Source: a virus
Taxonomy: Duplodnaviria; Caudoviricetes
IMG/VR virus record: IMGVR_UViG_3300022920_000008
Coordinates: 1 to 58,146 of that record
Direction: 5' to 3' (one strand)
Length of the DNA: 58,146 nucleotides
Both the position numbers and the translations under genes were made by a program. Every line of letters begins with the position of its first letter. Within the stretch, counting starts at the first letter, position 1. The notes beneath the pieces were generated by a model that worked only from the letters and a program-made list of their open reading frames with translations, ran no database searches and had not been told where the DNA came from. Shown in pieces: positions 1 through 58,146 of the stretch.

Positions 1-357
1 TCGAACAGGCTGGGCAGTCATACCACATACCACACCCACAAACATTAATCCATCGTGTACGGTTTTTAATATACCCTGACCATCCGGTTGATTGTTTTTA
101 AACTCACCAGTATAGCTGGCACCAGTACTCCATTCGTGATGACCAAAACCACACTTGCGATTGTCAGCAAACATTCCCACATAGCGTTCACCCTGTGTCC
201 ACGTCTTAGCCCCAGGACCATGTACTGCATCCTCAACAAAATGCCCAGCGCATGCACCCTCCCCACTGACCACATACAGGCCTATGCCATGTTCAGCACC
301 AGTATCACTTAGTTCACCATAGTAGTCACGACGTATTTGATAGTAATTGTTTAACAT
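1..357 (-). CDS. MORN-repeat protein (3' end runs off window)
   Basis: Not in the ORF track. ATG at 357 overlaps the upstream stop. Manual translation: MLNNYYQIRRDYYGELSDTGAEHGIGLY...GERYVGMFADNRKCGFGHHEWSTGASYTGEFKNNQPDGQGILK..., with tandem YxGxFxxxxxxGxG MORN-type repeats, open to position 1. Confidence 0.75.
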   Translation of the reverse strand, partial: MLNNYYQIRRDYYGELSDTGAEHGIGLYVVSGEGACAGHFVEDAVHGPGAKTWTQGERYVGMFADNRKCGFGHHEWSTGASYTGEFKNNQPDGQGILKTVHDGLMFVGVVCGMTAQPVR

Positions 358-1034
358 CCAGCTAACTCCATTGCTAGTTTATAGAAGTCTCGTTCAGGTT
401 CAATCTCATCCAACACACGTTGCTTGCTGTCTGATGATAGATCCGCCCAGGTTATATAACGCATACCCAGCTTCGATAAGCTATCCGCGGTATTATGTGT
501 TAGTGTCCACTCGGGATCAGGGGCTAATCCATACTGTTGGAACAGTCGGTCAATGCCAGTTATATGATCTCTCCCCAGTATGAATACATGATCCATGTCA
601 CGCAAGCCAGCCTCAGCATGCTCTTGTGTATCTCCCCAGTGTGAATACTGCCAGTGGAAAGCACTTGGTAACACACGTTCTCTATTAATGAACCAGCTAT
701 CGAAGTCTACCGTCGTATGTACACCATACAACAAGTTCATCTCCAGACGGTGGAAGTTATATCCACTAACCACACGGCGTATGGGATCACGTAACATGGC
801 TGCATGAGCGTAGTCACCAGCTAACTGTGGTGTTACACCGTGACCCATTACTACGGTTACACCCAGTTGTTCAGCTTCAGCTACAGGATGTCTGGTTAGT
901 TCCACTGGATTGCCATAGTTTAATACTATCTCATCCGGACGTCTACAGTATGCAAAGCCTGGTTCAGCTTGGTAACGATTGACTATGTACAAGCCGCCAC
1001 ACTTGTATAGATGATGGAATGCTAGTTTATTCAC
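351..1034 (-). CDS. sulfotransferase-family protein
   Basis: GTG start with GAGGAG RBS; FHHLYKCGG (variant 5'-PSB loop) and LRDPIRRVVSGY (3'-PB motif). Confidence 0.7.
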   Translation of the reverse strand: MNKLAFHHLYKCGGLYIVNRYQAEPGFAYCRRPDEIVLNYGNPVELTRHPVAEAEQLGVTVVMGHGVTPQLAGDYAHAAMLRDPIRRVVSGYNFHRLEMNLLYGVHTTVDFDSWFINRERVLPSAFHWQYSHWGDTQEHAEAGLRDMDHVFILGRDHITGIDRLFQQYGLAPDPEWTLTHNTADSLSKLGMRYITWADLSSDSKQRVLDEIEPERDFYKLAMELAGC

Positions 1035-1052
1035 TATAACTCCTCCCCGGGC

Positions 1053-1081
1053 ATACTATAAAATGTCGTGTAGTCAGACAA
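1053..1081 (-). promoter_or_regulatory. sigma70-like promoter TTGTCT-17-TAGTAT
   Basis: Exact 17-nt spacer, just upstream of the RBS of 351..1034. Confidence 0.45.
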
Positions 1082-1292
1082 AAAAAACCTTATATCAGCA
1101 ATACGCAGGTTCTGACCGAAATATTTTTTTAAAAAGGTCAGCAGAACTTTTTTATTCTGAGCATCAACCCATGGGCTACTATACTGGGGCAACTGTGGTA
1201 GTACCGTGGTATATACTGGGCATTTAATGCCGTGCAATCGCGGAGCGGCTTCGCCGCTTATAGTGGGTTGGATCAGTGGAGAAACGGCAATT

Positions 1293-2060
1293 TTATTTTG
1301 TAAGTTCATCGTACATCTTTCTTTCATACTGTGTATCTGCTTGTATCATGTGTTGTTGTTCACCGGGGAGATCACTGTATAGTATACTATAGCTCTTTTG
1401 AAATTTTAGTGTCTGACTGGTAACATTAGTACGTGTGATGTCTCGAGTACTATCGAAGCTGATGTTGTATTGTTCACATATACCTTCAAACTCTGCAATC
1501 ACATCCGTACCAGTACTTATATAGTGACTGATGCGTGGATGTGTGTTGGTCATAAACCAATCGTAATGTCGTTCAAGTACTTGTTGTTTGCGTTGGGTTA
1601 ATTCATCTGCTTGTTGTTTGTCAACGCTGGTGGTTGTTCCGTCCCAGTGTAGTATTTGGTTACTGTACAAGCGGTCGTACTCCATGATATCACGTGTGTA
1701 ATAGTCCTGACATTGGTTTAACCAGTCAATCATACTGGTATATCGCATGGGTCTAAAATGGTCTTTGTTGATAAACCATGTATAGAAGTCCAACTCTGTG
1801 GGGTCGTGTGGGTTCATATAGTGTAATTGACTGCGTACAAAGTTATACTGACTCATAATTCGCTCCACAGGATCACGCAATGCCGTAACATATATGGTGT
1901 CAGGGTCTGGTTCGTCAAACTTAACTGTGTGACCAAATTGCACTTGTTGCTCCGCTAGTTGGGGTTCACGGTCCACTGCACCAAAGTTTGGGTTGTGCCA
2001 CAGTCGTTCTATCAGTGTGGTGCCTGCTGTCTTGGGTATGTGTAGGAATTTTATCTTCAT
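1293..2060 (-). CDS. sulfotransferase-family protein
   Basis: FLHIPKTAGTT 5'-PSB motif and LRDPVERIMSQY 3'-PB motif. Confidence 0.85.
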   Translation of the reverse strand: MKIKFLHIPKTAGTTLIERLWHNPNFGAVDREPQLAEQQVQFGHTVKFDEPDPDTIYVTALRDPVERIMSQYNFVRSQLHYMNPHDPTELDFYTWFINKDHFRPMRYTSMIDWLNQCQDYYTRDIMEYDRLYSNQILHWDGTTTSVDKQQADELTQRKQQVLERHYDWFMTNTHPRISHYISTGTDVIAEFEGICEQYNISFDSTRDITRTNVTSQTLKFQKSYSILYSDLPGEQQHMIQADTQYERKMYDELTK

Positions 2061-3088
2061 GTTCTACTCTTTCCCATTATTATATCCGTAATACAGTAAC
2101 ATGCTTCTTTGTTACAAATGATACTCTTGGTGGGCAAGTTGAACTCAGCAATCTGGTTTATGTGTCCCAGTGGTTGAGTCTTACCAGGGCGATCCGTATT
2201 CCATTCAGGCAAGCATGCTGCACGATGTATCTCTCCACGTTCGTTAATAAACAAGCCATCAATGCCAGCCATACAACGCCAACCTCTGAAGTCAATACGT
2301 TTGCTCAGGTATAAGTTGTGTGCTGTTAGTGGAAACTCCGTATAGTATCTGCCGTCACTTGTGCGGAATGTTGCCGCTACATCCAGTGGCATTGGGTTCT
2401 TGTCAAAGTCCACCACAGGCTCATCAGTAAACCTCAGTATGGTATCCGCGTCTATATATGCTTGTTGTGCTAGAGTGTATATGTGCATGCTCTCATGGTC
2501 AGTTAACCAATCATCAACCACTGGAACCTTTTCTATGTGCAAGTTCTGGGGCTGTGGGTTGTTCTTGATACTGTCAAAGAACTCCACACACTTGTCAAAG
2601 TATTCCTGTCTGGTGTGCATCATAACACGTACACTCAGCATTGTATAAGGCCACAGTGTCTCAATCACCTTTAACATGTGTTTTATACTGCTCTTCTCAC
2701 TGTGGAAGCTGAAGCTTACCCAACGATACATGTGTCTGGTCTTTTCCCAGAACGCAATGCTTTTACTGCCGTTGGTTGTTAATCCTATCAGCACATCGTT
2801 TTCATACAACCATACCACCAGTTCCTCAAACAAATCAAGTGCTGTGGGTTCACCACCAGTAAAGCTGATTACCAATGTCTCTCCTGGGTCTAATTTAGAT
2901 TTAATCTTTGTGACTGTGTCTTTGTAGTGCTGTATATCAAAATCAGGACTGCTTCCGCTATAGTTGTAGGGATGGCAATACTCGCAACTAAAGTTACATG
3001 TGTTGGTTAAATTCCAATTAATGTGAAAGTATCGGTTGTGATCCTGAAGTATTTCAATCAGTTCAGTGTCTTTACTTAGTGATAGCAT
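2057..3088 (-). CDS. radical SAM protein with C-terminal Cys cluster (SPASM/twitch-like)
   Basis: CNFSCEYC, TGGEP, TTNG; C-terminal CMAG...C...CNKEACYC. Start moved to ATG 3088, which has a GGAGG RBS. Confidence 0.85.
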   Translation of the reverse strand: MLSLSKDTELIEILQDHNRYFHINWNLTNTCNFSCEYCHPYNYSGSSPDFDIQHYKDTVTKIKSKLDPGETLVISFTGGEPTALDLFEELVVWLYENDVLIGLTTNGSKSIAFWEKTRHMYRWVSFSFHSEKSSIKHMLKVIETLWPYTMLSVRVMMHTRQEYFDKCVEFFDSIKNNPQPQNLHIEKVPVVDDWLTDHESMHIYTLAQQAYIDADTILRFTDEPVVDFDKNPMPLDVAATFRTSDGRYYTEFPLTAHNLYLSKRIDFRGWRCMAGIDGLFINERGEIHRAACLPEWNTDRPGKTQPLGHINQIAEFNLPTKSIICNKEACYCITDIIMGKSRT

Positions 3089-3920
3089 AGTTTTTAATAC
3101 CTCCATATGGCAGACGTGCATTGCTAGTCCACTTGCCAACCTTTATATATCCATAGGGTAAATCGTTGACGCTTGTTCCCCATTTCCTATACTGATGTGG
3201 TAGCTTGACCCGTTTCATAACTTCATCATGTGTTAAGTCAGGACCACAATACAATGTTAAATTGTTGTTGCGGTATGTCATGGGCGTTACTATTCCCACT
3301 GAGCCCAGGTTACGACGGTAGTCTATTGTACGCAAGCCCAGTGAGATACCCAATGTTGGATCACCCAATAGTATGTCTCCGCCCTTGATATCGTAATTAA
3401 AATCGTTTTCTAATTGCTGGTCAGTTAATTGTACAAAGTCGCCGCCAAAGTTTATATCATAGCTGTTGTTAAACAATACGATGTCGCTAAGTCTCTTTAT
3501 GTAACTTAACGCTTCTATAAGGGGAGCAGCTTCCTCATGACGTGCTTGTTGTACAAGATACTGGTATTGTACAAACATGTCAATATGTAACTTGGGTAAA
3601 TTAAAATAAGTATCAGACTCAACATCCCCAGCCAAATAGTCATGTATTCGTACCTGTGGGCGTTCAAACACCACAGGATAATGGATTATCTCGTTGGCAA
3701 TGTATCCACATACGTCATAATAGTTGACATTTGTCTCTGGCCAGTTGCGATCATAGACAGCATCTAACAATCTGTCCAGTTCCATCTGCATTTCATCCAT
3801 TGTTTTATGCAAAGTTTCATTGGCAAGGGTGGGTGTTTGGTTGGTATTCAATGGTGTATCCAGTTGAACATCAATATAATCATGGTTGTCAAAATCAATT
3901 CTAAAATTACTCAGTCCCAT
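3072..3920 (-). CDS. hypothetical protein
   Basis: 282-aa ORF overlapping both neighbours in the operon. Confidence 0.7.
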   Translation of the reverse strand: MGLSNFRIDFDNHDYIDVQLDTPLNTNQTPTLANETLHKTMDEMQMELDRLLDAVYDRNWPETNVNYYDVCGYIANEIIHYPVVFERPQVRIHDYLAGDVESDTYFNLPKLHIDMFVQYQYLVQQARHEEAAPLIEALSYIKRLSDIVLFNNSYDINFGGDFVQLTDQQLENDFNYDIKGGDILLGDPTLGISLGLRTIDYRRNLGSVGIVTPMTYRNNNLTLYCGPDLTHDEVMKRVKLPHQYRKWGTSVNDLPYGYIKVGKWTSNARLPYGGIKNYAITK

Positions 3921-5188
3921 ATCTGATAAAACTCCCCAAATGCTGACGGAAAGTCTGTTCCGTTCAGTCTGTCAATGTGTCTCACATACTCATGTAGTGT
4001 GTTGTTCTTGTGACTTTGATCCTCACTGTTCATGAAGTCCAATAGCTGTGCAAACTCCTGTGCTGTAGGATTGTCAGGATACTGTGCCATAAAGTTGTTC
4101 AGCTTGTCAGTAATAATTTTCTTTGTAGTTAATGGCAACACCTTTGCACTCATGTATTGTGGATAGTGTAGTATACCTGGATGGAACAAACCATCGTGAT
4201 GACTTGCAAACTTCTCATAGCCCTGTGCCATAATCCATTCACAAAACTCCACTACGTAGAATATATTAAGTGCATGTACTGTGCCCAGTATCTTTCCCAC
4301 AATGTTGTCTGGTGCATTTTCCAATTTGTCAATTGTTTGCTCAACAGCACTCCAGTCCGTGGGATACCTTAGCCAATGGTTTCTGTCTCCAGTGTTGTCT
4401 ATACTTAACATAACTTCCACACGTTTGAACTTGCTCCACATCTCTACAATGTCATCAGGCATGATTGTTCCGTTTGTGTGGTAGCGTAGTTCTATCTGAT
4501 GTGCATAGCCACTGTCAGCACAACGTTTGAGAAAGCGTTTGTGGTTCTTTAAGTATAGTGGTTCGCCTCCAGCAAATATAAAGTGTCGCATGTTGGGCAA
4601 TAGTGGCATTACTTCCTCATTCCAGAAGTCATCATCCTTGGCCCAGTCAAACTCTCCACTTGCATGGTCGTCTACTTTCCACTGCCACTCACCAGCAATC
4701 TCAGCGTTGTCTACTTGGCTTAGTACTTTGGCATCATTTACCCACTTGCTGCTGTCTGTTGGCCTACACATAACGCATTTAACATTACATGTGTTACCCA
4801 AACGCAAGTCCAGTGTAATTACATCTTGTGACAAGTGACCATCATCAGCAGTGTTGTCTATAAGGTCCTGGATGTATTCTTCTCCCAGTTGTTGACCCCA
4901 GATATTGTTTTCGTTAATACGATGGCTTCTAATACCACTTCGTTCTTCACGAGTACAATGTTTACATGCAGGCAGTTGTTTGCCAGCTAACATATCCACT
5001 CGTGCTGACTTAAAGTAATTGCTGTTCCATATAGCATCAATAGTTGCCACATTAAAGTTTAATCGCTTGTCGTGCTTGGGAGGCTGTGCAAGACAACACA
5101 ACAATGCTGTACCGTCAGTATAGCTTGCCATGTGGATCCACGGCAGGATGCAAAACCCTTTGCCATGTTTTTCAGTTAGTTTATCCAT
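3911..5188 (-). CDS. radical SAM protein with N-terminal twitch-like Cys domain
   Basis: FCILPW..CC..CKHC N-terminal domain; LRLGNTCNVKCVMC; AGGEP; HTNG. Start placed at ATG 5188, coupled to the upstream stop. Confidence 0.85.
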   Translation of the reverse strand: MDKLTEKHGKGFCILPWIHMASYTDGTALLCCLAQPPKHDKRLNFNVATIDAIWNSNYFKSARVDMLAGKQLPACKHCTREERSGIRSHRINENNIWGQQLGEEYIQDLIDNTADDGHLSQDVITLDLRLGNTCNVKCVMCRPTDSSKWVNDAKVLSQVDNAEIAGEWQWKVDDHASGEFDWAKDDDFWNEEVMPLLPNMRHFIFAGGEPLYLKNHKRFLKRCADSGYAHQIELRYHTNGTIMPDDIVEMWSKFKRVEVMLSIDNTGDRNHWLRYPTDWSAVEQTIDKLENAPDNIVGKILGTVHALNIFYVVEFCEWIMAQGYEKFASHHDGLFHPGILHYPQYMSAKVLPLTTKKIITDKLNNFMAQYPDNPTAQEFAQLLDFMNSEDQSHKNNTLHEYVRHIDRLNGTDFPSAFGEFYQIWD

Positions 5189-6506
5189 CCTTGACCAATC
5201 TCTCAATTTGTTGGTATAGTTCACTGTCTATTGCGCTAAAGTTTTCGTTACGCATACGATCTAATGATCCAGTAAACTTGAGGAAGTCTGTTAAGTTCTC
5301 ATGCCAGTTTTCCAACTGTGGTTGTGACAAGTATCCCAATACGCCATCTATACTATTTTTAACCAACCAGTTCTCACTATACAACCAACTGCTGTTTTTG
5401 AACTTGGTTAACTGCTCAGTTGCACTCTCTCGCAACTCAACAGGTAAGTTTCTAATATCTAAATGTACAGGGTGTGTGTTGATTAAAATGTCAACACCAA
5501 TACTACGATCACGTGACGCACTAAGCTCTTGTGCAAATTCCAGTACTTCGTGTATTCTATTTATATTGTATATTTGCAGCACTGGTGTGATGTTACTGTT
5601 AACATTGGGTAACTCAAGAATGTTCCGGTAGTTACGCACTATGGTATCCCAACTGCGGCTACCACGTATGTAGTTGTTTACTTCGCCTATGCCATCCAAA
5701 CTTGCATTGATGTCACAGTCGTCAAACTTACTAATGCTTTCAATAAAACGTCGATTGGCATTTGTTAGGTTGGTGTTCATAAACACATTGATGTTTTTAC
5801 TGTAGCCTAGTTCAGCTGCACGATTGAGGAAGTCCATGTTGTTTTTAATCATAGTAGGTTCGCCGCCAGTCATATAAACTTTACGCAACGTTGGCATCCA
5901 CTCGTTGATGTTATCCCACAAGTCTGGTTTATCAAACTTTGTCAAATACTCTTTGCTGGCAGTCCATTCGGGTATCTCGCCAAATGTCTTCTCCATAACC
6001 TCAGTGTAGTTTTCTTCTGTGTCTTTTGTTTTCTGAAACTCTTTGGCAATCTGACTACTATTAAATGGATTGCACATACGACATGTCAAGTTACACAAGT
6101 TGCCCAAGCGCATATCCAAATACACTGGCGGCTTGTCTACTTCCATGTCTGCATCAATACTATCGTTAACACGATCCTGTATCTCTTGTAAGCCAATACG
6201 ATCTTCCCATTCCTGGTTGTGCATCTGGCGGAAACTTTTCTTGCCAACTTCTTCCTGTAAGTAACAATGCTTACAACTGCTGACTTTTTTACCATCAAGC
6301 ATTGCTTGCCTGATGTCTCGCATGTCCTGACTATTCCAGGCTTCAGCTAAACTTGTGGTATTGATGTCTAATTTTTTGCCATCTTGGTCACGCAATTGGC
6401 TAGGCTTGGCAATACAACAAAAGTCAATACTACCTGTTGTATTAACCATTAGACTAATCCAAGGGTATATACAGAAAGTATCACTAATTTTGTCTAGTTT
6501 ACTCAA
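5181..6506 (-). CDS. radical SAM protein with N-terminal twitch-like Cys domain (paralogue of neighbour)
   Basis: FCIYPW..CC..CKHC; MRLGNLCNLTCRMC; TGGEP; TTG start with AGGAG RBS. Confidence 0.85.
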   Translation of the reverse strand: MSKLDKISDTFCIYPWISLMVNTTGSIDFCCIAKPSQLRDQDGKKLDINTTSLAEAWNSQDMRDIRQAMLDGKKVSSCKHCYLQEEVGKKSFRQMHNQEWEDRIGLQEIQDRVNDSIDADMEVDKPPVYLDMRLGNLCNLTCRMCNPFNSSQIAKEFQKTKDTEENYTEVMEKTFGEIPEWTASKEYLTKFDKPDLWDNINEWMPTLRKVYMTGGEPTMIKNNMDFLNRAAELGYSKNINVFMNTNLTNANRRFIESISKFDDCDINASLDGIGEVNNYIRGSRSWDTIVRNYRNILELPNVNSNITPVLQIYNINRIHEVLEFAQELSASRDRSIGVDILINTHPVHLDIRNLPVELRESATEQLTKFKNSSWLYSENWLVKNSIDGVLGYLSQPQLENWHENLTDFLKFTGSLDRMRNENFSAIDSELYQQIERLVKDG

Positions 6507-6514
6507 CTTGACTC

Positions 6515-7369
6515 CTAAACCGCCATAGGGGCTTTAATAGTATCCATTGGCGTATATCCTTCAAGTATATACTCTTTAGGCTTGGTTGTCAATAGCTGAT
6601 CCAATGTTTTAAACTCTGGCATAATTAATTGTGGACGTTTTTGTGGTTCACGTACGGTTTGTTGTTCTACTTGTTCCAAATGATTGTGATAGATATGACA
6701 ATCACCACCACTCCAGACAAAGTCTCCCACCTCTAAGTCGCATAGCTGTGCTAACATATGAGTAAGCAAACTATAACTTGCAATGTTAAACGGCACACCC
6801 AAGAACATATCAGCACTACGCTGGTATAACTGGCAACTTAGTTTGCCATTGATTACTTTAAACTGCGCCATAGTGTGACAAGGTGGCAATGCCATTTTTG
6901 CAATTTCTGGAACATTCCATGCATTTAGTATAATGCGTCTACTGTCAGGATCGTTTTTAATCTGATCAATGATATTTGCAATTTGATCAACTCCACCAAA
7001 ATTACGCCACTGTTTTCCATATACAGGACCCAAGTCTTTATTTGTATCACTGTTGTAGTGTCCTAGTGCGACTCCTTGGTTGTCTGCGTTTGCTGTCCAG
7101 ATAGTCTTCTTACCAACAAGATTATCCTTAGTGTCACCAAAGTGAATTTCAGCAAGCCTACGCTCGTTGATTGATCCTTCAAGGAACCAAAGCAATTCAC
7201 TTACTACTGATTTCCATGCAAGTTTCTTTGTTGTTACTGCTGGAAATCCTTTGCGCAAGTCAAAACGCATCTGGTGTCCAAATACGCTACGTGTGCCAAC
7301 CCCTGTGCGGTCATCAACGTCTTCTCCAAAGTCTCTAATGTATCTTAATGCGCCTAAGTATTGTATCAT
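6515..7369 (-). CDS. thyA: thymidylate synthase
   Basis: DRTGVGT, ELLWFL, LGPVYGKQWR, ALPPCH (catalytic Cys), YQRSADMFLGVPFN. Confidence 0.97.
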   Translation of the reverse strand: MIQYLGALRYIRDFGEDVDDRTGVGTRSVFGHQMRFDLRKGFPAVTTKKLAWKSVVSELLWFLEGSINERRLAEIHFGDTKDNLVGKKTIWTANADNQGVALGHYNSDTNKDLGPVYGKQWRNFGGVDQIANIIDQIKNDPDSRRIILNAWNVPEIAKMALPPCHTMAQFKVINGKLSCQLYQRSADMFLGVPFNIASYSLLTHMLAQLCDLEVGDFVWSGGDCHIYHNHLEQVEQQTVREPQKRPQLIMPEFKTLDQLLTTKPKEYILEGYTPMDTIKAPMAV

Positions 7370-7779
7370 AATTTACCTTCTTGTCTAAGTTTAGCACGTA
7401 TCTTTGTTGCACTTATGTCGTGAATGTCAGTTCCCAAGTCATGCTCAGTAAATGTGTATCCTACACCTCGACCATAACTAATGTCAACGATGTTAGGCAC
7501 TACCATAATAATATACTCAGTCCCTGCCTTGTATCCATGCTTTAGTAATCCTGCTTTAATGTTAGTAATGACTTCTTTTTCATTAAAAGGATTGTCATCT
7601 TGTGTTGCAGTTCTACCTGCCCCAGCATCTTGTCCTACAATGCCGCCTACATCTCTAATCATAATTGCAACTTGTCCGGTTACCTCAAGTGCTTTTTTAA
7701 AAAGAGCAGTGTGTCCATCGTGCCATGGTTGCCATCGTCCAAGCATTTGTGTTGTTGGCTTCTTATAGTCAAACTTCAT
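7366..7779 (-). CDS. HxGH nucleotidyltransferase (cytidylyltransferase-like fold)
   Basis: GRWQPWHDGH and C-terminal ISATKIR motif. Confidence 0.8.
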   Translation of the reverse strand: MKFDYKKPTTQMLGRWQPWHDGHTALFKKALEVTGQVAIMIRDVGGIVGQDAGAGRTATQDDNPFNEKEVITNIKAGLLKHGYKAGTEYIIMVVPNIVDISYGRGVGYTFTEHDLGTDIHDISATKIRAKLRQEGKL

Positions 7780-8194
7780 TAATTTCCATCCAACGTTGTA
7801 CTACTGGCATCAACTGTTGGTGGGCATTGTCAAACCAATCCTCTACATGATAGTCTACATTACGTGGTGGGTCAAACATATCATTTGTGTCTTCATATAC
7901 ACTTCTAGAAATAGTATCCATCCACACTGTATAGTCAGCATTGAACTCATAGCGTGTTAGTATGGTAGGACAAATAAAGTCGCACACTGCAACCTTGCCT
8001 GCCTTAACGACACCGTCAGCTAAGTATCTCATTCTAGATGCTTGTCTATTTCTTCCAATTGGACTGAAATCCCAATCATTATATTCTTTTCTAACTTGAT
8101 CAGCATTGATCCAAACACCGTTTATCAACTCAGCAAACGGCTTGGCTAGTGTTGTTTTACCACTGCCAGGTAATCCCATAATTAATATTTTCAT
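7769..8194 (-). CDS. adenylyl-sulfate kinase-like P-loop kinase
   Basis: GLPGSGKTT, NADQVR, DFSPIGRNRQ, DFICP, typical of CysC-like kinases; short (141 aa). Confidence 0.75.
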   Translation of the reverse strand: MKILIMGLPGSGKTTLAKPFAELINGVWINADQVRKEYNDWDFSPIGRNRQASRMRYLADGVVKAGKVAVCDFICPTILTRYEFNADYTVWMDTISRSVYEDTNDMFDPPRNVDYHVEDWFDNAHQQLMPVVQRWMEINEV

Positions 8195-8667
8195 TTTTTA
8201 GTCCAGGTCTCGATATATAACGTACTGTCGTGTACTTCACTTAACTTAAAATCGTTAAGTATTTTATTCTCTGGTAGGAATGTGTCACAGTTATATGTAC
8301 CTTCAATCCTACTTAAATGTATCTCGTCAATAATATCCCATAGGCCATCAATTAACCTAGCACCGCCAATAATCCATACGTTTTGTGTATTGGTCGTCAT
8401 CTGTGGCAATATTTTTAGTAAACCATCAATGTCTACAACAATATTACCAAGAGCGTTTTCAATAGGCTGTGTGGTTACAATAGCATTGGTCCTACCAGGC
8501 AGCGGCTTTCGTGGTAAACTTTCCCAAGTTTTACGACCCATAACAACTACATCGCCGGTAGTAGATTCTTTAAACCATGCTAGATCATCCAAATTCTTGG
8601 GCCAAGGCAAGTCACCGTCTTTACCAATGCCCCAGGCTTGATCACATGCCAGTATTGCTTTTATCAT
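8191..8667 (-). CDS. folA: dihydrofolate reductase
   Basis: GIGKDGDLPW, VVMGRKTWESL, PLPGR, IIGG, CDTF. Confidence 0.95.
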   Translation of the reverse strand: MIKAILACDQAWGIGKDGDLPWPKNLDDLAWFKESTTGDVVVMGRKTWESLPRKPLPGRTNAIVTTQPIENALGNIVVDIDGLLKILPQMTTNTQNVWIIGGARLIDGLWDIIDEIHLSRIEGTYNCDTFLPENKILNDFKLSEVHDSTLYIETWTKK

Positions 8668-9644
8668 TCGATAGAGTTCTCTACTTGGTCTTCTCTAATT
8701 TGTGGAGCCATGCGACTAGGATTAATGTACACACGTTTGAAAAATTTACTTCCTTGTGCGCCAATGTCAGCAATGTCTAACTTTAAGTCTTGACGAATGT
8801 CACGACCCAATTCAAAAGTCTTTTCCTGAATCTTCTCTAAGTCCCAACGCATGCCTGTGCGTACACACATTTGGTCGTCGCCTTCAAACTGCGGGGCTAC
8901 CTGTGTATTAAAGAAGTTGTTTAGCCATTCAAAGTTACGTACTTCTTTCCAGTCCCAACTTTCACGTGCCACGTTTGTCATGTGACATCCTAGACGTGCG
9001 CCATATGTAGCCCAAATTCCATTAGTAACATCTTCGCCTACTGTCATCCAAGTTAGCAACCGTTGGAAGTTTTTGCCGTGTACATTCTTTTCCAAGTTAC
9101 GTGGATCAACTACATCGCCGTCTACCAATCCCATCTTAACACCTTCACGGAAGCCTGCACGCCAAGCCTGTAGTGGGCTACCATTGTTCAATACATTACA
9201 ATAGATGTTATTCATTTGTACGTAATTGATGTTCCAACAAAAGTCTACTTGTGCAGCTGCATTGTCAGGGTCTGCGTTCTCATGTGTTTTCATATTCATA
9301 ACAACTGGTTTGGGCCAACACTTGATGCCGCCGTTGCCATATACAAGACCATTAATCTCATTCTTTCCAGCCCAACTGATAACATCAGTATCGCCAATCT
9401 TATCCATGTCTACTTCAACATTAAAAAATGCAGGGTCAACAATATTGTCTGCATCTACTGTGATGAAACGATCAGTTTCTGCCATCATAGCTGCTGCTTT
9501 GTGTGCTGCGTCACTACCTTCTACACCGTGGCTGCGTTTAGCCCACGGGCATTTATCCAGTAAGTCTGAATAATTTTCATCTGCATTTGGTTCATCGTAA
9601 CTTATGAACACAATATCAAATTCATTAATGCTTGTTTTTGACAT
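8664..9644 (-). CDS. glycosyltransferase-like protein (GT-A fold)
   Basis: DIVFISYDEPNAD, AHKAAA, FITVDADN (DxD), YGNGG. Confidence 0.6.
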   Translation of the reverse strand: MSKTSINEFDIVFISYDEPNADENYSDLLDKCPWAKRSHGVEGSDAAHKAAAMMAETDRFITVDADNIVDPAFFNVEVDMDKIGDTDVISWAGKNEINGLVYGNGGIKCWPKPVVMNMKTHENADPDNAAAQVDFCWNINYVQMNNIYCNVLNNGSPLQAWRAGFREGVKMGLVDGDVVDPRNLEKNVHGKNFQRLLTWMTVGEDVTNGIWATYGARLGCHMTNVARESWDWKEVRNFEWLNNFFNTQVAPQFEGDDQMCVRTGMRWDLEKIQEKTFELGRDIRQDLKLDIADIGAQGSKFFKRVYINPSRMAPQIREDQVENSIE

Positions 9645-10618
9645 TAATCTACTCTCCCTATATAGTTGACATACAAGTTTTCACACTTGTATAAAATTAT
9701 TGGACGTGCTGGCATTTTAAAATCCAACTTAGCCCTTACATTATTTTTGTTAATTATTTGATCAGATTCAATCTGAAATCCACCTATAACATTATCTATT
9801 ATACTGTCACATACTAAAAAATGTAAGTGTTTATTTCCACCTAGTACGTTTGAATTTTCGTTATTGATTAAACTTGAGTTAATTTTAATATACTTACCAT
9901 CGTAACGCATGCTCAGATGCTTTTGATCATCTTCATTTGTTACTTGCTGTATATATTTATCGTCGCTGACTGGACGTCCTTCTCGAACATCTTTCTCACT
10001 AACAGTATACGCATACGTTTTAAATATTGGACATGTAAAAATACTAATGTTAGATAAATCATAATCAATATCAGTTAATTGTACACGCAACATTTTTTGC
10101 TTGAACAATAACTTTGGATCTATTTCAATCTGTGCAATTAATTTATCAGGGTCATTCTTTTCAGTAACATACATGTCCATTAAAGCACCAGTTGTATTTG
10201 TTACTTCGTGAATGTCTCCCAAGTTCATATTACGCTTGATACTTTCGATGTTAATACTAATCTCTAGTATATGACTGTCAACGAAAATTTCAACAAACAC
10301 ATCTTGTTTACTACGGGCGCCAGGATATATTTGAAACATCTGACTACTTAGACGTTTTAAATTTAATTTGTTAGAACGCTCAACAACATGCAACTTACCT
10401 GTGTCAATGTCACGAGCCACACTGCAAGTCTTAATGTTTACTTTCCCATCAATCATCTTTAAGATTAGATCTTGATCTTCAGTAATAAATGTATCTTGGT
10501 TTTTTCTGACCCTAGTGATAGGATTAGGACTTATCCTATATACCCTACCAGTATTAGTGTCATACTTTATCCACCACTGTGCTTTTTCTCTTTGCTGCGG
10601 TATTCCTAAAAGTTCCAT
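9644..10618 (-). CDS. hypothetical protein
   Basis: 324-aa ORF in the operon, coupled to its neighbours. Confidence 0.7.
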   Translation of the reverse strand: MELLGIPQQREKAQWWIKYDTNTGRVYRISPNPITRVRKNQDTFITEDQDLILKMIDGKVNIKTCSVARDIDTGKLHVVERSNKLNLKRLSSQMFQIYPGARSKQDVFVEIFVDSHILEISINIESIKRNMNLGDIHEVTNTTGALMDMYVTEKNDPDKLIAQIEIDPKLLFKQKMLRVQLTDIDYDLSNISIFTCPIFKTYAYTVSEKDVREGRPVSDDKYIQQVTNEDDQKHLSMRYDGKYIKINSSLINNENSNVLGGNKHLHFLVCDSIIDNVIGGFQIESDQIINKNNVRAKLDFKMPARPIILYKCENLYVNYIGRVD

Positions 10619-11429
10619 ATACTTCGTCCGTTATAAAATTTATATCAGCATACGTTAGTACACTGTTGACTGTAAAGTTTTGTACTTTAACTCTGCCTTC
10701 TGGTATCACCCAATAATTTAATTTCTCTAGCCAACTATTAGTTATTGTCTCTGACTTGAGCATGCGATGTGTTTCACGTTGCATGTCAATATTATTAACA
10801 AAATCATATTTAGAGTTTATATAATTACTGGTGGTGCCCAAGCTATCAATAACAAGCCTGTGCATTAAATGTGTGTCATAGGTTCCATCCGTAAAGATAG
10901 GATCTACTAATGCTTTAAATGCATCACGCCAGTTTTGCATTAGTGGGTCAGCCATTTTAAAATATGTTAAACTTTCTTCGCTCTTGTCAAAGAAAAAGAT
11001 ATTTGAATTGACTGTGTGTTTTTTGTTTGCACTATAATATGTTTCACCAATATCCAAACATTGAGTATTATTAAAACGTGCGAAGGTGCTAAGTAAACAT
11101 ACATTATAAGAATACATTAAATAATCAAACGTATAACTAATATCATTACACAATACACTATAGCAGTCAATAAAGATACTATTGTCATATGGCGATGCCC
11201 AGTATAGTTGCCAGTCGTTACTTCTTGTTTCTTGCGTACTAGTAAACGGAAATTCTACAATGTAATCAAATGCATACTCATGATGAGATAATACACCAGC
11301 TAATGAAGGTACAACCATTGTTACACTAGCTGTTGGGTTGTATGTCTTAATACTATTAGCTAGCGTAGCCGCGGCTACCTGTTGTTGTTTTGTAGTAGCA
11401 ATAGTAATAAATCCTTTATCAGGTATCAT
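10560..11429 (-). CDS. glycosyltransferase-like protein (GT8-like, degenerate DxD)
   Basis: KGFITIA...LANSIK...ASPYDNSIFIDCY; start at ATG 11429 with GGAG RBS. Confidence 0.55.
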   Translation of the reverse strand: MIPDKGFITIATTKQQQVAAATLANSIKTYNPTASVTMVVPSLAGVLSHHEYAFDYIVEFPFTSTQETRSNDWQLYWASPYDNSIFIDCYSVLCNDISYTFDYLMYSYNVCLLSTFARFNNTQCLDIGETYYSANKKHTVNSNIFFFDKSEESLTYFKMADPLMQNWRDAFKALVDPIFTDGTYDTHLMHRLVIDSLGTTSNYINSKYDFVNNIDMQRETHRMLKSETITNSWLEKLNYWVIPEGRVKVQNFTVNSVLTYADINFITDEVYGTFRNTAAKRKSTVVDKV

Positions 11430-12303
11430 CTGTTTGCTCCGCATATTTTACGATAATTCTATCTAATGCTCGTTTGTTCATACAATGTACATCACTTTTT
11501 TCATGCCTAACCATAATATTTTTCCAATTCTCTTTTGGATCATGTGACAATACAATCCAAGTTTCATCATCCAAACTGTCGACAATATCATCCTTGCCTG
11601 ATAAGTTTTGCATTGGTATGCCGCCAAAGTTGTTTATCTCTTGTCCTGTTGCCATGCCGTTCATAATGTGTGCAGCTATGCTTACACAAAAATCTGTTCT
11701 GTACATGCCTCCAGGAAAGTTATATAAGAATTTATAATAGTCATAATTATCTTTGACATATTCCCAAGTATCAAAAAATAGTTTACTTGTTTCACTTTGA
11801 TCAAAGTATACTACAGTACTCCACCACATTTTAATGCCATGTATAAACAAACGTCTTTCATGCATATGCATTGGGCAATTGCGCATACTAATAGCATCGT
11901 CAAACATTGATACACCAGTATAACTTGTAAACGCATGTTCGAGGAAGTCTGACTTTAAAATGTAATCAATATCTAATAGCAATGTTTTTTCGTAAGGAGT
12001 ATATTCAAATACTTTATGTTTATTACTATTACTAAATTGTGCATTGAATTGTGTCCAAGGACTATCATAATGATTGCGAGTATTTTTCTCTAGCTCATCA
12101 TCAGTAACTACTACGTCTGTAATATATTTTTTAATCTCAGCATTGCCGTGACTTTCAATAAGCCAATCCCAACTACCTTGATCTGTAATCAAGCATACTG
12201 GTCGATTTAAATATTTTTTAACTTTCTTAGCTGCAAACAACGCTAACTTGACATAGTCAATATGTTCATTGTTGTATGCAAAAAAGCAAACGCCTTCAGT
12301 CAT
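11419..12303 (-). CDS. glycosyltransferase-like protein (GT8-like)
   Basis: GVCFFAYN...PVCLITD...YTPYEKTLLLDIDY (DxD)...WWSTVVYF...HCMNK. Confidence 0.6.
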   Translation of the reverse strand: MTEGVCFFAYNNEHIDYVKLALFAAKKVKKYLNRPVCLITDQGSWDWLIESHGNAEIKKYITDVVVTDDELEKNTRNHYDSPWTQFNAQFSNSNKHKVFEYTPYEKTLLLDIDYILKSDFLEHAFTSYTGVSMFDDAISMRNCPMHMHERRLFIHGIKMWWSTVVYFDQSETSKLFFDTWEYVKDNYDYYKFLYNFPGGMYRTDFCVSIAAHIMNGMATGQEINNFGGIPMQNLSGKDDIVDSLDDETWIVLSHDPKENWKNIMVRHEKSDVHCMNKRALDRIIVKYAEQTDDT

Positions 12304-12651
12304 TTACCAGTCCATTAGTTTCTTAAGGTTACGAACCTTCTTGAGTTTTTCAAACTCAGCTTCGTATTCATTCATTGCATCGTTATATGCTGACAATAAT
12401 GTTTCTTGAAACTCTACCAAGCTAGTGATACGAATTGGATTTTCTTTTGTATCAACAATAATACTTCCAGTTGCACCATTAGCAATTAATGTTTGTACAA
12501 ATGATATTGTAGATGTATCAGCATAAAAAACACCATTGTTGTGGTGTACTGTTGTCAACTGTTTAACTCTATTTTTAATAAGTTGTTTTTGATTTGCAAT
12601 AGTTGCACTGTAGTTTCCAAACTCAAGTGCTTTTGTTAGTCGTTCGTCCAT
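12304..12651 (-). CDS. hypothetical phage protein
   Basis: 115-aa ORF with GGAG RBS; first gene after a sigma70 promoter. Confidence 0.75.
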   Translation of the reverse strand: MDERLTKALEFGNYSATIANQKQLIKNRVKQLTTVHHNNGVFYADTSTISFVQTLIANGATGSIIVDTKENPIRITSLVEFQETLLSAYNDAMNEYEAEFEKLKKVRNLKKLMDW

Positions 12652-12676
12652 AGATGTCTCCGTTATGGTTACTACT

Positions 12677-12705
12677 ATAATATACTAGTGATTGTTTTTT
12701 GTCAA
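12677..12705 (-). promoter_or_regulatory. sigma70 promoter TTGACA-17-TATTAT driving the leftward accessory operon
   Basis: Consensus -35, 17-nt spacer and near-consensus -10 upstream of 12651. Confidence 0.75.
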
Positions 12706-12712
12706 GAAGATA

Positions 12713-12934
12713 TTATTCGTCTTTAGGCTTATCATCCTTGACGTCAGCGTCGCCTTCGCGAGCTTGTTTTTCTGCTTTGGTTAATTTTTGATTCCAAGAG
12801 TTGTTGCTTATATTAAGCTCACTTGGCATTGGTTTTGTTTTTATTTTTTTAATAGCGCCGCCCTTTTTCAGGAACGCCGCTACTAATTTTTCTGTTTCTT
12901 TGTCTTTTTTATTTGGTTGGTGGTTCATTGCCAT
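12713..12934 (-). CDS. small basic hypothetical protein
   Basis: 73 aa, AFLKKGGAIKKI; preceded by a TATAAATA late promoter. Confidence 0.6.
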   Translation of the reverse strand: MAMNHQPNKKDKETEKLVAAFLKKGGAIKKIKTKPMPSELNISNNSWNQKLTKAEKQAREGDADVKDDKPKDE

Positions 12935-12956
12935 AGTAATAACTTTCTGTTACTAC

Positions 12957-12964
12957 TATTTATA
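12957..12964 (-). promoter_or_regulatory. T4-type late promoter TATAAATA
   Basis: Exact T4 late consensus in an intergenic gap; a gp55 homologue is encoded in the window. Confidence 0.6.
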
Positions 12965-12966
12965 GA

Positions 12967-13578
12967 CTAGTAACCACTCACTGTGACTAAAATTGGTACA
13001 CTGGTGTATGTAATTTGACCTATTACTACAGTAAGCGTAGAGTTATTAGGTGCAACATCTGCTGCTGTTAGTGTAACTTCTAATTTAACCTCTGATCCTA
13101 CAGTTACTTCTGTGATAGTGATACTATCTAGTAGTACAGCACTACCAACTGTTGTTGGACTACTAACGTTAAAGTTTCCATCCGAGTCAGCTCTACTAAA
13201 CACATACTCATTTGTTAAGTAGTAGGGAGTATCACCAGAATTATTGATGAAAGTTAACATAAGTTTACCGCCACTGGTATATCTGAGTATTGTGTTACTA
13301 TAGATAATTTTTTCGTAGTCGCCATTTGCGTTTTTGTTGGCAGGATAATCTTGTATTGTTCCTTTAATTGTATCAGTTATAACATATGGTGAAAATACAT
13401 TATTAGTGGTGAGCTTACCAAAAGTTAGTTCACCAGTAATCTCTTGAGCTTCATTTGCAGTAACTCTTGCTGTTAAATCCGTGATGGCAGCTTCATTAGT
13501 ATCTACTAGTGTAAAGTTTTCGTCCATCTGTGCATGTGATAATGCTGGGCCGTTAAGGCCTTTTTGTGTTGTTGGCAT
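12967..13578 (-). CDS. putative tail fibre/virion-associated protein
   Basis: N-terminal KGLNGPALSHAQMDENF motif resembles fibre N-termini; GAGG RBS; lies in the structural block. Confidence 0.5.
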   Translation of the reverse strand: MPTTQKGLNGPALSHAQMDENFTLVDTNEAAITDLTARVTANEAQEITGELTFGKLTTNNVFSPYVITDTIKGTIQDYPANKNANGDYEKIIYSNTILRYTSGGKLMLTFINNSGDTPYYLTNEYVFSRADSDGNFNVSSPTTVGSAVLLDSITITEVTVGSEVKLEVTLTAADVAPNNSTLTVVIGQITYTSVPILVTVSGY

Positions 13579-13597
13579 CTTAAGCCTCCTATCTTTG

Positions 13598-14905
13598 TTA
13601 TGGGTCTGCTATATACCCAGGTTCCACATATCCTTCTAAGGTATATGGTGTAGTGTTAGTTACTCCGTTCCAATCATAGTATTCAACTAATGCTGGTCCG
13701 ATGCGAGCCTCGTACTGATAGTACAATGGCCTTGTTAAAAAATCTCCGTTAGAATCTCTATATGGCAGTCCTGTTTCAGGATCTAATTCCCCGTGTACAT
13801 AACCTGGTTCTACATAACCTGGATCTGCATAAAGGTCAGCATATGGTTGTGATACTGGAGGATATTCAGGTGTTACTGGTTGCTGTGGTAAGTCTGCATA
13901 TGTAGTAGTAGCATTACCGGCATCAATTTGTGCTGTTTTAGGTGCTGTATCAGGAACAATAACACCTACTTCTAATATTAAGTCTAAGTGTGCGCTAATG
14001 CCATCGTCAGGATCAACTAGCTCTACTTCTAAAAATATATCAATCTCATTGTTAGCAAGCTCTACGACTTTTGCCCACAATCTAATCTTAGCTGAGTCGT
14101 ACTCACCACCAATACCATACTCATCAGCATACTCACCGCCACCACTACCAGTAGCAACTTCAAATACTCTTGTGCGGTCATTTGGGTTACAATCATAAAA
14201 TCCTAATGACATAATTGGATTTACATATCCATCAGTTGTTACGTTGTTAGCACCAAATTTAATAGTGCCAGTACCTTGTAAAATGTCTGCCCAAGCAAAG
14301 CCACGGCTACTTTCGCCTACACTCTCACCTAAGTTAAAAATTATTTGACCGCCGCCGTTAAAAAAATATCTTGCTTCTTGGTAGTCGCTAAATTTAGCTA
14401 CAACTCCTGCTGAAGTAGTAGTGTCAAAATCAAAGTCAATTGCATCAATTACAACCACATCCACATCCATATCTGCATATGCAGGATTAAGATCATTCTT
14501 TGTAGCTTCAATACTTTCAATTTTTTGCTTAACTAATTCTAATGCTTGAGCGAAAATAATTTCATGTGTTACGTTGCCATACTCATCACTGAACTTTCTA
14601 GGATCTTTAAATTTAGATAAAGGGTTAGCTTCGCCATCTGCACTCATATGAGCTAGCCCAGCATTGATTTGAGCTACTAACTGATTGGCATGTTCAGCTA
14701 AAATGATTGTTGCTTCATTTACGCTTTGTGGTTCAACATCATCTTGGCCCCAACCAGTTCTAATTAATTCTTTTGATGATGGATTTAAATCTTGTAATCT
14801 GAATTGTGTATTATCGTCTGCCCAATAGGAGTTATACATAGTAAGCAGTTCATTGAACTGTTCATATGTAATTAAATTATTTTGTCCAATTGGTGGAGTA
14901 GCCAT
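13598..14905 (-). CDS. putative virion structural protein
   Basis: GWGQ and ARYFFNGGGQI motifs; acidic; repeated YVEPGY; in the baseplate operon. Confidence 0.55.
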   Translation of the reverse strand: MATPPIGQNNLITYEQFNELLTMYNSYWADDNTQFRLQDLNPSSKELIRTGWGQDDVEPQSVNEATIILAEHANQLVAQINAGLAHMSADGEANPLSKFKDPRKFSDEYGNVTHEIIFAQALELVKQKIESIEATKNDLNPAYADMDVDVVVIDAIDFDFDTTTSAGVVAKFSDYQEARYFFNGGGQIIFNLGESVGESSRGFAWADILQGTGTIKFGANNVTTDGYVNPIMSLGFYDCNPNDRTRVFEVATGSGGGEYADEYGIGGEYDSAKIRLWAKVVELANNEIDIFLEVELVDPDDGISAHLDLILEVGVIVPDTAPKTAQIDAGNATTTYADLPQQPVTPEYPPVSQPYADLYADPGYVEPGYVHGELDPETGLPYRDSNGDFLTRPLYYQYEARIGPALVEYYDWNGVTNTTPYTLEGYVEPGYIADP

Positions 14906-14907
14906 TG

Positions 14908-15816
14908 TTATTTTGCTCCAACTACTACTTCAACAAGTCCTATTCCCTCAGATGTTTTATCTTCCAAAGCTCTGCCAACGATGCGATACCAATCCATATA
15001 CTCTTGCATTTCATAGTCCGTTGGAGCTCTAGCTACACCTGGTTCTTCGCTTGCCAATAAACGCTGTCCTTTTACAACTGGACCAATAACTTTTAGAGGC
15101 ACACGGCCTGCTAATGCTACTGCAACTGTAGTACCTTCAGCTTTACTGTTCATTAAGTAAGCTGGATCAGTTGAAACAATACCAAAAACACTAGGACAAA
15201 ATGCTGATGTAGTTTGTGTCACTTCAGCTTCTCCTCCAATTTTTAGTACTGTGCCTGGCTCATACGGAGCATCAGCTACATACATCTCTGCCAAATCCGC
15301 ATACTGTGCTGTCGTGGCAACACCATGCAGTTTATAACCTGCTTCGCTTGACAATGTAATACCTTTACCAATAGTTGTAAAGTTTGGTTGAATTAATGTT
15401 TCAAGAAGATTTACATCAAAGTCGTCATCTGCGGAGATGATCATTACGATTTGATCTGAATCATATACTACATTAACACTGTGCAAAGCGCCGTCTGTGT
15501 CTAATACTTCAATAGTTTTCACAGCTGAGCCAGGCATTTGATTCCATTTTACTCCGTTAAAGTAATTGAAAACTTCATTGTTTTTATTATAATATATTTG
15601 ACCTGCTAATGCATTTGCTACTGGTGGATGCGGATTATCCAATGTAGATGTATATGCAAAGTTCTCTAATAAGTTTAATTGATTTTCAGCAATTGTTTCG
15701 CCATAGCCATACCAGTTCTTACCGACAAATGTTAAATAAGTTTCTGTGTTTAGCGTTGCGTCCTGTACGTCAATTGGCGGGGTGTTTGGATCATAATGAT
15801 TTACTCTATATACCAT
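14908..15816 (-). CDS. baseplate/tail-fibre protein with C-terminal intramolecular-chaperone-like (peptidase G2-like) domain
   Basis: N-terminal LTFVGKNWYGYGE..AEN..LLENFA; C-terminal AQYADLAEMY...PAYLMN...VALAGRVP.KV.G...GRALE. Confidence 0.65.
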   Translation of the reverse strand: MVYRVNHYDPNTPPIDVQDATLNTETYLTFVGKNWYGYGETIAENQLNLLENFAYTSTLDNPHPPVANALAGQIYYNKNNEVFNYFNGVKWNQMPGSAVKTIEVLDTDGALHSVNVVYDSDQIVMIISADDDFDVNLLETLIQPNFTTIGKGITLSSEAGYKLHGVATTAQYADLAEMYVADAPYEPGTVLKIGGEAEVTQTTSAFCPSVFGIVSTDPAYLMNSKAEGTTVAVALAGRVPLKVIGPVVKGQRLLASEEPGVARAPTDYEMQEYMDWYRIVGRALEDKTSEGIGLVEVVVGAK

Positions 15817-15817
15817 G

Positions 15818-16408
15818 TTAGTTACCTGCCGTTATTCTAAGAGTGTAAATGACTTGAATTTGTCTATTTGCACTTTTTTCGATTGGGTGGAAAATAATAT
15901 GACTAACAAATTTTTGTGTTAACTCGTCAGTACCAACAACAATACCTAGTTCATCAAAAATAAATTCTGATTCACTATTTGTGCCAGTATCAGTTAGAGG
16001 CTGTCCTGCTGGTTCACCGTAAGTAAGTGTACTTGTAATAACAATGTCAGTTTGTGCTTCGCCTGGTGTTGGCTGTACCGATATACTGTTAAGCACATCA
16101 TTTCCTGTTGTTACTGTTTTGGCTCCAGTTTCTGGATACGTTTGTGCATGCAAACTTCCGTTTGTGCTATCTACATTTGGTGTATTGTAAATTACATTAC
16201 CTACACTATCAATAGTTGTACCGCCATTACCATAGGCAATGCCTTCGATGCCTGCTCCACCCACTGCAATTGCATTGGCTAGTGCTACGCTCATGTTCTC
16301 AAAATTAATGGCATTGTGTTTGTCTAATAAAACTTCGTTTGTATCAAAGTCTTTAATTAAAACATGTCCATCCATTTCAAGACTTGATTTGTCTAATAAA
16401 TTTGTCAT
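15818..16408 (-). CDS. virion structural protein
   Basis: GHVLIKD...NAINFENMS...FDELG...HIIFHPIEKSANR; follows a late promoter. Confidence 0.6.
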   Translation of the reverse strand: MTNLLDKSSLEMDGHVLIKDFDTNEVLLDKHNAINFENMSVALANAIAVGGAGIEGIAYGNGGTTIDSVGNVIYNTPNVDSTNGSLHAQTYPETGAKTVTTGNDVLNSISVQPTPGEAQTDIVITSTLTYGEPAGQPLTDTGTNSESEFIFDELGIVVGTDELTQKFVSHIIFHPIEKSANRQIQVIYTLRITAGN

Positions 16409-16431
16409 TTGTCATAGTTCTCCGCTATTTG

Positions 16432-16438
16432 TATTTAT
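16432..16438 (-). promoter_or_regulatory. late promoter ATAAATA
   Basis: gcATAAATAc in the intergenic gap; same context as 36217-36226. Confidence 0.55.
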
Positions 16439-16458
16439 GCATATCAAAACCACCATGA

Positions 16459-19400
16459 TCAACTTACTGGACCAAGTATTGGAAGATGTGGTACTGGATC
16501 TTTAATGCTTACCCATGGATACATATCTGTTGCTAAAATTGATGCGTCTGAAATGTCAATAATTTGTGTGCCAGCAGCGTGTTCAAGTGCAATTGATCCA
16601 CCATGTCCACGTTGTACATTTTGTAAAGTATTGCCTATAACGGCGGTGTACGATATAATTTCACCGTTTATAAATGCAATTCCGCCATCAGGTCTAGTAT
16701 TAAACATACTACTATCTGCGACAGTTATAATGTTATCTGCTTTACTTATACTATTACTTATAGTAGAAGTTTCACTAACTGTCAACTCAAAAACAGCAGC
16801 CGTATTATCTAATCCAGTAATATAAACATGCACTGTTGAATTACTGTCTACAACATCTCCTGATGTATTTGTATTGACTGTAATACTAACAGCTTCTCTA
16901 ATTAGAGCAGCAAAATTCATTCTACGTAAATTACTTGTCTCAATACTAAAGTTGCCTGGGTCTAGGAATTTTCCGCCATATGCAAGTCCCTCAGTATCAG
17001 TAAATGATCCACCAGTTACTATGTCAGCATTTGTATCTGTAAATGTTGAAGAGTATACATCTAGTGTATCAATTACGCCATCTGTCAGTTGCCAACCTGT
17101 CCAATTATCTGTAGGACTATCGTGGTATTTAACTGTAATAGATTTACTACTATTCTGTGAATCGTCCATACTTAGGTTAAATTTTTCACTAATACGACTT
17201 ATATCAACTTGTGATTTAATTTTTGTATGGAATGGTTTAATATCATTAATATACCCTTGTAATACATCAATGTTACCTTTATAGTATCTGCGTGGCAACT
17301 TGGTAGTATTATTTGAAGTTGCAATATTAGTATCTACATTTAACTTAATATAAGTTGTCTTATAGAACCAATCTACTTGGTTATGTATACTTGCAATGTA
17401 ATGTACCATACCAAAGAACATTTTGTTAAAGTTAACTAGGTATGATTCAATAAACAGATCTTCGCGACATGATTGTATAATCCAACTCATAAACTGACTT
17501 GGATCAAAGTCCCAAATGCCTTCCCAAGATTGCATGTCCCAGTTGAACAATGTATTAATGTTCCACACTAGGTCATTAAATTCGATAGTTGCAAATGTTT
17601 TTTCCATTAAAACCCATTCGCCTTCAATTAGATAATAAGTTTCATCACTAATACGTTTGCTTTGCGAATTAAATCCTGAATTTAAAAGTACAACTTCATG
17701 CTGTGTTTTATCAACTTGTTCTAATTCAGCTTTTGAAGCAACCGTAATACTAGGTCTTAAATCTTCTGTCTTCAATGGGTTAACGTATGATGTCCATTGC
17801 CATGTAAGGTTCATATCCCAACCAGCATCTTGGTACCATTCAGTGCCACTGTTTCTATATAATATTTCTGTTTCTGTATTATAATAACTATTGTATTGTA
17901 CTGGGAATTCAGTTCCAGAATACTCTGTAGGTGATGCTAGAGAGTCATCTGTTCTCCAAATTCTTCCGTCCCAAATATAAAGTACGTTTGTATCTGTATT
18001 TGTGAATGTATCACCTGGTTGATATATAATTGGGAATGTAGTATCAAGTTTTGCATTAGTTGGAATTGTGTAGAAAGTTTTAGTAATAATTCTATTCCAT
18101 TTATTTGCTAAATTGTCTACTAAGTTCTGATTTTTTAACAAGCTATTGATAATACTAATTGCTTCACGTCTAGCATCTTTTGTATCTTTAAACCATGCTT
18201 GGCTGTGCTTGCGTCCAGGATAGATATATTCAAAGCTTCTGTTATCGCCATAGCGATTGTATGGATGTAAGATTGGATCTGGAAGAATATTTCCAGTTTC
18301 TTTCTGTACACCAACCAAGTTATCGTTAAGTGCGGTGTAATAGTAGTCAGGAATTAAGTCGCTGCCCTCACTAATATTAGTCCATGAACTGTGTCCAATT
18401 CCCTGTGGCTTAATATTAAGTTGTGCAACAGTTGTACTATCTGTTATATATTGTTTAACACTATTCATAATTAGTTGCGTTGAACTTACTGCTGCCACCC
18501 AACTAATACCATTTGCACTTGGATCAGAAATAATTCTACTAATATCAAATGCAGATAATGTTCTGCCGTTGCTACTAATAGTTATTTTGTTTTTAACCCA
18601 GAAGTAATATACACTATCGTATCTATTAAAATTATCATTCCAGTATGTTTCTTCTGTATAATAATCCAAGAACACGGCACTAGCATTATCAAACACTCTG
18701 TATGCTTCGCCTGATGCTGGAGATCCAAATTGATCATTTCCAGCTTTAACTTCGTCAGCCCAGCTCTCTGGCGTTACTGATGACTTTATCCATTCATAAA
18801 CATCAATACTTGATCCAGGAATTTGTTTGCCCCACATCTTACTTGCATATGCTGCATCGCCTTGTTTGTAGTCATAATAGAAAACACTTGATGTATCCCA
18901 CCAACGCTTGCCTACATGCTCATCGCCCCAAGCACTTCTTTGATTTGTATCATATGCTGTGTCGCTACTCATGTTATACACGGCAACATCTGTTGGATAT
19001 CTAAAGTCAATTTCTTTTTCTGCAATGCCAGGAATAATACCTTGAATCGGATCGTATACTTCTAATTCTCTAATTGTTTTTTGTGTCTCGCCATTGTATA
19101 GTTTGACATTTTCAAAACCAGTGTTGTCTACTGATGTAGATATATTTCTAAGTAATGTTACTTCACCTGCATTGTATTCCCAAACAGCACTACCTTGATC
19201 ATAATTTGATGCCCACAAAATGTCGCCATCTTTAAAGTTATAGTTTACGGTGTCAGCAATTGCAATACGCATTGCAGCTTCATTAGCAAAACGTGCATTA
19301 CGAATAATAAATATTTCTTCAGCACGTCCGCTGTCTTCAATATATCTATCAATATAAAAAGCTGCTGGATCCTGTGTATCTAATGATGTAACTTCATGTA

Positions 19401-22400
19401 TGCCATCAGTCGTTGGCAATGTAGTTGAATTTAAAATCATAACAAAGTCGCCTGCACGAACATTATGCGGTGAACTCAATCCCTCAAAACTCTTTAGTGT
19501 AACTTTTGCATCGTTACCATCAGTACTTGTATCGCCTGCATCAATCTCTGCCCAACGTGTTGTGCGTTGTGTGTTTAAAACATTCCAGCTGTTAGCACGA
19601 GTAATTGTAGATCCATCTTTGATGTTAATATCGTTTAGTACCCATGTACTAACTAGTGCATCGTCTGTAGCACTTACGTTTGTCCAATCACTTAAATTAA
19701 ATTCAGCAGGTGGGAAATTTCCAACTCCCTGTATACCTGTTGATATACCAGCTTCTTGATTAAAATCATTGTCGCCTAAATCTAAAGTTGGTCCAACTGA
19801 TACTAATTTACTAATTACAATTCGGTTATTAATAATTTCTACAGTTACGCCTGTAATATTTCTTTCTGTAATTTGTGTTACTACTTCAGCTGCGGTAGAT
19901 GGTCTAGGATCAATATTAGTTGGCCCAATATTATAAACTCCAGCAATTCCAAATACATTAGAGTTATCTGTAATAGTCATTATACTACCTGCAGATAAAC
20001 CAGCTTCTACACTTAATTTTGCAATCTCTAGATTATTTCCTGATGTGGCACTAATAGCATATTCATCAATACCGTTTGTAGTTAAATAGTTGTCAATAAA
20101 GTTTACAATGTAACTAATATCCATTGGAGTTGGCGTTGCTTCTAAAACATATTGTGGACTATACGTACCTGGTACTATGTTTGTTATTGTAGTTCCGTCG
20201 CCATCAATAGTCATTGCTACTTCAATATCTTTTCTAATAATAATTTTATTAGTAAGAGTTATTTCCGTATCAACATTAGGCACTAAATTAATAGCCGCAG
20301 CTAATTGCTCAGTAGTTAATGTAACTTTAGTTAACACAGTTACTGGCAACATTTCAAATGTGATAGTTGCACTTTCTAAATTAGTCATTGGTCGTACAAT
20401 TGGTAATCCATTTTCATCGATGTCATCAATCTCAACAGTTAATAACTGTTCTGCATAACTTATAATTCCAATATCACTTGTAACTTGATCAACACCTGCT
20501 GGTACTGTAAATGAGAATACGGTAGTTGATCCATCTCCTGTAAATGTTTGTGTTTGATCTGGAACCTCTTGTAAATTAAATATCTCAGAACCATAATCTT
20601 CCAATAGTATATCTGTATTATCAATTGTTAATGTTAAGTTACGTACATCTGCGTTCTGATCATGTTGAACTAATTGTTCACTGTAAGGCAACCCGTTGTT
20701 ATATTTTGTAGTATCTAATACACTAGTAGGAACAATGTTACTGACTGTAATATTAATTCCGTCTATTCCAATAGTAAATTGGTTAGCTACTTGATTAATA
20801 ATAGTGTTGCCTGTTGCTGTAATGTTTGGGAAAGTTGTTGTAGTTCTATCCCACCAGAAACTATGTCCTTCAATGATTGCACTTGGTACTGGATCTGAAG
20901 CATTACGATAACTAAAGTCAGTATTACTAATATTCACAGTACCAGTTTCAGTAATAAGGTCATTGAACGGATTATAGGCTAACTTGTCAATGGCTAATTT
21001 AAATTTCGAACCATTGTATCTAACTTCTTCTCCATGGTTATATGATTTTGTATTACTCCAAGTTTCCACGGCGGCAAAATCAGTTGTGTAATTATTATAT
21101 ATTTGATCTATCTCTAATACATTTTGAATAATATAATCATGCTCAGTGTCTAATACATCTCCACCTTTTCTAATTTGTGTTACTAGTGGTCTAGTTTCAA
21201 CAGGGAATGAAAAGTCTGATTTTTTATTTACAAATACATTGCTTATGTCTGATAAGTTAATTAGTACGTTGTCATTTTCTAACATACTATCGTTGATAAT
21301 TAATTCGATAGCTTCGCTTCTAGTATTATCACCAAACTGCGATGATTTAAACATCCAATCTTCTGTTACATTAACTGTGCTTGTTCCTCTGTTAACTGTG
21401 TTGCCGCGATTAAATTTATCAACACTATTGTTTGTGCCTTTGTGACGCAAAACGCCTTGCATAAACTTATTGATAACATTGTCTGGCAGATCTAATTGTT
21501 TTATCCAATCCTGTGCATGTATACCTAATGTGATTCTTTCAGCACTATGGATATCTTTATTAAACTTAGTTACATTAAAATCATAAAGATCACTCATGCT
21601 ATCCGCAACTGTATCAAAGTTTTGTATGATTGTATTTTCGCCAATCAAATATCCTGGTGCTGACTTAGATCCATCAAATGCTGATGTACGTTGTCCTACA
21701 ATTTTAAATCTACGCTGGCGTAAACTTGTTATTGGATTAAAAATTGTCTCGTTAAATTGTGTCTTGTTATTAAATAATACACTATGATAATATCTTGTTA
21801 GTGCAAGATTTAAACTTACAACACGTCCTGAATTTACATTATTTGTTACAGTGTCTGCACTTTGTATTGAACCAATTTGTGTTTGGCTATTTGAAATTGT
21901 ACTTGAACTAATAACAGATACAATGCCTTCGCTTGGCTCTGCAGCTAATGGGTTAGTACCCTGTGGGTGTATTGTCAATTGATTAGCAATTCTAGTAATA
22001 CATAAATCACCAAAGTCGCCTTGTGTAATATTGCCATTTTCATCCATGATCATAATATCATTTGATCCACCTGGCAAACTATTGAAAGGCAAAACTGAAT
22101 GTGTTGTGCTTGTAAATGTAACTGTTGATGTTACTTTAGTTTCAAATGTCTGGTCTAAGTCTGAAACTACTGCCCATGCAGCAAATTCATTTGCACGCCC
22201 TAGTCCTGATACTTTAGTTGTATCTAGACCATACGATGTTAAGTATTCGTAGTAGCCTCTGATAAAATCATACACGCCTTGTATACGTGCTATTTTTGTT
22301 CCAAATTTCATTACACTTGCAGTTGTATTAAATGCATTATACTTTTTAATACTTACACCGTCTGCAATTTCAACTAAGTTAAAATCAAACTGTTGTGTCT

Positions 22401-25400
22401 CTAATGGTTCATAAAATAAGAATTCTTGCCTATGGTTACTATATCCATCTACAATATATCCACTGTCTGTTTTTTTAATTTTGATATCACTTACCAACAA
22501 TAATAGTTCAGGTAACCCGCCTGCCATTGTTATTTGATAATCTCTAACACCCAAAGTATATCTTCCGTTTGTTCCACTTTCAGATTTAATCTTAATTAAA
22601 TTCTTATCTGTAAATCCATTAAGTGGCTGTAGTAAGCGGGTGCTTAATGAATTAAACGTTGATCCAATAACTTCGCTATTTCTATTTCTTTGGTTAGAAT
22701 TATATAATACTTGGTCAATACCAAGGTTATACTTAAAGTTTTCTCTAAGTGTTACACTAAATCCTATTGATGGCCAAACTTTAAATCCTTCAGCACTTAC
22801 TGGAGGTGTATATGAATCAGGATAAACAAGTGTTACATTTGGTGTGCTTGTATAGCCACTGCCTGCTCGTATAACAGACAAGCTTAAAATATTACCATTG
22901 CTGTCTAAATTAATGTCAGCTAACGCCGTTACTTTTTCATCTGTTCCAATAATACTAACACGAGTACCTTCTGGAATTTGTCCAGTTTGGTGTGTTACTT
23001 TAATATTTTGTACTTGCTTGCCATATGTACTGCCGTGATATGTAAGTCTCTTGTTTGAGAATTGAGTTTTATCTAAGTTATTAATCATACTTAAATCAAC
23101 AGTTTGTGTATCATGGAAGTAACCAGGCTGGAATACTGCTGGCGCAGTTCTTGCTGGGTTAAGTTTTATTACTGCATCAATCGTTGCTGCTTGACCTAGT
23201 GGTGATTGTCTCCACTCGTACTCAGTTGGTCCCCAGTCACCAAATACAAATGGTTTATATTTTTCTAATGGCGTACCTAATACTGTGCTTATTTCTTCTA
23301 GAGTTCCATCTGCTTTAACTGGACATTTAGAAGCCCAATCCCAACTACTACGCATAAACATTAATCTTTGTTTAACAGGCGTACCTGGCTCACTAATAAT
23401 ACCGTACTCTAATGCATTTAGTAATGCTGCACGTTTTATACTATCAGTCCAACTGTAATGTGTATTCCACCAGGTTGGCTTAATAGCAAATCCTAACATA
23501 TTCCAAGGAGTAAGGTGCGGGATACATGTACCAAATAACATATGGTAAATACCTTTCCAATGCCCTGGTGCTTCTTGTTCTTCAAACTTTCCTGGTAAAA
23601 CTATGCCAGTGTAATTCCAAGTTTTATCATCGGTTGGATCGTAATAATTCTCTGATTGTAAATCTGTATTTCCAGTTTTTGTTTGCCAATCCATAAAGAA
23701 TCTTTCAACATATTCGTCCATAGTAGTATGTGTATACCATAATGAATGATTCATTGTTGGCATAAAATGCGTTGCGTCAGTTAAGTGATCTACTTTTTTA
23801 TTGATGCCGTTCCAAACTTTCTTTTCAATATCATACAGTACAGCAAGTACTGGATTATAGTTTGGACCAAAAATATCATCTGGGTCATTTGTAGATGCAT
23901 CACTAAAATCAATAGTATAACCATCGTGACAATATAGTACATTATCAATAATTTGTGGACGTACTAAATTTGCAAGACCTAATTTTGTAATACTTGCAGG
24001 AATATAACTATCTTCTAGGCTTCCATGATTATATACTTCCACTCGAACATTTGTATCACCACTTGTGAATGGAACAAAAGAAGCATTAACTGTCAGCATA
24101 CCATTTGATATTGTATACTCATCATCACGCTTTAGCAAACGCTGTATACCATTATTATTTCCAATTGCATTGTCTATAAGATAAACATTAATATGATCCA
24201 CGCTAAATGTATCTTCATCATAATTAAACTTAGTTATAAAACTTTGTCCAACTGTATCATATATAAAGTCTTGTTTAACTGTAGTATCTTTAAATAACAT
24301 ACTTGATTTTTTATGCAGTTGGCTACCAATTTGTCCACTAATTAAAACGTCCAACACATCATTAACTAGCGCACGGGTGCTAGTATAACTGTTTGTCTTG
24401 TATAGTTTTTTTGCATGCGATACTACTCTTTTGCGTAAACTCCACCATTCAGTTGCTTGGTTTTTTAGTGCTTCTGTTAAATCAATATTATAGTCTACAG
24501 TAGTGTAGTCTTGTATAATGCTTGCCCCGTCACTAATATAAATTTCGCCACCAATGTTATTAATTTTAGGAATGATATCGTAATTATTTTTACCAGTTGG
24601 AGATCCGTGGAACCCAGGTTGATTTGCAATTAAACTTTTCCAGTGTGCTGATGTTTCACTAATAGTAAACTCAATAATTCTTTCATTACTTGGATTGTGA
24701 TTTAAAATTCTTGGCTGTGTAGTTACACTATTGTTATCCACATACTGAACATCAATAATAAACTCATCGCCTTCTCCTAATTGATCTGCTTTAATTACAA
24801 TTTGATCATCTTGTCTTTCAACAATATCTACATTGGTGCTGTCAATTAAAACTTTATCAGCCAGGTCTAATTGTTGTCCATTTGAATAAACTTTTAAGTG
24901 TGTGCTATCAATAATATCTTTACTAGCACTGATAATTTTATTTTTTCTGGTGCCATCTGTATAGAACATTACATATCCAGTATCATCTGGCAATGTAACT
25001 TCCCAAACATTGGGGCGTGAAGGGTGAGGAGCAAATGTAGCTTGACTACCTGGATCGATAAAACTCAAACTTTGATCTGGACTACAATCTTTAAATTCAT
25101 GAGTAACGTTTTGTTCTAACATTAGGGTTGCAGTAACTTGTGTGTTATAAGTTTTATTGTTAATTACTTTTGTTACGGCTAGTTCATCTAAAGCTTTAAA
25201 GTAGTCATAATAAACATCAGGCTTCCAAGATGATTTTGGAAGAGGGACAACGATATCTTCTGTTCCATTTCCAACAACTTGTACTTTACTTGATGACTGT
25301 AATGGGAAGTCACTAGCTACATAGTTTGCAGCTATACGTTCACCTCGACCATAGTTTGCATAATAGTTTCCTAGTATTTTAGTTTCAGTATTATTTTGCT

Positions 25401-26928
25401 TTTCCAAGTATGTATAACGTTCTGTATCAATAACGTTTTCTAATACATGCTCGCTTTTAACACCTGATGTACTTATAACTGGAGCAAATCCTAATTCAGG
25501 ATCAACAGTGCCAGTTCCAATTTTATATCCAAATACACGGTTACCAGTAAATGTAGTATTGTTATACGTACTTAAAAGGGTGCCCATGTGGTCGCTAAGT
25601 TCAAACAATGGCATATCGCCCTGGCTTGTTTTTGTTTGTGCTAATACTAGAACATCATCCTGCCAATAGTAATCGTGGAATCTGTGTATAGCATCTACAT
25701 TATAGTAGTCTTCTCCCACTGTAAAGTAATGTCCGTTAGTTAATGTAGCGCCAGCAATTGGAATAATTTGGTTGCCACTAACTTCAAAAATCTTATTAAA
25801 TGATGATTGTGTGTCTGTGTTTTTTATAACTACAGTGTCGCCAGTAGACAGTCCATGTTGTCCTGCTAAGTAATATCCATCATTTGGTAGTTGCACACCA
25901 GTTTCAAGTAATTTACTACTGATTAAATAATCAACCACGCCGTGATTGATATCATAACCGTAGTTATAAAGTTGCAAGTTTCTATCAAATTGAATGATTG
26001 GACGTTTGGCTCTACGACCTTCATTGCCCCAATCAGATATATTAAAACTATCATCAGCGGTTTGCATTTCTTCTAATGCACTATGATGAATCCAACGATT
26101 GGCACGAGTCCAACTTGATTTATATTTGTCATCTAAACTACATACTGTATAATGTTTGTCTTCATAAGGAAGTGTTTTGCCACTTACTTTGCTAGCATGC
26201 GGAGATGCATAATACATTTCTTTAATTGGTATGAATTTAATTTTATTCCCAACGCCTGCTACAATATAACTAGTTGCTTGGATATTAGTATCGTAACCAG
26301 TTCCTTTAAATTCTAATCTCATGCCATTCCATAATTGCATTTGTTTTACAACAACTGTGTTGTTTATAACTACTTCATAAGGAATAGTGGCAGTAATACG
26401 GTTTGTTAAATCTGTTACAGGATTATAATTAGTATCAGTATTGTTTACTATCAACGCTGGTCCCATACCACTAGCCCAATAATAGTTGTTATAATTAACT
26501 AGTTTATCAATGTCAACTGGTGGATTAAAAACATATGTTCTTGTACTATATGCTGAGTTATAATCGTATTCGTTAAATTCAATATCTACTTTGTCTTTAA
26601 TTTGATTCCAACTAATGTGTTTGTTAACACTGCTATCGTCGTTTGATGAATATATAGTAGGCTGTAAATGTCTAAGGTTAACTGTATCTAAATATACATC
26701 ACTAATACTATTAACAGTATTGCCATCTTGGCTACCAACAAAGTGATCTACATCTTCAAGTTTGCCTTTGCTAATCATTAGATCCATGGTGCCATCTAAC
26801 CATTTGTCATTTAAGTCACTTCTAAATACTCCTGGTAGGAATGTACTAGACTTGATATTCTTAATAACTGATTGCCCTGGACTTGTCTTCATAAGGGGCG
26901 TGTTGATTTTATTAGGCTTAAAAGGCAT
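16459..26928 (-). CDS. giant baseplate wedge protein (gp7-like), 3489 aa
   Basis: Directly follows the gp6-like gene; FLPGVFRS N-terminus, DIDKLVNYNNYYW and near-C-terminal INDIKPFHTKIK motifs. Confidence 0.7.
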   Translation of the reverse strand: MPFKPNKINTPLMKTSPGQSVIKNIKSSTFLPGVFRSDLNDKWLDGTMDLMISKGKLEDVDHFVGSQDGNTVNSISDVYLDTVNLRHLQPTIYSSNDDSSVNKHISWNQIKDKVDIEFNEYDYNSAYSTRTYVFNPPVDIDKLVNYNNYYWASGMGPALIVNNTDTNYNPVTDLTNRITATIPYEVVINNTVVVKQMQLWNGMRLEFKGTGYDTNIQATSYIVAGVGNKIKFIPIKEMYYASPHASKVSGKTLPYEDKHYTVCSLDDKYKSSWTRANRWIHHSALEEMQTADDSFNISDWGNEGRRAKRPIIQFDRNLQLYNYGYDINHGVVDYLISSKLLETGVQLPNDGYYLAGQHGLSTGDTVVIKNTDTQSSFNKIFEVSGNQIIPIAGATLTNGHYFTVGEDYYNVDAIHRFHDYYWQDDVLVLAQTKTSQGDMPLFELSDHMGTLLSTYNNTTFTGNRVFGYKIGTGTVDPELGFAPVISTSGVKSEHVLENVIDTERYTYLEKQNNTETKILGNYYANYGRGERIAANYVASDFPLQSSSKVQVVGNGTEDIVVPLPKSSWKPDVYYDYFKALDELAVTKVINNKTYNTQVTATLMLEQNVTHEFKDCSPDQSLSFIDPGSQATFAPHPSRPNVWEVTLPDDTGYVMFYTDGTRKNKIISASKDIIDSTHLKVYSNGQQLDLADKVLIDSTNVDIVERQDDQIVIKADQLGEGDEFIIDVQYVDNNSVTTQPRILNHNPSNERIIEFTISETSAHWKSLIANQPGFHGSPTGKNNYDIIPKINNIGGEIYISDGASIIQDYTTVDYNIDLTEALKNQATEWWSLRKRVVSHAKKLYKTNSYTSTRALVNDVLDVLISGQIGSQLHKKSSMLFKDTTVKQDFIYDTVGQSFITKFNYDEDTFSVDHINVYLIDNAIGNNNGIQRLLKRDDEYTISNGMLTVNASFVPFTSGDTNVRVEVYNHGSLEDSYIPASITKLGLANLVRPQIIDNVLYCHDGYTIDFSDASTNDPDDIFGPNYNPVLAVLYDIEKKVWNGINKKVDHLTDATHFMPTMNHSLWYTHTTMDEYVERFFMDWQTKTGNTDLQSENYYDPTDDKTWNYTGIVLPGKFEEQEAPGHWKGIYHMLFGTCIPHLTPWNMLGFAIKPTWWNTHYSWTDSIKRAALLNALEYGIISEPGTPVKQRLMFMRSSWDWASKCPVKADGTLEEISTVLGTPLEKYKPFVFGDWGPTEYEWRQSPLGQAATIDAVIKLNPARTAPAVFQPGYFHDTQTVDLSMINNLDKTQFSNKRLTYHGSTYGKQVQNIKVTHQTGQIPEGTRVSIIGTDEKVTALADINLDSNGNILSLSVIRAGSGYTSTPNVTLVYPDSYTPPVSAEGFKVWPSIGFSVTLRENFKYNLGIDQVLYNSNQRNRNSEVIGSTFNSLSTRLLQPLNGFTDKNLIKIKSESGTNGRYTLGVRDYQITMAGGLPELLLLVSDIKIKKTDSGYIVDGYSNHRQEFLFYEPLETQQFDFNLVEIADGVSIKKYNAFNTTASVMKFGTKIARIQGVYDFIRGYYEYLTSYGLDTTKVSGLGRANEFAAWAVVSDLDQTFETKVTSTVTFTSTTHSVLPFNSLPGGSNDIMIMDENGNITQGDFGDLCITRIANQLTIHPQGTNPLAAEPSEGIVSVISSSTISNSQTQIGSIQSADTVTNNVNSGRVVSLNLALTRYYHSVLFNNKTQFNETIFNPITSLRQRRFKIVGQRTSAFDGSKSAPGYLIGENTIIQNFDTVADSMSDLYDFNVTKFNKDIHSAERITLGIHAQDWIKQLDLPDNVINKFMQGVLRHKGTNNSVDKFNRGNTVNRGTSTVNVTEDWMFKSSQFGDNTRSEAIELIINDSMLENDNVLINLSDISNVFVNKKSDFSFPVETRPLVTQIRKGGDVLDTEHDYIIQNVLEIDQIYNNYTTDFAAVETWSNTKSYNHGEEVRYNGSKFKLAIDKLAYNPFNDLITETGTVNISNTDFSYRNASDPVPSAIIEGHSFWWDRTTTTFPNITATGNTIINQVANQFTIGIDGINITVSNIVPTSVLDTTKYNNGLPYSEQLVQHDQNADVRNLTLTIDNTDILLEDYGSEIFNLQEVPDQTQTFTGDGSTTVFSFTVPAGVDQVTSDIGIISYAEQLLTVEIDDIDENGLPIVRPMTNLESATITFEMLPVTVLTKVTLTTEQLAAAINLVPNVDTEITLTNKIIIRKDIEVAMTIDGDGTTITNIVPGTYSPQYVLEATPTPMDISYIVNFIDNYLTTNGIDEYAISATSGNNLEIAKLSVEAGLSAGSIMTITDNSNVFGIAGVYNIGPTNIDPRPSTAAEVVTQITERNITGVTVEIINNRIVISKLVSVGPTLDLGDNDFNQEAGISTGIQGVGNFPPAEFNLSDWTNVSATDDALVSTWVLNDINIKDGSTITRANSWNVLNTQRTTRWAEIDAGDTSTDGNDAKVTLKSFEGLSSPHNVRAGDFVMILNSTTLPTTDGIHEVTSLDTQDPAAFYIDRYIEDSGRAEEIFIIRNARFANEAAMRIAIADTVNYNFKDGDILWASNYDQGSAVWEYNAGEVTLLRNISTSVDNTGFENVKLYNGETQKTIRELEVYDPIQGIIPGIAEKEIDFRYPTDVAVYNMSSDTAYDTNQRSAWGDEHVGKRWWDTSSVFYYDYKQGDAAYASKMWGKQIPGSSIDVYEWIKSSVTPESWADEVKAGNDQFGSPASGEAYRVFDNASAVFLDYYTEETYWNDNFNRYDSVYYFWVKNKITISSNGRTLSAFDISRIISDPSANGISWVAAVSSTQLIMNSVKQYITDSTTVAQLNIKPQGIGHSSWTNISEGSDLIPDYYYTALNDNLVGVQKETGNILPDPILHPYNRYGDNRSFEYIYPGRKHSQAWFKDTKDARREAISIINSLLKNQNLVDNLANKWNRIITKTFYTIPTNAKLDTTFPIIYQPGDTFTNTDTNVLYIWDGRIWRTDDSLASPTEYSGTEFPVQYNSYYNTETEILYRNSGTEWYQDAGWDMNLTWQWTSYVNPLKTEDLRPSITVASKAELEQVDKTQHEVVLLNSGFNSQSKRISDETYYLIEGEWVLMEKTFATIEFNDLVWNINTLFNWDMQSWEGIWDFDPSQFMSWIIQSCREDLFIESYLVNFNKMFFGMVHYIASIHNQVDWFYKTTYIKLNVDTNIATSNNTTKLPRRYYKGNIDVLQGYINDIKPFHTKIKSQVDISRISEKFNLSMDDSQNSSKSITVKYHDSPTDNWTGWQLTDGVIDTLDVYSSTFTDTNADIVTGGSFTDTEGLAYGGKFLDPGNFSIETSNLRRMNFAALIREAVSITVNTNTSGDVVDSNSTVHVYITGLDNTAAVFELTVSETSTISNSISKADNIITVADSSMFNTRPDGGIAFINGEIISYTAVIGNTLQNVQRGHGGSIALEHAAGTQIIDISDASILATDMYPWVSIKDPVPHLPILGPVS

Positions 26929-26933
26929 TATGT

Positions 26934-29900
26934 TTATCCATTCGATTTAATATTTGCATTTGTTATCTGTTGTACGATTTCGATGTCAGCTACACTAACG
27001 TCTGGAATTAGTAGCTCATCGTTTAATGGCGTAATCTGGAACAACTTACCAAATACACTGTTTGCACTCTCTGGCACAACAACAAAACTACTAATTTCTC
27101 CAGATAGTTCTTGGTGAATATATGCTGCTAGTTCAGTAAAGTAAAATACTTCTCCAAATTCCCAATTTGAGATATTAAAGAACTCATAAACTTTATCTAC
27201 AATAACACTTTTAATTTCGTTGTCTGTTAGTCTGGAGCCTTGAGCTCTAATAACATTAAATCCTGCTCTTAATTCGTCAGGAGCTCTGTTACCAAACAGT
27301 ACTTTGTATTTAACTGGACGATAAATTAAACTATCGCTCAATGATTTTTTACTTGCCAATCCACTAAATTGACTTCCAAGTTCATTTAGTGTTGGCGCAA
27401 GTGGCATGTCTGCGACAATACTGTCGTTTTTAATTAGCCAATTTCTAAATTCTGTATCATAACTTCTAGTCAATACAAACACATCAATAAGGTTTGTAAA
27501 ACTAGGATCAATTAATTCGTTTGTATCTGGAACATGTGTCCATTCAAATCTTAAATTGCTAATTGAATCTTGATCGCCTGCCAAATTAACAAATGAATCT
27601 GGGGCATCTGGTCTAGAATCAGAATTAGCATCTACTAATGATACTGTAACATTGTTACTATCGTATATTCCATTACTTTGATAATTGTAACCAGCAATAT
27701 AAAATTTACCAAGCTCTACACCATCAGTAGTAAACACAACTTGGTCTCTTGCTTTTTTCTTAGTATAGTAATCTAGTTTATATTCGTTACTGCTATTTGA
27801 AAAGTGTACTTGCTCACTATTTAAATTATATCTTATAATACGTGTAGTAACATCATAACTAACTGATGCACCTGGCTTTCCATATATTAACCAACTGTCA
27901 GTTGTTTTACCAAACATTACTGGGAAGGCAGTATCAGCAGTTTGTTCAGGAATAAGTTGACTAGCAATAGAAGTTTTAAAAGCTTCCTGTTCATAGTCAT
28001 AGTAGATAATAAAATTATCTTTGGAATCCAAGTGTGCAATGATATCTTGTCTTTCAGATACGGTAAAGCTACGTGGCAATGCAGCATATCCCATTGTTAA
28101 TTCTGTATTACTTTCTACAACACGGTCAAGTGTAATTGCTCCATTGCCAGTAGCAGTTAAGCCTGTTGAGTTACCTGTTGAACTATCAACACCAAATCCG
28201 TTTGCAAATACATTTGCTACACGAGTCCATGTATATGTTCCGTCAGATTTTGAAAGCTTTAGCATTGCGCCTGCTTTAACAAATCGCATAAAGTCATCTT
28301 CAGCTGCTGTACCAGTATTCCCAACAATTTGATTAGAACTATTAACAAAATATCCAGTTGTTGAATCAACAACCTGCCACCTGTAAACATCTGAATCACC
28401 ATTACGTTCCTGTTGGAATCTACTAGCGTAGCCATCATAGTATAAGTTAATCAACTCTGGATTTTCCAATTGAGTTTTTATAAAGTTATCAAAAATACTT
28501 TGTGAACTAATATTGTTTGTGTTATTCTCAATAGTTAATTTTGTTTTTGTTAATGCTGCATCTGTATTGTAAAGAGTAACATTTGTATATGTGCCTGTTG
28601 GATCCATCAAGTCGATAAATCTACTGTGTCCACTGTGTGTACGATTTACACTTTTAATTTTAGCAATCTGGTCACTTTGTGTTAGCAGGTAGTTATTGTA
28701 ATCACTAGCAGTAATCATACGATCCTGCGCACTATATACTAGCGGAGCATTTTGTCTAATGTCGTCAAGCGATTCACTTTTACTTGCATTTGTAATTGTT
28801 TGTTGTAATGCAACACCAACTGTTGCTGTATAAATGTTTCCATCAATACCTGTATATTTGATATTAATTTGTTTTGTACCAATATCATCTGGACGCAATA
28901 CATATGTTTCATTAGCGCCAGTTCTATACCAAATACGAATAATACCACGTGGTAAATTACCAAAGTGTTCGTCTGGGAATAGTACACTAATCTGTCCATC
29001 TGTTCTTGTTTTAACAGCAAACACATTTCTTTTAGATACATCAATGTCATTGTAAATTTCATTAAAGCCGTGTACGTTTTCAACACGATCCCAAGAGCTT
29101 GTTATCTCTCCTGTTTCGTTAATTGTTTGCACCCATACATCGTCATTGTTTACATGGTTAGCATTGATGTCAAGTGCTAGATTACTAATCGGATCAGTAA
29201 CACTAAAGTCCTTGAAGTTCATGGCACCTTGTTTGAATCCCATAAAGAATCCAGTGTTAGCACTACCTAACCCACGGTTATCATTTCTGTAATTGATACT
29301 AAAGCTTCCGCTTGGATCTGGATACATCTCAATTGATGATGATAGTGCTGTGCTATAGTCTAGACCAATAAGGTTAAACGTTGTTTTCTTGCCTTGTACA
29401 CTTCCTGTAAATTCAAACACAATTTGGTTTTCATTGTTGTTTAAGTTGTAGTACTGATTTTCCACACCAGCAATCATAGCACTCTTGCGAGGGTTGCCAA
29501 ATTGGTTGGTTGTACTTAGTACTGCATTCATAATACTAATAAAGTCATCTAGATTGCTTGCATTATTTGAAGTCTCAAAGCGGATCTGTTTTCCTGCTAG
29601 GCTACCGCCCAAACTGCCTATAACAACTTCGTTTGTTTTAATACTAACAATTTTTAATTGTCCACTAGCTGGTACTGTGCGGCGAGGCTTATACCCTAGG
29701 AATTCAGCAAGTTTAAATACACTCTCTTGTTTTTGAGCAGTTGCAAGGAAATTGTTGCGGCTGTTTAAATCATTTCTGAAAGCAAAGTTATGACCAAATT
29801 GTGCTACTATATCTAATAATGCAACAAAGTCACTACTTTCAATCCAATCGTTAAAGTTTTCAGGATATTGTGATTGTATATACGTTACCATCGCTTCTCT

Positions 29901-30008
29901 AATGGTTGTAAAATCAAATGCCTGGAAGTTTGAGTTTAGATATGAATCGTAAACTGCCATATAGTCTTCTGCTGCAAAAAGTCTCGCCTGTCTAATTTGC
30001 TGTGCCAT
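26934..30008 (-). CDS. gp6: baseplate wedge subunit gp6-like
   Basis: FDFTTIR..M..Y...YPE.FND..ESS, ESLDDIRQNAP..Y.AQDRMITASDY; synteny after gp25. Confidence 0.85.
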   Translation of the reverse strand: MAQQIRQARLFAAEDYMAVYDSYLNSNFQAFDFTTIREAMVTYIQSQYPENFNDWIESSDFVALLDIVAQFGHNFAFRNDLNSRNNFLATAQKQESVFKLAEFLGYKPRRTVPASGQLKIVSIKTNEVVIGSLGGSLAGKQIRFETSNNASNLDDFISIMNAVLSTTNQFGNPRKSAMIAGVENQYYNLNNNENQIVFEFTGSVQGKKTTFNLIGLDYSTALSSSIEMYPDPSGSFSINYRNDNRGLGSANTGFFMGFKQGAMNFKDFSVTDPISNLALDINANHVNNDDVWVQTINETGEITSSWDRVENVHGFNEIYNDIDVSKRNVFAVKTRTDGQISVLFPDEHFGNLPRGIIRIWYRTGANETYVLRPDDIGTKQINIKYTGIDGNIYTATVGVALQQTITNASKSESLDDIRQNAPLVYSAQDRMITASDYNNYLLTQSDQIAKIKSVNRTHSGHSRFIDLMDPTGTYTNVTLYNTDAALTKTKLTIENNTNNISSQSIFDNFIKTQLENPELINLYYDGYASRFQQERNGDSDVYRWQVVDSTTGYFVNSSNQIVGNTGTAAEDDFMRFVKAGAMLKLSKSDGTYTWTRVANVFANGFGVDSSTGNSTGLTATGNGAITLDRVVESNTELTMGYAALPRSFTVSERQDIIAHLDSKDNFIIYYDYEQEAFKTSIASQLIPEQTADTAFPVMFGKTTDSWLIYGKPGASVSYDVTTRIIRYNLNSEQVHFSNSSNEYKLDYYTKKKARDQVVFTTDGVELGKFYIAGYNYQSNGIYDSNNVTVSLVDANSDSRPDAPDSFVNLAGDQDSISNLRFEWTHVPDTNELIDPSFTNLIDVFVLTRSYDTEFRNWLIKNDSIVADMPLAPTLNELGSQFSGLASKKSLSDSLIYRPVKYKVLFGNRAPDELRAGFNVIRAQGSRLTDNEIKSVIVDKVYEFFNISNWEFGEVFYFTELAAYIHQELSGEISSFVVVPESANSVFGKLFQITPLNDELLIPDVSVADIEIVQQITNANIKSNG

Positions 30009-30009
30009 G

Positions 30010-30396
30010 TTATAAGTTTCCTGTCTCTGTGTCTTCTTTATTGAAGCTAATCGCTAGAGTATCAACAATGTTAAGTGGAATATAACGCACAACGACTTCT
30101 ACAGTAACTAAGTGGTTATCTTCTTCAACAGTGATTTCTCTATCTTCTAATGCAAATCTTGGATCGTAATCAATAACTTCAATAACTTCTTGTCTTATTA
30201 AGTTCGTCGTTAAATCGTCAAGAGGTTGAAATAAGTAATTTGGAATGTCAGTTCCAAAAGAAGGATTGTTCCACTTCTCTCCCTTTTTGATTGAGAAGTG
30301 ATTTTGCAGATCCTTTTTTGCTAGCTGCAAATCTGTTAGAGTTACGCTAGTGCATCCGCCTTGTGTATTTGTCGATCCAATAATTTTATTTGCCAT
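30010..30396 (-). CDS. gp25: baseplate wedge subunit gp25-like
   Basis: KGEKWNNPSFGTDI..YLFQPL...YDPR. Confidence 0.85.
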   Translation of the reverse strand: MANKIIGSTNTQGGCTSVTLTDLQLAKKDLQNHFSIKKGEKWNNPSFGTDIPNYLFQPLDDLTTNLIRQEVIEVIDYDPRFALEDREITVEEDNHLVTVEVVVRYIPLNIVDTLAISFNKEDTETGNL

Positions 30397-30401
30397 ATAT
30401 G

Positions 30402-30409
30402 TATTTATA
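30402..30409 (-). promoter_or_regulatory. T4-type late promoter TATAAATA
   Basis: Exact consensus 5 nt upstream of the gp25 ATG. Confidence 0.6.
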
Positions 30410-30429
30410 TAGAAAATAAACTACATATA

Positions 30430-30987
30430 TTATAGACCTTTAGGCGGGACGATATGGAGAAGATGTTCTGGCCAATCCAAGTATTGTTGCCAATTATGAT
30501 CAGGAATTTTAAGATCATATGTTTTTGCTAGGTTATTGATACTAAACCAGCTTGGGCGTGTGGGCGCTTTTTTAGGCTTAACAAGCTTATGCCCTTTATC
30601 TGTATTACATTTTTGGCAACTTGCTACTGTGTTGAGCCATGTATTTGCTCCACCTAGTACACGTGGTACAACATGGTCAATTGTTAGCTCACTATAACTA
30701 AATTGCTTTTCGCAATACTGACAATGGAAGTTGTCTCTAATAAACAAATTTTTTCTAGTAAATTTTGCTGATTTAGGTTGACGTTGGAATCTGTTCAACA
30801 TAATAACACTAGGACACGGCATCTCAAAATTTGCACTATGTAGTACAATATCTGGATAGTTGTGTAATATTTTTACTTTGTCTGAGAAATATGACTTAAC
30901 CGCTGTTTGCCAACCTATTGTACTAAGTGGCAGATAACTAACTGGTTGTGCATCTGCGTTTAGTAACAGTACTTGCTGACTGGGCAT
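30430..30987 (-). CDS. HNH endonuclease (McrA-like)
   Basis: RDNFHCQYC...LTIDHVVPR..GG...W.N.VASCQKCN..KG. Confidence 0.9.
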   Translation of the reverse strand: MPSQQVLLLNADAQPVSYLPLSTIGWQTAVKSYFSDKVKILHNYPDIVLHSANFEMPCPSVIMLNRFQRQPKSAKFTRKNLFIRDNFHCQYCEKQFSYSELTIDHVVPRVLGGANTWLNTVASCQKCNTDKGHKLVKPKKAPTRPSWFSINNLAKTYDLKIPDHNWQQYLDWPEHLLHIVPPKGL

Positions 30988-30990
30988 AAG

Positions 30991-31731
30991 TTATTGATTC
31001 CGTAAATTATAGAGGTCGACGATTTGTCTCATTCTTGATTGAGTTAGACCTGGTAAGAATTTACGCTGGTCAACGTAGTAAATATATTCACATTGCTGTT
31101 TTGCAATAGGGTCTTTTTGACGTGGATACTCTCCACGTATTAGGTTAATACCTTTAGACTGTAGCATACTTCTTGGTGTATGTCTACCATAATTACCTAA
31201 CATCATTATTTTTGCTTCGCTTTGGGTGCGTAAACGATCTTTTCCATTATTGATTAATGCAGTAGCTACATAATCCCAGTTGCGTTCTAATATATATGGT
31301 TTTAAGTCAAATTTAACAATTTCTGATCCAACTTTATCCCAAGCGCCTGTAAAAAAGTACAAACTTACCATAGCATCATACTGTGTTTGTGTTAGCGTGT
31401 CAAGTGGAAAAAACTTTTTAAATGCACGTTCTTTGTTTTTAAAATTGTCAATCCAATATCCATAAGCTTCTGATTCTTCTAGTGCAACTGGATTGTTTAA
31501 TTTTTCTGTTAAGCCATATCCAATTTGCAACTGTTTTGTTTTTTTGTTTTTGTTTTTATACGGTATGTAAGGAGTTTGACGTAATGCAAAATTAATCAAC
31601 AAGTCACTAGTTTCTAAATCACTTAGCGGAATCAAAGTATTACTAATGTTAGCTTCAACTTTAGGAAAAATTGTAAAGTCAATAAGCATATCGCTTGTTA
31701 CTTTTGAGGGTCTAACTACGTACTGTGGCAT
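30991..31731 (-). CDS. phage lysozyme (GH24)-like protein, catalytic residues degenerate
   Basis: QIGYG and LTQTQYDAMVSLYF match GH24 TIGYG and LTQNQFDALVSF; immediately after gp5. Confidence 0.5.
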   Translation of the reverse strand: MPQYVVRPSKVTSDMLIDFTIFPKVEANISNTLIPLSDLETSDLLINFALRQTPYIPYKNKNKKTKQLQIGYGLTEKLNNPVALEESEAYGYWIDNFKNKERAFKKFFPLDTLTQTQYDAMVSLYFFTGAWDKVGSEIVKFDLKPYILERNWDYVATALINNGKDRLRTQSEAKIMMLGNYGRHTPRSMLQSKGINLIRGEYPRQKDPIAKQQCEYIYYVDQRKFLPGLTQSRMRQIVDLYNLRNQ

Positions 31732-32918
31732 TATTGTTGTTTACCTTCACCAGTTGTAAATGCTTCTTGGACACCTGGAACACCATTCCATGGATGTCGT
31801 TCTGGAACACGACCAGCAGCACTCTGTGTAACTCCACTATTTTCAACTAATCCGTTGGGTGTTGGTTTAGTTGCAGAATCTGCGGCGGCTCCACTATTAG
31901 TATTAATTGTTGGTGCTGTCATTTTAATTTGGGCAGAACTTTTACCACTAAGGCTTCCAGTTGCTTCAATATTAGTTGTGCCTGTTGAATGTGTATCAAT
32001 ATTTCCGTCTGTGGCTGCTTTAATTCCATCAGCACCAGCTTGTATGTTTATACCTTGATCAGCTTGCATATTAATATTACCCTGTGCGTGAAAATTTATA
32101 TCTTCACCACTTGCTATACTAAAACTATTATCGCTATAGATATCAATTTGCCCTTCAGCGTTCATTTCAATATGTGTACTGCCGCCTTGATTTGTTATGA
32201 ATACAATACCAGTGCTGTCATCAATTAATACTTGCCCGCCACCTGGTGTTTTTATTCTCATATTTTGACTACCTGCACCATCTGCAGCCCCGTCATCCAT
32301 TGTTATACTTGCTCCACCTGGTGTTGTAATTCCCATAACTTTACTTGGGCTTTCACGTCTAGCACTTGACATACTGTGTCCGCGAACATAGTCTTGATCT
32401 AAACCTTGATCATTTAATGTTTCAGCTCTCTCTGTATTTCCTGGCTTACTATACGGGTCACTTGTGTCATTTGGATTTTGTTCTGCCACTGGTGCAATTT
32501 CGCCATCTTTTGTTTCAGCACTTGCATTGCCACCTAAATTGTGGTTGGTTGGTGCGGTAATAAGTCCGCCCATAAGAACTGGATTGCGCATGCCTGGATT
32601 AAATTGTACTAATACAGTTGTACCAGGTGCTGGAGGTTGCATCCACATACCAAAGCTTTTAGCAGTACCTGCAGGATCAGACACGTCATCGTTCAATCCC
32701 ACATTAGTGGCACCGCCCATTGGTGTCATCATTAATGCACTAAATTCAGCATCACTTTCAAACTCACCAATTTTAACAGTTACACGTCCAGTATTAGTTG
32801 TATCAACATTGTCAACAACTTGAGCAACATACATTCCGTCAGGTGATACATTATTGTTTCCTAGTCTATTACTTGCGTCAGGGCTTGTTGTACCACGTGT
32901 TCTACTATTTCCACTCAT
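31731..32918 (-). CDS. gp5: baseplate hub central spike gp5/VgrG-like
   Basis: AQVVDNVD....GRV.V OB-fold, SFGMWMQPP..GT.VLV.F, SSARRESPS, beta-helix repeats, RVPERHPW. Confidence 0.8.
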   Translation of the reverse strand: MSGNSRTRGTTSPDASNRLGNNNVSPDGMYVAQVVDNVDTTNTGRVTVKIGEFESDAEFSALMMTPMGGATNVGLNDDVSDPAGTAKSFGMWMQPPAPGTTVLVQFNPGMRNPVLMGGLITAPTNHNLGGNASAETKDGEIAPVAEQNPNDTSDPYSKPGNTERAETLNDQGLDQDYVRGHSMSSARRESPSKVMGITTPGGASITMDDGAADGAGSQNMRIKTPGGGQVLIDDSTGIVFITNQGGSTHIEMNAEGQIDIYSDNSFSIASGEDINFHAQGNINMQADQGINIQAGADGIKAATDGNIDTHSTGTTNIEATGSLSGKSSAQIKMTAPTINTNSGAAADSATKPTPNGLVENSGVTQSAAGRVPERHPWNGVPGVQEAFTTGEGKQQ

Positions 32919-34696
32919 AACTGTTCCATTCTGTTTTTAACTAACTCAGTAGTCAAATCGTCACGCTTTACCGCTTCAATAGTTTGTGTAAACGCACCGC
33001 TTTGAAATCTACTACTAATTGATTGTACTGTATATATTCCGCTTGTTAAATAATCTAACTCGCCTCTGCGTTGCTGTCCTACCCTTGCAATGTCTTGTGT
33101 GGGCAAATAATTTAAGTAAGCGATTAAAACATCTCCGTTAGCTCTGTCAGAAACCACAGTATTATTAACTGCGTCATTATTTGGAAATGCATCAGCAGCA
33201 CCTAACCAATAAGGATCTCCTTTGATATCCATATTTAAATTCATAAATCCAGTTTCATTTGAATTAAACTGACCCTGGGATGCACTTGCAGTTCCGTCTG
33301 TTGTTGACTCTACCGAAGCTTGATCAGCCGCTCTTGTTTGATCAAGTTCTCTCATACTTTCTACTACACTATCCAATGTACGTGGTGGCACTGAGTTGTT
33401 CGCTCTCCTTGGATCAGTTGCATCAGGGTCTGGTGTTGTCTGTGGAATAATACTTTCGTTTGTTCTTGTTCCAAAACTAGGAGGCATACTGGCAAAAAAT
33501 TGTGCGTTTATGTTTAATTCTAAATTCGTAATCTCAGTATTCAATCCAGTATACAAATAATCATAACGCTTACATATAAAGTTTGTCATATTATTAAAGA
33601 AAGTATTTTGTAATCTAGGATCGCTGCGGTTTGCATTTTCTTCTGCAGGAGTGTCTGCAGGTTCTCTTTCAAATGTTTGTGCAACATCTGCAAAAATAGT
33701 TAACTCTTGTACAATCTGATTTGTTGTTTCATCTCGATCTTCTTGAATACGGGTGGATGGTGTTACAATAATTTTAGGTATTGATTCTTCCCAACGTGCA
33801 TCTCTTCTACGCTCTGTTAGTCCTGGAATAATTTTATTAAGTTCAGTAAACAAGTAACTAACTATATTTGTGTTACTTGGAATACTAATCAATGCCTGTC
33901 CTGCACCTTGCTGTTGACTTATGGCGGCACTTAATGAACCAACACCATGAATTGGCTGTGATAAAAATTCCTGCATACCTGGACCAGGTACAATTTTCCA
34001 AATTTTGTTAATCACATTAACTTGGTCTTCTGGACGTTCTCTTCTTATATTTGCTTCGTTTTCATTTAATGCCGCTTCAACATTAGAAAAATAATCTTGC
34101 AGTGTGTTAACCGCACTAGCACTTACGGCTGTTGGCGATCTAGCAATGTCTAAACTAGTACGGCTTTGTGTAGTACATATAAAGTTATACATCGTACCTT
34201 GTGCGGATATACTAGCATTAATTGTTTGTACTCCCATTTGGAAAAATAATGTAGCAGGATGCTTTACAACTGTGTCGGAGCCAGGATTTCTTCCTAAAAA
34301 TTCCATCTTAAGAACAAACTTACTATTTTGAAATGATGCATAGTTGTATTTTTTAATATACGAAAGTAAGTTTTTATATAGTTTAAAACCTAATACTTCA
34401 TGTAAATCAAATTGTATAGTACTTACACTAGTATTCATAGTTGCTTCACTTCCGTTAATTGCACGAGAAGTAAATGCTATATTGTCAATACCAAAGTCAG
34501 CAGTATGTCCGCTTTGTGATACTAAGTATGCATTTCCAGATGCAAGAATTGGTACATCATTTTTTAACAGATCAGGATTATTCCATACATCAACACTAGT
34601 CAAGTAAAGACTAGCATTATATGTAGGTAAATTGACTGTACTCATCCAATTTGGTTTAATTGATGATGATGATCTGATGGTTGGTATTAATGCCAT
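32915..34696 (-). CDS. baseplate hub protein (gp27-like)
   Basis: Synteny between gp53 and gp5; C-terminal IKGDPYWL...SGIY.V..I.S.F..G.FTQTI. Confidence 0.6.
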   Translation of the reverse strand: MALIPTIRSSSSIKPNWMSTVNLPTYNASLYLTSVDVWNNPDLLKNDVPILASGNAYLVSQSGHTADFGIDNIAFTSRAINGSEATMNTSVSTIQFDLHEVLGFKLYKNLLSYIKKYNYASFQNSKFVLKMEFLGRNPGSDTVVKHPATLFFQMGVQTINASISAQGTMYNFICTTQSRTSLDIARSPTAVSASAVNTLQDYFSNVEAALNENEANIRRERPEDQVNVINKIWKIVPGPGMQEFLSQPIHGVGSLSAAISQQQGAGQALISIPSNTNIVSYLFTELNKIIPGLTERRRDARWEESIPKIIVTPSTRIQEDRDETTNQIVQELTIFADVAQTFEREPADTPAEENANRSDPRLQNTFFNNMTNFICKRYDYLYTGLNTEITNLELNINAQFFASMPPSFGTRTNESIIPQTTPDPDATDPRRANNSVPPRTLDSVVESMRELDQTRAADQASVESTTDGTASASQGQFNSNETGFMNLNMDIKGDPYWLGAADAFPNNDAVNNTVVSDRANGDVLIAYLNYLPTQDIARVGQQRRGELDYLTSGIYTVQSISSRFQSGAFTQTIEAVKRDDLTTELVKNRMEQL

Positions 34697-34987
34697 TTAG
34701 TTAAATCTTTCTGGTACCTGTATTTCTAAACCTGATACAAAGTCAAAAATTGGATCTGATAATTCATCTTGATTGAATTTTGCGAACACCCACCACAAGT
34801 TACTATCGCCATATAATTTATGTGCTAGCAAATCAGGTCGTAAGTTATATTTGTTTTCGATTGTATAATCAGACAATCCATAGTCTTTAGTGAAATCTAT
34901 TTCTGAATTGTATATGTCCAGATATTTATTATCAATAATAGTAGTGCTTCTGTAAACACTTCCTGCTGAATACTTTGCTATTGCCAT
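34697..34987 (-). CDS. gp53: baseplate wedge gp53-like (LysM-like)
   Basis: YNLRPDLLAHKLYGDSNLWWVF. Confidence 0.8.
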   Translation of the reverse strand: MAIAKYSAGSVYRSTTIIDNKYLDIYNSEIDFTKDYGLSDYTIENKYNLRPDLLAHKLYGDSNLWWVFAKFNQDELSDPIFDFVSGLEIQVPERFN

Positions 34988-35577
34988 TACATAAATCCTC
35001 TATTAAGTGCAGAGCCATTTCTATATCCAGATGCAGTAAAGTTATTTTTTACATCTTCTGGTGCATACTGTGGCATTAATTCTAAACTACACAAAAACAT
35101 TGCTGGTATTTGACCATATGCAGTGTTTACCATATCAATATCTTCTGGCAATACGTAACTAAAACTGCCCACTACAACTGGTGTATTTTCCATATGTAAT
35201 GATCCATATGCACTAAAATTTAGTACTGGAGGAGGTGCACCTGGGTTGCCACTTCGACGTCCAAATTCACCTTTTGTGGCTGATTTAAAAAAATGCAATG
35301 CGGCTGCTGCGTAATCTGCTTCTTCAACTGTCTGTGCTGTAAACTGTGCGGTAATACTAATTGTTGGATTGCGTGTAGAAATCCAATAGTTTGGTTGATA
35401 AACACTGTGTGTTGTTTCATAAGTACCGTAGCTAGCTGCGTGTCCTACCTGTATAGTAGGAGTATATGGGAATGCCACACCTCTAGTCGATCTTAAAGCA
35501 CTGAGTATGCCACCAAATTCAAATGAACTTGAAGCTGTTAATGCTACTTTCTTTGGTACATTTCCTAAATATGCCAT
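34987..35577 (-). CDS. tail-tube initiator/baseplate protein (gp48/gp54-like)
   Basis: GVAFPYTP...GAPPPVLNFSAYG...PVVV.SF...LPEDID. Confidence 0.55.
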   Translation of the reverse strand: MAYLGNVPKKVALTASSSFEFGGILSALRSTRGVAFPYTPTIQVGHAASYGTYETTHSVYQPNYWISTRNPTISITAQFTAQTVEEADYAAAALHFFKSATKGEFGRRSGNPGAPPPVLNFSAYGSLHMENTPVVVGSFSYVLPEDIDMVNTAYGQIPAMFLCSLELMPQYAPEDVKNNFTASGYRNGSALNRGFM

Positions 35578-36197
35578 TATGATAACCTCTCTTTGATAAA
35601 GTCAAATATTTCCTGATCAAACTTTCCAAAGAACTTGACAAATGTATTTTGTTTTTCATTATCGTCCATTCCGCTATCTGACATGTCGTTGCGGAAGTCC
35701 GTGGCACTCATGCCACCTTGCTCTATTGGCATTTCTAAAATGTAAGCACGTTTCATATTACCATCTTCGTAATAAGCTTCCATGCTGTTTAAATCTTTTG
35801 GCAGGGGATGAATTGATGGAGAGCTTTTTAATCTGCCTGCGTCTTTTTCACTAAACACTAATACTACGCCGTTTGTATTTGGATCACGGCCCATTTTATC
35901 CAATTCTGGTCGATATGGACTTGTTTGTACAATATTTTGTATTCCAAACATTTTCTTAGCTATGTATGTTTTTTCTTCAAAGGTAAAGGGGTTTTTGCTG
36001 AAGTTGCCAGCCTTTTGTTGTGTTTGTGCTTCTTTACTTACAGTTGTTGCAACAAACACATTATCTTCTCCAAAACGTCGTGTTAGCTTTTGATACAAAG
36101 CATAATGCCCTGAATGCATAGGTTGAAAGCGTCCGCCGTAAACAACTGTAATTTGCTTGGCTTGGGCTTCTGTTAAGATTATGTCAGAATATCTCAT
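35577..36197 (-). CDS. HxGH nucleotidyltransferase (cytidylyltransferase-like)
   Basis: YGGRFQPMHSGH, NPFTFEEK, MSATDFR. Confidence 0.8.
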   Translation of the reverse strand: MRYSDIILTEAQAKQITVVYGGRFQPMHSGHYALYQKLTRRFGEDNVFVATTVSKEAQTQQKAGNFSKNPFTFEEKTYIAKKMFGIQNIVQTSPYRPELDKMGRDPNTNGVVLVFSEKDAGRLKSSPSIHPLPKDLNSMEAYYEDGNMKRAYILEMPIEQGGMSATDFRNDMSDSGMDDNEKQNTFVKFFGKFDQEIFDFIKERLS

Positions 36198-36217
36198 TAA
36201 GTGTCTCCAATATATTG

Positions 36218-36224
36218 TATTTAT
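36218..36224 (-). promoter_or_regulatory. late promoter ATAAATA heading the baseplate operon
   Basis: gcATAAATAc upstream of the GGAG RBS of 36197. Confidence 0.6.
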
Positions 36225-36240
36225 GCTTTGAAAAAACAGG

Positions 36241-36269
36241 TTGACTGTCTATATGTCCAGTGTTACAAT
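36241..36269 (+). promoter_or_regulatory. sigma70 promoter TTGACT-17-TACAAT with extended -10 TG
   Basis: Upstream of the AGGAG RBS of gp55; divergent from the late baseplate promoter. Confidence 0.75.
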
Positions 36270-36293
36270 GTATATAACTAGGAGAGTATAACC

Positions 36294-37160
36294 ATGGCTA
36301 AAGCACCAAAAAAGTTTTATTTAACGAACAAGGACCTTCTCAAAGAGATCCATAATAGTAAGATGTCTTACTGCTGGATTAGAGAGGAAGGGGATAGTGA
36401 AAAATATTTTTACTTTGATATGATCATTGAGAGTTTGGATGAAATTACACCTGAAAACATTGAACAAGCAAGACAGAATCGTGCAACACGTATGCAAAAG
36501 ACTGCTCATGATGCTGAAGTTAAGCGTTGGGAAAACGGATTAGTGGCAAGACGTACTAAGCCACGTGCTGCTGACTTTTTAGTAGATCCAGCAACAATTG
36601 ATGACAAACAGCTAGTATTTCGTTTAATGACATTTGATCATGTTCCTGATGAACCTGGACGTAAGAACAATCCAAAAACGGTTGCTGATACTAAGACAAA
36701 GGTTAATTTTCCACCATTTAAACATATTGCACTTGTTGAAGGTAAATGGGACGAGTGCGCTCGTAGCCACTGGGCAGGTGGTAAAGACAATGGACACTTT
36801 AGTATTGATCATGGTGTAACAAATCAGAAGCTTGCGGTTATGTACATGAAGTTATGTGAAAGATATAGCCGTAGAGGCAACTGGCGTGGGTATACATATG
36901 TAGACGAAATGCGTAGTCAAGCATTATTGCAATTATCTCAAATTGGATTGCAGTTTAACGAGTTTAAATCACAGAATCCATTTGCATATTATACTGCCGC
37001 AATCAATAATAGTTTTACAAGAGTGTTAAACTTAGAGAAGCGTAACCAAAATATCAGAGATGATATCTTAGAGCAAAATGGTTTGGATCCAAGCTGGACT
37101 AGAACATTTGGTGCTGAATGGGAAAGTATCCAAGAAAATCGTGTAGAAGACAAGAAATAA
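36294..37160 (+). CDS. gp55: late-transcription sigma factor gp55-like
   Basis: YLTNKDLLKEI, NWRGYTYVDEM, FNEFKSQNPFAYYT. Confidence 0.88.
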   Translation: MAKAPKKFYLTNKDLLKEIHNSKMSYCWIREEGDSEKYFYFDMIIESLDEITPENIEQARQNRATRMQKTAHDAEVKRWENGLVARRTKPRAADFLVDPATIDDKQLVFRLMTFDHVPDEPGRKNNPKTVADTKTKVNFPPFKHIALVEGKWDECARSHWAGGKDNGHFSIDHGVTNQKLAVMYMKLCERYSRRGNWRGYTYVDEMRSQALLQLSQIGLQFNEFKSQNPFAYYTAAINNSFTRVLNLEKRNQNIRDDILEQNGLDPSWTRTFGAEWESIQENRVEDKK

Positions 37161-37180
37161 TTAAAGGTTAAATATTTATA

Positions 37181-38203
37181 ATGTTCGATAAGGTAGTAAT
37201 TTTTACTGACATTCACTTTGGCATGAAAAACAATAGCCGTCAACATAACATTGATTGTGAACAGTTTATTATATGGATGATTGATGAAGCTCACAAGCGT
37301 GGCATTAAGAAAGCCTTCTTCTTGGGAGATTGGCATCACAATAGAGCAAGCATCAATGTTAGTACACTAAATTATACAATGAGTAATTTGCAACGACTTA
37401 ATGATGCATTTGACGAAGTTGTTATGATTACAGGCAATCATGATTTGTATTATAGAGAAAAACGTGAGATCCACAGTGTGCCTATGGTAGAGATGTATCC
37501 AAACTTACGCATGATTAATGATGGGATATATGAAGAAGACGGATGTGCATTTATACCTTGGTTGGTTGATGACGAATGGAAAAAACTTAAAGAAGTTAAA
37601 TCACGTTTTGTTTTTGGTCATTTTGAACTTCCTAGCTTTTATATGAATGCAATGGTGCAAATGCCAGATCATGGACATGGCTTAAAAGCTGAACACATGA
37701 GCAAAGCTGAAAAGGTGTTTAGTGGTCACTTCCACAAACGACAAGAAAAAGGCAACATCATTTATCCTGGAAATGCTTTCCCGCATAACTTTAGTGATGC
37801 GTGGGACGACGATCGAGGTTTTACTATTTTAGATTGGGATGGCTCACATGAATACGTTACTTGGAAAGATGCTCCAAAGTATCGTACTATTCCGCTATCT
37901 AAATTGATTGACAGACCTGAAGAAATATTGTCTAATAACACATATTGTCGTGTAGCATTAGATGTACCAATTACATATGAAGAAGCAAACTTTATTAAAG
38001 AAACATTTGCTACACAATATGACTTGCGTGAAATTGCGCTGTTGCCAAGTAAAAAAGAAGAGCATGCCCAAGAGTGGGATAGTAGCGCACAACTAGAAGT
38101 AGAAAATGTAGATAGCATAGTGTTAAATCAACTTAAAGCTATTGATAGTCCTACTATTAGTAATAATATACTTATTGACATTTATAACGGATTGAACCTT
38201 TAA
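37181..38203 (+). CDS. gp47: recombination endonuclease subunit (Mre11/SbcD-like)
   Basis: DIHFG, GDWHH, GNHD and GHFH phosphoesterase motifs. Confidence 0.92.
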   Translation: MFDKVVIFTDIHFGMKNNSRQHNIDCEQFIIWMIDEAHKRGIKKAFFLGDWHHNRASINVSTLNYTMSNLQRLNDAFDEVVMITGNHDLYYREKREIHSVPMVEMYPNLRMINDGIYEEDGCAFIPWLVDDEWKKLKEVKSRFVFGHFELPSFYMNAMVQMPDHGHGLKAEHMSKAEKVFSGHFHKRQEKGNIIYPGNAFPHNFSDAWDDDRGFTILDWDGSHEYVTWKDAPKYRTIPLSKLIDRPEEILSNNTYCRVALDVPITYEEANFIKETFATQYDLREIALLPSKKEEHAQEWDSSAQLEVENVDSIVLNQLKAIDSPTISNNILIDIYNGLNL

Positions 38204-38204
38204 T

Positions 38205-39980
38205 ATGCTAGAAATTAAAAATATCACAGTAAAAAACTTTATGAGCGTGGGTAATGTTACTCAAGCAGTAAATTTTAATCATGACGGATTAACACTTGTG
38301 TTGGGGAATAACTTGGACTTGGGTGGCGATGGTTCACGTAATGGTACAGGAAAAACTACTATTGTTAATGCACTTAGTTATGCGCTATATGGAAATGCCC
38401 TCTACAATATTAAAAAAGACAATCTAGTTAATAAAACTAACAACAAACAAATGATGGTAACTGTAGAGTTTGTAAAGGATGGTATTAATTACACTATTGA
38501 ACGTGGACGTAGACCTAATATATTCCGCTTTATGGTTGGAGGTGTTGATAACTTAGAAGGCGTTAGTGACGAAATGCAAGGCGAAGGTCGCTTAACACAA
38601 ATTGCAATTGAAAAAGTTTTAGGTATGAGCCATACAATGTTTAAGCACATTATGGCACTTAACACTTATACTGATCCGTTCTTAAGTATGCGAGCTAATG
38701 AGCAACGTGACTTAATTGAGCAACTGTTGGGTATTACTCAACTGTCAGAGAAAGCAGACATACTTAAAGACTTGACAAAGCAAAGCAAAGATAGTATTCA
38801 AGAAGAAACATATCGCATACGTGGTATTGAAGAAGCTAATGAACATATTAACAAAAGTATTAGTGATATGGAAAGACGCCAGCGTGTGTGGAACAAGAGC
38901 AATGCTGATCAAATTAATAGACTAGAAACAGATTTACTTGCTTTGCAACAAATTGATATTGATACAGAAATTACCAATCACGCTGCATTTGATGAATACA
39001 ATCAAACAAAAATACAGATTGATACACTAACTAGTGAAGTTGCAAAACTTACAAGTAGCGTAGATCGTGAACAGCGTAGACTTGTCAAAGCACAAAAAGA
39101 TTTACAAGCTACAATGGATCACACCTGTTATGCATGTGGGCAAGAACTACATGATGATGCACACGAAAAGATTCTAGCATCAAAGCAAGAAGCAGTTGAT
39201 GAAAGTCAACTACTAATTAACGAATACGAAGAATCAATTGCAGAGTATAATGAAGCACTTACAAGCATTGGTAATTTAGGAGTTGCTCCTGTGTTACAGT
39301 ATAACACATTACAAGAAGCATATGAGCACCAAAACAAATTATCTAATACTGGTACCGAGATTGAACGAAAGAAAACTGAGATTGATCCATATGCTGAACA
39401 AATTGAGTCACTTAAAGATACTGGTTTGCAGATAGTAAATTGGGATGAGGTAAATAGACTTACGGAGTTAAAGGACCATCAGGACTTCCTTATGAAACTT
39501 TTAACAAATAAAGATAGCTTTATCCGTAAACGTATTATTGAACAAAATTTACAGTTCTTAAACAATCGATTGGAATACTATATTACCAAGCTTGGACTTC
39601 CACATGAAGTACAATTCCAAAGTGATTTAACTGTTAGCATTATACAACTTGGTCAAGACTTAGATTTTGATAATCTATCACGTGGAGAACGTAATAGACT
39701 TATCCTTGGTTTAAGTTGGGCTTTCCGTGATGTATTTGAAAGTATGAATCATCCTATTAATCTTATCTGTATTGATGAGTTGGTAGATAGCGGTATGGAT
39801 ACTGTAGGTGTTGAAAGCGCACTTGGTGTCCTTAAGAAAATGGAGCGAGATCGCGAAAAGAACATTCTATTAATATCTCACAGGGATGAATTGGTAGGAA
39901 GGGTAAATAGTGTTTTACAAGTCACTAAAGAAAATGGCTTTACGACTTTTAACACGGAGATTGAGGTTATTGACGCATAA
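38205..39980 (+). CDS. gp46: recombination ATPase (Rad50/SbcC-like)
   Basis: KNFMS, NGTGKTT Walker A, CYAC zinc hook, LSRGE signature, ICIDE Walker B, ISH. Confidence 0.93.
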   Translation: MLEIKNITVKNFMSVGNVTQAVNFNHDGLTLVLGNNLDLGGDGSRNGTGKTTIVNALSYALYGNALYNIKKDNLVNKTNNKQMMVTVEFVKDGINYTIERGRRPNIFRFMVGGVDNLEGVSDEMQGEGRLTQIAIEKVLGMSHTMFKHIMALNTYTDPFLSMRANEQRDLIEQLLGITQLSEKADILKDLTKQSKDSIQEETYRIRGIEEANEHINKSISDMERRQRVWNKSNADQINRLETDLLALQQIDIDTEITNHAAFDEYNQTKIQIDTLTSEVAKLTSSVDREQRRLVKAQKDLQATMDHTCYACGQELHDDAHEKILASKQEAVDESQLLINEYEESIAEYNEALTSIGNLGVAPVLQYNTLQEAYEHQNKLSNTGTEIERKKTEIDPYAEQIESLKDTGLQIVNWDEVNRLTELKDHQDFLMKLLTNKDSFIRKRIIEQNLQFLNNRLEYYITKLGLPHEVQFQSDLTVSIIQLGQDLDFDNLSRGERNRLILGLSWAFRDVFESMNHPINLICIDELVDSGMDTVGVESALGVLKKMERDREKNILLISHRDELVGRVNSVLQVTKENGFTTFNTEIEVIDA

Positions 39981-40272
39981 GGACAAAAAGTATATATACG
40001 AAAGTCCTGATGGCGGTAAAACCCTAACTCGTCGACTTATCGGCGATACAACCAAAGAAATATTATCTAAATCAGTTGACATCGACATTAGCGATGTTAT
40101 ACTAATAGAACATGTAAAAAACATTAGAAGTAAACAAGACGCTCTTTTTGAAGATGATTTGTTTACAGACTTTGAAGGTTGGGAAATATTGCCCAACTTA
40201 CATGATCCACAGGTAAAAAGACTATTAGGTACCGATGTACTGCAGCAATTGAAAAAAGCACTTGGCGAATAA
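39970..40272 (+). CDS. hypothetical phage protein
   Basis: YIYESPDGGKT motif; probable TTG start at 39970 overlapping the gp46 stop. Confidence 0.6.
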   Translation: MTHKDKKYIYESPDGGKTLTRRLIGDTTKEILSKSVDIDISDVILIEHVKNIRSKQDALFEDDLFTDFEGWEILPNLHDPQVKRLLGTDVLQQLKKALGE

Positions 40273-40744
40273 AAAACAAATTGATTTGTCAGGTTGGACG
40301 TACAAAGGAAAACCAGTTACAGAACTACCAGAAGATTGCGCTGGTTTTGTATACTTAATAACGAATACTACAAACAGCAGAATGTATGTTGGGAAAAAAC
40401 TAGCTAAGTTTTCTAAAACAAGATACAAGATGCACACACAAAAAAATGGCAAAAAAGTAAAAAAGAAAATCAAATCAAAAGTTGACTCAGATTGGCAGAC
40501 ATATTTTGGAAGTTCAAAATTGCTAACTGAAGATATTACTAATATAGGCACAACACAATTCAAAAGAGAAATACTATATTACTGTAGTAGCAAAGGCGAA
40601 TGCTCCTACGTTGAGGCACGAGAACAATTCGAAAGAAAAGTTTTAGAAACAGATGAGTACTACAATGGACATATTCAAGTCCGTGTGCATGGCTCCCATA
40701 TACTAACAGAAAATCTTATTAAAAACTCTCAAAGACACTCTTAA
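40262..40744 (+). CDS. stand-alone GIY-YIG endonuclease (T4 EndoII/Seg-like catalytic domain)
   Basis: GFVYLITN...MYVGKK, YFGSS, F.REIL, YVEAREQF, YYN; no appended DNA-binding domain. Confidence 0.85.
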   Translation: MANKKQIDLSGWTYKGKPVTELPEDCAGFVYLITNTTNSRMYVGKKLAKFSKTRYKMHTQKNGKKVKKKIKSKVDSDWQTYFGSSKLLTEDITNIGTTQFKREILYYCSSKGECSYVEAREQFERKVLETDEYYNGHIQVRVHGSHILTENLIKNSQRHS

Positions 40745-40780
40745 AACACTCCACACAGAACCCTACAAACTGAACAAAAG

Positions 40781-41196
40781 GTTGGCACGCCAGATAATAT
40801 TGTGCTGTGAATCCGTTCCTAATAGTGACGGTAAGCAATGGGCTATTCAGTTGTCCGTTTCAACAGTCTACCCTCTTTAAGCGGAGGATGCCTAAAAAGA
40901 CCATGCCTATGCGTGAGTGCTTTACTGTTGTCATAAAGGTTGTAGCACAGAGATGTGTGAATAAAATGAACGAGCTCTATTGAACTATTATAACTCGTGA
41001 AGTAACTGGAAAGCTTATATCATGGCAAACCAGTATATACTTGCGTTGAGACGCATTGTAATAGGAGGTACCGCACAACCGCCTCCCCTTTAAACAAAGT
41101 TATGTTATGATATTGTGGGTAATTGCGACGGGAACGTTTAAATTATTTTTTTACACTTGGCCTTATATCAGGCTAAGTGTGATTAAAAGCTCGTGG
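40781..41196 (+). ncRNA. candidate large structured ncRNA (~420 nt)
   Basis: ORF-free stretch with at least 10 stems, a GAGA tetraloop and a pseudoknot traced by eye (see findings). Strand is inferred from the G-U pairs. Confidence 0.65.
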
Positions 41197-41385
41197 AAAG
41201 TATTATAATATTGTTACCATATGACATCATAATAAATGATAAAAAATATTATGTTCGGTATTAACTATTAAAAAAAAATTCAACAAAGGAATTGAAGATT
41301 CCTGATGTTGATATTGCTCGAAGAGCAATTTGATGGTTCATTAAGATGACTAAATATTATTAGGTAATGACATTTAAGCATACCT

Positions 41386-41874
41386 ATGAATAAATCCAGG
41401 AAACTAACTAATATGACATTTGATGAATTTACTGCTGCGTTCTTAACGTGGACAGAAGAAAAAATCGAGTCCAAAGGAGATGGCGATTGGCCAGTGTGTC
41501 CGTATGCCCGCAAAGCTAGACTTACTAATAAAATACAGTTTATAGATGCTCGTGACGATGTACATACATCACTCAAACTGTTTGATGATACAACTTATGA
41601 AATTGGTATTGCATGGTTGGGAGATGATAATCAGGCAGATATCGAAGCAACACAAAAAGTTATTGACTTTTACGGTGATCTCAATCCTAGTTTGTTGTAT
41701 TTTATGAGTACAACTGATAGCGGAGCATTTGAAAAGAATTTTACCAATTGTGTGTTTATTCAACTCAAAGACGATATTCTTGTCAAACGTAACTGGCTAT
41801 TGGAAAATACTTCATATTATAATGATTGGTCGCCAGAATACTTCAAGAGCATAACTGGCTTAGATAAAACTTAA
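41386..41874 (+). CDS. hypothetical protein (CPYA motif)
   Basis: 162 aa, WPVCPYARKA; TAAATA at 41351-41356 upstream. Confidence 0.7.
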   Translation: MNKSRKLTNMTFDEFTAAFLTWTEEKIESKGDGDWPVCPYARKARLTNKIQFIDARDDVHTSLKLFDDTTYEIGIAWLGDDNQADIEATQKVIDFYGDLNPSLLYFMSTTDSGAFEKNFTNCVFIQLKDDILVKRNWLLENTSYYNDWSPEYFKSITGLDKT

Positions 41875-41878
41875 CCAA

Positions 41879-42118
41879 TTATCTTCTTGACGCCGCCGCT
41901 GCTTTAGCATTTTGGTCTTCTCTTATTGCGTTCAGCCTTGATACAAAAAGTTCAATAGCTGGAACCGGCATACATAATACGTCTTGATAGTTTATTGCCC
42001 CTCCACTATTTAGAACAATATCTATATAGCTAGATTCAAGAGATTTTAATTGATTATTATATCTCTCAATCACTGCTTCAAGCTGTTCGGGCTGACTAGT
42101 GGCAATCAGCCCGCGAAA
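41879..42118 (-). CDS. gp51-like hub assembly protein, probably the -1 frameshift extension of the gp26-like gene
   Basis: The frame is open from the slippery site at 42118 to the stop at 41879; its own GTG (42073) lacks a good RBS; gp26-gp51 synteny. Confidence 0.6.
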   Translation of the reverse strand, partial: FRGLIATSQPEQLEAVIERYNNQLKSLESSYIDIVLNSGGAINYQDVLCMPVPAIELFVSRLNAIREDQNAKAAAASRR

Positions 42119-42936
42119 AAATTTGCAACATCCAAATCAATTTTTGTCTTCCATTCATGCGAACAGTGCTGGCAGTTTGCTGTCAAATTAGTATCAATGC
42201 AATCATCGCTAACTGCATCAACAGTACTTCTCAACATATCATAATCATCTTTTGTAATGCTTTGTAACCATTCTTTGATTATAACCTGGTCTGTGATTTC
42301 TTCGCCTTCTGGTGGCCTAACTGCGTATATGCAATTTGAAATTAAATCAACTGTTAAATTGGCAAGCTCAATAAAAGTTTTACCAAATTGTTCACTACGT
42401 TGCTCTTCAGTTAAATCACTAGCAGTTAATGATTGAATCATTTTCTGTTGTTTAACTTGTTGAATTTGCAATAGCGTACGGTCTTTTAAACTGTAAGGCT
42501 TAACATGTATTGTGAAATTATTTTCAAGTACCAATTTATCACTAACTTGATTCTGTGATACTGTTGATAGCAAACGATTTGAATCAACAGCAAGCATATT
42601 AAGTTCTTGACAAGCTGGGCATTTGATATCAACACTAAGTTCACTACCATGTGTTGCTTGTCTGATACCAAGTAATACCACCAACAAATCATTAACTGGC
42701 ATTTGCTCTGGGTCAATTACATCAGGACAACAACTACGCAACACAGCAAAGGTAGCTTCGCCGTTGAATAACGCATCTGGTGTTTTATAAAGCAATTCGT
42801 CTCTGGCAGTCATGGCATATACTGCCAATTCACCATCAACACTTAGTTTTGGTTTGTCTGTATAATATTTGCCGCCGCTGGGTAAGCTGACGTATAATGC
42901 TGGCTTTCTATAAGCCGCTACTAATGGGTTTGTCAT
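42106..42936 (-). CDS. gp26: baseplate hub assembly chaperone gp26-like
   Basis: NPL...R.P..Y..LPSGG.YY, MTARDE...KTPDAL.NG, CPAC and CQHC, C-terminal NFF. Confidence 0.8.
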   Translation of the reverse strand: MTNPLVAAYRKPALYVSLPSGGKYYTDKPKLSVDGELAVYAMTARDELLYKTPDALFNGEATFAVLRSCCPDVIDPEQMPVNDLLVVLLGIRQATHGSELSVDIKCPACQELNMLAVDSNRLLSTVSQNQVSDKLVLENNFTIHVKPYSLKDRTLLQIQQVKQQKMIQSLTASDLTEEQRSEQFGKTFIELANLTVDLISNCIYAVRPPEGEEITDQVIIKEWLQSITKDDYDMLRSTVDAVSDDCIDTNLTANCQHCSHEWKTKIDLDVANFFAG

Positions 42937-42952
42937 TTTAGGGTTTTCTCCA

Positions 42953-42989
42953 ATAAATACATATAGTATATATATTCAATTATATTTAT
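42953..42989. promoter_or_regulatory. pair of opposed late promoters (ATAAATA on + at 42953-42959 and on - at 42983-42989)
   Basis: In the 77-bp gap between the divergent gp26-like and tape-measure-like genes. Confidence 0.55.
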
Positions 42990-43013
42990 CTTTTTAAAAG
43001 GGGTGTTAATTCA

Positions 43014-45899
43014 GTGAATTTTGAGAAAGAATTTCAAAAAATAAATGCAAAATACCCTTGGCTAAAAGAAGCTACTTTATATAATGCAGTAGAAGTAATC
43101 GGTAATGATATAAAAGCTGATACCAAACTACAAGAACAATTTAATAAAAACAAGCCAGATCCACAAAAATTTGATAATGTAACCAAGTCTTTAATGAAAG
43201 ATCTAGTATCAAAAGGTAATCAGCAGGCCAAACGACTAAAATCTGCAACACGAGCAGCCTTAATGATAGGAAGAAGTTCTTCTCCAATATCAAGTACTGC
43301 TACACTAGTCCAAAGTGCTGGGTTAGCAGCTAACAGATTAGGTAACGGTGTTGCAAATTCATCAAGAACTGGTTTGTTAGGTGACGTTGGCGGTGGATCA
43401 ATAGCAGCATTTGGTATAGGTGCCGCAGCATATTCCGGCGCCATGATTATGTATGGCAAGCTAATGGAAGAACAAGAAAAAGCATCACGTGCAATGATCA
43501 ATCAAGGTTTGCTTGTTACTGACGTTGACCTGTTTACCCGTATGAAAAATACGTTTGCAGAAGCAGGTATGTCTTTAAATGAGGGAATGGAATCATTAGG
43601 TGATTTAATACCAACATTTGCTAACTTGGGAGATAGCTCAGCAAAAGTAATTACTGATTTTATTCAAGGTCTTGACACTGCATTAGATTCTGATGTAATT
43701 CATAAATTTGGACAACGAAGAAACGTAGTAGTTAGACAAGTATCTGAAACATTAACTTCACTTCGTAACATTAATAGTATAGATGATTTAAACCAAATGT
43801 CAATGAACAAAGTTTTAGATCGTTACGAATCAAATGCTAGAATTATATTTGGTGTCAGTCAACTAATGGGCGTTACTGCTGATTCAGAAAGATCTAGCCG
43901 AATGGAAGCCAGCAACAATATTAATTTTATTGTAGCAATGAGAAATAGTCAAGCAGCCATTATTGATAGATTGGGAGAAATTGGGTATGACAATTTACAG
44001 CAAGCACAATCTAGTTTTGTATCTGGACTAAATTATTTAGGTAACGAGTTTAGCACACTAGCAAGTAATGCACTCAATAGAGCAGTTTATGATTATGATA
44101 CAGACACAAACTTCCGTAACAATATTGATACTGAATTAAATGAAGTACTAAATCTATTAGGTCCATCAGCTAGACAAAGTTTCATAGATTTAGGACAGCA
44201 GCTTCTAGATGGTGAGCTATTTGGAATTGAGCTAGAAATTGCAAAGCGTGACTTCTTTAATACTGTTCGTAACTCATCTGACAGTCCAATTGCAAATGCA
44301 CAATTTCAAATTCCAGATGGGGAAATAGATATAGCCAGAGAAGTGTATAATAGAAGCTTTTTAATTGGTGATGAATTTATGAATGCTACTGACTTAGAAT
44401 TGGTTGAGTTAGCTGCTGCCGGCGCTGCCCTTACTGATAATGCTGACGATGCATTAGTAGTTGTTGACACTTTGGCAATTGCATTACGTAAAGTGTATAA
44501 TTTAATGACTCCTGGCTTTGCTACAACTGGGCAAGCTATGAGTTATTTCAATGATAATTTACAAAGATTAGTAGGCGGTACTGATAGTCTTTTAACTGCA
44601 TTAGAAACAACGTTCAGTGTAGAAAGAGAAGGTCCTCCATCTGTAGGCAGTCGTGGAAGAAATCAAAGAAGGGGCGATCGTGCTGGTACAACATCTACAG
44701 GCGATTCGACATCACCAGGCTCTCCAACACCATCTGTAGGCAGTCGTGGAAGAAATCAAAGAAGGGGCGATCGTGCTGGTACAACATCTACAGGCGATTC
44801 GACATCACCAAGGTCGCCAGGCAACAGCAACTCTACAATCGTTGGCGGCGTAACATTATATCAAGGTGGAGAGTACGGCGTTAATACTACTGAGGGTAGG
44901 TCGGTGTTATTAGATATGTCAGGCGGTGGTGCAAGTAATATGGTTCGAGATGGTGCTCAGGAAAATTTAGATAGATTGCTCAGTGGACCTTATGCAAGGA
45001 TGCAGGAATATTATGGCGGTCCATTAAGCATTAATGATGCCATTGCAAAACACGGAACCTCCCGTGAAGACACCACACCAAACAGTCAACACTTTTTTGG
45101 AAATGCTCTTGACATAGGCACACATAACATGAGCAATGAAGACAAAGCTAGGATAGTACACGCAGCATTGAGAGCAGGGTTTACAGGATTTGGATTTGGC
45201 GCTGGTATTTTGCACGTTGACGTAGGAAGAGCAAGAAGTTGGAGTTATAATAATTCTCATTATGGTGGGTTGCCAGTTAGCGATTGGCAATCGTTTGTTG
45301 CTGGCAATGCAGTTGCAGCTATACAAGAAGTTGAATTGCAAGGATTGCAAAGTGAGTTTGCATCAGAATCTCAAGATCAACCAACAGATGAAACTTCAGA
45401 TGTAATTCCAGATAATCCAGACTCAGTTGAACCAGGTTCTCCTACACAAGTTATAATACCGGAAGGTAATGGCCCGCCATTATCTGAATCACAAGACTCA
45501 GAAGAGCTTAGTACACTTGATACGTCAGATATTAATTTACGACAAATAGCAAGCGCAAGAGATGATCTTTATGCCGAATATTGGAATCCAGATACCTCTA
45601 CATCAAGAATACTAGAAATAGAACGCAGTTTAGGACGTATTGAATCTGAATACGGAGATCATATTAGTGGCATGGGCTTTGACATAACACCAGGAACTGG
45701 ACAGCAAAGTTATCACCTGTTAGACGAACGTTTACAGGAACGTTATGAAGAATCATTAAACAATAATGATACTGAAACTATTAGTATAATAAATTCACGC
45801 ATACAGGATGAAATTGATAGAGCTAATATTACTCGTACTGCATGGCAATCAATATTTGATGCTGGTGCTAATAGTCGAAGAATAAGCGAGACAGTATAA
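43014..45899 (+). CDS. tape-measure-like protein 1 with peptidase M15-like domain
   Basis: Long helical Ala/Leu-rich N-terminal half; SQHFFGNALDI...GFTGFGFG...LHVDVG (H, D, H Zn ligands of the M15/LAS fold). Confidence 0.65.
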   Translation: MNFEKEFQKINAKYPWLKEATLYNAVEVIGNDIKADTKLQEQFNKNKPDPQKFDNVTKSLMKDLVSKGNQQAKRLKSATRAALMIGRSSSPISSTATLVQSAGLAANRLGNGVANSSRTGLLGDVGGGSIAAFGIGAAAYSGAMIMYGKLMEEQEKASRAMINQGLLVTDVDLFTRMKNTFAEAGMSLNEGMESLGDLIPTFANLGDSSAKVITDFIQGLDTALDSDVIHKFGQRRNVVVRQVSETLTSLRNINSIDDLNQMSMNKVLDRYESNARIIFGVSQLMGVTADSERSSRMEASNNINFIVAMRNSQAAIIDRLGEIGYDNLQQAQSSFVSGLNYLGNEFSTLASNALNRAVYDYDTDTNFRNNIDTELNEVLNLLGPSARQSFIDLGQQLLDGELFGIELEIAKRDFFNTVRNSSDSPIANAQFQIPDGEIDIAREVYNRSFLIGDEFMNATDLELVELAAAGAALTDNADDALVVVDTLAIALRKVYNLMTPGFATTGQAMSYFNDNLQRLVGGTDSLLTALETTFSVEREGPPSVGSRGRNQRRGDRAGTTSTGDSTSPGSPTPSVGSRGRNQRRGDRAGTTSTGDSTSPRSPGNSNSTIVGGVTLYQGGEYGVNTTEGRSVLLDMSGGGASNMVRDGAQENLDRLLSGPYARMQEYYGGPLSINDAIAKHGTSREDTTPNSQHFFGNALDIGTHNMSNEDKARIVHAALRAGFTGFGFGAGILHVDVGRARSWSYNNSHYGGLPVSDWQSFVAGNAVAAIQEVELQGLQSEFASESQDQPTDETSDVIPDNPDSVEPGSPTQVIIPEGNGPPLSESQDSEELSTLDTSDINLRQIASARDDLYAEYWNPDTSTSRILEIERSLGRIESEYGDHISGMGFDITPGTGQQSYHLLDERLQERYEESLNNNDTETISIINSRIQDEIDRANITRTAWQSIFDAGANSRRISETV
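44637..44810 (+). repeat. 81-bp perfect direct repeat (44637-44717 and 44730-44810, period 93)
   Basis: Identical copies encoding PSVGSRGRNQRRGDRAGTTSTGDSTSP. Confidence 0.95.
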
Positions 45900-48793
45900 T
45901 GATGGACATTGAAAATTGGATTAACCAGATAGTTCAAACTTACCCGTGGGCTAGTGAAGACACTATGTTGGTAGCATTTGGAGAACAAACTAGATCAAAT
46001 TTAACAGCTAGACAGGCAGTTGCTAAACTTAGGAATGATCCTGCCAGTTGGCAAAGCATTGTTGATGAGATTAAAAAGAATACTGACAGATCTTCTACAT
46101 TTAATAGGTACACAAAAGAGTTATCTCAATCAAGCAGTGCAATAATTAAATCGATGGCCAGGGATGATAGTATAAATGCTATTAACGAATTAGCATATAA
46201 TTTTTCTAAAGGTTTAGATGGAATTGCCAATGCCGCAGACGAGTTAACTGATAGTGCCAGATGGCTATCAATGGCGTCAACAGGAAGATTTGGAAACCTA
46301 GTAAGAGCAGTTGAAACTGGAGTTGATTTTTTAAATGTTGGAGCCAATACTGTTATTGGTACAGTTGCTATTGGTGGTATTGCATTAAAGTTTATACAAG
46401 ATCAAGAAAAAGCATTACGTACAATGATTGACTTTGGTATATTATCTAATGACTTATCAGTGTTTAATGAAATTAGAGATAATGCTGCTTCATTAGGAAT
46501 GACTCAACAAGACTTTATTAAAGAGTTTAGTGATTTTGGACCAATATTTACAAACATGACTACCAATGCTGCTGATGGATATCAGCAATTTACAGACATG
46601 ACAGCCGCAATAAAGCAAACTGACACATTTAGTACATATGGTATAATGCTACGTGATTATGCCAAACAGATTGCAGAAAATACCAAGCTTGCATATAATT
46701 TAAGTCAGATGACCGAGTTTAACGAAAACACAAAAGCACAGTTAGCTGAAACATTTAAAACTAATAGTACATTTGCATTATCAATGGCAAACGCAACAGG
46801 AGAAAAAAGAGATGATCTTTTATCTGCCCGTAAAGATGCACTTAGTGGAATTGAGTTAATAGCCGCAATGGATCAAAACTTTGCATATATTACTGAGCAG
46901 TTTGGAGAAAACGGTGCAAGAAATATAACAGAAAATATTGGCTTTTTGAGAATGTTAATGGCACCATTGCCAGATGATTTTGCTGACGAAAGTATAGACA
47001 TTATTACTCGTTCACTTTACGATGTGCAATTTGATGGTGGCAACATACTTAATAATATAAGTGACGATATGTTAAAAATGTTAACAGCATTAGGCCCTGA
47101 TGTCAAGAACCAATATCTTGAAATGATGCAAACGATAGTGCAAGGTGGATATGATGCATCTGATCCTGGTCAAATAACAAATGACTATTTGGACTTGATG
47201 CAATCTATCAAAGCTACTGACCCAGTAACAGTTACATATTTAGAGGTAAAACCTGAACAAGTAAATGCTAGAATGATACAAGACATTGTAAGAATATTAC
47301 CAGAATCAGCTTTTAGTAGAAACTTAACACTCGTTAATTTAAATGAAGCTACAACTGATACTGCTGCAACTTTAGCAGGACAAGCTGTGGCTGCAATTAG
47401 TAGCATTGGTGTTTTTACTGCTACAATTAAAAATGGTATACTTCCTGAATATGATACTACTGCAAATGCTATTAATAATTTTGGCACTGGTCTTGCATTT
47501 TTAGAGAATGCCATGGACGTAATAGACATGTCAGGAAGAAGAGATGAAGTAATTGATTTAGATAGTGGCGCAGAAAACCGTGCGGCTATGATGGAACAAC
47601 GTGAAAGCATGTTACGTGATTTAGAGTCAGTTAGGACTGTTGAAGAATTCAATGCTGTTTTAGATTCACATAATTTACCAGGATTATCAGGCGGCTCAAT
47701 TAATATGCCAGCTAGTGATATCAGCCATTTATTTGGTAGGGGTGAGACAACTGATAGCTCTGGACGTCCATCAGCAAGTTCAGAAGTAGTGGCGGCAAGG
47801 TTGATTGCAGCATTAGATGACTTTGGAATTACTAACCCGCAAGCCCAAGCTAACGTACTTGGTATGGTAAGTGGAGAAAGTGGATTTAGATTATTAGAAG
47901 AAACTAGTTACAGAAATACAGATGTATCAAGAATTAGAGAAGTTATGGCATCAAGAGCACAGTTTTATACTGACGCAGAAATAGAACAACTTAAAACAGA
48001 TGATCGTGCATTCTTTGATGCAATGTATGGTACTGAACAGAGTAATAGACGACAACAGGCAAGAGATGCTGGATTATCCAGGGCAGATACTGGCGGCAGT
48101 ATTAGTCCTCAATTTATCAGAGGAGGCGATATGGGAGGTTATGATTATCGCGGACGTGGGTACATTCAATTAACTGGTAGAGAAAATTATAGAAGAGTTG
48201 GTGAAATGGTAGGAGTTGATCTTGTTGAAAACCCAGACTTGGTAGTTGATCCATATTGGGCACCTAGAGTTGCAGCCGCATTCTATGCAATTAAAAGTCA
48301 AAGTGAACGATCAAAAATGACGGATGCTCGAGAAGTATATAGAATGACATGGGGGGCATATCCTGATACTGCTACAAAAATAGCTGATGCGCAAAATAGA
48401 GCTGGTATTGGTGCAGCGTTTTTACTAAGAATTCAATCAGGCGAAATGGCAAATATCGATACTTCGTTATCTCAAGCAGAACAAGATTATGTCAATCAAA
48501 CAAGAGGCGACGGAGAACTACAACAACAACATGCAGAGTTAACTGATCAATTTATGCTAGAGGGTCTTGGTACAGGCCGCCAAGCTGGAGATATTCCAGT
48601 ACTTGAAGAACTCACAAATCCAACTAGCATAAATACAGATACTAATGACTCTGAATCAACTATTCCTGATGTGTCATCTCTTTGGACTACTCCAGTGCTT
48701 AACGATGAAGAAACTCAACAGGCAATACGAGAGATACAAGAATACTTAGCAACAGCGCAGAACAGACAGGTAACAACAGGAAATGTCAGATAA
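45899..48793 (+). CDS. tape-measure-like protein 2 with GH19-like lytic domain
   Basis: Helical N-terminal half; GESGF...EE and YRGRGYIQLTGRENY...G.DLV.NPDLV. Confidence 0.7.
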   Translation: MMDIENWINQIVQTYPWASEDTMLVAFGEQTRSNLTARQAVAKLRNDPASWQSIVDEIKKNTDRSSTFNRYTKELSQSSSAIIKSMARDDSINAINELAYNFSKGLDGIANAADELTDSARWLSMASTGRFGNLVRAVETGVDFLNVGANTVIGTVAIGGIALKFIQDQEKALRTMIDFGILSNDLSVFNEIRDNAASLGMTQQDFIKEFSDFGPIFTNMTTNAADGYQQFTDMTAAIKQTDTFSTYGIMLRDYAKQIAENTKLAYNLSQMTEFNENTKAQLAETFKTNSTFALSMANATGEKRDDLLSARKDALSGIELIAAMDQNFAYITEQFGENGARNITENIGFLRMLMAPLPDDFADESIDIITRSLYDVQFDGGNILNNISDDMLKMLTALGPDVKNQYLEMMQTIVQGGYDASDPGQITNDYLDLMQSIKATDPVTVTYLEVKPEQVNARMIQDIVRILPESAFSRNLTLVNLNEATTDTAATLAGQAVAAISSIGVFTATIKNGILPEYDTTANAINNFGTGLAFLENAMDVIDMSGRRDEVIDLDSGAENRAAMMEQRESMLRDLESVRTVEEFNAVLDSHNLPGLSGGSINMPASDISHLFGRGETTDSSGRPSASSEVVAARLIAALDDFGITNPQAQANVLGMVSGESGFRLLEETSYRNTDVSRIREVMASRAQFYTDAEIEQLKTDDRAFFDAMYGTEQSNRRQQARDAGLSRADTGGSISPQFIRGGDMGGYDYRGRGYIQLTGRENYRRVGEMVGVDLVENPDLVVDPYWAPRVAAAFYAIKSQSERSKMTDAREVYRMTWGAYPDTATKIADAQNRAGIGAAFLLRIQSGEMANIDTSLSQAEQDYVNQTRGDGELQQQHAELTDQFMLEGLGTGRQAGDIPVLEELTNPTSINTDTNDSESTIPDVSSLWTTPVLNDEETQQAIREIQEYLATAQNRQVTTGNVR

Positions 48794-51476
48794 AGTATAT
48801 AATTTAACGCTACCAGATGGCACTACAATACCAGTACCTGCTTGGGCTCGTGAAGCTACCTTATCTGTTTTAGTTGAGCAATTAAAAATTGGAAGTTCAC
48901 TAAACAAGTCTTTAATAAAAGAAGTAACTGATTTAAATTTAGATACTGATGAAATTGAAGACAGTATTCAAGATATGTTTAATAGTCTTGAAACTGTAAA
49001 ATTACAAGAGAGTGAAGACGAGAAAAAAGCCAGAGCTGGCTTTGCCAAAGGAATTGCAAAAGCTACTAATGATGTTGTTGACTCTTTAAGTGACACAAGT
49101 CAACCATTAACTACTATGACTAAAAATGCAGAGTTAGCTGCAGGATGGTTAGGCAAAGGCGGCGGGCAATGGCTGAGAAATTCTACAGCATTAGCAGAAA
49201 CATTTGAGGGCGCTGGAGACTTTATAGCAGGCGCCGCAGATGGATTAGGTGATGCATTTTTTGCATATGCTGGTTTTGTAGCAGGACAATTAGAGTCATT
49301 TGCAAAAGCACAAACAAATATGATTAATGCAGGTGCTATATTCTTTGACGCAAGTGTTTCATTTGATGATCTAAGAGAATCTGCCGCGGCGTCGGGCATT
49401 ACTTATAATCAGTTAAGTGAAATTGCAATGCAATATGGTACAGGATTGCAAGTTTTAGGTCGAGGTGTTTCGGGCGGTGTTACAGAATTTTTAAATACAT
49501 TCAAAGATCTACAAGAAACTTCAGAAGCATTTGGCGACTTTGGTATGTCAAACGAACAACTTGCCGCAGGGTTTGCTGAGTTTATCGAAGTGTCACGTTT
49601 AACTGGTTTAGTTAATAACAAGACTCAAGACGCATCTGGTGTCCTAGAACAAGGATACACAAACTTATTGCAAGAAACTACTGCATTAGCTGCATTAACA
49701 GGTAAAAGCAGAGACCAACTATTAGCTGAACAAAATGAAGCATTGAAGAATCCAACAACTGCCGCAGCATTAATTAGAATGGAAGAACGTGGGTTTGGTG
49801 ATGAAGCTGAAGTAATCACTAGTATTGTTAGACAGTTAGCAAACACTGCTGAATACTTACCAGCTGGTGTTTCAGACATGATACAATTAGCAATTGGTAC
49901 TGCATATGGCGAACTTGAAGCAGGTGAAAATATCAGTAATGTTGATTTACGAGCGGCACTACGTGCCGCTGATCCAAGTGGTAGTGTGTCTACAATACTA
50001 AACAGTTCTGGTATTGATATTATGGAAAAGATACAAACTGCGGTAGCAAATGGTTCAACACCAGATGATATAAGATCATTTATATATGAAGAAATCGCAG
50101 CTATAGATGAAGGCATTGATGCAGACATTCGAATGAATACAGGCACCTTGAGTGACTATGCAGCAATGGTACTGGAGTTTAGAACCAAAAGTATATTGGC
50201 AGACAAAGATTTTGCTACATTGTTACGTGGTACTGAGGAAGAGCGTAACGCAGTTTATGCTGATATGCAACGACAGTTGGCAACATCAGGAACGGCAACA
50301 CTTGCATTGAATGATTTAACTAAACTATTTTTACAAGCACAATCCAAACTAACTCCAGATTTAGATAAATCTGCAGCATATGCAAGATCAATTGCTGGTG
50401 GTATGGAACATATTGCTAACTTATTAAACGGCCAAACAGGCGCAGATAATGATAGTGGTATTGGCGGTGGTCTTAATCCACTTGTAAATGCTCAAATAAC
50501 AACTGAACAACGAGATCAACAATTAAATGACGGACTTGAAAATGGAACTATACCTGAAAACTATGAAGATCCTATAGGCGATGCTCCAGTTTTAGAATTC
50601 GACCAGGCAATCATGGACGAATTTTTAGGTATGATGACACAATCAGGTGGAACTCCTGATAGCTTTACTGATATCATTCACGGTGAAGTAATGCGAATGC
50701 CACATCCTGTAAACCGTGGGGTAACTGCGTTTATGAAAATGAGAGAATTTGGTGGTACAGTTACACCAGCAGCTAACAATCACGGGTATGTTGTTGGTGA
50801 AGCAGGACCAGAATATTTTGAACCAACCGGCGATGGAAAAATTATACCGTTTAGCGAAATGACATCAATAATTGAAACAAGTGCCCGTGCTATCGATGCG
50901 TTTACGTCAGCAGTTGGAAAAATCGACTTATCATCAATATCTGATTTTACACAAACTACATTACAATCATTAGCAGGAAAAATGGTTGAAAATATAATGA
51001 CTGAAGTTGACACTGTAGATACAGCATCTTTGGGTGCATTTGGTGGACAAGGTTCGATGGTGATCGATGGTATTGGCATTAACGAACTATTAGGTGATCT
51101 AAACATACCTAACAGTGCATTAGATTTACAAGCACAATTTGAATCTGGCGTTGGATTAGATGTATTTGGTGGAAGTGATACGCCTGTAACACCTGCAACT
51201 GTAACAAAAACTGAAAATAGCCAACCAATTAATGAGCTAAATACAAGCACGGTAGGTACAGTATCTAATACTTCAAATAATCAAATTGTACAAAATGTAC
51301 CTCCAGCCCCAAATCAAACAAACAATAATTCAAATTCTCCAGATTTTGAAGAATTTAAAACAAAAATGCAAGAATTGGCAAGCGTAAAAGAAACATATAG
51401 TAGTGTAATTATGGCTTTACGTGACGAAGTTAGAAAATATCAAAGAATTAATGATACTGGGAGAACTTTCGGTTGA
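48783..51476 (+). CDS. tape-measure-like protein 3
   Basis: LAALTGKSRDQL helical repeats; REFGGTV...YVVGEAGPEYF.P...GKIIP motif typical of tape-measure C-termini. Confidence 0.7.
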   Translation: MSDKVYNLTLPDGTTIPVPAWAREATLSVLVEQLKIGSSLNKSLIKEVTDLNLDTDEIEDSIQDMFNSLETVKLQESEDEKKARAGFAKGIAKATNDVVDSLSDTSQPLTTMTKNAELAAGWLGKGGGQWLRNSTALAETFEGAGDFIAGAADGLGDAFFAYAGFVAGQLESFAKAQTNMINAGAIFFDASVSFDDLRESAAASGITYNQLSEIAMQYGTGLQVLGRGVSGGVTEFLNTFKDLQETSEAFGDFGMSNEQLAAGFAEFIEVSRLTGLVNNKTQDASGVLEQGYTNLLQETTALAALTGKSRDQLLAEQNEALKNPTTAAALIRMEERGFGDEAEVITSIVRQLANTAEYLPAGVSDMIQLAIGTAYGELEAGENISNVDLRAALRAADPSGSVSTILNSSGIDIMEKIQTAVANGSTPDDIRSFIYEEIAAIDEGIDADIRMNTGTLSDYAAMVLEFRTKSILADKDFATLLRGTEEERNAVYADMQRQLATSGTATLALNDLTKLFLQAQSKLTPDLDKSAAYARSIAGGMEHIANLLNGQTGADNDSGIGGGLNPLVNAQITTEQRDQQLNDGLENGTIPENYEDPIGDAPVLEFDQAIMDEFLGMMTQSGGTPDSFTDIIHGEVMRMPHPVNRGVTAFMKMREFGGTVTPAANNHGYVVGEAGPEYFEPTGDGKIIPFSEMTSIIETSARAIDAFTSAVGKIDLSSISDFTQTTLQSLAGKMVENIMTEVDTVDTASLGAFGGQGSMVIDGIGINELLGDLNIPNSALDLQAQFESGVGLDVFGGSDTPVTPATVTKTENSQPINELNTSTVGTVSNTSNNQIVQNVPPAPNQTNNNSNSPDFEEFKTKMQELASVKETYSSVIMALRDEVRKYQRINDTGRTFG

Positions 51477-51501
51477 CAAGAACAACTAAATACACTATAT
51501 T
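51473..51501 (+). promoter_or_regulatory. TTGACA-17-TATATT sigma70 promoter with TAAATA (51487-51492) nested in the spacer
   Basis: Immediately upstream of the portal gene. Confidence 0.55.
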
Positions 51502-51515
51502 AAAGGTATAAAATT

Positions 51516-53186
51516 ATGAGCTGGAAAAAACATTTCACAAAGTACGAACCTTCTACAGGAAATGGTCGTACAAAAGCCAATAGATGGCAGTCCTGGTTAC
51601 CAGAAGTATATTCTGGTATGCCAAATCGTGTTGAGCGATATACTCAGTATGACCAAATGGATCAAGATAGTGAAATTAACGCAGCACTAGATACAATTGC
51701 TGAATTTAGTACGCAATCAGAATCACAAAGCAAACTACCATTTTCAATTAATTACAAAGATGAAATGACAGAAAGTGAAATTTCTGCTATCAATACAACA
51801 CTAAAACAGTGGTGTAATATTAATGATTTTGAACGCAGAATGTTTGGTGTGTTTAGATCTACTATTAAATATGGAGATCACTTTTTTATTCGTGATCCAG
51901 AAACATTTAAACTAATTTGGGTTAACCCAGCAGATATTAGCAAAGCAATTGTAAACGAAAGTACTGGTAAGGAAATTGATCAGTATATTGTAAAAAATAT
52001 CGCACTAAATTTAAATGACATGGTTACTACTGATACCCGTAAATTAAACAACATGGGTATCAATAACACTACTGGCGGAATAACAGGTGCAGCACAAAAT
52101 ACAAGTACAGGCACATATCAAGGTGGTATGAATTCAAATAACACAGAGTTTGCAGTTGATTCAGCACACGTTGTTCATATTAGTTTAACAGACGGAATGA
52201 ATGCAAGTTGGCCATTTGGTAACAGTATCCTTGACAGTGTATTCAAAGTATACAAACAAAAAGAATTATTAGAAGATAGTATTATTATCTATCGTGTACA
52301 AAGAGCTCCAGAACGCCGTGCATTTTATGTTGATGTAGGTAATATGCCAGCACATAAAGCACAGGCATTTGTTGAGCGTGTTAAAAACGAAGTACACCAA
52401 ACTCGCATACCTACAAAAAATGGCGGCGGCGCAAGCGTAATGGATGCAAGTTACAATCCTTTATCAATCATGGAAGATTACTTCTTTGCACAAACTGCTG
52501 AAGGACGTGGATCAAAAGTCGAAGTATTGCCAGGCGGCGACAACTTAGGTGAGATTGACGACTTAAAATACTTTAACAATAAGTTAATGCGTGGCTTACG
52601 TATTCCTTCAAGTTACTTGCCAACAGGACCTGACGATGGCACAGCAACTTATCAAGACGGTAGAGTAGGCACTGCCTTAATTCAAGAATTTAGATTTAGT
52701 AAGTATTGTGAGCGGTTACAGTTAATCTTACAACCAACATTAGATTATGAATTTAAACTATTCATGAAACACAAAGGTATCAATATTCCAGGAAACTTAT
52801 TTGATCTAGACTTTGTAGAACCACAAAGCTTTAGTCAGTATAGAGAAATTGAAATTGATAGTTCAAGAGCGCAGTTATTTGGCAACTTGGACGGTGTACA
52901 ATATCTAAGTAAACAATTTATCTTACAGAAATATTTAGGTTTAAGTCAAGACGAAATCAAAGAAAACGAAGCCCTGTGGAAGAAAGAAAATTCTTCAGAC
53001 AGTTCACCAGATTTAAATAACCAAGGAGACTTGGGATCATTGGGTGTTAGAGGCGGCGATATTGAAAGTTTCGAACCAACTGATTTAGACGACGATGGCG
53101 CAGATGGCGGAGTAGACGATTTAGATGTTGAAAACCCTGATAGCCCAATTAGCGGTGCAGAGGGGGGCAGCGACGATGAGATTTAA
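51516..53186 (+). CDS. gp20: portal protein gp20-like
   Basis: MD.DSEI.AALD, LLEDSIIIYRVQRAPERRAFYVDVGNMP..KA, MEDYFF...EGRGS.VE.LPGG.NLGEIDDL.YF. Confidence 0.95.
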   Translation: MSWKKHFTKYEPSTGNGRTKANRWQSWLPEVYSGMPNRVERYTQYDQMDQDSEINAALDTIAEFSTQSESQSKLPFSINYKDEMTESEISAINTTLKQWCNINDFERRMFGVFRSTIKYGDHFFIRDPETFKLIWVNPADISKAIVNESTGKEIDQYIVKNIALNLNDMVTTDTRKLNNMGINNTTGGITGAAQNTSTGTYQGGMNSNNTEFAVDSAHVVHISLTDGMNASWPFGNSILDSVFKVYKQKELLEDSIIIYRVQRAPERRAFYVDVGNMPAHKAQAFVERVKNEVHQTRIPTKNGGGASVMDASYNPLSIMEDYFFAQTAEGRGSKVEVLPGGDNLGEIDDLKYFNNKLMRGLRIPSSYLPTGPDDGTATYQDGRVGTALIQEFRFSKYCERLQLILQPTLDYEFKLFMKHKGINIPGNLFDLDFVEPQSFSQYREIEIDSSRAQLFGNLDGVQYLSKQFILQKYLGLSQDEIKENEALWKKENSSDSSPDLNNQGDLGSLGVRGGDIESFEPTDLDDDGADGGVDDLDVENPDSPISGAEGGSDDEI

Positions 53187-53373
53187 TGAAGTCAGTTTGC
53201 AAAAAGCAGAAGATGACGATTATGGCAAATGGGATATCGATGATACACGTAGACCAAAGCTAAAACTTAAACATATTAATAAAATGCGCAATATGCAAGA
53301 AATGCGCAAAAAAGAACATGATGAAGAAGTGATAAGTAATAAAGCAATGTATAGCCAAGGCGAAGCTGAGTAA
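53176..53373 (+). CDS. small prohead-associated protein
   Basis: ATG 53176 overlaps the portal end; MRFNEV...DTRRPKLKLKHINKMR; gp67/68 position. Confidence 0.6.
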   Translation: MRFNEVSLQKAEDDDYGKWDIDDTRRPKLKLKHINKMRNMQEMRKKEHDEEVISNKAMYSQGEAE

Positions 53374-53459
53374 ACAAACAGTTTTATGAAGTTTTTCAAA
53401 AGATAGTGTAGAAAGTGCAGTTTTAAATGCATTTTACTATGGTCTTTACCAATGCGTCT

Positions 53460-53465
53460 TAAATA
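53460..53465 (+). promoter_or_regulatory. late promoter TAAATA
   Basis: Upstream of the AAGGAG RBS of 53505. Confidence 0.45.
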
Positions 53466-53504
53466 CATATGTTATAACCTATCGGATAGAAGGAGATTTT
53501 AATC

Positions 53505-54320
53505 ATGAGTGCTCAACATCGTTATACAAAGATTATTGAGAGCCTAGTAAACGGCGATGAAGCTAATGCTTCAGAACTACTACACGAAGCTTTCGTAGAA
53601 AGAGCCCGCGAGATCTGGTCAGATCTAGTGGAGCAAGATGAAATCGCAGAAGATGAGGTTTCAGAAGAAGAATTAGAAGAAGCAATTGGCTCAGAAGAAG
53701 CTGATGACTTTTTAGATGACATCGAAACATCAGAAGACGAAATCGAAGCTGAAGAAGCTTTCGGCGAGTCAGACGACGAAGAAGATGAAGATGCAATGGA
53801 TATGGATTCAGAAGAAGAATTATCAATGGATCACGACGAAGCAGGCGACAATGATGTTGAAGATGCTATCGTGAATGTTGAAGATGCTTTAGCTGATCTA
53901 AAAGCTACATTTGCAGAAATCATTGGCGATGACATGTCAGACGATTCAGAAGAAGCAGAAATGCCAGCAATGGACATGGAAGCAGACGATGATGAAGTTG
54001 AAGAAGAATTCGCTTTTGAAGCTGAAGAAGCTGACGAAGAAGAAACTGAAGAGCTTGAAGAAGCAGCAGACTTAACAAAAATTGGCAAAGACGGTGCAAT
54101 CCACCCAATCGACATGCCAGCAGGCGACGACGGTAAAGCGTCACCAGTTAAAGATGCAGGCAACGACATGGCGAAACCAGTATCAACTGACACAAAAAAA
54201 GAAGCAGGTGGCAAAGCGCCAGCAGCTAAAGACATGGGCGTTACACACCCAGGCGATGGTGCAAAACTATCACCTGAGACACGTGGCCATGGCGCAGAGA
54301 AAAAAGGTTCGGGTGAGTAA
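53505..54320 (+). CDS. acidic prohead core/scaffold protein
   Basis: Very E/D-rich, with LEE-type processing sites; lies between portal and protease. Confidence 0.7.
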   Translation: MSAQHRYTKIIESLVNGDEANASELLHEAFVERAREIWSDLVEQDEIAEDEVSEEELEEAIGSEEADDFLDDIETSEDEIEAEEAFGESDDEEDEDAMDMDSEEELSMDHDEAGDNDVEDAIVNVEDALADLKATFAEIIGDDMSDDSEEAEMPAMDMEADDDEVEEEFAFEAEEADEEETEELEEAADLTKIGKDGAIHPIDMPAGDDGKASPVKDAGNDMAKPVSTDTKKEAGGKAPAAKDMGVTHPGDGAKLSPETRGHGAEKKGSGE

Positions 54321-54958
54321 TGTTAACACTTAAAGAACAACTTTCTTTTGATCAAGCAAGTATCGTAACTGAAGCTGTCGATGACGGTAAGGGCGGTAAA
54401 AGCTTGTATATGGAAGGTATTTTTGTTCAAGGTGATAAACGAAACCAGAATCAAAGAGTTTACCCTGTAACAGAGATTGCTAAGGCTGTTAAGAACATCC
54501 AAGGCAAGATTGATGACGGGTTCACAGTATTAGGCGAAGCTGACCATCCAGATGACTTACAAGTTAATCTAGACCGTGTTTCACACGTAATTGAAAAAAT
54601 GTGGATGAACGGTCAGGATGGTTTTGGTCGCTTAAAGATTTTACCAACTCCAATGGGAAATATATGTAAAACCCTACTGGAGAATGGTGTAAAACTAGGC
54701 GTATCTAGTCGTGGTAGCGGCAATGTTGCGGAAAGTGGAAATGTATCAGATTTTGAGATTCAAACGGTAGATATCGTTGCGAATCCTTCAGCACCTGATG
54801 CTTATCCTGATCCGTTATATGAAGCTATTATGAATGGTAAGCGTGGTAACATCCTTTTGGACGTTGCACATGCTTCAAATCAAGATAACGCCGCACAAAA
54901 GTATCTTCAGGAAGAAGTGCTTAAATTTATTAATAACTTAGATATTAGGAGAAGTTAA
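54320..54958 (+). CDS. gp21: prohead protease gp21-like
   Basis: LYMEGIF.Q....NQN.RVYP, GEADHP, LGVSSRGSG, DIVANPSAP.AY. Confidence 0.95.
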   Translation: MLTLKEQLSFDQASIVTEAVDDGKGGKSLYMEGIFVQGDKRNQNQRVYPVTEIAKAVKNIQGKIDDGFTVLGEADHPDDLQVNLDRVSHVIEKMWMNGQDGFGRLKILPTPMGNICKTLLENGVKLGVSSRGSGNVAESGNVSDFEIQTVDIVANPSAPDAYPDPLYEAIMNGKRGNILLDVAHASNQDNAAQKYLQEEVLKFINNLDIRRS

Positions 54959-54959
54959 C

Positions 54960-56054
54960 ATGGCGCATGCAATCGACCAACTCCTAAGTTCAGAAGTTTT
55001 AAGTGAAGAAGTTCGCACAACACTTTCAGAAGCATGGGAAACTAAGCTTGTGGAGGCACGTGAGGAAATTACAGCAACACTACGTGAAGAGTTCGCTAAT
55101 AGATATGAATCAGATAAGACGCAGATGGTGGAAGCACTAGACGCAATGCTTAATGATACAATCAAAGCAGAACTTGTAGAGTTTGCTGAAGATAAGAAAG
55201 CAGCAGTAGAAGCAAAAGTTGAATACAACAGTAAGCTAAAAGAACATGCAGCTATTCTAGATCAGTTCGTAATGGAAACCTTGAAAAAGGAAATTAAAGA
55301 ATTACGTGATGATCGTCAACTTCAAGAACAAAACTTCGGGAAGCTAGAAGATTTCGTAATGGAACAACTAACTTCAGAACTTAACGAATTCCACCAAGAC
55401 AAACAAGAACTAATTGCAGAGAAAGTTCGTCTAGTGAAAGAAGGTAAAGAAATGATTGCTGAAACTAAACGTGAATTTATTGACAGAGCAAGTGGCAAAC
55501 TAGCAAGTATTGTTGAATCAACACTAACTGGTGAACTACACACTCTTAAAGAAGACATTCAACTTGCAAAAGAAAATATGTTTGGTCGTAAGATCTTTGA
55601 AACATTTGCAGCTGAATTTATGAGTTCACACTTAGCAGAAGGCACACAAGTTTCTAAGCTATCACAGGAATTACTAACGATGAAAACTGCATTAGCAGAA
55701 TCAACGAAAGTAGTTGCTGAAAAAGAGGCGCTGATTGAATCAGCAGCTAAAAAGGCATCACGCATTGCAGACGCAAGTCAACGCAAAGCAAAAATTGATG
55801 AACTTTTAAGTCCTCTTGCAAAAGACAAACGTGAATTGATGACAAACCTACTTGAAAGTGTTGCAACTGTAAAGTTACAAGCAGCATATAACAAGTATTT
55901 GCCAACAGTGTTAAACGAAACAGTAAAAACACAAAATTCACAAACATTAAATGAATCTCAGAAGACTGAGATCACAGGTAACAAGGTGAGCACACAGGAG
56001 ACTGAAAGCGAAGCCAAGATTATTAACCTAAAAAAATTAGCTGGTATCAAATAA
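54960..56054 (+). CDS. gp22: prohead core scaffold gp22-like
   Basis: Coiled-coil, E/K-rich; between protease and MCP; C-terminal LKKLAGI. Confidence 0.8.
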   Translation: MAHAIDQLLSSEVLSEEVRTTLSEAWETKLVEAREEITATLREEFANRYESDKTQMVEALDAMLNDTIKAELVEFAEDKKAAVEAKVEYNSKLKEHAAILDQFVMETLKKEIKELRDDRQLQEQNFGKLEDFVMEQLTSELNEFHQDKQELIAEKVRLVKEGKEMIAETKREFIDRASGKLASIVESTLTGELHTLKEDIQLAKENMFGRKIFETFAAEFMSSHLAEGTQVSKLSQELLTMKTALAESTKVVAEKEALIESAAKKASRIADASQRKAKIDELLSPLAKDKRELMTNLLESVATVKLQAAYNKYLPTVLNETVKTQNSQTLNESQKTEITGNKVSTQETESEAKIINLKKLAGIK

Positions 56055-56069
56055 TAAGGAGAATACCAA

Positions 56070-57233
56070 ATGTCACAGAATCTATTTGAAAACTGGGGTG
56101 TAACTAAAGACGCTCTAACAGATGGTCTAGCAGGCAACAAAAAGGTTGTAATGGAGTCAGTTCTAGAAAACACTAAGAGCTATCTTTCAGAAACCGCTGC
56201 AGCAGGCACATCAATGGCTGGCAATATTGCCACAATGAATAAAGTAATCCTACCGGTAATCCGTCGTGTTATGCCAACGGTTATTGCTAACGAACTAGTA
56301 GGCGTTCAGCCTATGACTGGCCCAGTAGGCCAAATCCATACACTACGTGTACGTTACTCAGAAACAGCAGCTGGCGCAACAGCTGGTGATGAAGCACTAA
56401 GCCCATTTGCAATTGCAAAAGGTTACTCAGGTGACGCAGCAACTGGTGGTCCAGCAGCTACTTCTTCTCTAGAAGCAGAAGCAGGCCGTAAGCTTTCAAT
56501 TCAAGTATTGAAGCAAACAGTTGAAGCGAAAACACGTAAACTATCAGCACGTTGGACATTCGAAGCGGCGCAAGACGCTAACTCAATGCACGGTCTAGAC
56601 GTTGAAGCAGAAATCATGCAAGCACTTGCACAAGAAATTACTGCTGAAATCGACCAAGAAGTTCTAACATCACTACGCACTCTAGCAGGCGCAGTAACAG
56701 ATACATACGACCAAGGCAACGTATCAGGTCAAGCAACTTTCGTTGGTGACCAACACGCAGCACTAGCAGTTCTAATCAACAGAGCGGCTAACCTAATTGC
56801 AACACGCACACGTCGTGGCGCAGGTAACTACGTAGTAGTATCACCAACAATGCTAACTGTTCTACAGTCAGCAACAACATCAGCATTTGCTCGTACAACA
56901 GAAGGTCCTTTCGAGGCTCCAACTAACACGAAATTTGTTGGTACACTAAACAATACAGTACGTGTATTTGTAGACCAGTATGCAGCAGACGATGCTCCAG
57001 TACTAGTTGGCTATAAAGGTGACGGCGAAATGGATGCAGCTGCGTTCTATTGCCCATACATCCCGCTAATGTCTTCAGGCACAGTACTAGATCCAGCAAC
57101 GTTCGAACCAACAGTGTCATTCATGACACGTTACGGTTATGTAGAGCTAAACAACCAAGCTTCATCACTTGGTAATGCGGCAGACTACCTAGCTAAAATT
57201 GGCGTTGATGCGACAGCACTATCATTCCAGTAA
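56070..57233 (+). CDS. gp23: major capsid protein gp23-like (compact, 387 aa)
   Basis: VGVQPMTGP.GQI..LR, VEAKTRKL.A.WT.E.AQD....HG.D.EAE, FYCPYIPL, FMTRYG. Confidence 0.96.
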   Translation: MSQNLFENWGVTKDALTDGLAGNKKVVMESVLENTKSYLSETAAAGTSMAGNIATMNKVILPVIRRVMPTVIANELVGVQPMTGPVGQIHTLRVRYSETAAGATAGDEALSPFAIAKGYSGDAATGGPAATSSLEAEAGRKLSIQVLKQTVEAKTRKLSARWTFEAAQDANSMHGLDVEAEIMQALAQEITAEIDQEVLTSLRTLAGAVTDTYDQGNVSGQATFVGDQHAALAVLINRAANLIATRTRRGAGNYVVVSPTMLTVLQSATTSAFARTTEGPFEAPTNTKFVGTLNNTVRVFVDQYAADDAPVLVGYKGDGEMDAAAFYCPYIPLMSSGTVLDPATFEPTVSFMTRYGYVELNNQASSLGNAADYLAKIGVDATALSFQ

Positions 57234-57257
57234 GAACTTACTAGAATACATAAACAT

Positions 57258-57288
57258 AAAACAGGATCTTCGGATCCTGTTTTTTTTT
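57258..57288 (+). terminator. intrinsic terminator after MCP
   Basis: ACAGGATC-TTCG-GATCCTGT followed by a T run. Confidence 0.92.
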
Positions 57289-57308
57289 ACTTTTTTTTAA
57301 AAAAAGGC

Positions 57309-57337
57309 TTGACATTAGTGTCAAGATGTACTATATT
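57309..57337 (+). promoter_or_regulatory. sigma70 promoter TTGACA-17-TATATT
   Basis: Consensus spacing; the -35 lies in the palindrome CTTGACA-ttag-TGTCAAG (57308-57325). Confidence 0.8.
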
Positions 57338-57368
57338 AAGTACATAAGCTAAACGACGGTTTAGATTA

Positions 57369-57548
57369 GATAGTGCAAGGAAATGTCGTTTCGTAAGGAC
57401 GATAACTTGGCTAGTAGCTGTAGTGGCAGCGTATGAGCATGGAGACATGAAGATACGTAGATTCAAACGTAACTGTTTGATACTAGGCGCAACTGAATGT
57501 ATGAAATACTTACTAGGTTGTTGGAGGTAGACTGTAATCCTCCCTATC
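57369..57548 (+). ncRNA. candidate structured ncRNA (~180 nt)
   Basis: Closing GATAG/CTATC stem, multibranch junctions, GTAA and GAGA tetraloops, own promoter. Confidence 0.65.
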
Positions 57549-57678
57549 ACTTTATATTAAGTACAGAAGCAATTAGAAAGATTTTAACATGTCAAATACT
57601 ACATCATATATATTAGGATGGCCGCCAAGAGATTGGGGAATGTTTTGACGTGACTTTTTAATAAAAGTTATTTTAAGC

Positions 57679-57713
57679 AAGCCCCTAGTGTTAATTCATT
57701 AGGGGCTTTTTTT
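57679..57713 (+). terminator. intrinsic terminator
   Basis: AAGCCCCTAGTG-ttaatt-CATTAGGGGCTT followed by a T run. Confidence 0.8.
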
Positions 57714-57715
57714 AT

Positions 57716-57789
57716 AAGCACACTATGTCCCACTGCAATGGGAAGTTTTGCAGAACATAGATCCCGAAAGGATTGAAGTTAGTGTGTTT
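57716..57789 (+). ncRNA. candidate small pseudoknotted RNA
   Basis: 10-bp outer stem; TCCCA/TGGGA hairpin whose loop CTGCAA is complementary to TTGCAG; GAAA-capped hairpin. Confidence 0.45.
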
Positions 57790-57798
57790 TTAAAAAAT

Positions 57799-57872
57799 GA
57801 GGGTGTAGTGAAATGGTATCACGCTGGTCTCCAAAACCAGAAGCAGGAGTTCGATTCTCCTCACCTTTGCCA
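57799..57872 (+). tRNA. trnW: tRNA-Trp(CCA)
   Basis: Cloverleaf; anticodon arm CTGGT-ctCCAaa-ACCAG; GTTCGA T-loop; encoded CCA. Confidence 0.92.
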
Positions 57873-57882
57873 AATATAAAGC

Positions 57883-57958
57883 GGGCCGGTAGCTCAGTTG
57901 GTAGAGCAACTGACTTTTAATCAGTAGGTCTCGGGTTCGAACCCCGACCGGCTCACCA
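57883..57958 (+). tRNA. trnK: tRNA-Lys(TTT)
   Basis: Canonical 76-nt cloverleaf; ACTGA-ctTTTaa-TCAGT; CCA end. Confidence 0.96.
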
Positions 57959-57968
57959 CTATAATAAC

Positions 57969-58044
57969 ACTCCTCTAGCTCAATGGTTAGAGCAGAACGC
58001 TCATAACGTTTTGGTTACAGGTTCGAGTCTCTCCACCTATGCCA
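57969..58044 (+). pseudogene. chimeric/pseudo tRNA with CAT anticodon (Met/Ile2-type 5' part)
   Basis: D and anticodon arms are intact, but the T stem (ACAGG/CTCTC) and acceptor stem (ACTCCTC/CACCTAT) do not pair; still ends in GCCA. Confidence 0.75.
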
Positions 58045-58048
58045 ATTA

Positions 58049-58125
58049 CTCGGATTAGCGCAGTCTGGCAGCGCATCTGCTTTGGGAGCAGAGGGTCGTA
58101 GGTTCGAATCCTACATCCGAGACCA
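58049..58125 (+). tRNA. trnP: tRNA-Pro(TGG)
   Basis: CTCGGAT/ATCCGAG acceptor stem; TCTGC-ttTGGga-GCAGA; CCA end. Confidence 0.95.
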
Positions 58126-58146
58126 AAATAAAAATAAAAAACTTGC

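Follow-up and report, generated by a model that had tools for sequence, protein, structure and literature searches.

The window, by which we mean the whole 58,146-nucleotide stretch of viral DNA that was analysed, begins with a run of minus-strand open reading frames (ORFs) that extends from position 12651 to base 1, and within which no gap exceeds 8 nt. The features of this region, listed along the minus strand, are as follows:

12677..12705, minus strand: plausible sigma-70-like promoter TTGACA-17-TATTAT, 26 nt 5' of the first ATG of the run
12304..12651, minus strand: 115-aa ORF opening the run, without family match
11419..12303, minus strand: candidate GT-A (GT8-like) glycosyltransferase, 294 aa, from its nearest Atlas clusters
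10560..11444, minus strand: 294-aa ORF, weakly paralogue-like to 11419..12303 (BLASTP E = 0.046; a lead)
9644..10618, minus strand: 324-aa ORF without family match
8664..9644, minus strand: 326-aa GT-A-like candidate with a DAD motif (GT2 lead scores 0.87)
8191..8667, minus strand: dihydrofolate reductase, DHFR (PF00186, 118.5 bits; phrog_316)
7769..8194, minus strand: KIN, 141 aa, lidless APS-kinase homologue and proposed APS 3'-kinase, from profile, fold and context
7366..7779, minus strand: NT, 137-aa HIGH-superfamily adenylyltransferase, proposed minimal sulfate adenylyltransferase, from motifs and context
6515..7369, minus strand: canonical thymidylate synthase ThyA (PF00303, 331.7 bits; NF002497, 345.9 bits, cut-off 327)
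5181..6506, minus strand: radical-SAM enzyme with N-terminal twitch/SPASM domain, N_Twi_rSAM (NF033640, 369.5 bits, cut-off 170)
3911..5224, minus strand: second N_Twi_rSAM radical-SAM enzyme (NF033640, 367.9 bits, cut-off 170)
3072..3920, minus strand: 282-aa ORF without family match
2057..3139, minus strand: third radical-SAM enzyme, 360 aa from a TTG (PF04055, 38.1 bits); the real start may lie further downstream
1293..2060, minus strand: ST1, Sulfotransfer_2-family sulfotransferase, 255 aa (PF03567, 24.2 bits, cut-off 22)
1034..1327, minus strand: 97-aa ORF without family match
351..1034, minus strand: ST2, divergent sulfotransferase-like paralogue of ST1, 227 aa (PF03567, 17.6 bits, below cut-off)
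1..357, minus strand: MORN-repeat ORF (PF02493) in which the run continues, truncated by the contig end

The four ORFs listed without family match gave 0 matches in Pfam, PHROGs and NCBIfam. A single promoter had been proposed ahead of this coupled run, and the site was indeed located: its two hexamers, with GGAGA and then the ATG at 12651 downstream, match the consensus at 11 of 12 positions, share the top score within 1..14000 with two other sites, and lie in 12652-12712, the sole real intergenic gap of the region. Since promoter-like sites as a class barely exceed chance (59 observed against 45.8 ± 6.5 in shuffles), we consider the assignment, made from sequence, plausible and not proven. 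The placement of KIN and NT between DHFR and ThyA with overlapping start and stop codons was likewise borne out, the measured overlaps being 4 nt for DHFR/KIN (8191-8194), 11 nt for KIN/NT (7769-7779) and 4 nt for NT/ThyA (7366-7369). To the pair, DHFR and ThyA are no more than neighbours.

The three glycosyltransferase-like genes are the weakest part of the preliminary description. Among them, the candidate 11419..12303 has solid support, as its nearest Atlas clusters are nucleotide-diphospho-sugar transferase, GT8 (Glyco_transf_8) and Mannosyl_trans3, with scores of 0.95-0.97. The other two, 8664..9644 with its DxD-like motif and 10560..11444, are leads; none of the three has a Pfam, PHROGs or NCBIfam match. 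Homologues of 8664..9644 (31-32% identity) adjoin KIN-NT in locus L061 and NT in L063 and L064, the latter being two loci in which KIN is not seen and NT lies at the contig edge. As for the two PAPS-motif sulfotransferases, ST1 (motifs PKTAGTT and RDPVERIMSQY) exceeds the family cut-off, whereas ST2 (YKCGG and RDPIRRVVSGY) falls below it but is 26% identical to ST1 and retains, in the alignment, the invariant Lys, Arg and Ser columns of the ST1 family.

The match of KIN to PF01583 (APS_kinase; 28.9 bits, cut-off 21.1) spans profile positions 5-91 of 152 only, and thus the protein is without the lid half, in agreement with the earlier description of a short kinase lacking the usual lid. In a PDB search with the KIN-family profile, APS kinases rank first (2yvu, 1.7e-11, and about 20 more APS-kinase chains), and APS kinases are also the top Foldseek matches of the predicted structure (pLDDT 94.8; TMq 0.76-0.83). 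The invariant columns D32, R35, F43, R48, Q51 and F73..P76 align to the APS-kinase motifs DGDxxR, GF(S/T), xR and F(I/V)SP, with the difference that the DGD stretch starts with Asn instead of Asp in KIN; the equivalog model TIGR00455 is failed (22.8 bits, cut-off 138.7). Judged by profile and modelled fold, KIN is a lidless APS-kinase homologue.

NT carries H20-D-G-H23 and ISATKIR, with the motifs GRxQPxHxGH and ISxTxIR, and scores 16.7 bits against PF01467, under the cut-off of 21. Its nearest sequences in the PDB profile search are archaeal NMN adenylyltransferases (NMNAT/NadM; 1f9a, 3.9e-12; 2qjt, 1.4e-10), and several of its homologues are labelled NMNAT by JGI. ATP sulfurylase is absent from its 44 PDB matches at E ≤ 10, the search of the window with PF01747 gave no match, and NT has no PUA-like N-terminal domain. 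Comparison of the predicted fold, which had been suggested as a means of telling ATP sulfurylase from NMNAT, does not separate them: NadM and phosphopantetheine adenylyltransferase (PPAT) reach Z 9.7, against 8.7 for the M. jannaschii NMNAT and 8.3 for Thermus ATP sulfurylase, and a Foldseek search with the NT model returned 0 matches at E ≤ 1e-3.

Of the 78 viral NT loci, 70 have KIN upstream, nearly always directly and in 18 as a KIN-NT fusion; of 80 bacterial ones, 70 contain KIN. The family phrog_10255 covers both proteins. Longer proteins matching NT number 1692, and 90 of the best 120 contain PF01583; in the fused relatives the kinase domain is N-terminal. Because the window shows translational coupling of the two genes and many relatives have them fused, KIN and NT probably act as a single bifunctional PAPS synthase.

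The preliminary description took a failure of the pair to co-occur with sulfotransferases as an argument against its own proposal; co-occurrence was found. A sulfotransferase match is present in 15 of 50 pair-holding viral records (13 above the Pfam cut-off, from two different Pfam groups), in eight of these 15 at a distance of up to about 6 kb from KIN-NT, or nine with the window. Starting from viral sulfotransferase loci, KIN is found within 10 kb in 32 of 80 and NT in 24, mostly directly downstream of the sulfotransferase gene and at times overlapping it; KIN is absent within 10 kb from the other 48, and PF01747 occurs in none of 50 sulfotransferase-bearing viral records. The gene island of the window recurs in distant loci, the order being NodU-like gene, KIN, NT, UGDH, glycosyltransferase-like gene and two sulfotransferases in L061. 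In L063, NT and UGDH are accompanied by five radical-SAM genes and a glycosyltransferase-like one. The relative closest in synteny, L033, retains DHFR-KIN-NT-ThyA, and its 18 kb include no window-like sulfotransferase, glycosyltransferase or radical-SAM gene. The pair also occurs with no detected sulfotransferase in G050, a 362-kb phage record of 100% completeness, and in Xylella phage Sano (two of three families searched), and cultured sulfotransferase-bearing cyanophages are not among the KIN or NT matches.

Cellular genomes provide a further view. Among genomes at least 80-85% complete, whose counts are phylogenetically non-independent, NT goes along with sulfotransferases in 151 SAR86-order genomes (both 89, NT only 4, sulfotransferase only 13, neither 45; Fisher p = 6e-22) and with AprA in 81 Pelagibacterales genomes (both 64, NT only 0, AprA only 1, neither 16; p = 5e-16; 63/0/1/16 without the unpublished genome G329, one of the 64). 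Sulfotransferase, KIN and NT are adjacent on the same strand in at least eight SAR86-order genomes, and in this order canonical ATP sulfurylase (PF01747) is found in 1 of 151 genomes and PF01507 (CysD/CysH family) in 7, two of them strong matches and both NT-negative. In the complete genome G102, which encodes two strong sulfotransferases, the sole APS_kinase match is KIN, and PF01747 and PF01507 are both absent. In the soil alphaproteobacterial loci L243, L245 and L246, sulfotransferases adjoin a fused KIN-NT, and in the four bacterial loci L167-L170 cysQ (TIGR01331, 288.5 bits, cut-off 228.8) lies directly upstream of KIN-NT.

In three SAR11 loci (L232, L236, L238), a KIN-less NT immediately precedes aprM-aprB-aprA on the same strand (AprA 988.8 bits, cut-off 641.75; AprB 188.6, cut-off 135.65), and KIN-NT abuts an apr cluster in four further loci. 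NT thereby holds the place of sat in the sat-aprMBA operon of Allochromatium vinosum, in which sat is described as co-transcribed in a passage of PMC3779200. Sat was detected in 3 of the 81 Pelagibacterales genomes; passages of PMC5069961 and bioRxiv 10.1101/2022.09.23.509140 describe SAR11 as having AprBA and lacking sat. The core-genome neighbourhood of the pair in SAR11 shows no detected sulfotransferase.

We consider it likely that KIN and NT are a minimal PAPS synthase feeding the phage sulfotransferases, with NT a new type of sulfate adenylyltransferase. NT, of NMNAT-like ancestry, would transfer AMP from ATP to sulfate, yielding APS; KIN, an APS-kinase homologue by sequence and fold, would then phosphorylate the 3'-OH of APS to give PAPS; and ST1 and ST2 would pass sulfate to an acceptor that the adjacent glycosyltransferase-like and radical-SAM enzymes would build or modify. 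The most probable identity of this putative acceptor is a glycan, on either the envelope of the infected cell or the virion, and nothing supports the DNA that had also been proposed, ThyA being a canonical thymidylate synthase. The earlier suggestion that the 137-aa transferase is a minimal ATP sulfurylase is supported by genomic context (cysQ, aprMBA, AprA, SAR86), with the caveat that its sequence is nearest to NMNAT. The ATP-sulfurylase reaction is, moreover, thermodynamically uphill, and we count against this reading that so small a predicted enzyme would have to drive it.

An unlikely alternative is that KIN, as a genuine APS kinase, raises the supply of PAPS from host-made APS, NT having some other adenylyl-transfer or accessory role in adenine-nucleotide turnover. 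The only significant sequence relatives of NT with known function are NMNATs, G104 has a canonical Sat alongside KIN-NT, and several phage lineages (L091, L135/L136, L140/L141, L142, L156) pair a sulfotransferase with KIN alone, so that KIN would be enough in some hosts. This does not fit with the KIN-less NT at the sat position of aprMBA clusters, with the tracking of AprA by NT in the SAR11 order, with the near lack of any other APS-forming candidate in sulfotransferase-bearing SAR86-order genomes, or with the constancy of the pair in viral and bacterial loci. We give much less weight to an activation of sugars or polyols for the neighbouring glycosyltransferases: a phosphate ester formed by KIN would be converted by NT to an NDP- or CDP-linked donor, along the lines of TagD- or HldE-type systems. 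Glycan islands (GT25, Gly_transf_sug, UDP-glucose dehydrogenase, KdsA/KdsB-like, mannose-phosphate isomerase, NodU-like) are a frequent setting for the pair, and the NT model resembles the small HIGH transferases glycerol-3-phosphate cytidylyltransferase and HldC with Z 6-7; yet the kin of KIN by profile and fold are APS kinases and not sugar kinases, and the cysQ and aprMBA links and the AprA co-distribution, all in loci that lack glycan genes, would go unexplained.

Just as improbable is a NadR-like NAD salvage module of ribosylnicotinamide kinase and NMN adenylyltransferase, to which the NT motifs, its best matches and the JGI labels point, as does the NadR-type chain 9x6f, which weakly matches both proteins. 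Against the NMNAT models, however, NT scores far under the cut-offs (26.2 bits versus 127; 21.3 versus 181), its profile aligns to NMNATs over the N-terminal ~63 residues and a short C-terminal piece only, and it is 30-45 residues shorter than those matched. Furthermore, KIN is like APS kinase and unlike NadR kinase, the order in 9x6f is reversed (the part matched by NT is N-terminal there, that matched by KIN C-terminal), canonical NadD exceeds its cut-off in three of five pair-holding genomes and comes near it in one more, and the recurrent neighbours of the pair include no NAD-salvage genes. Slighter still is the probability of a CoA-type route, with a phosphopantetheine adenylyltransferase and a dephospho-CoA 3'-kinase, or of another 3'-phospho-ADP-X cofactor. 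In chemical terms, 3'-phosphorylating an adenosine 5'-diphospho compound is equivalent to the APS-kinase reaction, PPAT ties as best fold match of NT, and an enoyl-CoA hydratase and a CoA-binding protein lie downstream of the pair in SAR11; but PPAT sequences match the NT profile weakly (E = 0.02-2 in the PDB search), canonical CoaD exceeds its cut-off in five of five pair-holding genomes and CoaE is matched in all five (over cut-off in three), and the linkage to sulfotransferase, cysQ and apr genes would be left unexplained.

If KIN and NT do form a minimal PAPS synthase, this jumbo-phage operon would supply its own PAPS together with the enzymes that consume it, and KIN-NT appears to be the sulfate-activating enzyme that had long been missing in the most abundant bacteria of the ocean.

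The 58,146 bases of the window make up a complete IMG/VR record, estimated at ~16% of a genome, and carry T4-like structural and replication genes, among them those for a portal, a prohead protease, a major head protein, baseplate wedge and hub components, a gp55-like late sigma factor and a gp46/47-like nuclease. The major capsid protein is 65-70% identical to that of jumbo phages such as Pseudomonas PA5oct, Sinorhizobium Phosso and Pectobacterium CBB, and a megablast search against phages returned no near-identical cultured-phage relative of segment 351-12705. A single ORF of 3489 aa (16459-26928, minus strand) matches phrog_10938 ('virion structural protein') and is a giant structural gene adjoining the baseplate module, an HNH endonuclease gene (30430-30987, minus strand) lies within the baseplate wedge cluster, and a 160-aa ORF (40262-40744, plus strand) carries the phrog_447 label 'NAD synthetase', which looks misleading, NCBIfam describing it as group I intron (GIY-YIG-type) endonuclease-like; the latter two genes probably encode homing endonucleases. 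From position 12651 down to base 1 the ORFs are on the minus strand, overlapping or lying no more than 8 nt apart, and a TTGACA-17-TATTAT site (12705..12677, minus strand) occupies the sole intergenic gap, followed by GGAGA and an ATG.

Genes of the minus-strand run, numbered in run order, with the names used in the text
Gene 1, minus strand: 115-aa ORF
Gene 2, 11419-12303, minus strand: GT8-like candidate
Gene 3, minus strand: 294-aa ORF
Gene 4, minus strand: 324-aa ORF
Gene 5, minus strand: 326-aa GT-A-like candidate
Gene 6, minus strand: DHFR
Gene 7, 7769-8194, minus strand: KIN, APS-kinase homologue
Gene 8, 7366-7779, minus strand: NT, HxGH nucleotidyltransferase
Gene 9, minus strand: canonical ThyA
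Genes 10 and 11, minus strand: N-terminal-twitch radical-SAM enzymes (NF033640, 369.5 and 367.9 bits versus a cut-off of 170)
Gene 12, minus strand: 282-aa ORF
Gene 13, minus strand: third radical-SAM enzyme
Gene 14, 1293-2060, minus strand: ST1, sulfotransferase-like (PF03567, 24.2 bits versus a cut-off of 22)
Gene 15, minus strand: 97-aa ORF
Gene 16, 351-1034, minus strand: ST2, sulfotransferase-like (PF03567, 17.6 bits, below cut-off)
Gene 17, minus strand: MORN-repeat ORF

The preliminary description had proposed a phage-encoded sulfation pathway, in which NT would be a minimal ATP sulfurylase working with the APS-kinase-like KIN and two sulfotransferases. The overlapping start and stop codons that it reported around KIN and NT agree with the ORF coordinates; its observation as a whole is confirmed, and its interpretation is supported by the results described here. 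DHFR and ThyA border the KIN-NT pair both in the window and in its closest relative (locus L033), and look like ordinary nucleotide-metabolism genes. A role in DNA hypermodification, with a thymidine-modifying kinase beside a ThyA-like hydroxymethylase, was dropped, since ThyA scores over the canonical equivalog cut-off and the relatives of KIN are APS kinases. The window encodes a second nucleotidyltransferase of the HIGH superfamily (206 aa; 35577-36197, minus strand), which lies between baseplate/virion genes and the late sigma factor gene and is positionally unrelated to the pair; its NMNAT-, PPAT- and NadD-like matches are weak and far under the cut-offs, TIGR00125 being nearer (23.1 bits versus 27.7).

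KIN has a Walker A P-loop (GLPGSGKT) and scores over the Pfam threshold for PF01583 (28.9 bits versus 21.1), the match covering profile positions 5-91 of 152 only (the N-terminal 60% of the model), and under the equivalog cut-off of TIGR00455 (22.8 bits versus 138.7). When a profile of the KIN family (28 members) is compared with the PDB, APS kinases come first (2yvu at 1.7e-11), and the AlphaFold model of KIN (pLDDT 94.8) has APS kinases as top Foldseek matches (E 5e-7 to 1e-5, TMq 0.76-0.83), with gluconate kinase behind them and the kinase domains of PAPSS1 and PAPSS2 among the best. The substrate site of APS kinases comprises residues of the DGDxxR stretch, the aromatic residue of GF(S/T), a following Arg and F(I/V)SP. 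Invariant residues of the KIN family align with these stretches; in the alignment to 2yvu the corresponding places are taken by NADxVR, DFS, GR and FICP, invariant in the 28 members, the first Asp being replaced by Asn. The mobile lid between the fourth strand and the C-terminal aromatic loop is absent, profile positions 92-152 being unmatched, and the protein has 141 aa versus 173-211 aa for solved APS kinases. The PF01583 match, the profile and fold matches, the invariant residues and the missing lid indicate that KIN is a stripped-down APS-kinase homologue, and by its genomic context it very probably acts as an APS kinase for the sulfotransferases.

NT bears the HxGH and ISxTxIR motifs that mark the HIGH nucleotidyltransferase superfamily, with H20-D-G-H23 invariant, in versions that agree with those of archaeal NMNATs (GRWQPWHDGH and ISATKIR). 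Archaeal NMNAT and NadM (1f9a, 1ej2, 2qjt, 2qjo) are its best sequence relatives, matched by the NT profile at 4e-12 to 1e-6 and having the GRxQPxHxGH, (I/V)SxTxIR and NPF stretches in common with it; PPAT and glycerol-3-phosphate cytidylyltransferase match weakly, there is no ATP sulfurylase among the 44 PDB sequence matches of the profile, and the window record contains no match to PF01747 (ATP sulfurylase). NT falls below every curated family cut-off by far (NF002243, 26.2 bits versus 127; TIGR01527, 21.3 versus 181.2), and its profile aligns to NMNATs at positions 16-78 and over a short C-terminal piece only, NT being 30-45 residues shorter. The NMNAT segment that follows the third strand is said to bind NMN. 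ATP sulfurylases of the Sat/MET3 type have an N-terminal PUA-like domain and ~350-400 aa; NT is a single domain of 137 aa with no N-terminal PUA-like domain. A structure comparison of NT had been proposed as a check: using a model with pLDDT 87, it confirmed the HIGH-type fold and left ATP sulfurylase and NMNAT effectively tied, with VIA-align Z scores of 9.7 for both NadM and PPAT, 8.7 for the NMNAT of M. jannaschii and 8.3 for the ATP sulfurylase of Thermus (119 residues aligned), archaeal NMNAT/NadM structures being among the top scores with 8.1-9.7. Since this answer is a generic HIGH transferase, the structure comparison cannot settle between the two families, and Foldseek returned no match for the model at E <= 1e-3. 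Judged by its own sequence and fold, NT is a minimal adenylyltransferase with NMNAT-like ancestry; candidate residues for an anion site are R15, R42, N96 and R104. Its family counts at least 7995 near-length relatives among clusters at 90% identity and, at E <= 1e-3, 963 representative clusters at 50% identity. At residues ~44-60 the window's NT has a Gly-rich insertion of ~13 residues (GGIVGQDAGAGRT), also present in its closest relatives and absent from most of the family, which is the sole low-confidence stretch of the model (pLDDT ~61).

The two proteins travel together. KIN is upstream of NT in 70 of 78 viral NT loci, directly so in nearly all and fused to it in 18, and five of the eight loci without it are truncated by the contig end; among bacterial NT loci, KIN is present in 70 of 80. 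NT also matches 1692 longer proteins, and PF01583 is found in 90 of the best 120. The family phrog_10255, labelled 'kinase', spans both proteins, with KIN as its first half and NT as its second; such fusions are encoded by cultured Xylella, Xanthomonas and Stenotrophomonas phages (Xylella phages Sano and Salvo, Stenotrophomonas phage DLP_6 and others; 33-49% identity), where they are annotated as kinase, adenylylsulfate kinase or hypothetical protein, the C-terminal half having no assigned function. No sulfotransferase is annotated near phrog_10255 in these phages, and DLP_6 has a PF03567 match ~90 kb away. In 11 viral loci (e.g. L038:9742-10002) a small DUF2061 membrane-protein ORF of ~87 aa, absent from the window, is found between KIN and NT, and in protein P0198 NT itself carries a comparable hydrophobic extension, fused at its N-terminus; an ORF of this type may be a membrane tether for the module.

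PAPS-dependent sulfotransferases bind the 5'-phosphosulfate through a PKxxGT motif and the 3'-phosphate through RDPxxRxxS. ST1, over the PF03567 (Sulfotransfer_2) cut-off, has PKTAGTT and RDPVERIMS, and ST2, under it, has YKCGG and RDPIRRVVS; the Lys, Arg and Ser columns that do not vary across the small ST1 family (10 sequences) are conserved in both. A large protein collection contains only 10 relatives of ST1, which gave no match by tblastn against phages or in a close-relative scan of viral contigs, and the PF03567-type sulfotransferase of another viral locus (L085) has no cultured-phage match. One protein 96% identical to ST1 (P0273) sits on a 322-kb contig labelled 'bacterium' by NCBI, which probably represents the nearly complete genome of this jumbo phage, or of one closely related to it, that was binned as bacterial. 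With the window's ST1 and ST2 as tblastn queries, none of the 78 viral NT loci gave a match, which reflects sensitivity and is no refutation. Pfam models then found sulfotransferases of other subfamilies: 15 of the 50 viral records holding the pair have a match (13 over cut-off, in two unrelated Pfam groups), within ~6 kb of the pair in eight records and directly upstream of it in L078 and in L075, where a 277-aa ORF is a natural fusion of the two. The reverse search, from Sulfotransfer_1/3-type proteins, gave at least 532 viral relatives; in the 80 loci kept, KIN occurs within 10 kb in 32 and NT in 24, usually directly downstream of the sulfotransferase gene and sometimes overlapping it. The co-occurrence of kinase and transferase with sulfotransferases across phages, which the preliminary description had proposed as a check, is found in both directions. 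As identity to the query ranges from 29% to 100% among the sulfotransferases of the linked loci and several subfamilies of KIN are represented there, this linkage is not the accident of one lineage. Counting against a PAPS-supplying role are the 48 of 80 sulfotransferase loci without KIN, as well as the complete 362-kb phage record and phage Sano, which have the pair and no detected sulfotransferase. PAPS reductase (PF01507) is over cut-off in 0 of 52 phage records, so that there is no sign of phage PAPS feeding sulfate assimilation, and canonical ATP sulfurylase (PF01747) occurs in 0 of 50 sulfotransferase-bearing viral records.

Two distant contigs repeat the gene set of the window: L061, with the order NodU-like, KIN, NT, UDP-glucose dehydrogenase, GT-like, ST, ST, and the 10.4-kb locus L063, with NT, UDP-glucose dehydrogenase, a GT-like gene and then a row of five radical-SAM genes that includes an N-terminal-twitch one. 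From this repetition we argue that the GT-like, radical-SAM and sulfotransferase genes of the window act together, and its radical-SAM genes, three in number, seem to belong to a recurrent, uncharacterised modification route. The NodU-like carbamoyltransferase of L061 (125-1615) directly adjoins KIN-NT and scores 158 bits to NodU, far under cut-off; a neighbour ORF in L172 (8557-10059) is similar to it, judged by N-terminal sequence only, and one phage sulfotransferase has a weak NoeE-like match. By analogy, these genes recall a decoration of oligosaccharides in the style of Nod factors.

The bacterial genomes scanned are mostly of SAR11 (Pelagibacteraceae) and SAR86, with a few soil Alphaproteobacteria, in which a sulfotransferase flanks the fused pair in 3 of 4 loci. 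For SAR86 we have taken 151 genomes from the order to which G102 belongs, each with a completeness of 80% or more, counts that are not phylogenetically independent: NT is present in 93 and Sulfotransfer_3 in 102, both in 89, NT only in 4, the sulfotransferase only in 13 and neither in 45 (Fisher p = 6e-22, uncorrected for phylogeny). Sulfotransferase, KIN and NT are adjacent on one strand in at least 8 genomes. PF01747 is found in 1 of 151 and PF01507 (CysD/CysH family) in 7, its two strong matches both being in NT-negative genomes. The complete SAR86 genome G102 encodes two strong sulfotransferases, has KIN as its sole APS_kinase match and contains no Sat and no CysD/CysH; as PAPS must be made there, KIN-NT is the only candidate seen. 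Genome G104 holds both Sat and KIN-NT, which counts against a PAPS-synthase role. The use of PAPS leaves PAP as a by-product, which the phosphatase CysQ removes, and a cysQ gene of equivalog level lies directly upstream of KIN-NT in L167-L170.

A distinct arrangement is seen in the loci L232, L236 and L238, where a 126-aa NT without KIN (7983-8360 in L232) immediately precedes aprM, aprB and aprA on the same strand, and in L171, L175, L176 and L178 KIN-NT abuts the same apr cluster; AprA and AprB are over their equivalog cut-offs. In all these loci a conserved 116-aa ORF (cluster 24) always follows aprA, and NT-aprMBA is preceded by a CADD-family protein, an MFS transporter and a cystathionine-beta-lyase-like gene; the whole neighbourhood looks like a SAR11 sulfur-handling locus. 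The order to which G101 (Candidatus Pelagibacter) belongs contributed 81 genomes with a completeness of 85% or more, likewise not phylogenetically independent, and in these NT occurs in 64, AprA in 65 and Sat in 3. All NT-positive genomes have AprA and 16 of the 17 NT-negative ones are without it (p = 5e-16; with the unpublished genome G329 left out, 63 have both, 0 NT only, 1 AprA only and 16 neither), and NT is within ~1.5 kb of aprA in 14 genomes. Genomic context thus puts NT with APS-using enzymes (APS kinase and AprBA), and unlike archaeal NMNAT/NadM its surroundings are those of sulfur, not NAD, metabolism. In Allochromatium vinosum, sat is upstream of aprMBA and co-transcribed with it (PMC3779200), and NT of L232, L236 and L238 occupies the sat position; unlike the ~400-aa Sat, NT has 126-137 aa and is unrelated at the family level, and unlike sat-aprMBA the window has no apr genes and the phage pair would work in the direction of PAPS rather than of sulfate and ATP. 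Pelagibacter is described as having AprBA but not cysDNCHIJ or sat in PMC5069961, and a preprint states that 'most SAR11 lack ATP sulfurylase', though APS reductase is carried (bioRxiv 10.1101/2022.09.23.509140). An enzyme making or consuming APS is exactly what SAR11 misses, and NT is the gene that tracks AprA.

These observations have to be weighed against other uses of an NMNAT-like transferase with a small kinase. The sequence affinity of NT to NMNAT, its lack of ATP-sulfurylase family signatures and of the PUA-like domain, and the missing lid of KIN speak against sulfate activation. Five genomes holding the pair have CoaD over cut-off (5/5), CoaE (matched in 5/5, over cut-off in 3) and NadD (over cut-off in 3/5, one more near it); as these enzymes are present, KIN-NT is not needed for CoA or NAD synthesis, and CoA-type and NAD-type roles of the pair were dropped in view of these canonical genes. 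A module activating sugars would suit the glycan islands, but does not fit the evidence from cysQ, the apr clusters and the AprA profile, nor the family of KIN. We thus consider it quite likely that KIN and NT are a non-orthologous, minimal PAPS synthase serving the phage's sulfotransferases, with NT probably acting as the sulfate adenylyltransferase. In such a synthase NT would convert ATP and sulfate to APS and PPi, KIN, in keeping with its homology, would convert APS and ATP to PAPS and ADP, and ST1, a family member by its Pfam score, and ST2 would transfer sulfate from PAPS to an acceptor, releasing PAP. Fusion and translational coupling suggest a KIN-NT complex that would draw the unfavourable first step forward, as PAPS synthases do. 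A glycan is the most likely acceptor: the neighbours in the window and related islands include GT-A-like transferases, UDP-glucose dehydrogenase, the NodU-like carbamoyltransferase and GT25/GT9-like genes, and the three radical-SAM enzymes would probably modify the same glycan substrate.

The chemistry proposed for the pair is the two-step one of metazoan PAPSS1/2, which fuse APS kinase and ATP sulfurylase, and fused KIN-NT relatives share the order, with the kinase N-terminal and the adenylyltransferase C-terminal. PAPSS has ~620 aa versus ~250-290 aa for the KIN-NT module, and unlike PAPSS1/2 KIN is without lid and NT is not of PF01747, has no PUA-like domain and groups in sequence with NMNAT. 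Rhizobial NodP/NodQ and NodH provide a dedicated PAPS supply for the sulfation of a glycan signal. The phage genes would resemble that system in putting a private sulfate-activation module beside sulfotransferases and glycan-modifying genes; NodPQ are CysD/CysN/CysC homologues, whereas the KIN-NT adenylyltransferase is of another family and has no GTPase subunit.

We have found no earlier description of the KIN-NT enzyme pair in the literature outside subscription journals. Two enzyme types, Sat and CysDN, are regarded as the basis of sulfate activation. We somewhat favour the view that the NT family of 126-140 aa is a third, unrecognised class of sulfate adenylyltransferase carved from an NMNAT-like scaffold, which with the lidless KIN would serve SAR86 as its PAPS synthase, by itself or with KIN would be the 'missing Sat' acting together with AprBA in SAR11, and as a module would have been captured by many marine and soil phages, including this jumbo phage, to drive glycan sulfation during infection. 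If true, a third and much smaller sulfate-activating type would change the annotation of sulfur metabolism in marine metagenomes and would explain how SAR86 runs many sulfotransferases without Sat or CysD. It would also address the puzzle of SAR11, with APS reductase and mostly no ATP sulfurylase, as put in PMC5069961 and bioRxiv 10.1101/2022.09.23.509140. Viruses would be shown to carry a complete donor-plus-transferase kit for glycan sulfation, which is relevant to the remodelling of host surfaces, to superinfection exclusion and to marine sulfated polysaccharides, and the reach of a minimal PAPS synthase would extend well past this one phage.

Follow-up and report, generated by a model that had tools for sequence, protein, structure and literature searches.

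The window examined here is a stretch of viral DNA of 58,146 nucleotides (IMG/VR record IMGVR_UViG_3300022920_000008). Its largest internal gap without open reading frames of at least 60 aa, 641 nt at 40745-41385, opens directly after a small nuclease gene. An earlier note on this DNA had singled out the gap as the largest of its kind, which is borne out here; only the tRNA/manA end of the window comes near it in this respect. The surrounding genes are as follows.

37181..38203, plus strand: gp47-like (Mre11/SbcD-type) phosphoesterase gene (Pfam Metallophos, E 4.4e-07; matched by blastn in jumbo-phage genes annotated as SbcD/gp47)
38205..39980, plus strand: gp46-like (Rad50/SbcC-type) ATPase gene, the fixed left anchor (Pfam AAA_23, SMC_N; cluster 0, with 59 ORFs upstream in RNA loci)
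39982..40272, plus strand: small ORF of about 96 aa counted from the gp46 stop, taken from the ORF list and part of the variable slot (no Pfam or PHROG match)
40262..40744, plus strand: single-domain SegE-type GIY-YIG nuclease gene, 160 aa (PF19835, E 7.6e-33)
41386..41874, plus strand: gene for a 162-aa protein, the usual right neighbour (cluster 3, 37 members in RNA loci; no Pfam match, and no tblastn match in 50,697 phage records)
42106..42936, minus strand: convergent gp26-like baseplate gene, the right anchor (PF12322 T4_baseplate, E 6.3e-15; cluster 2, 53 members)

The gap does encode a structured phage RNA, about 420 nt long and on the plus strand (40778-41196), whose intricate fold is pseudoknotted and strongly covarying. 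Its parts, with the spacer that follows, are all on the plus strand.

40778..40940, plus strand: 5' domain, with hairpins at 40784-40806, 40813-40831 and 40837-40859, then a three-way junction
40861-67/40924-30, plus strand: helix closing the three-way junction, which holds the CCTC/GAGG and CATGC/GCGTG hairpins
40945..40958, plus strand: small hairpin GCACA-GAGA-UGUGU, with compensatory C>U and G>A changes in the relative L003
40970-74/40994-98 (outer) and 40978-80/40990-92 (inner), plus strand: helix H2, with a conserved AAAAUGA 5' of it
41000..41042, plus strand: hairpin H3, whose loop (41018-41025) forms the pseudoknot
41042..41055, plus strand: variable hairpin H5, UGCGU-UGAG-ACGCA, after a conserved UGCGUU
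41064..41086, plus strand: hairpin H6, whose near-invariant loop gives the family signature GGUAC-M-GC-RY-AACCGCC
41088..41099, plus strand: small hairpin H7 (3/3 pairs changed on both sides, 85.4% paired)
41105..41112, plus strand: 3' strand of the pseudoknot helix H4, pairing with 41018-41025
41153..41180, plus strand: terminal hairpin H9, with a conserved AAGURYGA 3' of it (87.3% paired, 5/8 pairs covarying)
41181..41196, plus strand: 3' tail; the model match stops at 41196, and conservation against L003 fades after about 41196
41197..41385, plus strand: AT-rich spacer (24% G+C) with two small hairpins, outside the conserved RNA and before the next gene

The case for a folded RNA rests on compensatory change. 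Because of misalignment in a plain MAFFT alignment, from which RNAalifold recovered only 14 pairs, the helices were set by hand and a covariance model was used. In the alignment fitted to this model (83 sequences, 81 distinct), 91.8% of cells are paired, as against 66.0% when shuffled and 36-48% with the partners slid, and 634 cells have changed on both sides compared with 201 in shuffles. The model of the core region (R1) comprises 39 sequences, including the RF01718-positive loci L084, L097, L101, L109 and L140, and it matches the window at 40957-41196 with 167 bits (E 1e-40). The plus strand, already proposed from the G-U pairs, is supported by R1 matching that strand alone, and by the pairing itself: one U-G pair is invariant and G-U pairs are frequent, all of which would become C-A mismatches if the RNA were read from the opposite strand. 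The MFE z-score is by itself a weak strand signal (-3.55 on the plus strand versus -2.87 on the minus strand).

The 5' domain differs among subfamilies and carries compensatory changes with respect to L006 and L008. Most of the stems formerly picked out by eye in this part stand, with compensatory changes in L003, L006 and L008 for GGCAC/GTGCT, CAACAGT/ACTGTTG, CCTC/GAGG, CATGC/GCGTG and GCACA/TGTGT, the last belonging to a hairpin that aligns poorly over the wider family. Two more, CCGT/ACGG and AATGGGC/GTCCGTT, are present, and in the few relatives that share them they are invariant.

In the core, ACGAG/CTCGT, GGAGG/CCTCC and the hairpin at 41153-41180, all three proposed earlier, covary among the 81 distinct sequences. 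H2 is paired in 96.7-98.4% of cells, with six of its eight pairs changed on both sides and up to four standard pair types at a given pair. The suggested hairpin at 41000-41042 has an equivalent of at least six pairs in 72 of 72 distinct sequences, the stem sequences being unrelated. H6 is 95.9% paired, three of its pairs covarying and three being invariant. The pseudoknot helix H4, absent from the earlier note, is paired at six positions in 38-39 of 39 sequences, is 89.4% paired overall, and has changed on both sides at all 8 of its 8 pairs; its equivalent is labelled 'pseudoknot?' in the 2010 drawing of the Polynucleobacter-1 motif (PMC2864571). The pseudoknot that had been put forward, between 41069-78 and 41113-21, fails, with 1-29 of 41 sequences pairing per position and 17 or fewer at nine of ten positions. 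Pairing in ACGGG/CTCGT, a candidate stem also taken from the earlier note, varies by position from 13 to 41 of 41 sequences. H5 is a local hairpin in the window; its equivalents in relatives differ, and in A2 the pairing is only partial. We also considered and rejected a loop-tail pseudoknot between 41074-77 and 41178-81, which is 80.5% complementary, yet shuffles do equally well.

The RNA had been described as not assignable by eye to any known family. This no longer holds, as its core corresponds to the 3' extension seen in the 2010 Polynucleobacter-1 alignment. The motif was first listed by Weinberg et al. 2010 (PMC2864571), whose table gives it as 'cis-reg: y' and places it in Burkholderiales and in fresh water or estuary samples (PMC2864571). 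In the supplement, the Stockholm file holds sequences spanning H2, H3, GCGUU and the GGUACCGCGUAACCGCC hairpin, and the drawing has the same parts as the window core (PMC2864571). The extension there consists of AAAAGA, a bipartite hairpin, a hairpin, GCGUU, the GGUACCG..AACCGCC hairpin and a pseudoknot (PMC2864571). These features are present in the window RNA within the R1 match, and the approximately 230-nt window core is homologous to the extension, the same sequence blocks occurring in the published rows. Relative to those rows, the conserved RNA is about 100 nt longer (H8, H9 and the tail). By these sequence and pairing comparisons, the window RNA is a divergent member of the Polynucleobacter-1 class; a full-text literature search on the name returned the original paper alone.

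The Rfam model RF01718 has 141 positions, covers the 141-nt 5' domain alone and has a gathering threshold of 37 bits. The Rfam scan called for in the earlier note gave no family for the element, either at gathering over the window or at E<=10 on 40600-41500, and RF01718 misses the window copy at both settings. The E<=10 scan returned only a chance RAGATH-7 fragment (E 3.9). Among related loci, RF01718 was the sole Rfam model matched, and of the 29 loci scanned, 13 (1/9 and 12/20) have an RF01718 match of 74-114 bits immediately 5' of the core. An nhmmer profile of RF01718-type 5' domains matched 66 loci, and the window 5' domain scored with neither this profile nor RF01718. By eye the layouts are comparable: in the Polynucleobacter-1 domain three hairpins come with a three-way junction that includes CACUAUCC-UUAA-GGA, and in the window (40784-40930) three hairpins come with a three-way junction that includes the arm CUACCCUC-UUUAAGC-GGAGG. 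Members of the full class measure about 370-450 nt, with a variable 5' domain followed by the conserved core of about 230 nt, in which come, in order, AAAAUGA, a hairpin in two parts, a second hairpin that pairs downstream through its loop, a third whose 13-nt loop is near-invariant, two small hairpins and the terminal hairpin. The earlier note had also named GOLLD and ROOL as possible comparisons. These are large ornate RNAs, often carried by phages, that form Rfam families and whose function is not known. The window RNA resembles them in being large, intricately folded and phage-borne, whereas it is smaller (about 420 nt) and is fixed by gp46 rather than by tRNA genes; GOLLD, ROOL and group I and II intron models had no match at gathering over the window.

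Where does the RNA occur? It is a phage-borne, fixed backbone gene of uncultured aquatic T4-like phages, found in hundreds of contigs at a set place downstream of gp47/gp46. Most loci have gp46 upstream and the gp26-like gene downstream, and the RNA lies on the gp46 strand in all loci checked. Searched as a DNA pattern, the H6 motif gave 96 stretches in viral_contigs. In 596 Gb of cellular genomes it gave 33 stretches, as against about 35 calculated for chance, of which one is a full RNA (on a 10.8-kb MAG contig) and 32 are motif-only. RF01718 had no match in the five genomes behind the cellular motif loci or in 151 genomes of one family, an uninformative outcome, since the controls were silent too. 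By blastn, the window RNA and an E-subfamily RNA had no match in 50,697 phage records. The class differs from the 2010 entry in being phage-borne, in being found in seawater RNA libraries and in usually having no same-strand gene after it.

This last difference bears on the 2010 classification, under which the RNA would be a riboswitch-like leader regulating the gene downstream. The table entry itself (PMC2864571) points that way, and a same-strand gene does come next in the window and in subfamily B. In the RF01718-positive D and E subfamilies, however, the RNA is followed by genes of the opposite strand (clusters 7 and 2), the downstream genes vary with context, and in the window 189 nt of spacer at 24% G+C separate the RNA from the next start codon. 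In L004, L005 and L014, moreover, a TATAAATA word stands 3' of the RNA at the position of the spacer. We take this word to be the T4 late-promoter consensus. A leader role is thus very improbable.

It has greater, though still small, probability that the RNA is a cis-acting element at the end of an operon, namely a 3' UTR of gp47-gp46-nuclease transcripts that protects them from exonucleases or insulates them from the convergent late baseplate genes. The shared gp46 strand in every locus checked is consistent with this, as are the position of the RNA at the junction with convergent genes in the D and E subfamilies and the finding of no outstanding sigma-70-like promoter upstream of it and no intrinsic terminator downstream. 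Contigs from RNA libraries also continue from the nuclease ORF into the RNA: in four metatranscriptome runs from two studies they span the GIY-YIG gene and reach as far as 41095-41157 within the RNA, one contig (40141-40814) joins the ORF to the RNA 5' end, and all of these are assembled contigs from libraries in which DNA may be present. No contig covers 41173-41239 in any of the four runs (4/4), a lack of coverage that is no evidence for the end of the RNA. Against a 3' UTR, an element of some 420 nt that contains a pseudoknot and keeps its unpaired loops nearly invariant goes far beyond the needs of a 3' stabiliser, the loci with an inverted GIY-YIG gene place two opposite-strand genes between gp46 and the RNA, and the RNA also occurs in unrelated jumbo-phage contexts.

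The place beside recombination genes could also suggest an origin transcript or a primer RNA for replication. The RNA adjoins gp46/gp47, some contigs carry it near replication-type genes, and the DNA 3' of it is AT-rich. An R-loop primer, however, has no need of intramolecular helices and a pseudoknot, which compensatory changes maintain here and which favour a folded RNA over a simple primer; the element is also found in very different genome contexts. We consider this role hardly credible.

The nuclease gene is the neighbour that made the locus look like a ribonucleoprotein system. The description of its product as a catalytic domain with a Lys-rich insert and little more is upheld: PF19835 aligns over its full length (1-123/123) to residues 12-138 of the 160-aa protein, which also matches PF01541, so there is no space for a DNA-binding domain. 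In the Lys-rich stretch, K61, N62, G63 and K68 are invariant in 31 homologues, and the stretch is modelled as a beta-hairpin (AlphaFold, pLDDT 79.4), with the tail (139-160) at low confidence. Among PDB folds the best match is to the catalytic domain of I-TevI (prob 0.96, E 0.18); Foldseek on the model gave nothing at E<=0.001, a sequence search of the PDB found none, and a profile search found only a weak 3r3p match (E 0.005). The protein has 488 relatives in viral_contigs. A homologue in phage Melnitz comes after nrdB, recalling T4 DenA (endonuclease II); Pfam assigns the SegE family.

Adjacency of nuclease and RNA is very tight. The core lies beside the gene in 65/80 GIY-YIG loci of the protein-side sample, and a nuclease gene lies upstream of 69/74 real RNAs with enough flank in a first RNA-first sample (53 GIY-YIG, 16 PDDEXK) and of 65/67 in a second; these counts are not independent, as most of the contigs come from a single broad lineage of phages in which gene order is conserved, and many are near-copies. 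The slot between the gp46 stop codon and the RNA nonetheless has changing contents, holding the GIY-YIG gene in tandem, the same gene inverted, or an unrelated PDDEXK_15 gene (PF24608, E 2e-25) that replaces it in some loci. Homology among relatives ends at the gp46 stop codon and picks up again at the RNA. The GIY-YIG gene is inverted in 28/65 loci, and where gp46 is in view in such loci it is on the RNA strand in 21/21. On a gp46 tree of 35 rows, nuclease type needs three changes, of which well-supported branches force only one. The RNA occurs with no nuclease nearby in seven loci (L092, L103/L111, L146/L159, L223 and L289; 72-78 bits for the RNA matches in L223 and L289). Conversely, GIY-YIG homologues of 36-55% identity are found in the cultured phages Melnitz, S-RIM8, Moby and phiN3, and the RNA model matches none of these four genomes (0/4).

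What, then, of the ribonucleoprotein that the earlier note gave as one option? In this reading the RNA next to it would serve the single-domain nuclease as guide, specificity subunit or regulator. Besides the adjacency, the reading draws on a nuclease reduced to a catalytic domain and a conserved Lys-rich hairpin, on the RNA-library contig that bridges ORF and RNA, and on a run of about 40 nt just 3' of the RNA, within the AT-rich spacer, that differs between the window and the 91%-identical L003. As the nuclease has no DNA-recognition domain, how it finds its site is unexplained, and an RNA guide would fill this gap. Two unrelated nuclease folds in the slot, inversion of the GIY-YIG gene (which makes co-transcription with the RNA impossible), RNAs alone and nucleases alone nevertheless tell against it. 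A guide-like variable segment was looked for inside 40778-41196 in comparison with close relatives such as L003, and none was seen; the loops and linkers are conserved. Since the slot gene is interchangeable, RNA and nuclease occur apart and no guide-like segment is seen, an RNA-guided nuclease, which would have been the exciting outcome, is unlikely, and the broader ribonucleoprotein proposal fares no better.

Comparison with the OMEGA systems (IscB/TnpB with omega RNA; HEARO) leads the same way. The locus resembles them in that a compact nuclease gene adjoins a large structured RNA and in most cases shares its strand. It differs in that the nuclease is GIY-YIG or PDDEXK rather than RuvC/HNH, there are no transposon ends, and no guide segment is seen. 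The obligate co-occurrence of nuclease and RNA is absent as well, given the PDDEXK_15 loci, the nuclease-free loci and the 4/4 cultured phages that have the nuclease without the RNA, and the Rfam scan of the window found no HEARO or related model.

Another parallel is SegB of phage T4, a GIY-YIG homing endonuclease that is free-standing and encoded within the cluster of tRNA genes (PMC2330249). Its target is a conserved motif of 11 bp in tRNA genes, and it promotes its own inheritance together with that of the RNA genes around it (PMC2330249). Like SegB, the window nuclease gene adjoins a conserved structured-RNA gene of a T4-type phage, and it has the SegE-type catalytic domain. Unlike SegB, the nuclease, a putative homing enzyme, is a 160-aa protein that has no separate DNA-binding domain. 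As for the patchy presence of Seg-type genes, the cassette is swapped or inverted, with homology breaking at its borders and about three changes on the tree (one forced), whereas no empty-slot allele was found on the T4-like backbone among the loci examined. Homing genes are normally sporadic, and the lack of an empty slot in these loci is unusual for them. The nuclease cassette is swappable, and by analogy with the Seg genes it is probably of the homing type; it looks like a replaceable neighbour of the RNA and not its partner.

In light of these findings, we propose as the probable reading that the window holds a stand-alone, trans-acting phage RNA of the Polynucleobacter-1 class beside a swappable, probably homing-type nuclease cassette. 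A stand-alone large phage RNA had been another option in the earlier note, and it gains support from a covarying, folded RNA that is also found with no nuclease gene nearby; the RNA-library contigs that reach 41095-41157, with the same proviso about DNA, speak for its transcription. Tentatively, transcription of the RNA would accompany that of the early/middle gp47-gp46 unit or follow shortly after it, and the RNA would fold by itself into a compact pseudoknotted body. On this body a protein or a further RNA may dock at the invariant loop, the RNA acting in trans during infection. The nuclease gene would be a swappable insert, probably of the homing type, that has settled next to an RNA gene under strong conservation, a placing like that of T4 SegB. 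Jumbo-phage copies of the RNA have RNA-repair genes as neighbours, for T4-type RNA ligase 1, for a PolyA_pol-family enzyme and for a domain that processes cyclic phosphates, which hints at a role in the processing of RNA or nucleic-acid ends. The PolyA_pol-family enzyme has an HD domain and resembles a CCA-adding enzyme. A common RNA-ligase theme was dropped for L289 and L223, where the neighbours are DUF6267 and an Rv2179c-like exoribonuclease.

One further idea, to which we give little weight, is that the RNA is a working part of a DNA-end-processing module and acts with the slot nuclease (GIY-YIG or PDDEXK), as a specificity or regulatory subunit for that nuclease or for gp46/gp47, or as a substrate that is processed. 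If true, it would explain the near-constant nuclease gene beside the RNA on the T4-like backbone, and nucleases that lack their own DNA-recognition domain.

Our findings also change what is understood by Polynucleobacter-1, which has been in Rfam since 2010 as a 141-nt motif listed as probably cis-regulatory. In its true extent the RNA has about three times that length and includes a pseudoknot. Hundreds of contigs from uncultured aquatic T4-like phages carry it, at a fixed place after Mre11/Rad50-type genes; it includes subfamilies that the Rfam model does not detect, and it does not usually precede any gene open to its regulation. What had been a forgotten motif can now be defined as an RNA gene of phages, one that offers a clear system for tests. 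The locus is also a clean natural example of how nuclease cassettes, of two folds and in either orientation, compete for a single slot next to an RNA gene that is conserved.

Here, we report that the gap behind a GIY-YIG nuclease gene holds a real, large, pseudoknotted phage RNA, and that this RNA is a divergent form of a class already known but uncharacterised. At 58 kb, the window is a fragment (completeness put at 16%) from an IMG/VR virus record. Its gene content is T4-like, with the following gene order around the RNA.

37181-38203: gp47-like phosphoesterase gene
38205-39980: gp46-like ATPase gene
between the gp46-like and GIY-YIG genes: small ORF
40262-40744: SegE-type GIY-YIG gene, 160 aa (PF19835, E 7.6e-33)
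40745-41385: gap of 641 nt, holding the RNA at 40778-41196 (+)
after the gap: 162-aa ORF
after the 162-aa ORF: gp26-like baseplate gene, convergent

At an ORF cut-off of at least 60 aa, this gap is indeed the largest internal ORF-free stretch, as the earlier note had stated. Two small hairpins in the AT-rich spacer 3' of the RNA (41283-41335; CAACAAAGGAAUUGAAGAUUCCUGAUGUUG and UUGCUCGAAGAGCAA), kept in one relative (L003) and partly in another (L006), could be part of the 162-aa gene's leader. Elsewhere, a 961-aa protein (43014-45899) contains a near-exact internal repeat of ~30 residues (PSVGSRGRNQRRGDRAGTTSTGDSTSP, twice), and an Rfam scan of the window placed a manA RNA (RF01745, 56.7 bits against a cut-off of 55.2), with four tRNA genes behind it, at the far end (57349-58122).

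Several of the GIY-YIG relatives fetched from viral_contigs (the best 80 of 488) have downstream non-coding DNA in common, and the first alignment contains compensatory changes: CAACAGT/ACTGTTG to CAATACA/TGTATTG, CCTC/GAGG to CCGG/CCGG, CATGC/GCGTG to CTTGC/GCGAG, and GGAGG/CCTCC to AAAGG/CCTTT. A covariance model of 234 positions (R1) was made from the core, the conserved 3' ~230 nt, of 39 sequences. Among 83 R1-aligned matches (81 distinct), 91.8% of cells are paired, against 66.0% when shuffled and 36-48% with slid partners, and 634 cells are changed on both sides against 201 when shuffled, in an alignment fitted to R1 itself and containing many related sequences. A degenerate 19-nt pattern derived from the RNA's most conserved loop occurs in 96 stretches of viral_contigs and in 33 of cellular genomes (596 Gb), where ~35 are expected by chance (estimated from database size). 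Since the cellular matches are close to chance and only one of the 33 includes the whole RNA, we consider the RNA essentially phage-borne; that single copy (L197, 1936-2154) lies on a short, 10.8-kb MAG contig labelled as an archaeon, probably a phage contig binned wrongly. RNA-library contigs from four metatranscriptome runs (2 studies) span the nuclease gene and the RNA up to 41095-41157, and one bridges the ORF and the RNA 5' end; being assembled contigs, they speak to presence and not to ends or levels, with DNA carry-over possible. No sigma-70-like promoter stands out for the RNA, and no intrinsic terminator was seen after it.

The RNA, all on the + strand, comprises the following elements (H2-H9 being core helices).

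40784-40930: 5' domain, three hairpins and a three-way junction
40945-58: small hairpin, then conserved AAAAUGA
40970-74/40994-98: H2, with inner helix 40978-80/40990-92
41000-42: H3 hairpin, with an equivalent in 72/72 distinct sequences
41018-25 with 41105-12: H4 pseudoknot, H3 loop with a downstream strand
41042-55: H5
41064-86: H6, with a near-invariant loop
41088-99: H7
41153-80: H9, followed by a tail to 41196

In H4, six positions are paired in 38-39 of 39 sequences and 8/8 pairs covary. The earlier note had placed a pseudoknot elsewhere, between the loop of the 41064/41082 stem and 41113-41121, a pairing that is not conserved among aligned relatives. Its reading of a plus-strand RNA from G-U pairs holds, as the strand is fixed by these pairs, including an invariant U-G, and by R1 matching on the + strand only. 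A loop-tail pairing was considered as a second pseudoknot and rejected, pairing no better than shuffles.

By eye, the RNA had been assigned to no known family, and Rfam reports none in the window gap at gathering and only a chance fragment at E<=10. Of 29 relatives scanned, 13 (1/9 and 12/20) have a match of 74-114 bits to RF01718, the Rfam model of the Polynucleobacter-1 motif, directly 5' of the R1 core, and an nhmmer profile places an RF01718-type 5' domain in 66 loci. In Weinberg et al. 2010, the table entry reads 'RNA y, cis-reg y, Burkholderiales, fresh water/estuary', the consensus drawing (supplement 6) has GGCAAAAGAG, GCCGUU, GUACCGG.AACCGCC and 'pseudoknot?', and several rows of the Stockholm file (supplement 5) span H2, H3, GCGUU and the GGUACCGCGUAACCGCC hairpin (PMC2864571). 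The relatives and the 2010 sequences together show that the window core is the 3' extension of Polynucleobacter-1, so that a family can be named after all, though RF01718 misses the window copy. Neither RF01718 (E<=10) nor the nhmmer profile matches the window 5' domain, which is too divergent for both. RF01718 covers 141 positions, the 5' domain only, and the 2010 alignment and drawing reach ~150 nt further, taking in a conserved hairpin and a suggested pseudoknot (PMC2864571); on these supplements, the Rfam model under-represents the published motif. Full-text searching found the name 'Polynucleobacter-1' in the 2010 paper only, and none of the papers listed by a broader search concerned the pairing of GIY-YIG with structured RNA in phage. 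The 'cis-regulatory' label fits poorly, because the next genes are opposite-strand in RF01718-positive subfamilies.

What might the nuclease be to the RNA? Adjacency is frequent, but its high percentages exaggerate the independent evidence both for and against partnership, as the loci come mostly from a single phage lineage whose gene order is conserved, and many contigs are near-copies. Among the best 80 of 488 GIY-YIG loci, an R1 match adjoins the gene in 65, an RF01718-type 5' domain directly follows it in three more whose contigs end there (L052, L058, L078), a conserved structured element of a second type takes the RNA's place in seven, and five show nothing or are cut. Starting from the RNA, a first pattern gave 80 loci with full flanks, or 74 without four cut upstream and two chance in-ORF matches; GIY-YIG is directly upstream in 53, PDDEXK_15 (PF24608, E about 1e-25) directly upstream in 10 and one gene away in 6, and five (three distinct sequences) have no nuclease. 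A second pattern matched at least 120 stretches, and among the matches listed with at least 900 nt upstream, GIY-YIG is found in 62/68, PDDEXK in 3/68, a real RNA without nuclease in 2/68 (L223, L289; 72-78 bits) and a chance match in 1/68.

The second element, ~340-400 nt, follows the GIY-YIG gene in loci without the R1 core (L009:2096-2496, L060:4446-4788, L067:743-1125, L070:4706-5088, L079/L082:4717-5100; L038, missed by the anchor search, was counted by eye only). Both of its ends recall the main family, with a 5' hairpin (AAGGUURGCGGGCCAG...) similar to window 40778-40806 and a 3' tail (GACYGAA..AAUCUACA) similar to the main family's own; the element may be a diverged form of the main RNA. 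An extra ~90-aa ORF with a CxxC pair separates it from the GIY-YIG gene in three loci (L067:463-744, L070:4429-4707, L079:4398-4718).

We read nuclease and RNA as neighbours rather than partners. The two lie on opposite strands in 28 of the 65 GIY-YIG loci with an R1 match, the RNA being 5' of the nuclease start; wherever gp46 is in view in these inverted loci, it is on the RNA's strand with the nuclease gene between (21/21), so the nuclease flips and the RNA's orientation on the phage backbone stays constant. When relatives whose nucleases differ are compared, DNA homology ends at the gp46 stop codon and restarts at the RNA. On the gp46 tree (35 distinct rows), nuclease type requires 3 changes (bootstrap range 3-4), with just one change forced by well-supported branches. 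Four cultured phages carry nuclease homologues (Methylophilales phage Melnitz, at 55% identity, Synechococcus S-RIM8, Stenotrophomonas Moby, and Sinorhizobium phiN3), and R1 matches none of their whole genomes (0/4). The GIY-YIG family (window 40262-40744) matches PHROG 447, labelled 'NAD synthetase'. In RefSeq, homologues from Moby, phiN3, S-RIM8 and other phages bear this label too, which looks like a propagated mis-annotation of a nuclease.

That the nuclease works with the adjacent RNA, as an RNA-guided type, would suit two observations: no empty slot between gp46 and RNA was seen on the T4-like backbone, and the nuclease amounts to a catalytic domain plus a conserved Lys-rich hairpin and lacks a separate domain for site recognition. 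We nonetheless judge this idea unlikely. No guide-like hypervariable block was seen inside the RNA when the window was compared with a 91%-identical relative, and the ribonucleoprotein suggested in the earlier note is not supported, as the nuclease inverts, is replaced by PDDEXK_15, and occurs apart from the RNA. An alternative named there, a stand-alone large phage RNA, is supported: the RNA is found without a nuclease and with different ones. Published precedent for a GIY-YIG gene beside structured-RNA genes exists in T4 SegB, described as a homing enzyme among tRNA genes that recognises a conserved tRNA-gene motif (PMC2330249).

A large, pseudoknotted RNA with a near-invariant unpaired loop, such as this one, would fit a trans-acting role, docking a protein or another RNA. 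The L223 copy has an Rv2179c-like 3'-5' exoribonuclease gene ~1 kb downstream. In jumbo-phage contigs (148-330 kb; L103, L146, L092), the RNA has no nuclease neighbour, and nearby are a metallophosphoesterase gene and three genes of RNA-repair type. Their products are a T4-type RNA ligase 1, a cyclic-phosphate-processing receiver domain, and a member of the PolyA_pol family that also has an HD domain and resembles CCA-adding enzymes. These RNA-repair-type neighbours of nuclease-free copies hint at a role for the RNA in RNA-end or RNA-repair biology.

Follow-up and report, generated by a model that had tools for sequence, protein, structure and literature searches.

The window analysed here, a stretch of 58,146 nt, embeds three long tandem genes (P1, P2, and P3) between a gp26-like baseplate hub gene and the portal gene. 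The features of this interval are as follows.

42106..42936, minus strand: gp26-like baseplate hub gene, divergent from the three paralogues (T4_baseplate PF12322, E 6.3e-15; phrog_150 'baseplate hub', E 3e-18)
43014..45899, plus strand: P1, 961 aa, GTG start, with the shared N-module, a linker, an M15-like domain and a C-terminal helix
44637..44810, plus strand: exact tandem duplication with a 93-bp unit, 1.9 copies, within the linker of P1 (Tandem Repeats Finder, 100% matches)
45899..48793, plus strand: P2, 964 aa, with the shared N-module, a GH19 lysozyme-like domain and a C-terminal helix
48783..51476, plus strand: P3, 897 aa, with the shared N-module, a GE.GPE segment and a C-terminal helix
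51516..53186, plus strand: portal gene (gp20-like), the downstream edge of the conserved slot (phrog_213, E 2e-115)

The stop and start codons overlap by 1 nt between P1 and P2 and by 11 nt between P2 and P3. The three tandem coupled ORFs of 961, 964, and 897 aa reported in the first-pass annotation were present as described, and every one of the collinear motifs quoted there (YPWLKEATL / YPWASEDTM / VPAWAREATL and others) was found in the translations. The T4 late promoter consensus TATAAATA occurred four times in the window against 8.2 expected and zero times upstream of P1–P3, counts that are uninformative on transcription.

Pairwise BLASTP indicated that the three proteins are homologous well beyond chance, with E 4e-27 for P1 and P2 (22% identity over 418 aa), E 3e-5 for P1 and P3, and E 1e-5 for P2 and P3, which upheld the mutual homology that the annotation had assumed. 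All three share a collinear module of about 540 aa at the N-terminus. When the first 540–560 aa of 20 sequences were aligned, W21, G184, G205, and G254 were invariant, and the profile built from this alignment hit each of the copies in related contigs with E no higher than 1e-160. By BLASTP and the family profile alike, P1, P2, and P3 are tandem paralogues. All of them finish with a low-complexity linker and a helix of about 40 aa, and a linker plus helix-like stretch was likewise found at the C-terminus in 24 of the 24 family members inspected. Their middle parts are unlike, being an M15-like peptidase in P1, a GH19 lysozyme-like domain in P2 and a beta-rich GE.GPE segment in P3; the proposal that the C-termini differ and that two of them carry peptide- and glycan-cleaving hydrolase domains was thus borne out by Pfam and PHROG matches.

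P1 consists of the N-module (aa 1 to ~540), a linker, the M15-like domain (~aa 645–750), an acidic linker and the C-terminal helix. Peptidase_M15_3 (PF08291) matched aa 661–736 at E 3.9e-4 (21 bits, under the Pfam cut-off of 23.2 bits), P1 also matched phrog_17373 'peptidase' at E 1.2e-8, and phmmer of the peptidase segment against PDB sequences gave no match at E up to 1. In M15 / LAS peptidases the zinc ligands are a His, an Asp and a His within an H..G.A.D motif and a downstream H motif; H693, G696, A698, D700, and H734 of P1 were invariant in all nine aligned relatives. The core of the AF2 model of this domain had a pLDDT of 76–93, and Foldseek gave the Zn DD-peptidase 1LBU as its best match (E 1.3e-3, probability 1.00; none at E <0.001), followed by further chains of the hedgehog/DD-peptidase fold, namely hedgehog N-domains, the RB49 L-alanoyl-D-glutamate peptidase and ChiX. 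The tandem duplication adds 31 aa to the P1 linker and is missing, as a 31-aa gap, from a 98%-identical relative (L037), so that the length of P1 is not tightly fixed.

The GH19 lysozyme-like domain of P2 spans ~aa 630–880. Glyco_hydro_19 (PF00182) matched aa 747–805 at E 8.8e-8 (32.7 bits, over the 25.5-bit cut-off), and a search of P2 against PDB sequences yielded 44 matches at E up to 1, mostly GH19 chitinases or endolysins; the match to the GH19 endolysin 4OK7 had E 9e-14, with 'SGESG.FRLLEE' of P2 aligned to 'GHESGGFTRLQE' of 4OK7. GH19 enzymes use two catalytic glutamates, and the first of these is kept in seven of seven P2-type sequences, SLT-type ones included. The folded enzyme domains of P1 and P2 lie at a similar distance along the chain (aa 630–880), and inside a tail they would have to share the narrow channel or stay unfolded, a point against joint packing of P1 and P2 there.

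P3, to which a protein encoded on a public 322-kb contig is 99% identical, has an N-module with a start peculiar to it (LPDGTT..PAWA), contains a disordered Asn/Thr-rich stretch and a beta-rich segment with GGTV...VVGEAGPE (~aa 600–680), and closes with a C-terminal helix at 853–891. The GE.GPE segment matched no Pfam family and, among PHROGs, phrog_30701 only (E 9e-4); the same segment of one P3-type relative matched phrog_1538 'tape measure' at E 2.4e-4. AF2 modelled P3 poorly (mean pLDDT 46), assigning helical structure to residues 25–548 and the terminal helix to 853–891, with a moderately confident compact helical region at residues 190–440. Foldseek of the full P3 model, which is too poor to use, found nothing beyond generic helical repeats (lowest E 0.04), and the P3-type profile against PDB sequences gave only a chance row (E 0.65). 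In the ESM Atlas, the nearest named clusters to P3 were tape-measure families (PF10145, PF20155; score 0.92), a result that serves as a lead only.

The window covers about 16% of a complete genome and is a fragment of an uncultured jumbo T4-superfamily myophage. It carries T4-type genes for a gp55 sigma factor, gp46/47, the gp26-like hub, portal, protease, and scaffold, together with a gp23-like capsid gene and gp5-, gp6-, gp25-, and gp53-like baseplate genes. An ORF of 3489 aa had raised the possibility of a virion RNA polymerase and thus of an N4-like podophage; this was ruled out, because the ORF matches phrog_10938, annotated 'virion structural protein', and T4-type genes for baseplate and head abound in the window. 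Searching phage records by tblastn with P1 and P3 gave no match at E 1e-5; the relatives were identified instead by means of the portal protein, which is 47–53% identical to the portals of Phosso, PA5oct, Atu_ph07, and GAP32. Judged from these sequences, the window phage is related to PA5oct, RaK2, and Atu_ph07 of the jumbo T4 superfamily.

PA5oct, Phosso, GAP32, and Atu_ph07 each carry one gene between hub and portal. P3 matched PA5oct gp335 at E 3e-9, the P3-type profile matched GAP32_244 at E 1.8e-5, and the N-module profile matched GAP32 (E 3.3e-12) and Phosso (E 5.1e-9) at one place in each. GAP32_244, PA5oct gp335, and Atu_ph07 gp197 resemble P1–P3 in the homologous N-module, the linker plus helix at the C-terminus and the position adjoining the portal and near the hub gene, whereas RaK2-like/PA5oct-like genomes hold one copy each compared with three in the window. 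No enzyme domain was detected in the genes of PA5oct and Phosso, nor in those of GAP32 and Atu_ph07, the last two by Pfam only. In PA5oct, Phosso, and Atu_ph07, but not in P3 of the window, the N-module is followed by Gly-rich segments of strong hydrophobicity. In the tree, P3 grouped with the single-copy genes of the cultured relatives, and P1 and P2 formed a separate clade. P3 is the plain copy of the three, and the gene with which it groups stands at the cultured relatives' tape-measure position. Database records name the single-copy genes mostly 'hypothetical' or 'structural protein', and some depositors write tape measure. The PA5oct product occurs in virions according to the record note 'ESI-MS/MS', and Atu_ph07 gp197 was detected in virions with 15 peptides (supplement of the Atu_ph07 paper). 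The word 'tape' is absent from the PA5oct paper.

The length of a tape measure scales with that of the tail at about 1.5 Å per residue. For the cultured relatives, the tail lengths given in the phage descriptions correspond to 1.61 Å per residue in Atu_ph07 (tail 136 nm, gene product 845 aa; PMC6102473), 1.78 Å in RaK2 (128 nm, 719 aa; PMC3622015) and 1.75 Å in MIJ3 (140 nm, 798 aa; PMC6892783). The slot of P1–P3, from the divergent gp26-like hub gene to the portal, also matches the T4 order 26(-) | 51-27-28-29(+), in which gene 26 lies on the strand opposite to genes 51-27-28-29 and gene 29 is located downstream. T4 gp29 (PF25671), a baseplate hub subunit that determines tail length, and the P1–P3 family are both long and largely helical, both belong to a T4-superfamily virion module downstream of a divergent gene 26, and the residue/tail-length ratio of gp29 is similar to that of the cultured orthologues of P1–P3. 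They differ in that T4 has one gene against three in the window, that two window copies carry enzyme domains whereas gp29 has none, that genes 51, 27, and 28 are absent between the hub gene and P1–P3, and that no sequence similarity was detectable between them (PF25671 unmatched; hhalign against T4 gp29, E 0.11). The P1–P3 family is probably the tail tape measure, an assignment based on synteny, size, the presence of orthologues in virion proteomes, predicted helical structure and weak motif matches. A different assignment, by which these genes encode another portal-adjoining virion protein, for example a hub-cavity or head-internal ejection protein whose conserved module serves for packaging, and the true ruler lies elsewhere, appears improbable. 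It would account for the lack of a significant Pfam or PHROG tape-measure match, as P1–P3 matched none of the curated tape-measure Pfams (PF25671, PF10145, PF06791, PF20155, PF23789) at E up to 0.1, P3 none even at E up to 5, and GAP32_244 gave chance-level rows only (PF23789 E 0.08; PF06791 E 1.7). It would also suit the absent similarity to gp29, the compact rather than single long helical fold that AF2 gives for residues 190–440 of P3, and the naming of another gene, gp701, as the tape measure in the text of the Atu_ph07 paper (PMC6102473). However, gp701 (618 nt, 205 aa, 21.8 kDa; supplement of the Atu_ph07 paper) is much too small to measure a tail of 136 nm, none of the four complete relatives has a match to the Pfam families T4_Tape_measure or PhageMin_Tail, and slot, size-to-tail ratio and virion presence all suit a tape measure. 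A further tape-measure gene may be located in the part of the genome outside the window. For the RaK2/PA5oct/Atu_ph07 phages, a testable tape-measure candidate is now offered.

Among the 12 uncultured lineages with both flanks of the hub-to-portal interval, seven have three copies and five have two. The P1, P2, and P3 clades were supported (99/98, 98/99, and 100/98), with the same internal branching order in each, and with an E limit of 1e-3 the family profile matched 1220 protein clusters, the best 150 of which were about equally upstream-type (79) and last-copy-type (71). Two or three diverged copies are stably kept in a widespread uncultured jumbo T4-like lineage. The lengths of the copies within genomes correlate (r = 0.88, n = 14, 658–973 aa), with the lineages being related and not independent samples. 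With regard to cargo, the combination of M15 and GH19 was found in the window and L004, and that of VanY (E 1e-22) and SLT (E 1e-8) in L024 and L027, clade mates of P1, whose first-copy VanY domain matches phrog_16823 'tail length tape measure protein' (E 2e-22); in L012, the last copy carries VanY and the upstream copy an endolysin-like domain. The cargo is swappable, and over the family copies the peptidoglycan hydrolases comprise M15, VanY, GH19, SLT, CHAP, and VgrG3-like domains. The recurrence of a peptidase plus glycan-cleaver pairing with other domains favours the idea of dual delivery. A search for enzyme domains in L041, L046, and L011, which have three or two copies, detected none, so that the extra copies are not wholly explained by cargo delivery, and the five lineages with two copies indicate that three genes for a trimer is not a general rule.

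The usual view is that a tape measure derives from a single gene and assembles as a homotrimer, in some cases with a wall-cutting domain. In the structural account of PMC11445458, the tail channel is occupied by a trimeric tape measure whose C-terminal coiled coil lies in the baseplate core, and the solved ones are homotrimers. Against this background, we propose that an older duplication would have generated a plain copy of the P3 type and an upstream copy, which would have duplicated again into P1 and P2, each copy retaining both elements required of a tape measure, the helical ~540-aa N-module and a C-terminal helix resembling the baseplate-core anchors. P1, P2, and P3 would be incorporated into the tail channel, with a mixed trimer as the simplest arrangement, and would exit the tail upon sheath contraction; the putative Zn peptidase of P1 would then cut peptide stems and the lysozyme-like enzyme of P2 glycan strands, opening the wall for the DNA that follows. 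The tail-channel location of P1–P3 and the activity of the predicted enzyme domains are both conjectural here, and this explanation as a whole, from tandem tape-measure paralogues through mixed assembly in the channel to enzyme delivery on contraction, is plausible but falls slightly short of probable. Its mixed-trimer step, taken by itself, is a tentative suggestion. The stricter form, in which the tape measure is obligatorily mixed and contains a single chain of each paralogue, or two plus one in two-copy lineages, is doubtful; the ruler, normally of three-fold symmetry, would then be an asymmetric complex with division of labour, in which one chain would keep the ruler and the hub anchor, one would be the peptidase and one the glycan cleaver, and the shared tube would keep the three lengths in step.

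The tree topology, with P3 beside the cultured single-copy genes and P1 and P2 apart, would also suit an arrangement in which a P3 homotrimer alone sets the tail length and P1 and P2 are tape-measure-derived enzymes that travel otherwise in the virion, by taking the place of one chain in a few of the trimers or by residing in the hub or the neck, and are ejected to digest the wall with no role in length. Such an arrangement, which we consider unlikely, would agree with the GE.GPE segment and its weak tape-measure PHROG match being kept in P3 alone, with the 31-aa difference in P1 length between 98%-identical relatives, and with the presumably poor fit of folded enzyme domains beside two further chains in the tail channel. 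On the other hand, P1 and P2 have retained the 540-aa module in full, together with the C-terminal helix, across a deep divergence, their lengths follow that of the last copy, and L041, L046, and L011 retain upstream copies that have no detectable enzyme, all of which argue against it.

The homotrimeric state of solved tape measures (PMC11445458) would be preserved if each paralogue formed its own trimer and the progeny were a mixture of peptidase, glycosidase, and plain virions, and two- and three-copy lineages would be explained equally easily. This is nevertheless very improbable: the recurring pairing of a peptidase with a glycan cleaver suggests joint action in one infection, the 1-nt and 11-nt overlaps suggest joint synthesis, and virions devoid of one activity would be expected to be at a disadvantage.

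Returning to the mixed assembly, if the copies co-assemble, they would represent the first mixed tape measure and a natural modular system of enzyme delivery via a contractile tail; tandem tape-measure paralogues were found described nowhere in the literature searched (paralogues, heterotrimers, multiple tape measures, and PA5oct). In phage T5 (pb2) and mycobacteriophage TM4, a peptidoglycan hydrolase domain is part of the tape measure itself. These and PHROG 16823 are similar to P1 and P2 in bearing the wall-cutting domain in the C-terminal half of a long helical protein of the (in P1 and P2 presumed) tail channel, but in T5 pb2 and TM4 one gene holds the enzyme or enzymes, whereas in the window the predicted activities are split over paralogues and accompanied by a plain third copy.

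The three coupled ORFs between the hub and portal genes, which the first-pass annotation had read as tape-measure paralogues of 961, 964 and 897 aa, were located as listed below, and their positions and lengths agree with that description; neighbouring ORFs overlap by 1 nt (P1 stop and P2 start) and 11 nt (P2 and P3).

43014-45899 (+), P1, 961 aa, GTG start
45899-48793 (+), P2, 964 aa
48783-51476 (+), P3, 897 aa

A purine-rich stretch lies just 5′ of the P1 GTG, and P1 orthologues start with identical residues. All motifs quoted in the annotation were found in the three translations, and BLASTP, a 20-member alignment and a profile agreed on the mutual homology of the ORFs. Using BLASTP, P1 matched P2 at E 4e-27 (22% identity across 418 aa) and P3 at E 3e-5, and P2 matched P3 at E 1e-5, all three alignments being collinear from the N-terminus. 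The N-module alignment, which covers the first 540-560 aa of 20 members of the family (window plus seven related contigs), was collinear throughout, with W21, G184, G205 and G254 invariant. Each copy in the related contigs was matched by the N-module profile at E 1e-160 or better, always spanning residues 1 to ~540. The C-terminal ends are also alike in all copies, a low-complexity linker leading to ~35-45 aa of helix-like character and then to a short polar tail. These results confirmed three tandem paralogues with differing middles. The Arg/Gly/Ser-rich linker of P1 contains a perfect 93-bp tandem duplication (44637-44810; 1.9 copies, 100% match), present as a single unit in the 98%-identical relative L037, where it is visible as a 31-aa gap; the duplication either arose very recently or stems from the assembly.

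The cargoes, annotated as M15-like, GH19-like and GE.GPE, do differ, with domain matches in P1 and P2 and the GE.GPE motif present in P3. P1 residues 661-736 matched Peptidase_M15_3 at E 3.9e-4 (21 bits, under the Pfam cut-off of 23.2 bits), P1 matched phrog_17373 'peptidase' at E 1.2e-8, and H693, G696, A698, D700 and H734 are invariant in nine of nine aligned relatives. Residues 600-809 were modelled (core pLDDT 76-93), and the top Foldseek match of this domain was the Zn DD-peptidase 1LBU (E 1.3e-3, probability 1.00; none at E <0.001), followed by hedgehog N-domains, the RB49 L-alanoyl-D-glutamate peptidase and ChiX; a phmmer search of the peptidase segment against PDB sequences gave no match. 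P2 matched Glyco_hydro_19 (32.7 bits against a Pfam threshold of 25.5), phrog_181 'endolysin' (E 5e-23) and the GH19 endolysin 4OK7 (E 9e-14), its 'GESG...LLEE' aligning with 'HESG...LQE' of 4OK7. P3 had no Pfam match, and its GE.GPE segment matched solely phrog_30701 (E 9e-4); the same segment in the last copy of the related locus L010 also matched phrog_1538 'tail length tape measure protein' (E 2.4e-4). No description of tandem tape-measure paralogues was found in the literature searched.

The family is probably the tail tape measure, on support that is indirect but consistent, including position, size, virion presence and homology. In T4, gene 26 is transcribed in the direction opposite to genes 51-27-28-29; likewise, the three genes of the window follow a gp26-like gene of opposite direction. 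A single gene lies beside the portal gene in the cultured jumbo phages PA5oct (gp335, 798 aa), Phosso (832 aa), GAP32 (GAP32_244, 720 aa) and Atu_ph07 (gp197, 845 aa). P3 matched PA5oct gp335 at E 3e-9 and the Phosso counterpart at E 2e-4, and a P3-type profile matched GAP32_244 (E 1.8e-5) and Atu_ph07 gp197 (E 8e-4). The N-module profile had a single match in GAP32 (3.3e-12) and a single match in Phosso (5.1e-9), and was below threshold in PA5oct and Atu_ph07. Several depositors named GAP32_244 orthologues 'putative tape measure protein' or 'tail length tape measure protein', and most 'structural' or 'hypothetical'. T4 gp29 has 590 aa and the T4 tail is roughly 100 nm long, a ratio similar to that of the cultured relatives. 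From the tail lengths given in the respective papers, Atu_ph07 (136 nm; PMC6102473), RaK2 (128 nm; PMC3622015) and the PA5oct relative MIJ3 (140 nm; PMC6892783) have 1.61 (845 aa), 1.78 (719 aa) and 1.75 Å (798 aa) per residue, respectively. The PA5oct gp335 record carries an 'ESI-MS/MS' note, i.e. virion presence, and gp197 was detected in Atu_ph07 virions (87.3 kDa, 15 peptides, 23% coverage; Atu_ph07 supplement). The Atu_ph07 paper (PMC6102473) names the Gly-rich gp701 as the tape measure; this product is unsuited, because 618 nt and 21.8 kDa (paper's table; record 482509-483126, L036) are too short for a 136-nm tail, for which the 87-kDa gp197 (L018:6426-8963), left hypothetical in that paper, is a better candidate. 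The word 'tape' is absent from the PA5oct paper. Residues 25-548 and 853-891 of P3 are predicted to be helical, 600-680 beta-rich and 740-850 disordered (mean pLDDT 46). No other candidate emerged, since T4_Tape_measure and PhageMin_Tail were found in none of four complete relatives and none of three fragments searched. Against tape-measure identity, curated Pfam tape-measure families gave no match among P1-P3, hhalign against T4 gp29 returned nothing, and Foldseek of the P3 model returned generic helical repeats only. As a lead only, the sole named ESM Atlas clusters near P3 were PhageMin_Tail and TMP_3 families (0.92).

In scans of IMG/VR and metagenome contigs, 41 related loci, many redundant, were collected; copies were scored by the N-module profile on ORFs, and hub and portal genes were placed by tblastn. 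Among loci with both flanks present, seven lineages carry three copies between hub and portal (window/L037, L004, L005, L015, L024, L027 and L041) and five carry two (L008, L010, L012, L026/L030 and L046). In L011, two full-length copies follow the hub gene before the contig ends, and L031, L042 and L043, each cut by a contig end, have at least two. Gene junctions are tight at all copy loci. In a maximum-likelihood tree of N-modules (24 rows, T4 gp29 omitted, midpoint root for drawing only), one clade (100/99) unites every P1-type and P2-type copy with the upstream copies of the two-copy loci, P1 (99/98) and P2 (98/99) each being monophyletic inside it; all last copies form another (100/98), adjoining the single-copy genes of cultured phages. 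Branches are long for GAP32, PA5oct and both L011 copies. The window, L004, L005 and L015 branch in the same order inside P1, P2 and P3. The two clades and matching orders thus point to two successive duplications, the first giving a plain and an upstream copy and the second splitting the upstream copy, followed by co-divergence with the genomes.

Domains in the copies of the window and related loci
First copy: window, L004, M15_3-like
First copy: L024, L027, VanY (E 1e-22), also phrog_16823 'tape measure' (E 2e-22)
First copy: L015, H..A.D motif in the alignment, nothing in Pfam and PHROGs
First copy: L005, L041, no domain found
Second copy: window, L004, GH19
Second copy: L005, L015, endolysin-related PHROGs 30077/37890/90/1200
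Second copy: L024, L027, SLT (E 1e-8)
Second copy: L041, no domain found
Last copy: seven of seven three-copy lineages, no enzyme
Two-copy L012: upstream copy endolysin-like, last copy VanY-like
Two-copy L026: upstream copy M15_3, last copy none detected
L031: upstream copy endolysin-like, last copy cut by contig end
L008, L010, L011, L046: none detected in upstream or last copy

This survey indicated that the pairing of peptide-cleaving and glycan-cleaving domains on different paralogues, proposed for the window in the annotation, recurs across lineages: it was found by database matches in four three-copy lineages (five with the L015 motif) and in L012, built from different domain families in different lineages. 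Two or three copies without detectable enzyme are kept in three lineages, and L041, with three short copies (L041:2805-9134; 740, 674 and 694 aa) lacking a detectable enzyme domain, shows that triplication is independent of cargo. A search of 1.84 billion representative proteins with the N-module profile matched 1220 clusters at E ≤1e-3, of which 173 reached E ≤1e-30. In the best 150 of the 1220, the N-module is N-terminal in nearly all, and the upstream-type model scores higher for 79 and the last-copy model for 71. Among 55 of these 150 scanned with Pfam, 11 have a wall-hydrolase domain (GH19 alone, 5; GH19 with CHAP, 1; CHAP alone, 1; M15_3, 2; M15_3 sub-threshold, 1; VgrG3-like lysozyme, 1) and the other 44 have none.

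Copy lengths vary in step. Across 14 lineages, which are related and not independent points, the last copy and the one just upstream (658-973 aa) correlate at Pearson r = 0.88 (Spearman 0.89), and in the seven likewise related three-copy lineages r is 0.79 for P1 and P3 and 0.78 for P1 and P2. Because the lineages share ancestry, the p-values of these correlations are too favourable. Copies of one genome are short together (740/674/694, 737/742, 739/739, 658/698 aa) or long together (961/964/897, 946/973 aa), enzyme-bearing copies being mostly 65-112 aa longer than the plain last copy of the same genome. In solved tails, according to PMC11445458, a tape-measure trimer fills the channel, its C-terminal coiled coil lying in the baseplate core, and is expelled at infection. 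Given the helical module and terminal helix, the coupled genes, their co-divergence and lengths in step, the simplest reading is that P1, P2 and P3 are loaded together into one tail channel, presumably forming a mixed trimer, and would carry a peptide-stem peptidase (P1) and a glycan cleaver (P2) into the periplasm. The presence of all three in the channel as a mixed assembly, as the annotation had proposed, is plausible but tentative. Against a mixed trimer stand the two-copy lineages, the crowding of a narrow channel that would result from P1 and P2 having their folded domains at equal distance along the chain, and the absence of the 93-bp duplication from the 98%-identical relative. Delivery of the two predicted enzymes is well motivated by the recurrent pairing.

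The window is the entire IMG/VR record (CheckV completeness 16%). Its products include a late sigma factor (gp55-like), gp47/gp46 nuclease subunits, portal, prohead protease, scaffold, a gp23-like capsid protein and the gp26-like hub protein (PF12322, E 6e-15); the opposite strand encodes baseplate proteins (gp53-, gp5-, gp25- and gp6-like) and a virion protein of 3489 aa. Its portal shares 47-53% identity with the portals of the jumbo phages Phosso, PA5oct, Atu_ph07, XaC1 and GAP32. The portal and this T4-type head and baseplate gene set identify the window as part of a jumbo myophage of the T4 superfamily, which rules out an N4-like phage, for which the 3489-aa ORF could be taken as a marker. 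In T4 the lysozyme is built into gp5, whereas here the gp5-like spike lacks a lysozyme domain and a GH24 lysozyme gene lies beside it, so the tape-measure-borne predicted enzymes may partly replace the role of the gp5 lysozyme. These and other genes of the window are as follows.

30991-32918 (-), gp5-like spike with OB and DUF2345, followed by a separate 246-aa gene with Phage_lysozyme (GH24, E 6e-6)
16459-26928 (-), 3489-aa ORF adjoining the gp6-like wedge gene, phrog_10938 'virion structural protein' (E 1e-167); its counterpart at the same place is Atu_ph07 gp180 (4449 aa)
30430-30987 (-), HNH homing-endonuclease-like gene between the gp25-like and lysozyme genes (phrog_16726, E 7e-31)
40262-40744 (+), SegE-type GIY-YIG homing-endonuclease-like gene within the structural region (PF19835, E 8e-33)
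7366-8194 (-), two adjacent ORFs with an 11-nt overlap, matching the N-terminal (profile 2-115) and C-terminal (123-228) halves of phrog_10255 'kinase', apparently one gene that has been split or frameshifted
1293-6506 (-), gene cluster with three radical-SAM members, two of which have SPASM domains, plus a sulfotransferase-like gene and one unassigned ORF; at the corresponding place, upstream of its giant structural gene, Atu_ph07 (L034) has two radical-SAM genes
57799-58125 (+), three tRNA genes (Trp-CCA, Lys-TTT, Pro-TGG) directly past the major capsid gene

Follow-up and report, generated by a model that had tools for sequence, protein, structure and literature searches.

A divergent manA RNA beside the capsid gene of an uncultivated marine T4-related jumbo myovirus, probably a free and self-associating small RNA

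The closest described relatives of the RNA reported here are the manA RNAs, a riboswitch candidate of unknown function since 2010. Excerpts of the original description (Weinberg 2010, PMC2864571) present manA as such a candidate and place it in 5' UTRs, Rfam types the family (RF01745) as cis-regulatory, and manA is missing as a whole word from the reviews PMC10043782 and PMC5473149. Canonical copies, among them those of P-SSM4 and P-SSM2, belong to T4-like cyanophages and precede metabolic genes. According to excerpts of a preprint (10.64898/2026.07.01.735769), cryo-EM shows manA members assembled in vitro, from RNA alone, as decamers and a 60-mer cage, with L5-L7' and L8-L9' as the intermolecular kissing loops of manA pentamers, whereas a second class uses an L3-L8' contact together with an L6 GNRA-receptor contact, and peripheral helices and interfaces differ between members. 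The excerpts describe assembly in vitro, after refolding with 10 mM MgCl2, and name no role in vivo.

The likeness of our RNA to phi29-type pRNA is one of mechanism only, as no sequence or model match connects the two, and its promoter is of the sigma70 type and not late. The pRNA belongs to small podoviruses, where it binds the portal of the packaging motor, and its loop sequences differ between related phages yet stay complementary; to our knowledge, T4-type phages package their DNA without a pRNA-like RNA. Like our RNA, pRNA is a structured phage RNA of similar size; it multimerises by intermolecular kissing loops of identical molecules (excerpts of PMC4201828).

We analyzed a 58,146-nt stretch of viral DNA from IMG/VR, referred to here as the window. 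Our preferred reading, to which we assign a probability of roughly 0.7, is that positions 57344-57557 encode a divergent manA RNA of an uncultivated marine T4-related jumbo myovirus, which has its own small RNA gene and is a free RNA, likely self-associating. The locus and its at least 56 IMG/VR relatives give the manA family a biological context.

The carrier phage and membership in the manA family

The window holds a genome fragment of an uncultivated, marine jumbo myovirus related to T4. Its capsid protein is 65-70% identical to capsid proteins of jumbo myoviruses and belongs to the capsid lineage of PA5oct, Vibrio phage 2.275.O and GAP32. A first-pass annotation of this DNA had located an RNA between the terminator of the major capsid protein gene and a tRNA cluster, and this order along the window was borne out:

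56070-57233, plus strand: gene for a Gp23-type major capsid protein of 387 aa (PF07068, E 5e-100)
57258-57291, plus strand: intrinsic terminator of the capsid gene, called from terminator prediction and sequence; 11-bp, GC-poor stem (hairpin 57258-57283) followed by a T-run
57344-57557, plus strand: manA-family RNA with nine helices (RF01745 at 57349-57553; model R1 at 57344-57557 with 216.1 bits)
57799-58125, plus strand: tRNA cluster comprising Trp, Lys, a weak tRNA-like stretch and Pro (tRNA and Rfam searches)

In 46 of the 57 homologues a capsid gene is found upstream, no more than 1.8 kb from the RNA; it is a conserved neighbor of the RNA gene and not a part of it. Only 5/57 have a tRNA in the 1.5 kb downstream; the tRNA cluster is likewise a neighbor, not a constant partner. 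When positions 55500-58146 were compared with GenBank phages by megablast, only tRNA stretches were matched (37 records), and no cultured carrier of the window-type RNA was found among the GenBank phage records searched. RF01745 was absent at E <= 0.01 from all four whole genomes of Vibrio phage 2.275.O, PA5oct, GAP32 and Phosso, in a search that was validated on P-SSM2 and P-SSM4 (both copies found; Syn9 has none), and in each of the four genomes protein-coding genes stand directly 3' of the capsid gene. A scan of genome_contigs returned four matches. Three of them were chance 19-22-mers, and the fourth (L334), a contig of 2.6 kb from the bin of a Bacteroidetes MAG, is not long enough for host assignment.

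RF01745 matched positions 57349-57553 over its full length (model positions 1-192 of 192) with 56.7 bits, a borderline score, 1.5 bits above the cut-off of 55.2, at an E-value of 7.7e-12 over the whole window. Because canonical copies score 182-184 bits with the same model, the window RNA is a distant member of the manA family. The consensus signatures are nevertheless present in it, namely the GACG loop, AGUG, UAA, the GNRA-type L6, GGUA..AAUCC and the CAC after the closing stem; the GACG, AGUG, GNRA and GGUA..AAUCC motifs are found in P-SSM4 and P-SSM2 as well. The architecture is also that of manA, with a P1 hairpin, a closing stem around P3, a three-way junction (P5-P7) closed by P4, and P8 and P9. 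In the reverse direction, R1, a model trained on nothing but the window and its 56 uncultivated relatives, found the canonical manA of P-SSM4 (34.3 bits, E 4e-10) and of P-SSM2 (27.1 bits, E 2e-7), in both cases full length and at the Rfam positions.

The canonical copies of P-SSM4 and P-SSM2 have the nine-helix architecture in common with the window RNA, and in both a promoter is set for a start just before P1. In contrast, the carrier in this case is a jumbo myovirus and not a cyanophage, and the subfamily stands behind a capsid gene instead of before metabolic genes. It is abundant in IMG/VR, with 56 unique relatives. Six relatives score 36.6-47.9 bits with RF01745, and of the 21 distinct relatives that were scanned at the Rfam threshold, not one reaches its cut-off; a large manA clade in non-cyanophage jumbo phages has been missed by threshold-based Rfam annotation.

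Fold and covariation

Relatives were collected by a scan with a 17-mer core, which gave 66 unique stretches; ten of these were not the RNA (seven coding, three chance matches) and were removed. The resulting alignment, A3, holds 57 sequences, the window and 56 unique IMG/VR relatives. The parts of the fold are as follows, helices (P) and loops (L) being numbered as inferred from the Rfam consensus:

57349-57364, plus strand: P1 hairpin with a GACG loop that is common to canonical manA; 5 of 6 pairs change on both sides in A3
57369-57548, plus strand: P2, the closing stem GATAG/CTATC (57369-57373 with 57544-57548), which encloses P3, P4, P8 and P9
57376-57409, plus strand: P3, CAAG/CTTG around a GUAA-capped hairpin with loop CGUAA, inside P2
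57411-57416 with 57481-57486, plus strand: P4, CTAGTA/TACTAG, closing the three-way junction, inside P2
57417-57480, plus strand: the junction arms P5, P6 and P7, of which P6 and P7 covary
57417-57427, plus strand: P5, a 3-bp GCU/GGC stem with loop GUAGU at 57420-57424 (family covariation)
57429-57458, plus strand: P6, with a GAGA loop at 57442-57445 (covariation)
57463-57480, plus strand: P7, with loop CGUAACUG at 57468-57475 (covariation)
57490-57520, plus strand: P8, a 5-bp outer stem, internal loops and an inner GUA/UAC hairpin with loop UGAAA at 57502-57506; 5 of 5 outer pairs change on both sides
57523-57543, plus strand: P9, GGAGG/CCUCC, with the 11-nt loop L9 at 57528-57538; 2 of 5 pairs change on both sides

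Two of the window's loops, GUAA on P3 and GAGA on P6, are of the GNRA type, and the conserved GGUA...AAUCC of P9/L9 agrees with the Rfam consensus. The helices that the first-pass annotation had listed, among them a CAAC/GTTG stem around the inner GTA/TAC hairpin, were all recovered at its coordinates, with the correction that G57429 and C57430 belong to the outer part of P6, as family covariation shows, and not to its GCTG/CAGC stem. On the other hand, its estimate of ~180 nt was too short, since the folded unit measures ~205-214 nt (57344/57349 to 57553/57557 by the RF01745 and R1 matches). After transcription, the ~210-nt RNA would fold into the nine-helix manA structure.

A search for homologues with covariation analysis, which had been proposed as a check, supported the fold. 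In A3, 94.6% of the cells were paired, compared to 32-45% with slid partners, and 30 of the 61 pairs changed on both sides, values that were reached in none of 500 shuffles. Among these 57 close copies P2, the outer part of P3 and P5 were invariant, and P4 varied only between U-G and U-A at one pair. These same helices could be assessed in a second alignment (A4) that adds divergent and canonical copies: there all pairs of P2, outer P3, P5 and P4 changed on both sides, as did 49 of the 55 pairs overall, in an alignment fitted to the model's structure, which favors that structure. All helices are supported by covariation. In contrast, the fold of the single sequence is unexceptional (MFE -55.1 kcal/mol, z = -1.60), as 8 of 200 shuffles fold as well. 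That the RNA exceeds chance is therefore concluded from the Rfam E-value, the covariation in A3 and the conserved promoter described below, and not from the single-sequence fold.

Loop-loop contacts

The loops that form the interfaces of the manA oligomers solved by cryo-EM have counterparts in the subfamily that show complementarity and covariation; the window RNA belongs to the same Rfam family and was not among the solved constructs. L5 (UAGU) is complementary to L7 (ACU(A/G)) over four pairs in 57/57 copies. One of these pairs varies, being U-A in 43 copies and U-G in 14 (the window among them), and the others are invariant, with no covariation inside the subfamily of 57 copies. Compared to the UGGU/ACC(A/G) of canonical manA, however, the subfamily shows a compensatory G-C to A-U change.

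Variation is greater in L8 and L9. The four central L8-L9 pairs all form in 47 of the 57 copies, through four different complementary sequence pairs (GAGA/UCUC, AGGA/UCCU, AUGA/UCAU and CUGA/UCAG), and others occur in divergent copies; in canonical manA CUGU(A) of L8 pairs with (U)ACAG of L9. The covariation score of the two loops was 0.498, against 0.130 +/- 0.018 in shuffled alignments (0/500 as high) and at most 0.147 with slid partners, a score that cannot tell an intramolecular pseudoknot from an intermolecular kiss. The covarying interface loops would argue that the interfaces are under selection.

The window itself belongs to the remaining copies: only one of its four central L8-L9 pairs forms, L8 and L9 are not complementary, and the same holds for its whole 10-member subgroup (10/57). 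Four replacement partners were considered for its L8 or L9, and none of the four showed covariation. L9 with L5, L9 GUAA with the UUAC of the P8 internal loop, L8 GAAA with the UUUC of P3, and L9 with the P1-P2 linker were all rejected, being either broken in the subgroup without compensation or invariant. Complementarity between L8 and L9 is a peripheral feature of manA membership. The subfamily offers natural interface variants, including this subgroup lacking the L8-L9 pair, which is the pair that the 60-mer construct of the cryo-EM work uses.

The most likely behavior of the RNA, by analogy with what other manA members do in vitro, would be self-association through loop contacts, in cells as in the test tube. 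A more elaborate version, which we put forward tentatively and hold to be possible at less than even odds, is that it is a trans-acting, self-assembling phage RNA that forms pentamer-based rings or cages in the infected cell, is made from a strong host-type promoter, and uses its L8/L9 pairs as assembly 'codes' that separate the RNAs of co-infecting phages; the window's subgroup would then rely on GNRA-type contacts and have another stoichiometry. Such loop codes are thought to keep the pRNAs of co-infecting phages apart. If self-assembly holds true, the near-constant place beside head genes would hint at a capsid-linked role or at sequestration of a host factor.

The transcription unit and competing explanations

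Three further features define the transcription unit:

57299-57337, plus strand: sigma70-type promoter with an A-tract (57299-57305), -35 hexamer TTGACA (57309-57314), 17-nt spacer and -10 hexamer TATATT (57332-57337), agreeing with the consensus at 11 of 12 positions
57589-57648, plus strand: micro-ORF of 19 codons (from translation) on the same transcript, starting 35 nt past the end of the Rfam match (57553); conserved in L141
57679-57715, plus strand: predicted strong intrinsic terminator, a 12-bp stem with 6 GC pairs and a T-run, conserved in L141; the probable end of the transcription unit in the window

The near-consensus sigma70 promoter noted at 57309-57337 in the first-pass annotation (TTGACA-17-TATATT) was confirmed. 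A TTGACN-16/17-TANNNT element precedes the RNA in 55/57 homologues, with conserved hexamers and a variable spacer, and an equivalent TTGACA-17-TATAAT lies ahead of P1 in P-SSM2 and P-SSM4, as does a consensus promoter in 68 of 96 canonical copies. By count alone the region does not stand out, with 2 promoter-like sites against 2.9 +/- 1.6 expected from shuffles. From the position of the hexamers, we place the 5' end of the RNA at ~57344, in a conserved TACATAA 7 nt past the -10 hexamer. With its sigma70-type promoter and A-rich upstream tract, the gene would be transcribed by host RNA polymerase from a start ~5 nt before P1, and, by analogy with the early promoters of T4, this would happen early in infection.

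Contigs from four metatranscriptome libraries of four studies cover the body of the RNA; such libraries may contain DNA, and strand, ends and abundance are not readable from contigs. One RNA-library contig spans 57521-57631, running from the 3' part of the RNA into the micro-ORF. Summed contig word depth over the RNA body was ~33,000 in X4 and 560 in X21, contig cover in X4 was at most 154 from 57558 on, and the 3' end of the capsid gene had none in X4, X20 and X22 and 3-6 in X21, figures that cannot rank the parts of a locus, a part without cover proving nothing. As a conserved RNA gathers the contigs of many relatives, whereas the flanks differ among relatives, the contrast in depth between RNA and flanks was rejected as evidence. 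The adapter-like loose ends that X4 shows at 57359/57360 allow no interpretation.

The strongest rival to a free RNA is a cis-acting leader, that is, a riboswitch or other sensor whose ligand-induced refolding would regulate the 19-codon ORF and possibly also read-through into the tRNAs. It fits the cis-regulatory type that Rfam gives manA and the 5' UTR position in the excerpts of Weinberg 2010, and the canonical copies are indeed leader-like. When identical scripts were run on both groups, an open frame started at most 40 nt behind the RNA in 48 of 94 canonical copies compared to 2 of 52 in the subfamily, whereas a terminator lay within 30 nt behind it in 19/94 and 36/52, respectively; the P-SSM2 copy ends 16 nt before purL. 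The window RNA itself could be a leader, with the micro-ORF 35 nt behind it, no terminator directly behind the RNA or between it and the micro-ORF, and an RNA-library contig bridging both. In addition, an aptamer followed by a terminator is the layout of a transcriptional riboswitch too, and 38-39 of the 57 copies carry an intrinsic terminator 13-21 nt behind the RNA (a hairpin of -8 to -14 kcal/mol, then at least 5 T).

However, these terminators begin past the closing stem, without overlap, and their 5' arms are no more complementary to the last 110 nt of the RNA than shuffled arms are (duplex energy, mean z -0.02, 2/29 below -2). An antiterminator formed with the GGUAGAC of P9/L9 in the window's subgroup was also rejected, being significant only in L178 (z -2.8) and L039 (z -2.1), 2 of 29. 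In the relatives, the usual next gene comes with a promoter-like GATAAATA motif and a leader motif, freshwater-2 (RF02980), both its own; this ORF (MGRP...) gave no Pfam or PHROGs family for the three proteins tried. Moreover, close relatives differ in what lies downstream, with a micro-ORF and tRNAs in some and further conserved non-coding elements, a tRNA array or an ORF of unknown family in others, so a sensor would have no constant target. The flanks change right at the RNA ends: in L183 the capsid protein is 100% identical to that of the window and the DNA immediately after the RNA differs, and the micro-ORF, which in L141 shows an in-frame 3-nt indel and synonymous changes, was found only behind the window RNA and the L141/L180 copy. 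A copy without promoter (L119) is embedded in a tRNA array, 16 nt after one tRNA, and no manA ligand was found in the literature searched. For these reasons we consider a leader unlikely; were it one, the RNA would be an ordinary new member of a known family.

The position of L119 recalls species 1 and 2 of T4 (rnaC/rnaD), stable small RNAs encoded in the T4 tRNA region. The subfamily RNA adjoins tRNAs in 5/57 copies, whereas most copies lie away from tRNAs with their own promoter and terminator, and we claim no homology.

Returning to the preferred reading, in this clade the RNA is served by a conserved promoter of its own and, in most copies, a dedicated terminator, which, together with the covariation of its interface loops, argues for a free RNA rather than an mRNA leader, at least in the jumbo-phage manA clade. 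It would be a stable RNA that exerts no switch on a downstream mRNA and may act in trans. In the window, transcription would continue through the 19-codon ORF to the terminator at 57679-57715, whereas in most relatives it would stop 13-21 nt behind the RNA.

The first-pass annotation had correctly described a promoter-driven, compact, multibranched non-coding phage RNA distinct from tRNA, tmRNA and RNase P RNA, as tRNA and Rfam searches agreed, and had gone on to call it uncharacterized or a ribozyme candidate. A new class of phage RNA or a self-cleaving ribozyme would be in keeping with the compact fold, the conserved unpaired nucleotides, the failure of the relatives to reach the Rfam cut-off and the result of blastn, which gave no match of the RNA in 50,697 GenBank phage records. 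Against it, the full-length RF01745 match above the curated threshold removes the novelty, and R1 retrieves canonical manA in return. The 13 Rfam matches at E <= 1 between 57200 and 57800 include neither a ribozyme family nor a pRNA family, the data give no hint of self-cleavage, and the excerpts of the preprint (10.64898/2026.07.01.735769) describe manA members as assemblies and not as catalysts. We regard this explanation as very improbable.

Finally, the absence of a credible plus-strand ORF in the RNA was upheld and extends to the other strand, where an 87-aa minus-strand ORF (57287-57550) that the first-pass annotation had omitted, open in 5/57 copies including the window, can be dismissed as a gene with incidental structure, because it is interrupted by in-frame stops in 52/57 homologues, would run antisense through the conserved promoter, and shows substitutions that are compensatory in helices and not codon-like.

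Assignment of the RNA to the manA family

With curated thresholds, an Rfam 15 search of the entire window returned five matches, comprising four tRNAs and one manA RNA (RF01745), the latter covering model positions 1-192 of 192 and scoring 56.7 bits where the cut-off is 55.2 (E 7.7e-12). The layout of the locus is as follows:

56070-57233, plus strand: ORF for a Gp23-type major capsid protein, 387 aa (PF07068, E 5e-100)
57258-57283, plus strand: terminator 3' of the capsid ORF
57309-57337, plus strand: promoter TTGACA-17-TATATT (11/12 consensus positions), preceded by an A-tract
57349-57553, plus strand: manA RNA match (RF01745)
57679-57715, plus strand: strong terminator, ~125 nt beyond the RNA
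from 57799, plus strand: cluster of tRNA-Trp, tRNA-Lys and tRNA-Pro
57976-58032: weak tRNA-like match in addition to these three (Rfam 30.3 bits, cut-off 29, model positions 8-63 of 71)

The weak match sits between tRNA-Lys and tRNA-Pro, received no ARAGORN call and may represent a tRNA that is unusual or has degenerated. Elsewhere in the window, a single ORF of 3489 aa spans 16459-26928 (minus strand), and the ORF that comes next has 1024 aa.

The family signature is present along the window RNA: P1 has a GACG loop, P6 a GNRA loop and P9/L9 the GGUA..AAUCC motif, AGUG and CAC each follow the closing stem, and UAA comes 3' of the P3 hairpin. Because the RF01745 score is borderline (the canonical copies of cyanophages P-SSM4 and P-SSM2 score 184.1 and 181.6 bits with the Rfam model), independent support for membership was sought with R1, a covariance model whose sole input was the window RNA and 56 uncultivated relatives. 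R1 recovered both canonical RNAs in full length and at the Rfam coordinates (P-SSM4, 34.3 bits, E 4e-10; P-SSM2, 27.1 bits, E 2e-7). Membership thus holds both ways, the Rfam model matching the window RNA and R1 finding the canonical RNAs, and these profile comparisons identify the window RNA as a distant member of the manA family.

The first-pass annotation had proposed a promoter-driven, structured phage RNA of ~180 nt, and the promoter and helices were found where it had placed them; the folded unit is real, with a length of ~205-214 nt instead of ~180 nt. Its junction helices are likewise present, with bases 57429-57430 belonging to P6 and not to P5. The absence of a credible plus-strand ORF was borne out, none over the RNA exceeding 39 aa; an 87-aa minus-strand ORF (57287-57550) was rejected as a gene, as in-frame stops occur in 52/57 homologues. 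The description "uncharacterised" gave way to the match above cut-off over the full RF01745 model, which places the RNA in a known family and removes its novelty as a class. The suggestion of a ribozyme is also unsupported, as no sign of catalysis was seen and the remaining Rfam matches in 57200-57800, all far under their own cut-offs, include no ribozyme family. In the literature searched, which excluded subscription journals and supplements, manA had no assigned ligand and no assigned in vivo role, and there was no description of it in jumbo phages.

Fold and loop contacts

The single-sequence folding energy of the window RNA was unconvincing alone (z = -1.60). The fold drawn in the first-pass annotation was upheld by homologues, as the helices covary both in an alignment of the window RNA with its 56 unique relatives and in one of 24 rows including divergent and canonical copies. 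In the former, standard pairs occupy 94.6% of cells versus 32-45% with partners slid 1-3 columns, and both sides change in 30/61 pairs, with 0/500 shuffles attaining the observed values; P2, outer P3 and P5 are invariant, and the variation in P4 consists of one pair (U-G/U-A). In the latter, both sides change in 49/55 pairs and 95.0% of cells pair versus 32-44% when slid, figures biased in favor of the model to which this alignment was fitted.

According to a preprint (bioRxiv 10.64898/2026.07.01.735769, July 2026), RF01745 RNAs assemble in vitro into pentamer-based particles, namely decamers, octamers and a T=1 cage of 60 subunits, and in one construct the kissing loops are L5-L7' and L8-L9'. 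These loops are complementary in the Rfam consensus (L5/L7, UGGU with ACCA; L8/L9, CUGU with ACAG) and in the P-SSM2 and P-SSM4 copies. Within the subfamily, L5-L7 pairing occurs in 57/57 copies and is nearly invariant; relative to canonical manA, one G-C pair is replaced by A-U in a compensatory manner. In 47/57 copies L8 and L9 form all four central pairs, via four complementary sequence pairs (GAGA/UCUC in 13 copies, AGGA/UCCU in 21, AUGA/UCAU in 12 and CUGA/UCAG in 1), with a covariation score of 0.498 versus 0.130 +/- 0.018 in shuffles (0/500) and at most 0.147 when slid; divergent copies contribute other L8/L9 sequence pairs, such as CUGAU/AUCAG and UGGU/ACCA. L8-L9 complementarity is absent in 10/57 copies, namely that of the window and those of the nine nearest relatives; in these, L3 (GUAA) and L6 (GAGA) belong to the GNRA type, with a short, purine-rich L8. 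The covariation demonstrates pairing of L8 with L9 and of L5 with L7 but does not distinguish contacts inside a molecule from contacts between molecules, an assignment that rests on the preprint (10.64898/2026.07.01.735769).

Extent and organization of the uncultivated subfamily

The window record is a whole IMG/VR entry with an estimated completeness of 16%, and its capsid protein shares 65-70% identity with the counterparts in jumbo T4-related myoviruses (Sinorhizobium phage Phosso, Pseudomonas phage PA5oct, Vibrio phage 2.275.O, CBB and GAP32). manA was found in 0/4 whole genomes of these capsid relatives, and blastn of the window RNA against 50,697 GenBank phage records gave no match. Among the 84 loci of a capsid-protein search set (80 from IMG/VR and four from named phages), blastn detected a homologue directly after the capsid gene in 17, and R1 found the RNA after the capsid gene in 25 of the 80 IMG/VR loci, including divergent copies of 58-80 bits. 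At least 119 stretches of IMG/VR share one exact 17-base core, taken from P4/P5; all retrieved loci together gave at least 106 full-length occurrences and at least 66 unique stretches, 10 of which were not the RNA and were left out, leaving the 56 unique relatives. None of 21 distinct relatives scanned passed the Rfam threshold, so routine annotation would miss the clade; RF01745 scores of six relatives were 36.6-47.9 bits. Matching contigs came from four sequencing runs described as seawater, estuary, aquatic and marine metagenomes. When prokaryotes, represented by a single genome for each species, were scanned for the 19-base core, four matches came up, of which only one carries the RNA, on a 2.6-kb contig from the bin of a Bacteroidetes MAG.

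The promoter is conserved in 55/57 copies (TTGACN and TANNNT, separated by 16-17 nt whose sequence varies), together with TACATAA at the expected transcription start; the exceptions are loci L156, whose contig ends there, and L119. The promoterless RNA of L119 lies inside an array of tRNAs, one ending 16 nt before it and another following, which implies that it would be freed as a separate RNA species. In 38-39 of 57 copies a stable hairpin with a run of at least 5 T behind it starts 13-21 nt past the RNA, its stem varying between clades and the hairpin itself being kept, and no antiterminator signal emerged when the pairing of terminator 5' arms with the RNA was compared with that of shuffled arms (29 combinations; mean z -0.02; 2 of them under -2). 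The capsid gene is within 1.8 kb upstream in 46/57 copies (gap 99-1191 nt; 5 of the other 11 have too short an upstream sequence to judge), and tRNAs lie within 1.5 kb downstream in only 5/57. The capsid protein of locus L183 matches that of the window at 100% identity, yet unrelated DNA immediately follows the RNA there, which argues that the RNA is a module with sharp borders.

The RNA module also seems to be exchanged independently of the capsid gene. The capsid proteins of L012, L011 and L035 are the closest to that of the window (89-90% identity), yet their RNAs (5309-5521, 3130-3339 and, on the opposite strand, 4299-4512) are far more divergent, with 71-80 bits in R1 searches; some loci with 74-77% capsid identity have RNAs of up to 242 bits.

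Organization of canonical manA (96 unique copies) and jumbo-phage subfamily copies, compared with identical scripts
Promoter just upstream: canonical 68/96; subfamily 55/57
Terminator hairpin within 30 nt: canonical 19/94; subfamily 36/52
Open frame starting within 40 nt: canonical 48/94; subfamily 2/52

On the terminator and open-frame counts, and with the P-SSM2 RNA ending 16 nt upstream of purL, canonical copies look like leaders and the jumbo-phage clade looks like an RNA gene. Contigs of four metatranscriptome libraries from four studies cover the RNA body, demonstrating its presence in RNA libraries, although such contigs carry no information on the ends, strand or level of a transcript. 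We favor, with a probability of roughly 0.7, a divergent manA-family RNA that is expressed as a free-standing RNA gene and is likely to self-associate. That the window RNA is instead a leader or riboswitch for a micro-ORF and tRNA module appears unlikely; such a role keeps some weight here because no terminator lies directly 3' of the RNA (the first is that at 57679-57715), a 19-codon ORF (57589-57648, MSNTTSYILGWPPRDWGMF) begins 35 nt on, ahead of that terminator, the module is conserved in locus L141, and one RNA-library contig (57521-57631) bridges RNA and ORF.

Elements downstream of the RNA and nearby

The 19-codon ORF is a candidate micropeptide gene. Its module is common to only L141 and L180, both from one contig, and the L141 version has an in-frame 3-nt indel and synonymous changes, with WPxRxWGM retained. 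A weaker promoter-like site (57645-57674) overlaps the end of the ORF. Between the terminator and tRNA-Trp, the stretch 57716-57795 is conserved in the window and L141, with compensatory changes (TCCC..GGGA versus CCTT..AAGG) around ACTGCAAT and an additional outer CACACTA..TAGTGTG pairing; it has no Rfam match and may be a further small structured element or a tRNA-precursor leader.

In most relatives the terminator is followed by a GATAAATA motif, similar to the T4-type late promoter, then by freshwater-2, an Rfam motif, and a 133-152-aa ORF (MGRP...) that matches neither a Pfam nor a PHROGs family. Freshwater-2 (52-77 bits) lies within the leader of this conserved ORF in L055, L050, L029 and L041, and also in L133, L129 and L111. 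Two more conserved non-coding elements 3' of the RNA, one in L183, L119 and L202 (first ~60 nt) and one in L114, L124 and L156, have no Rfam match at threshold; the former is also the commonest continuation of the RNA-library contigs, present as a loose end after 57549 in 4/4 runs.

On present predictions, these jumbo phages have a structured-RNA island behind the capsid gene, which can be likened to the cluster of wcaG, manA and abiF RNAs within ~800 nt in cyanophage S-CREM1 (PMC9964418, Table 4). In two loci, L055 and L050, the interval separating the capsid gene from the manA-like RNA holds a glutamine riboswitch aptamer (RF01739); its coordinates are listed here with those of freshwater-2:

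L055, 5234-5281: RF01739, 50 bits
L050, 5236-5282: RF01739, 43 bits
L055, 5702-5784: freshwater-2 (RF02980)
L050, 5700-5784: freshwater-2
L029, 5556-5639: freshwater-2
L041, 3450-3533: freshwater-2

A permuted (alpha-type) tmRNA occurs in L140 (887-1189, minus strand; RF01849, 140.6 bits; RF04321, 130.1 bits), ~10 kb from the manA-like RNA of that locus.
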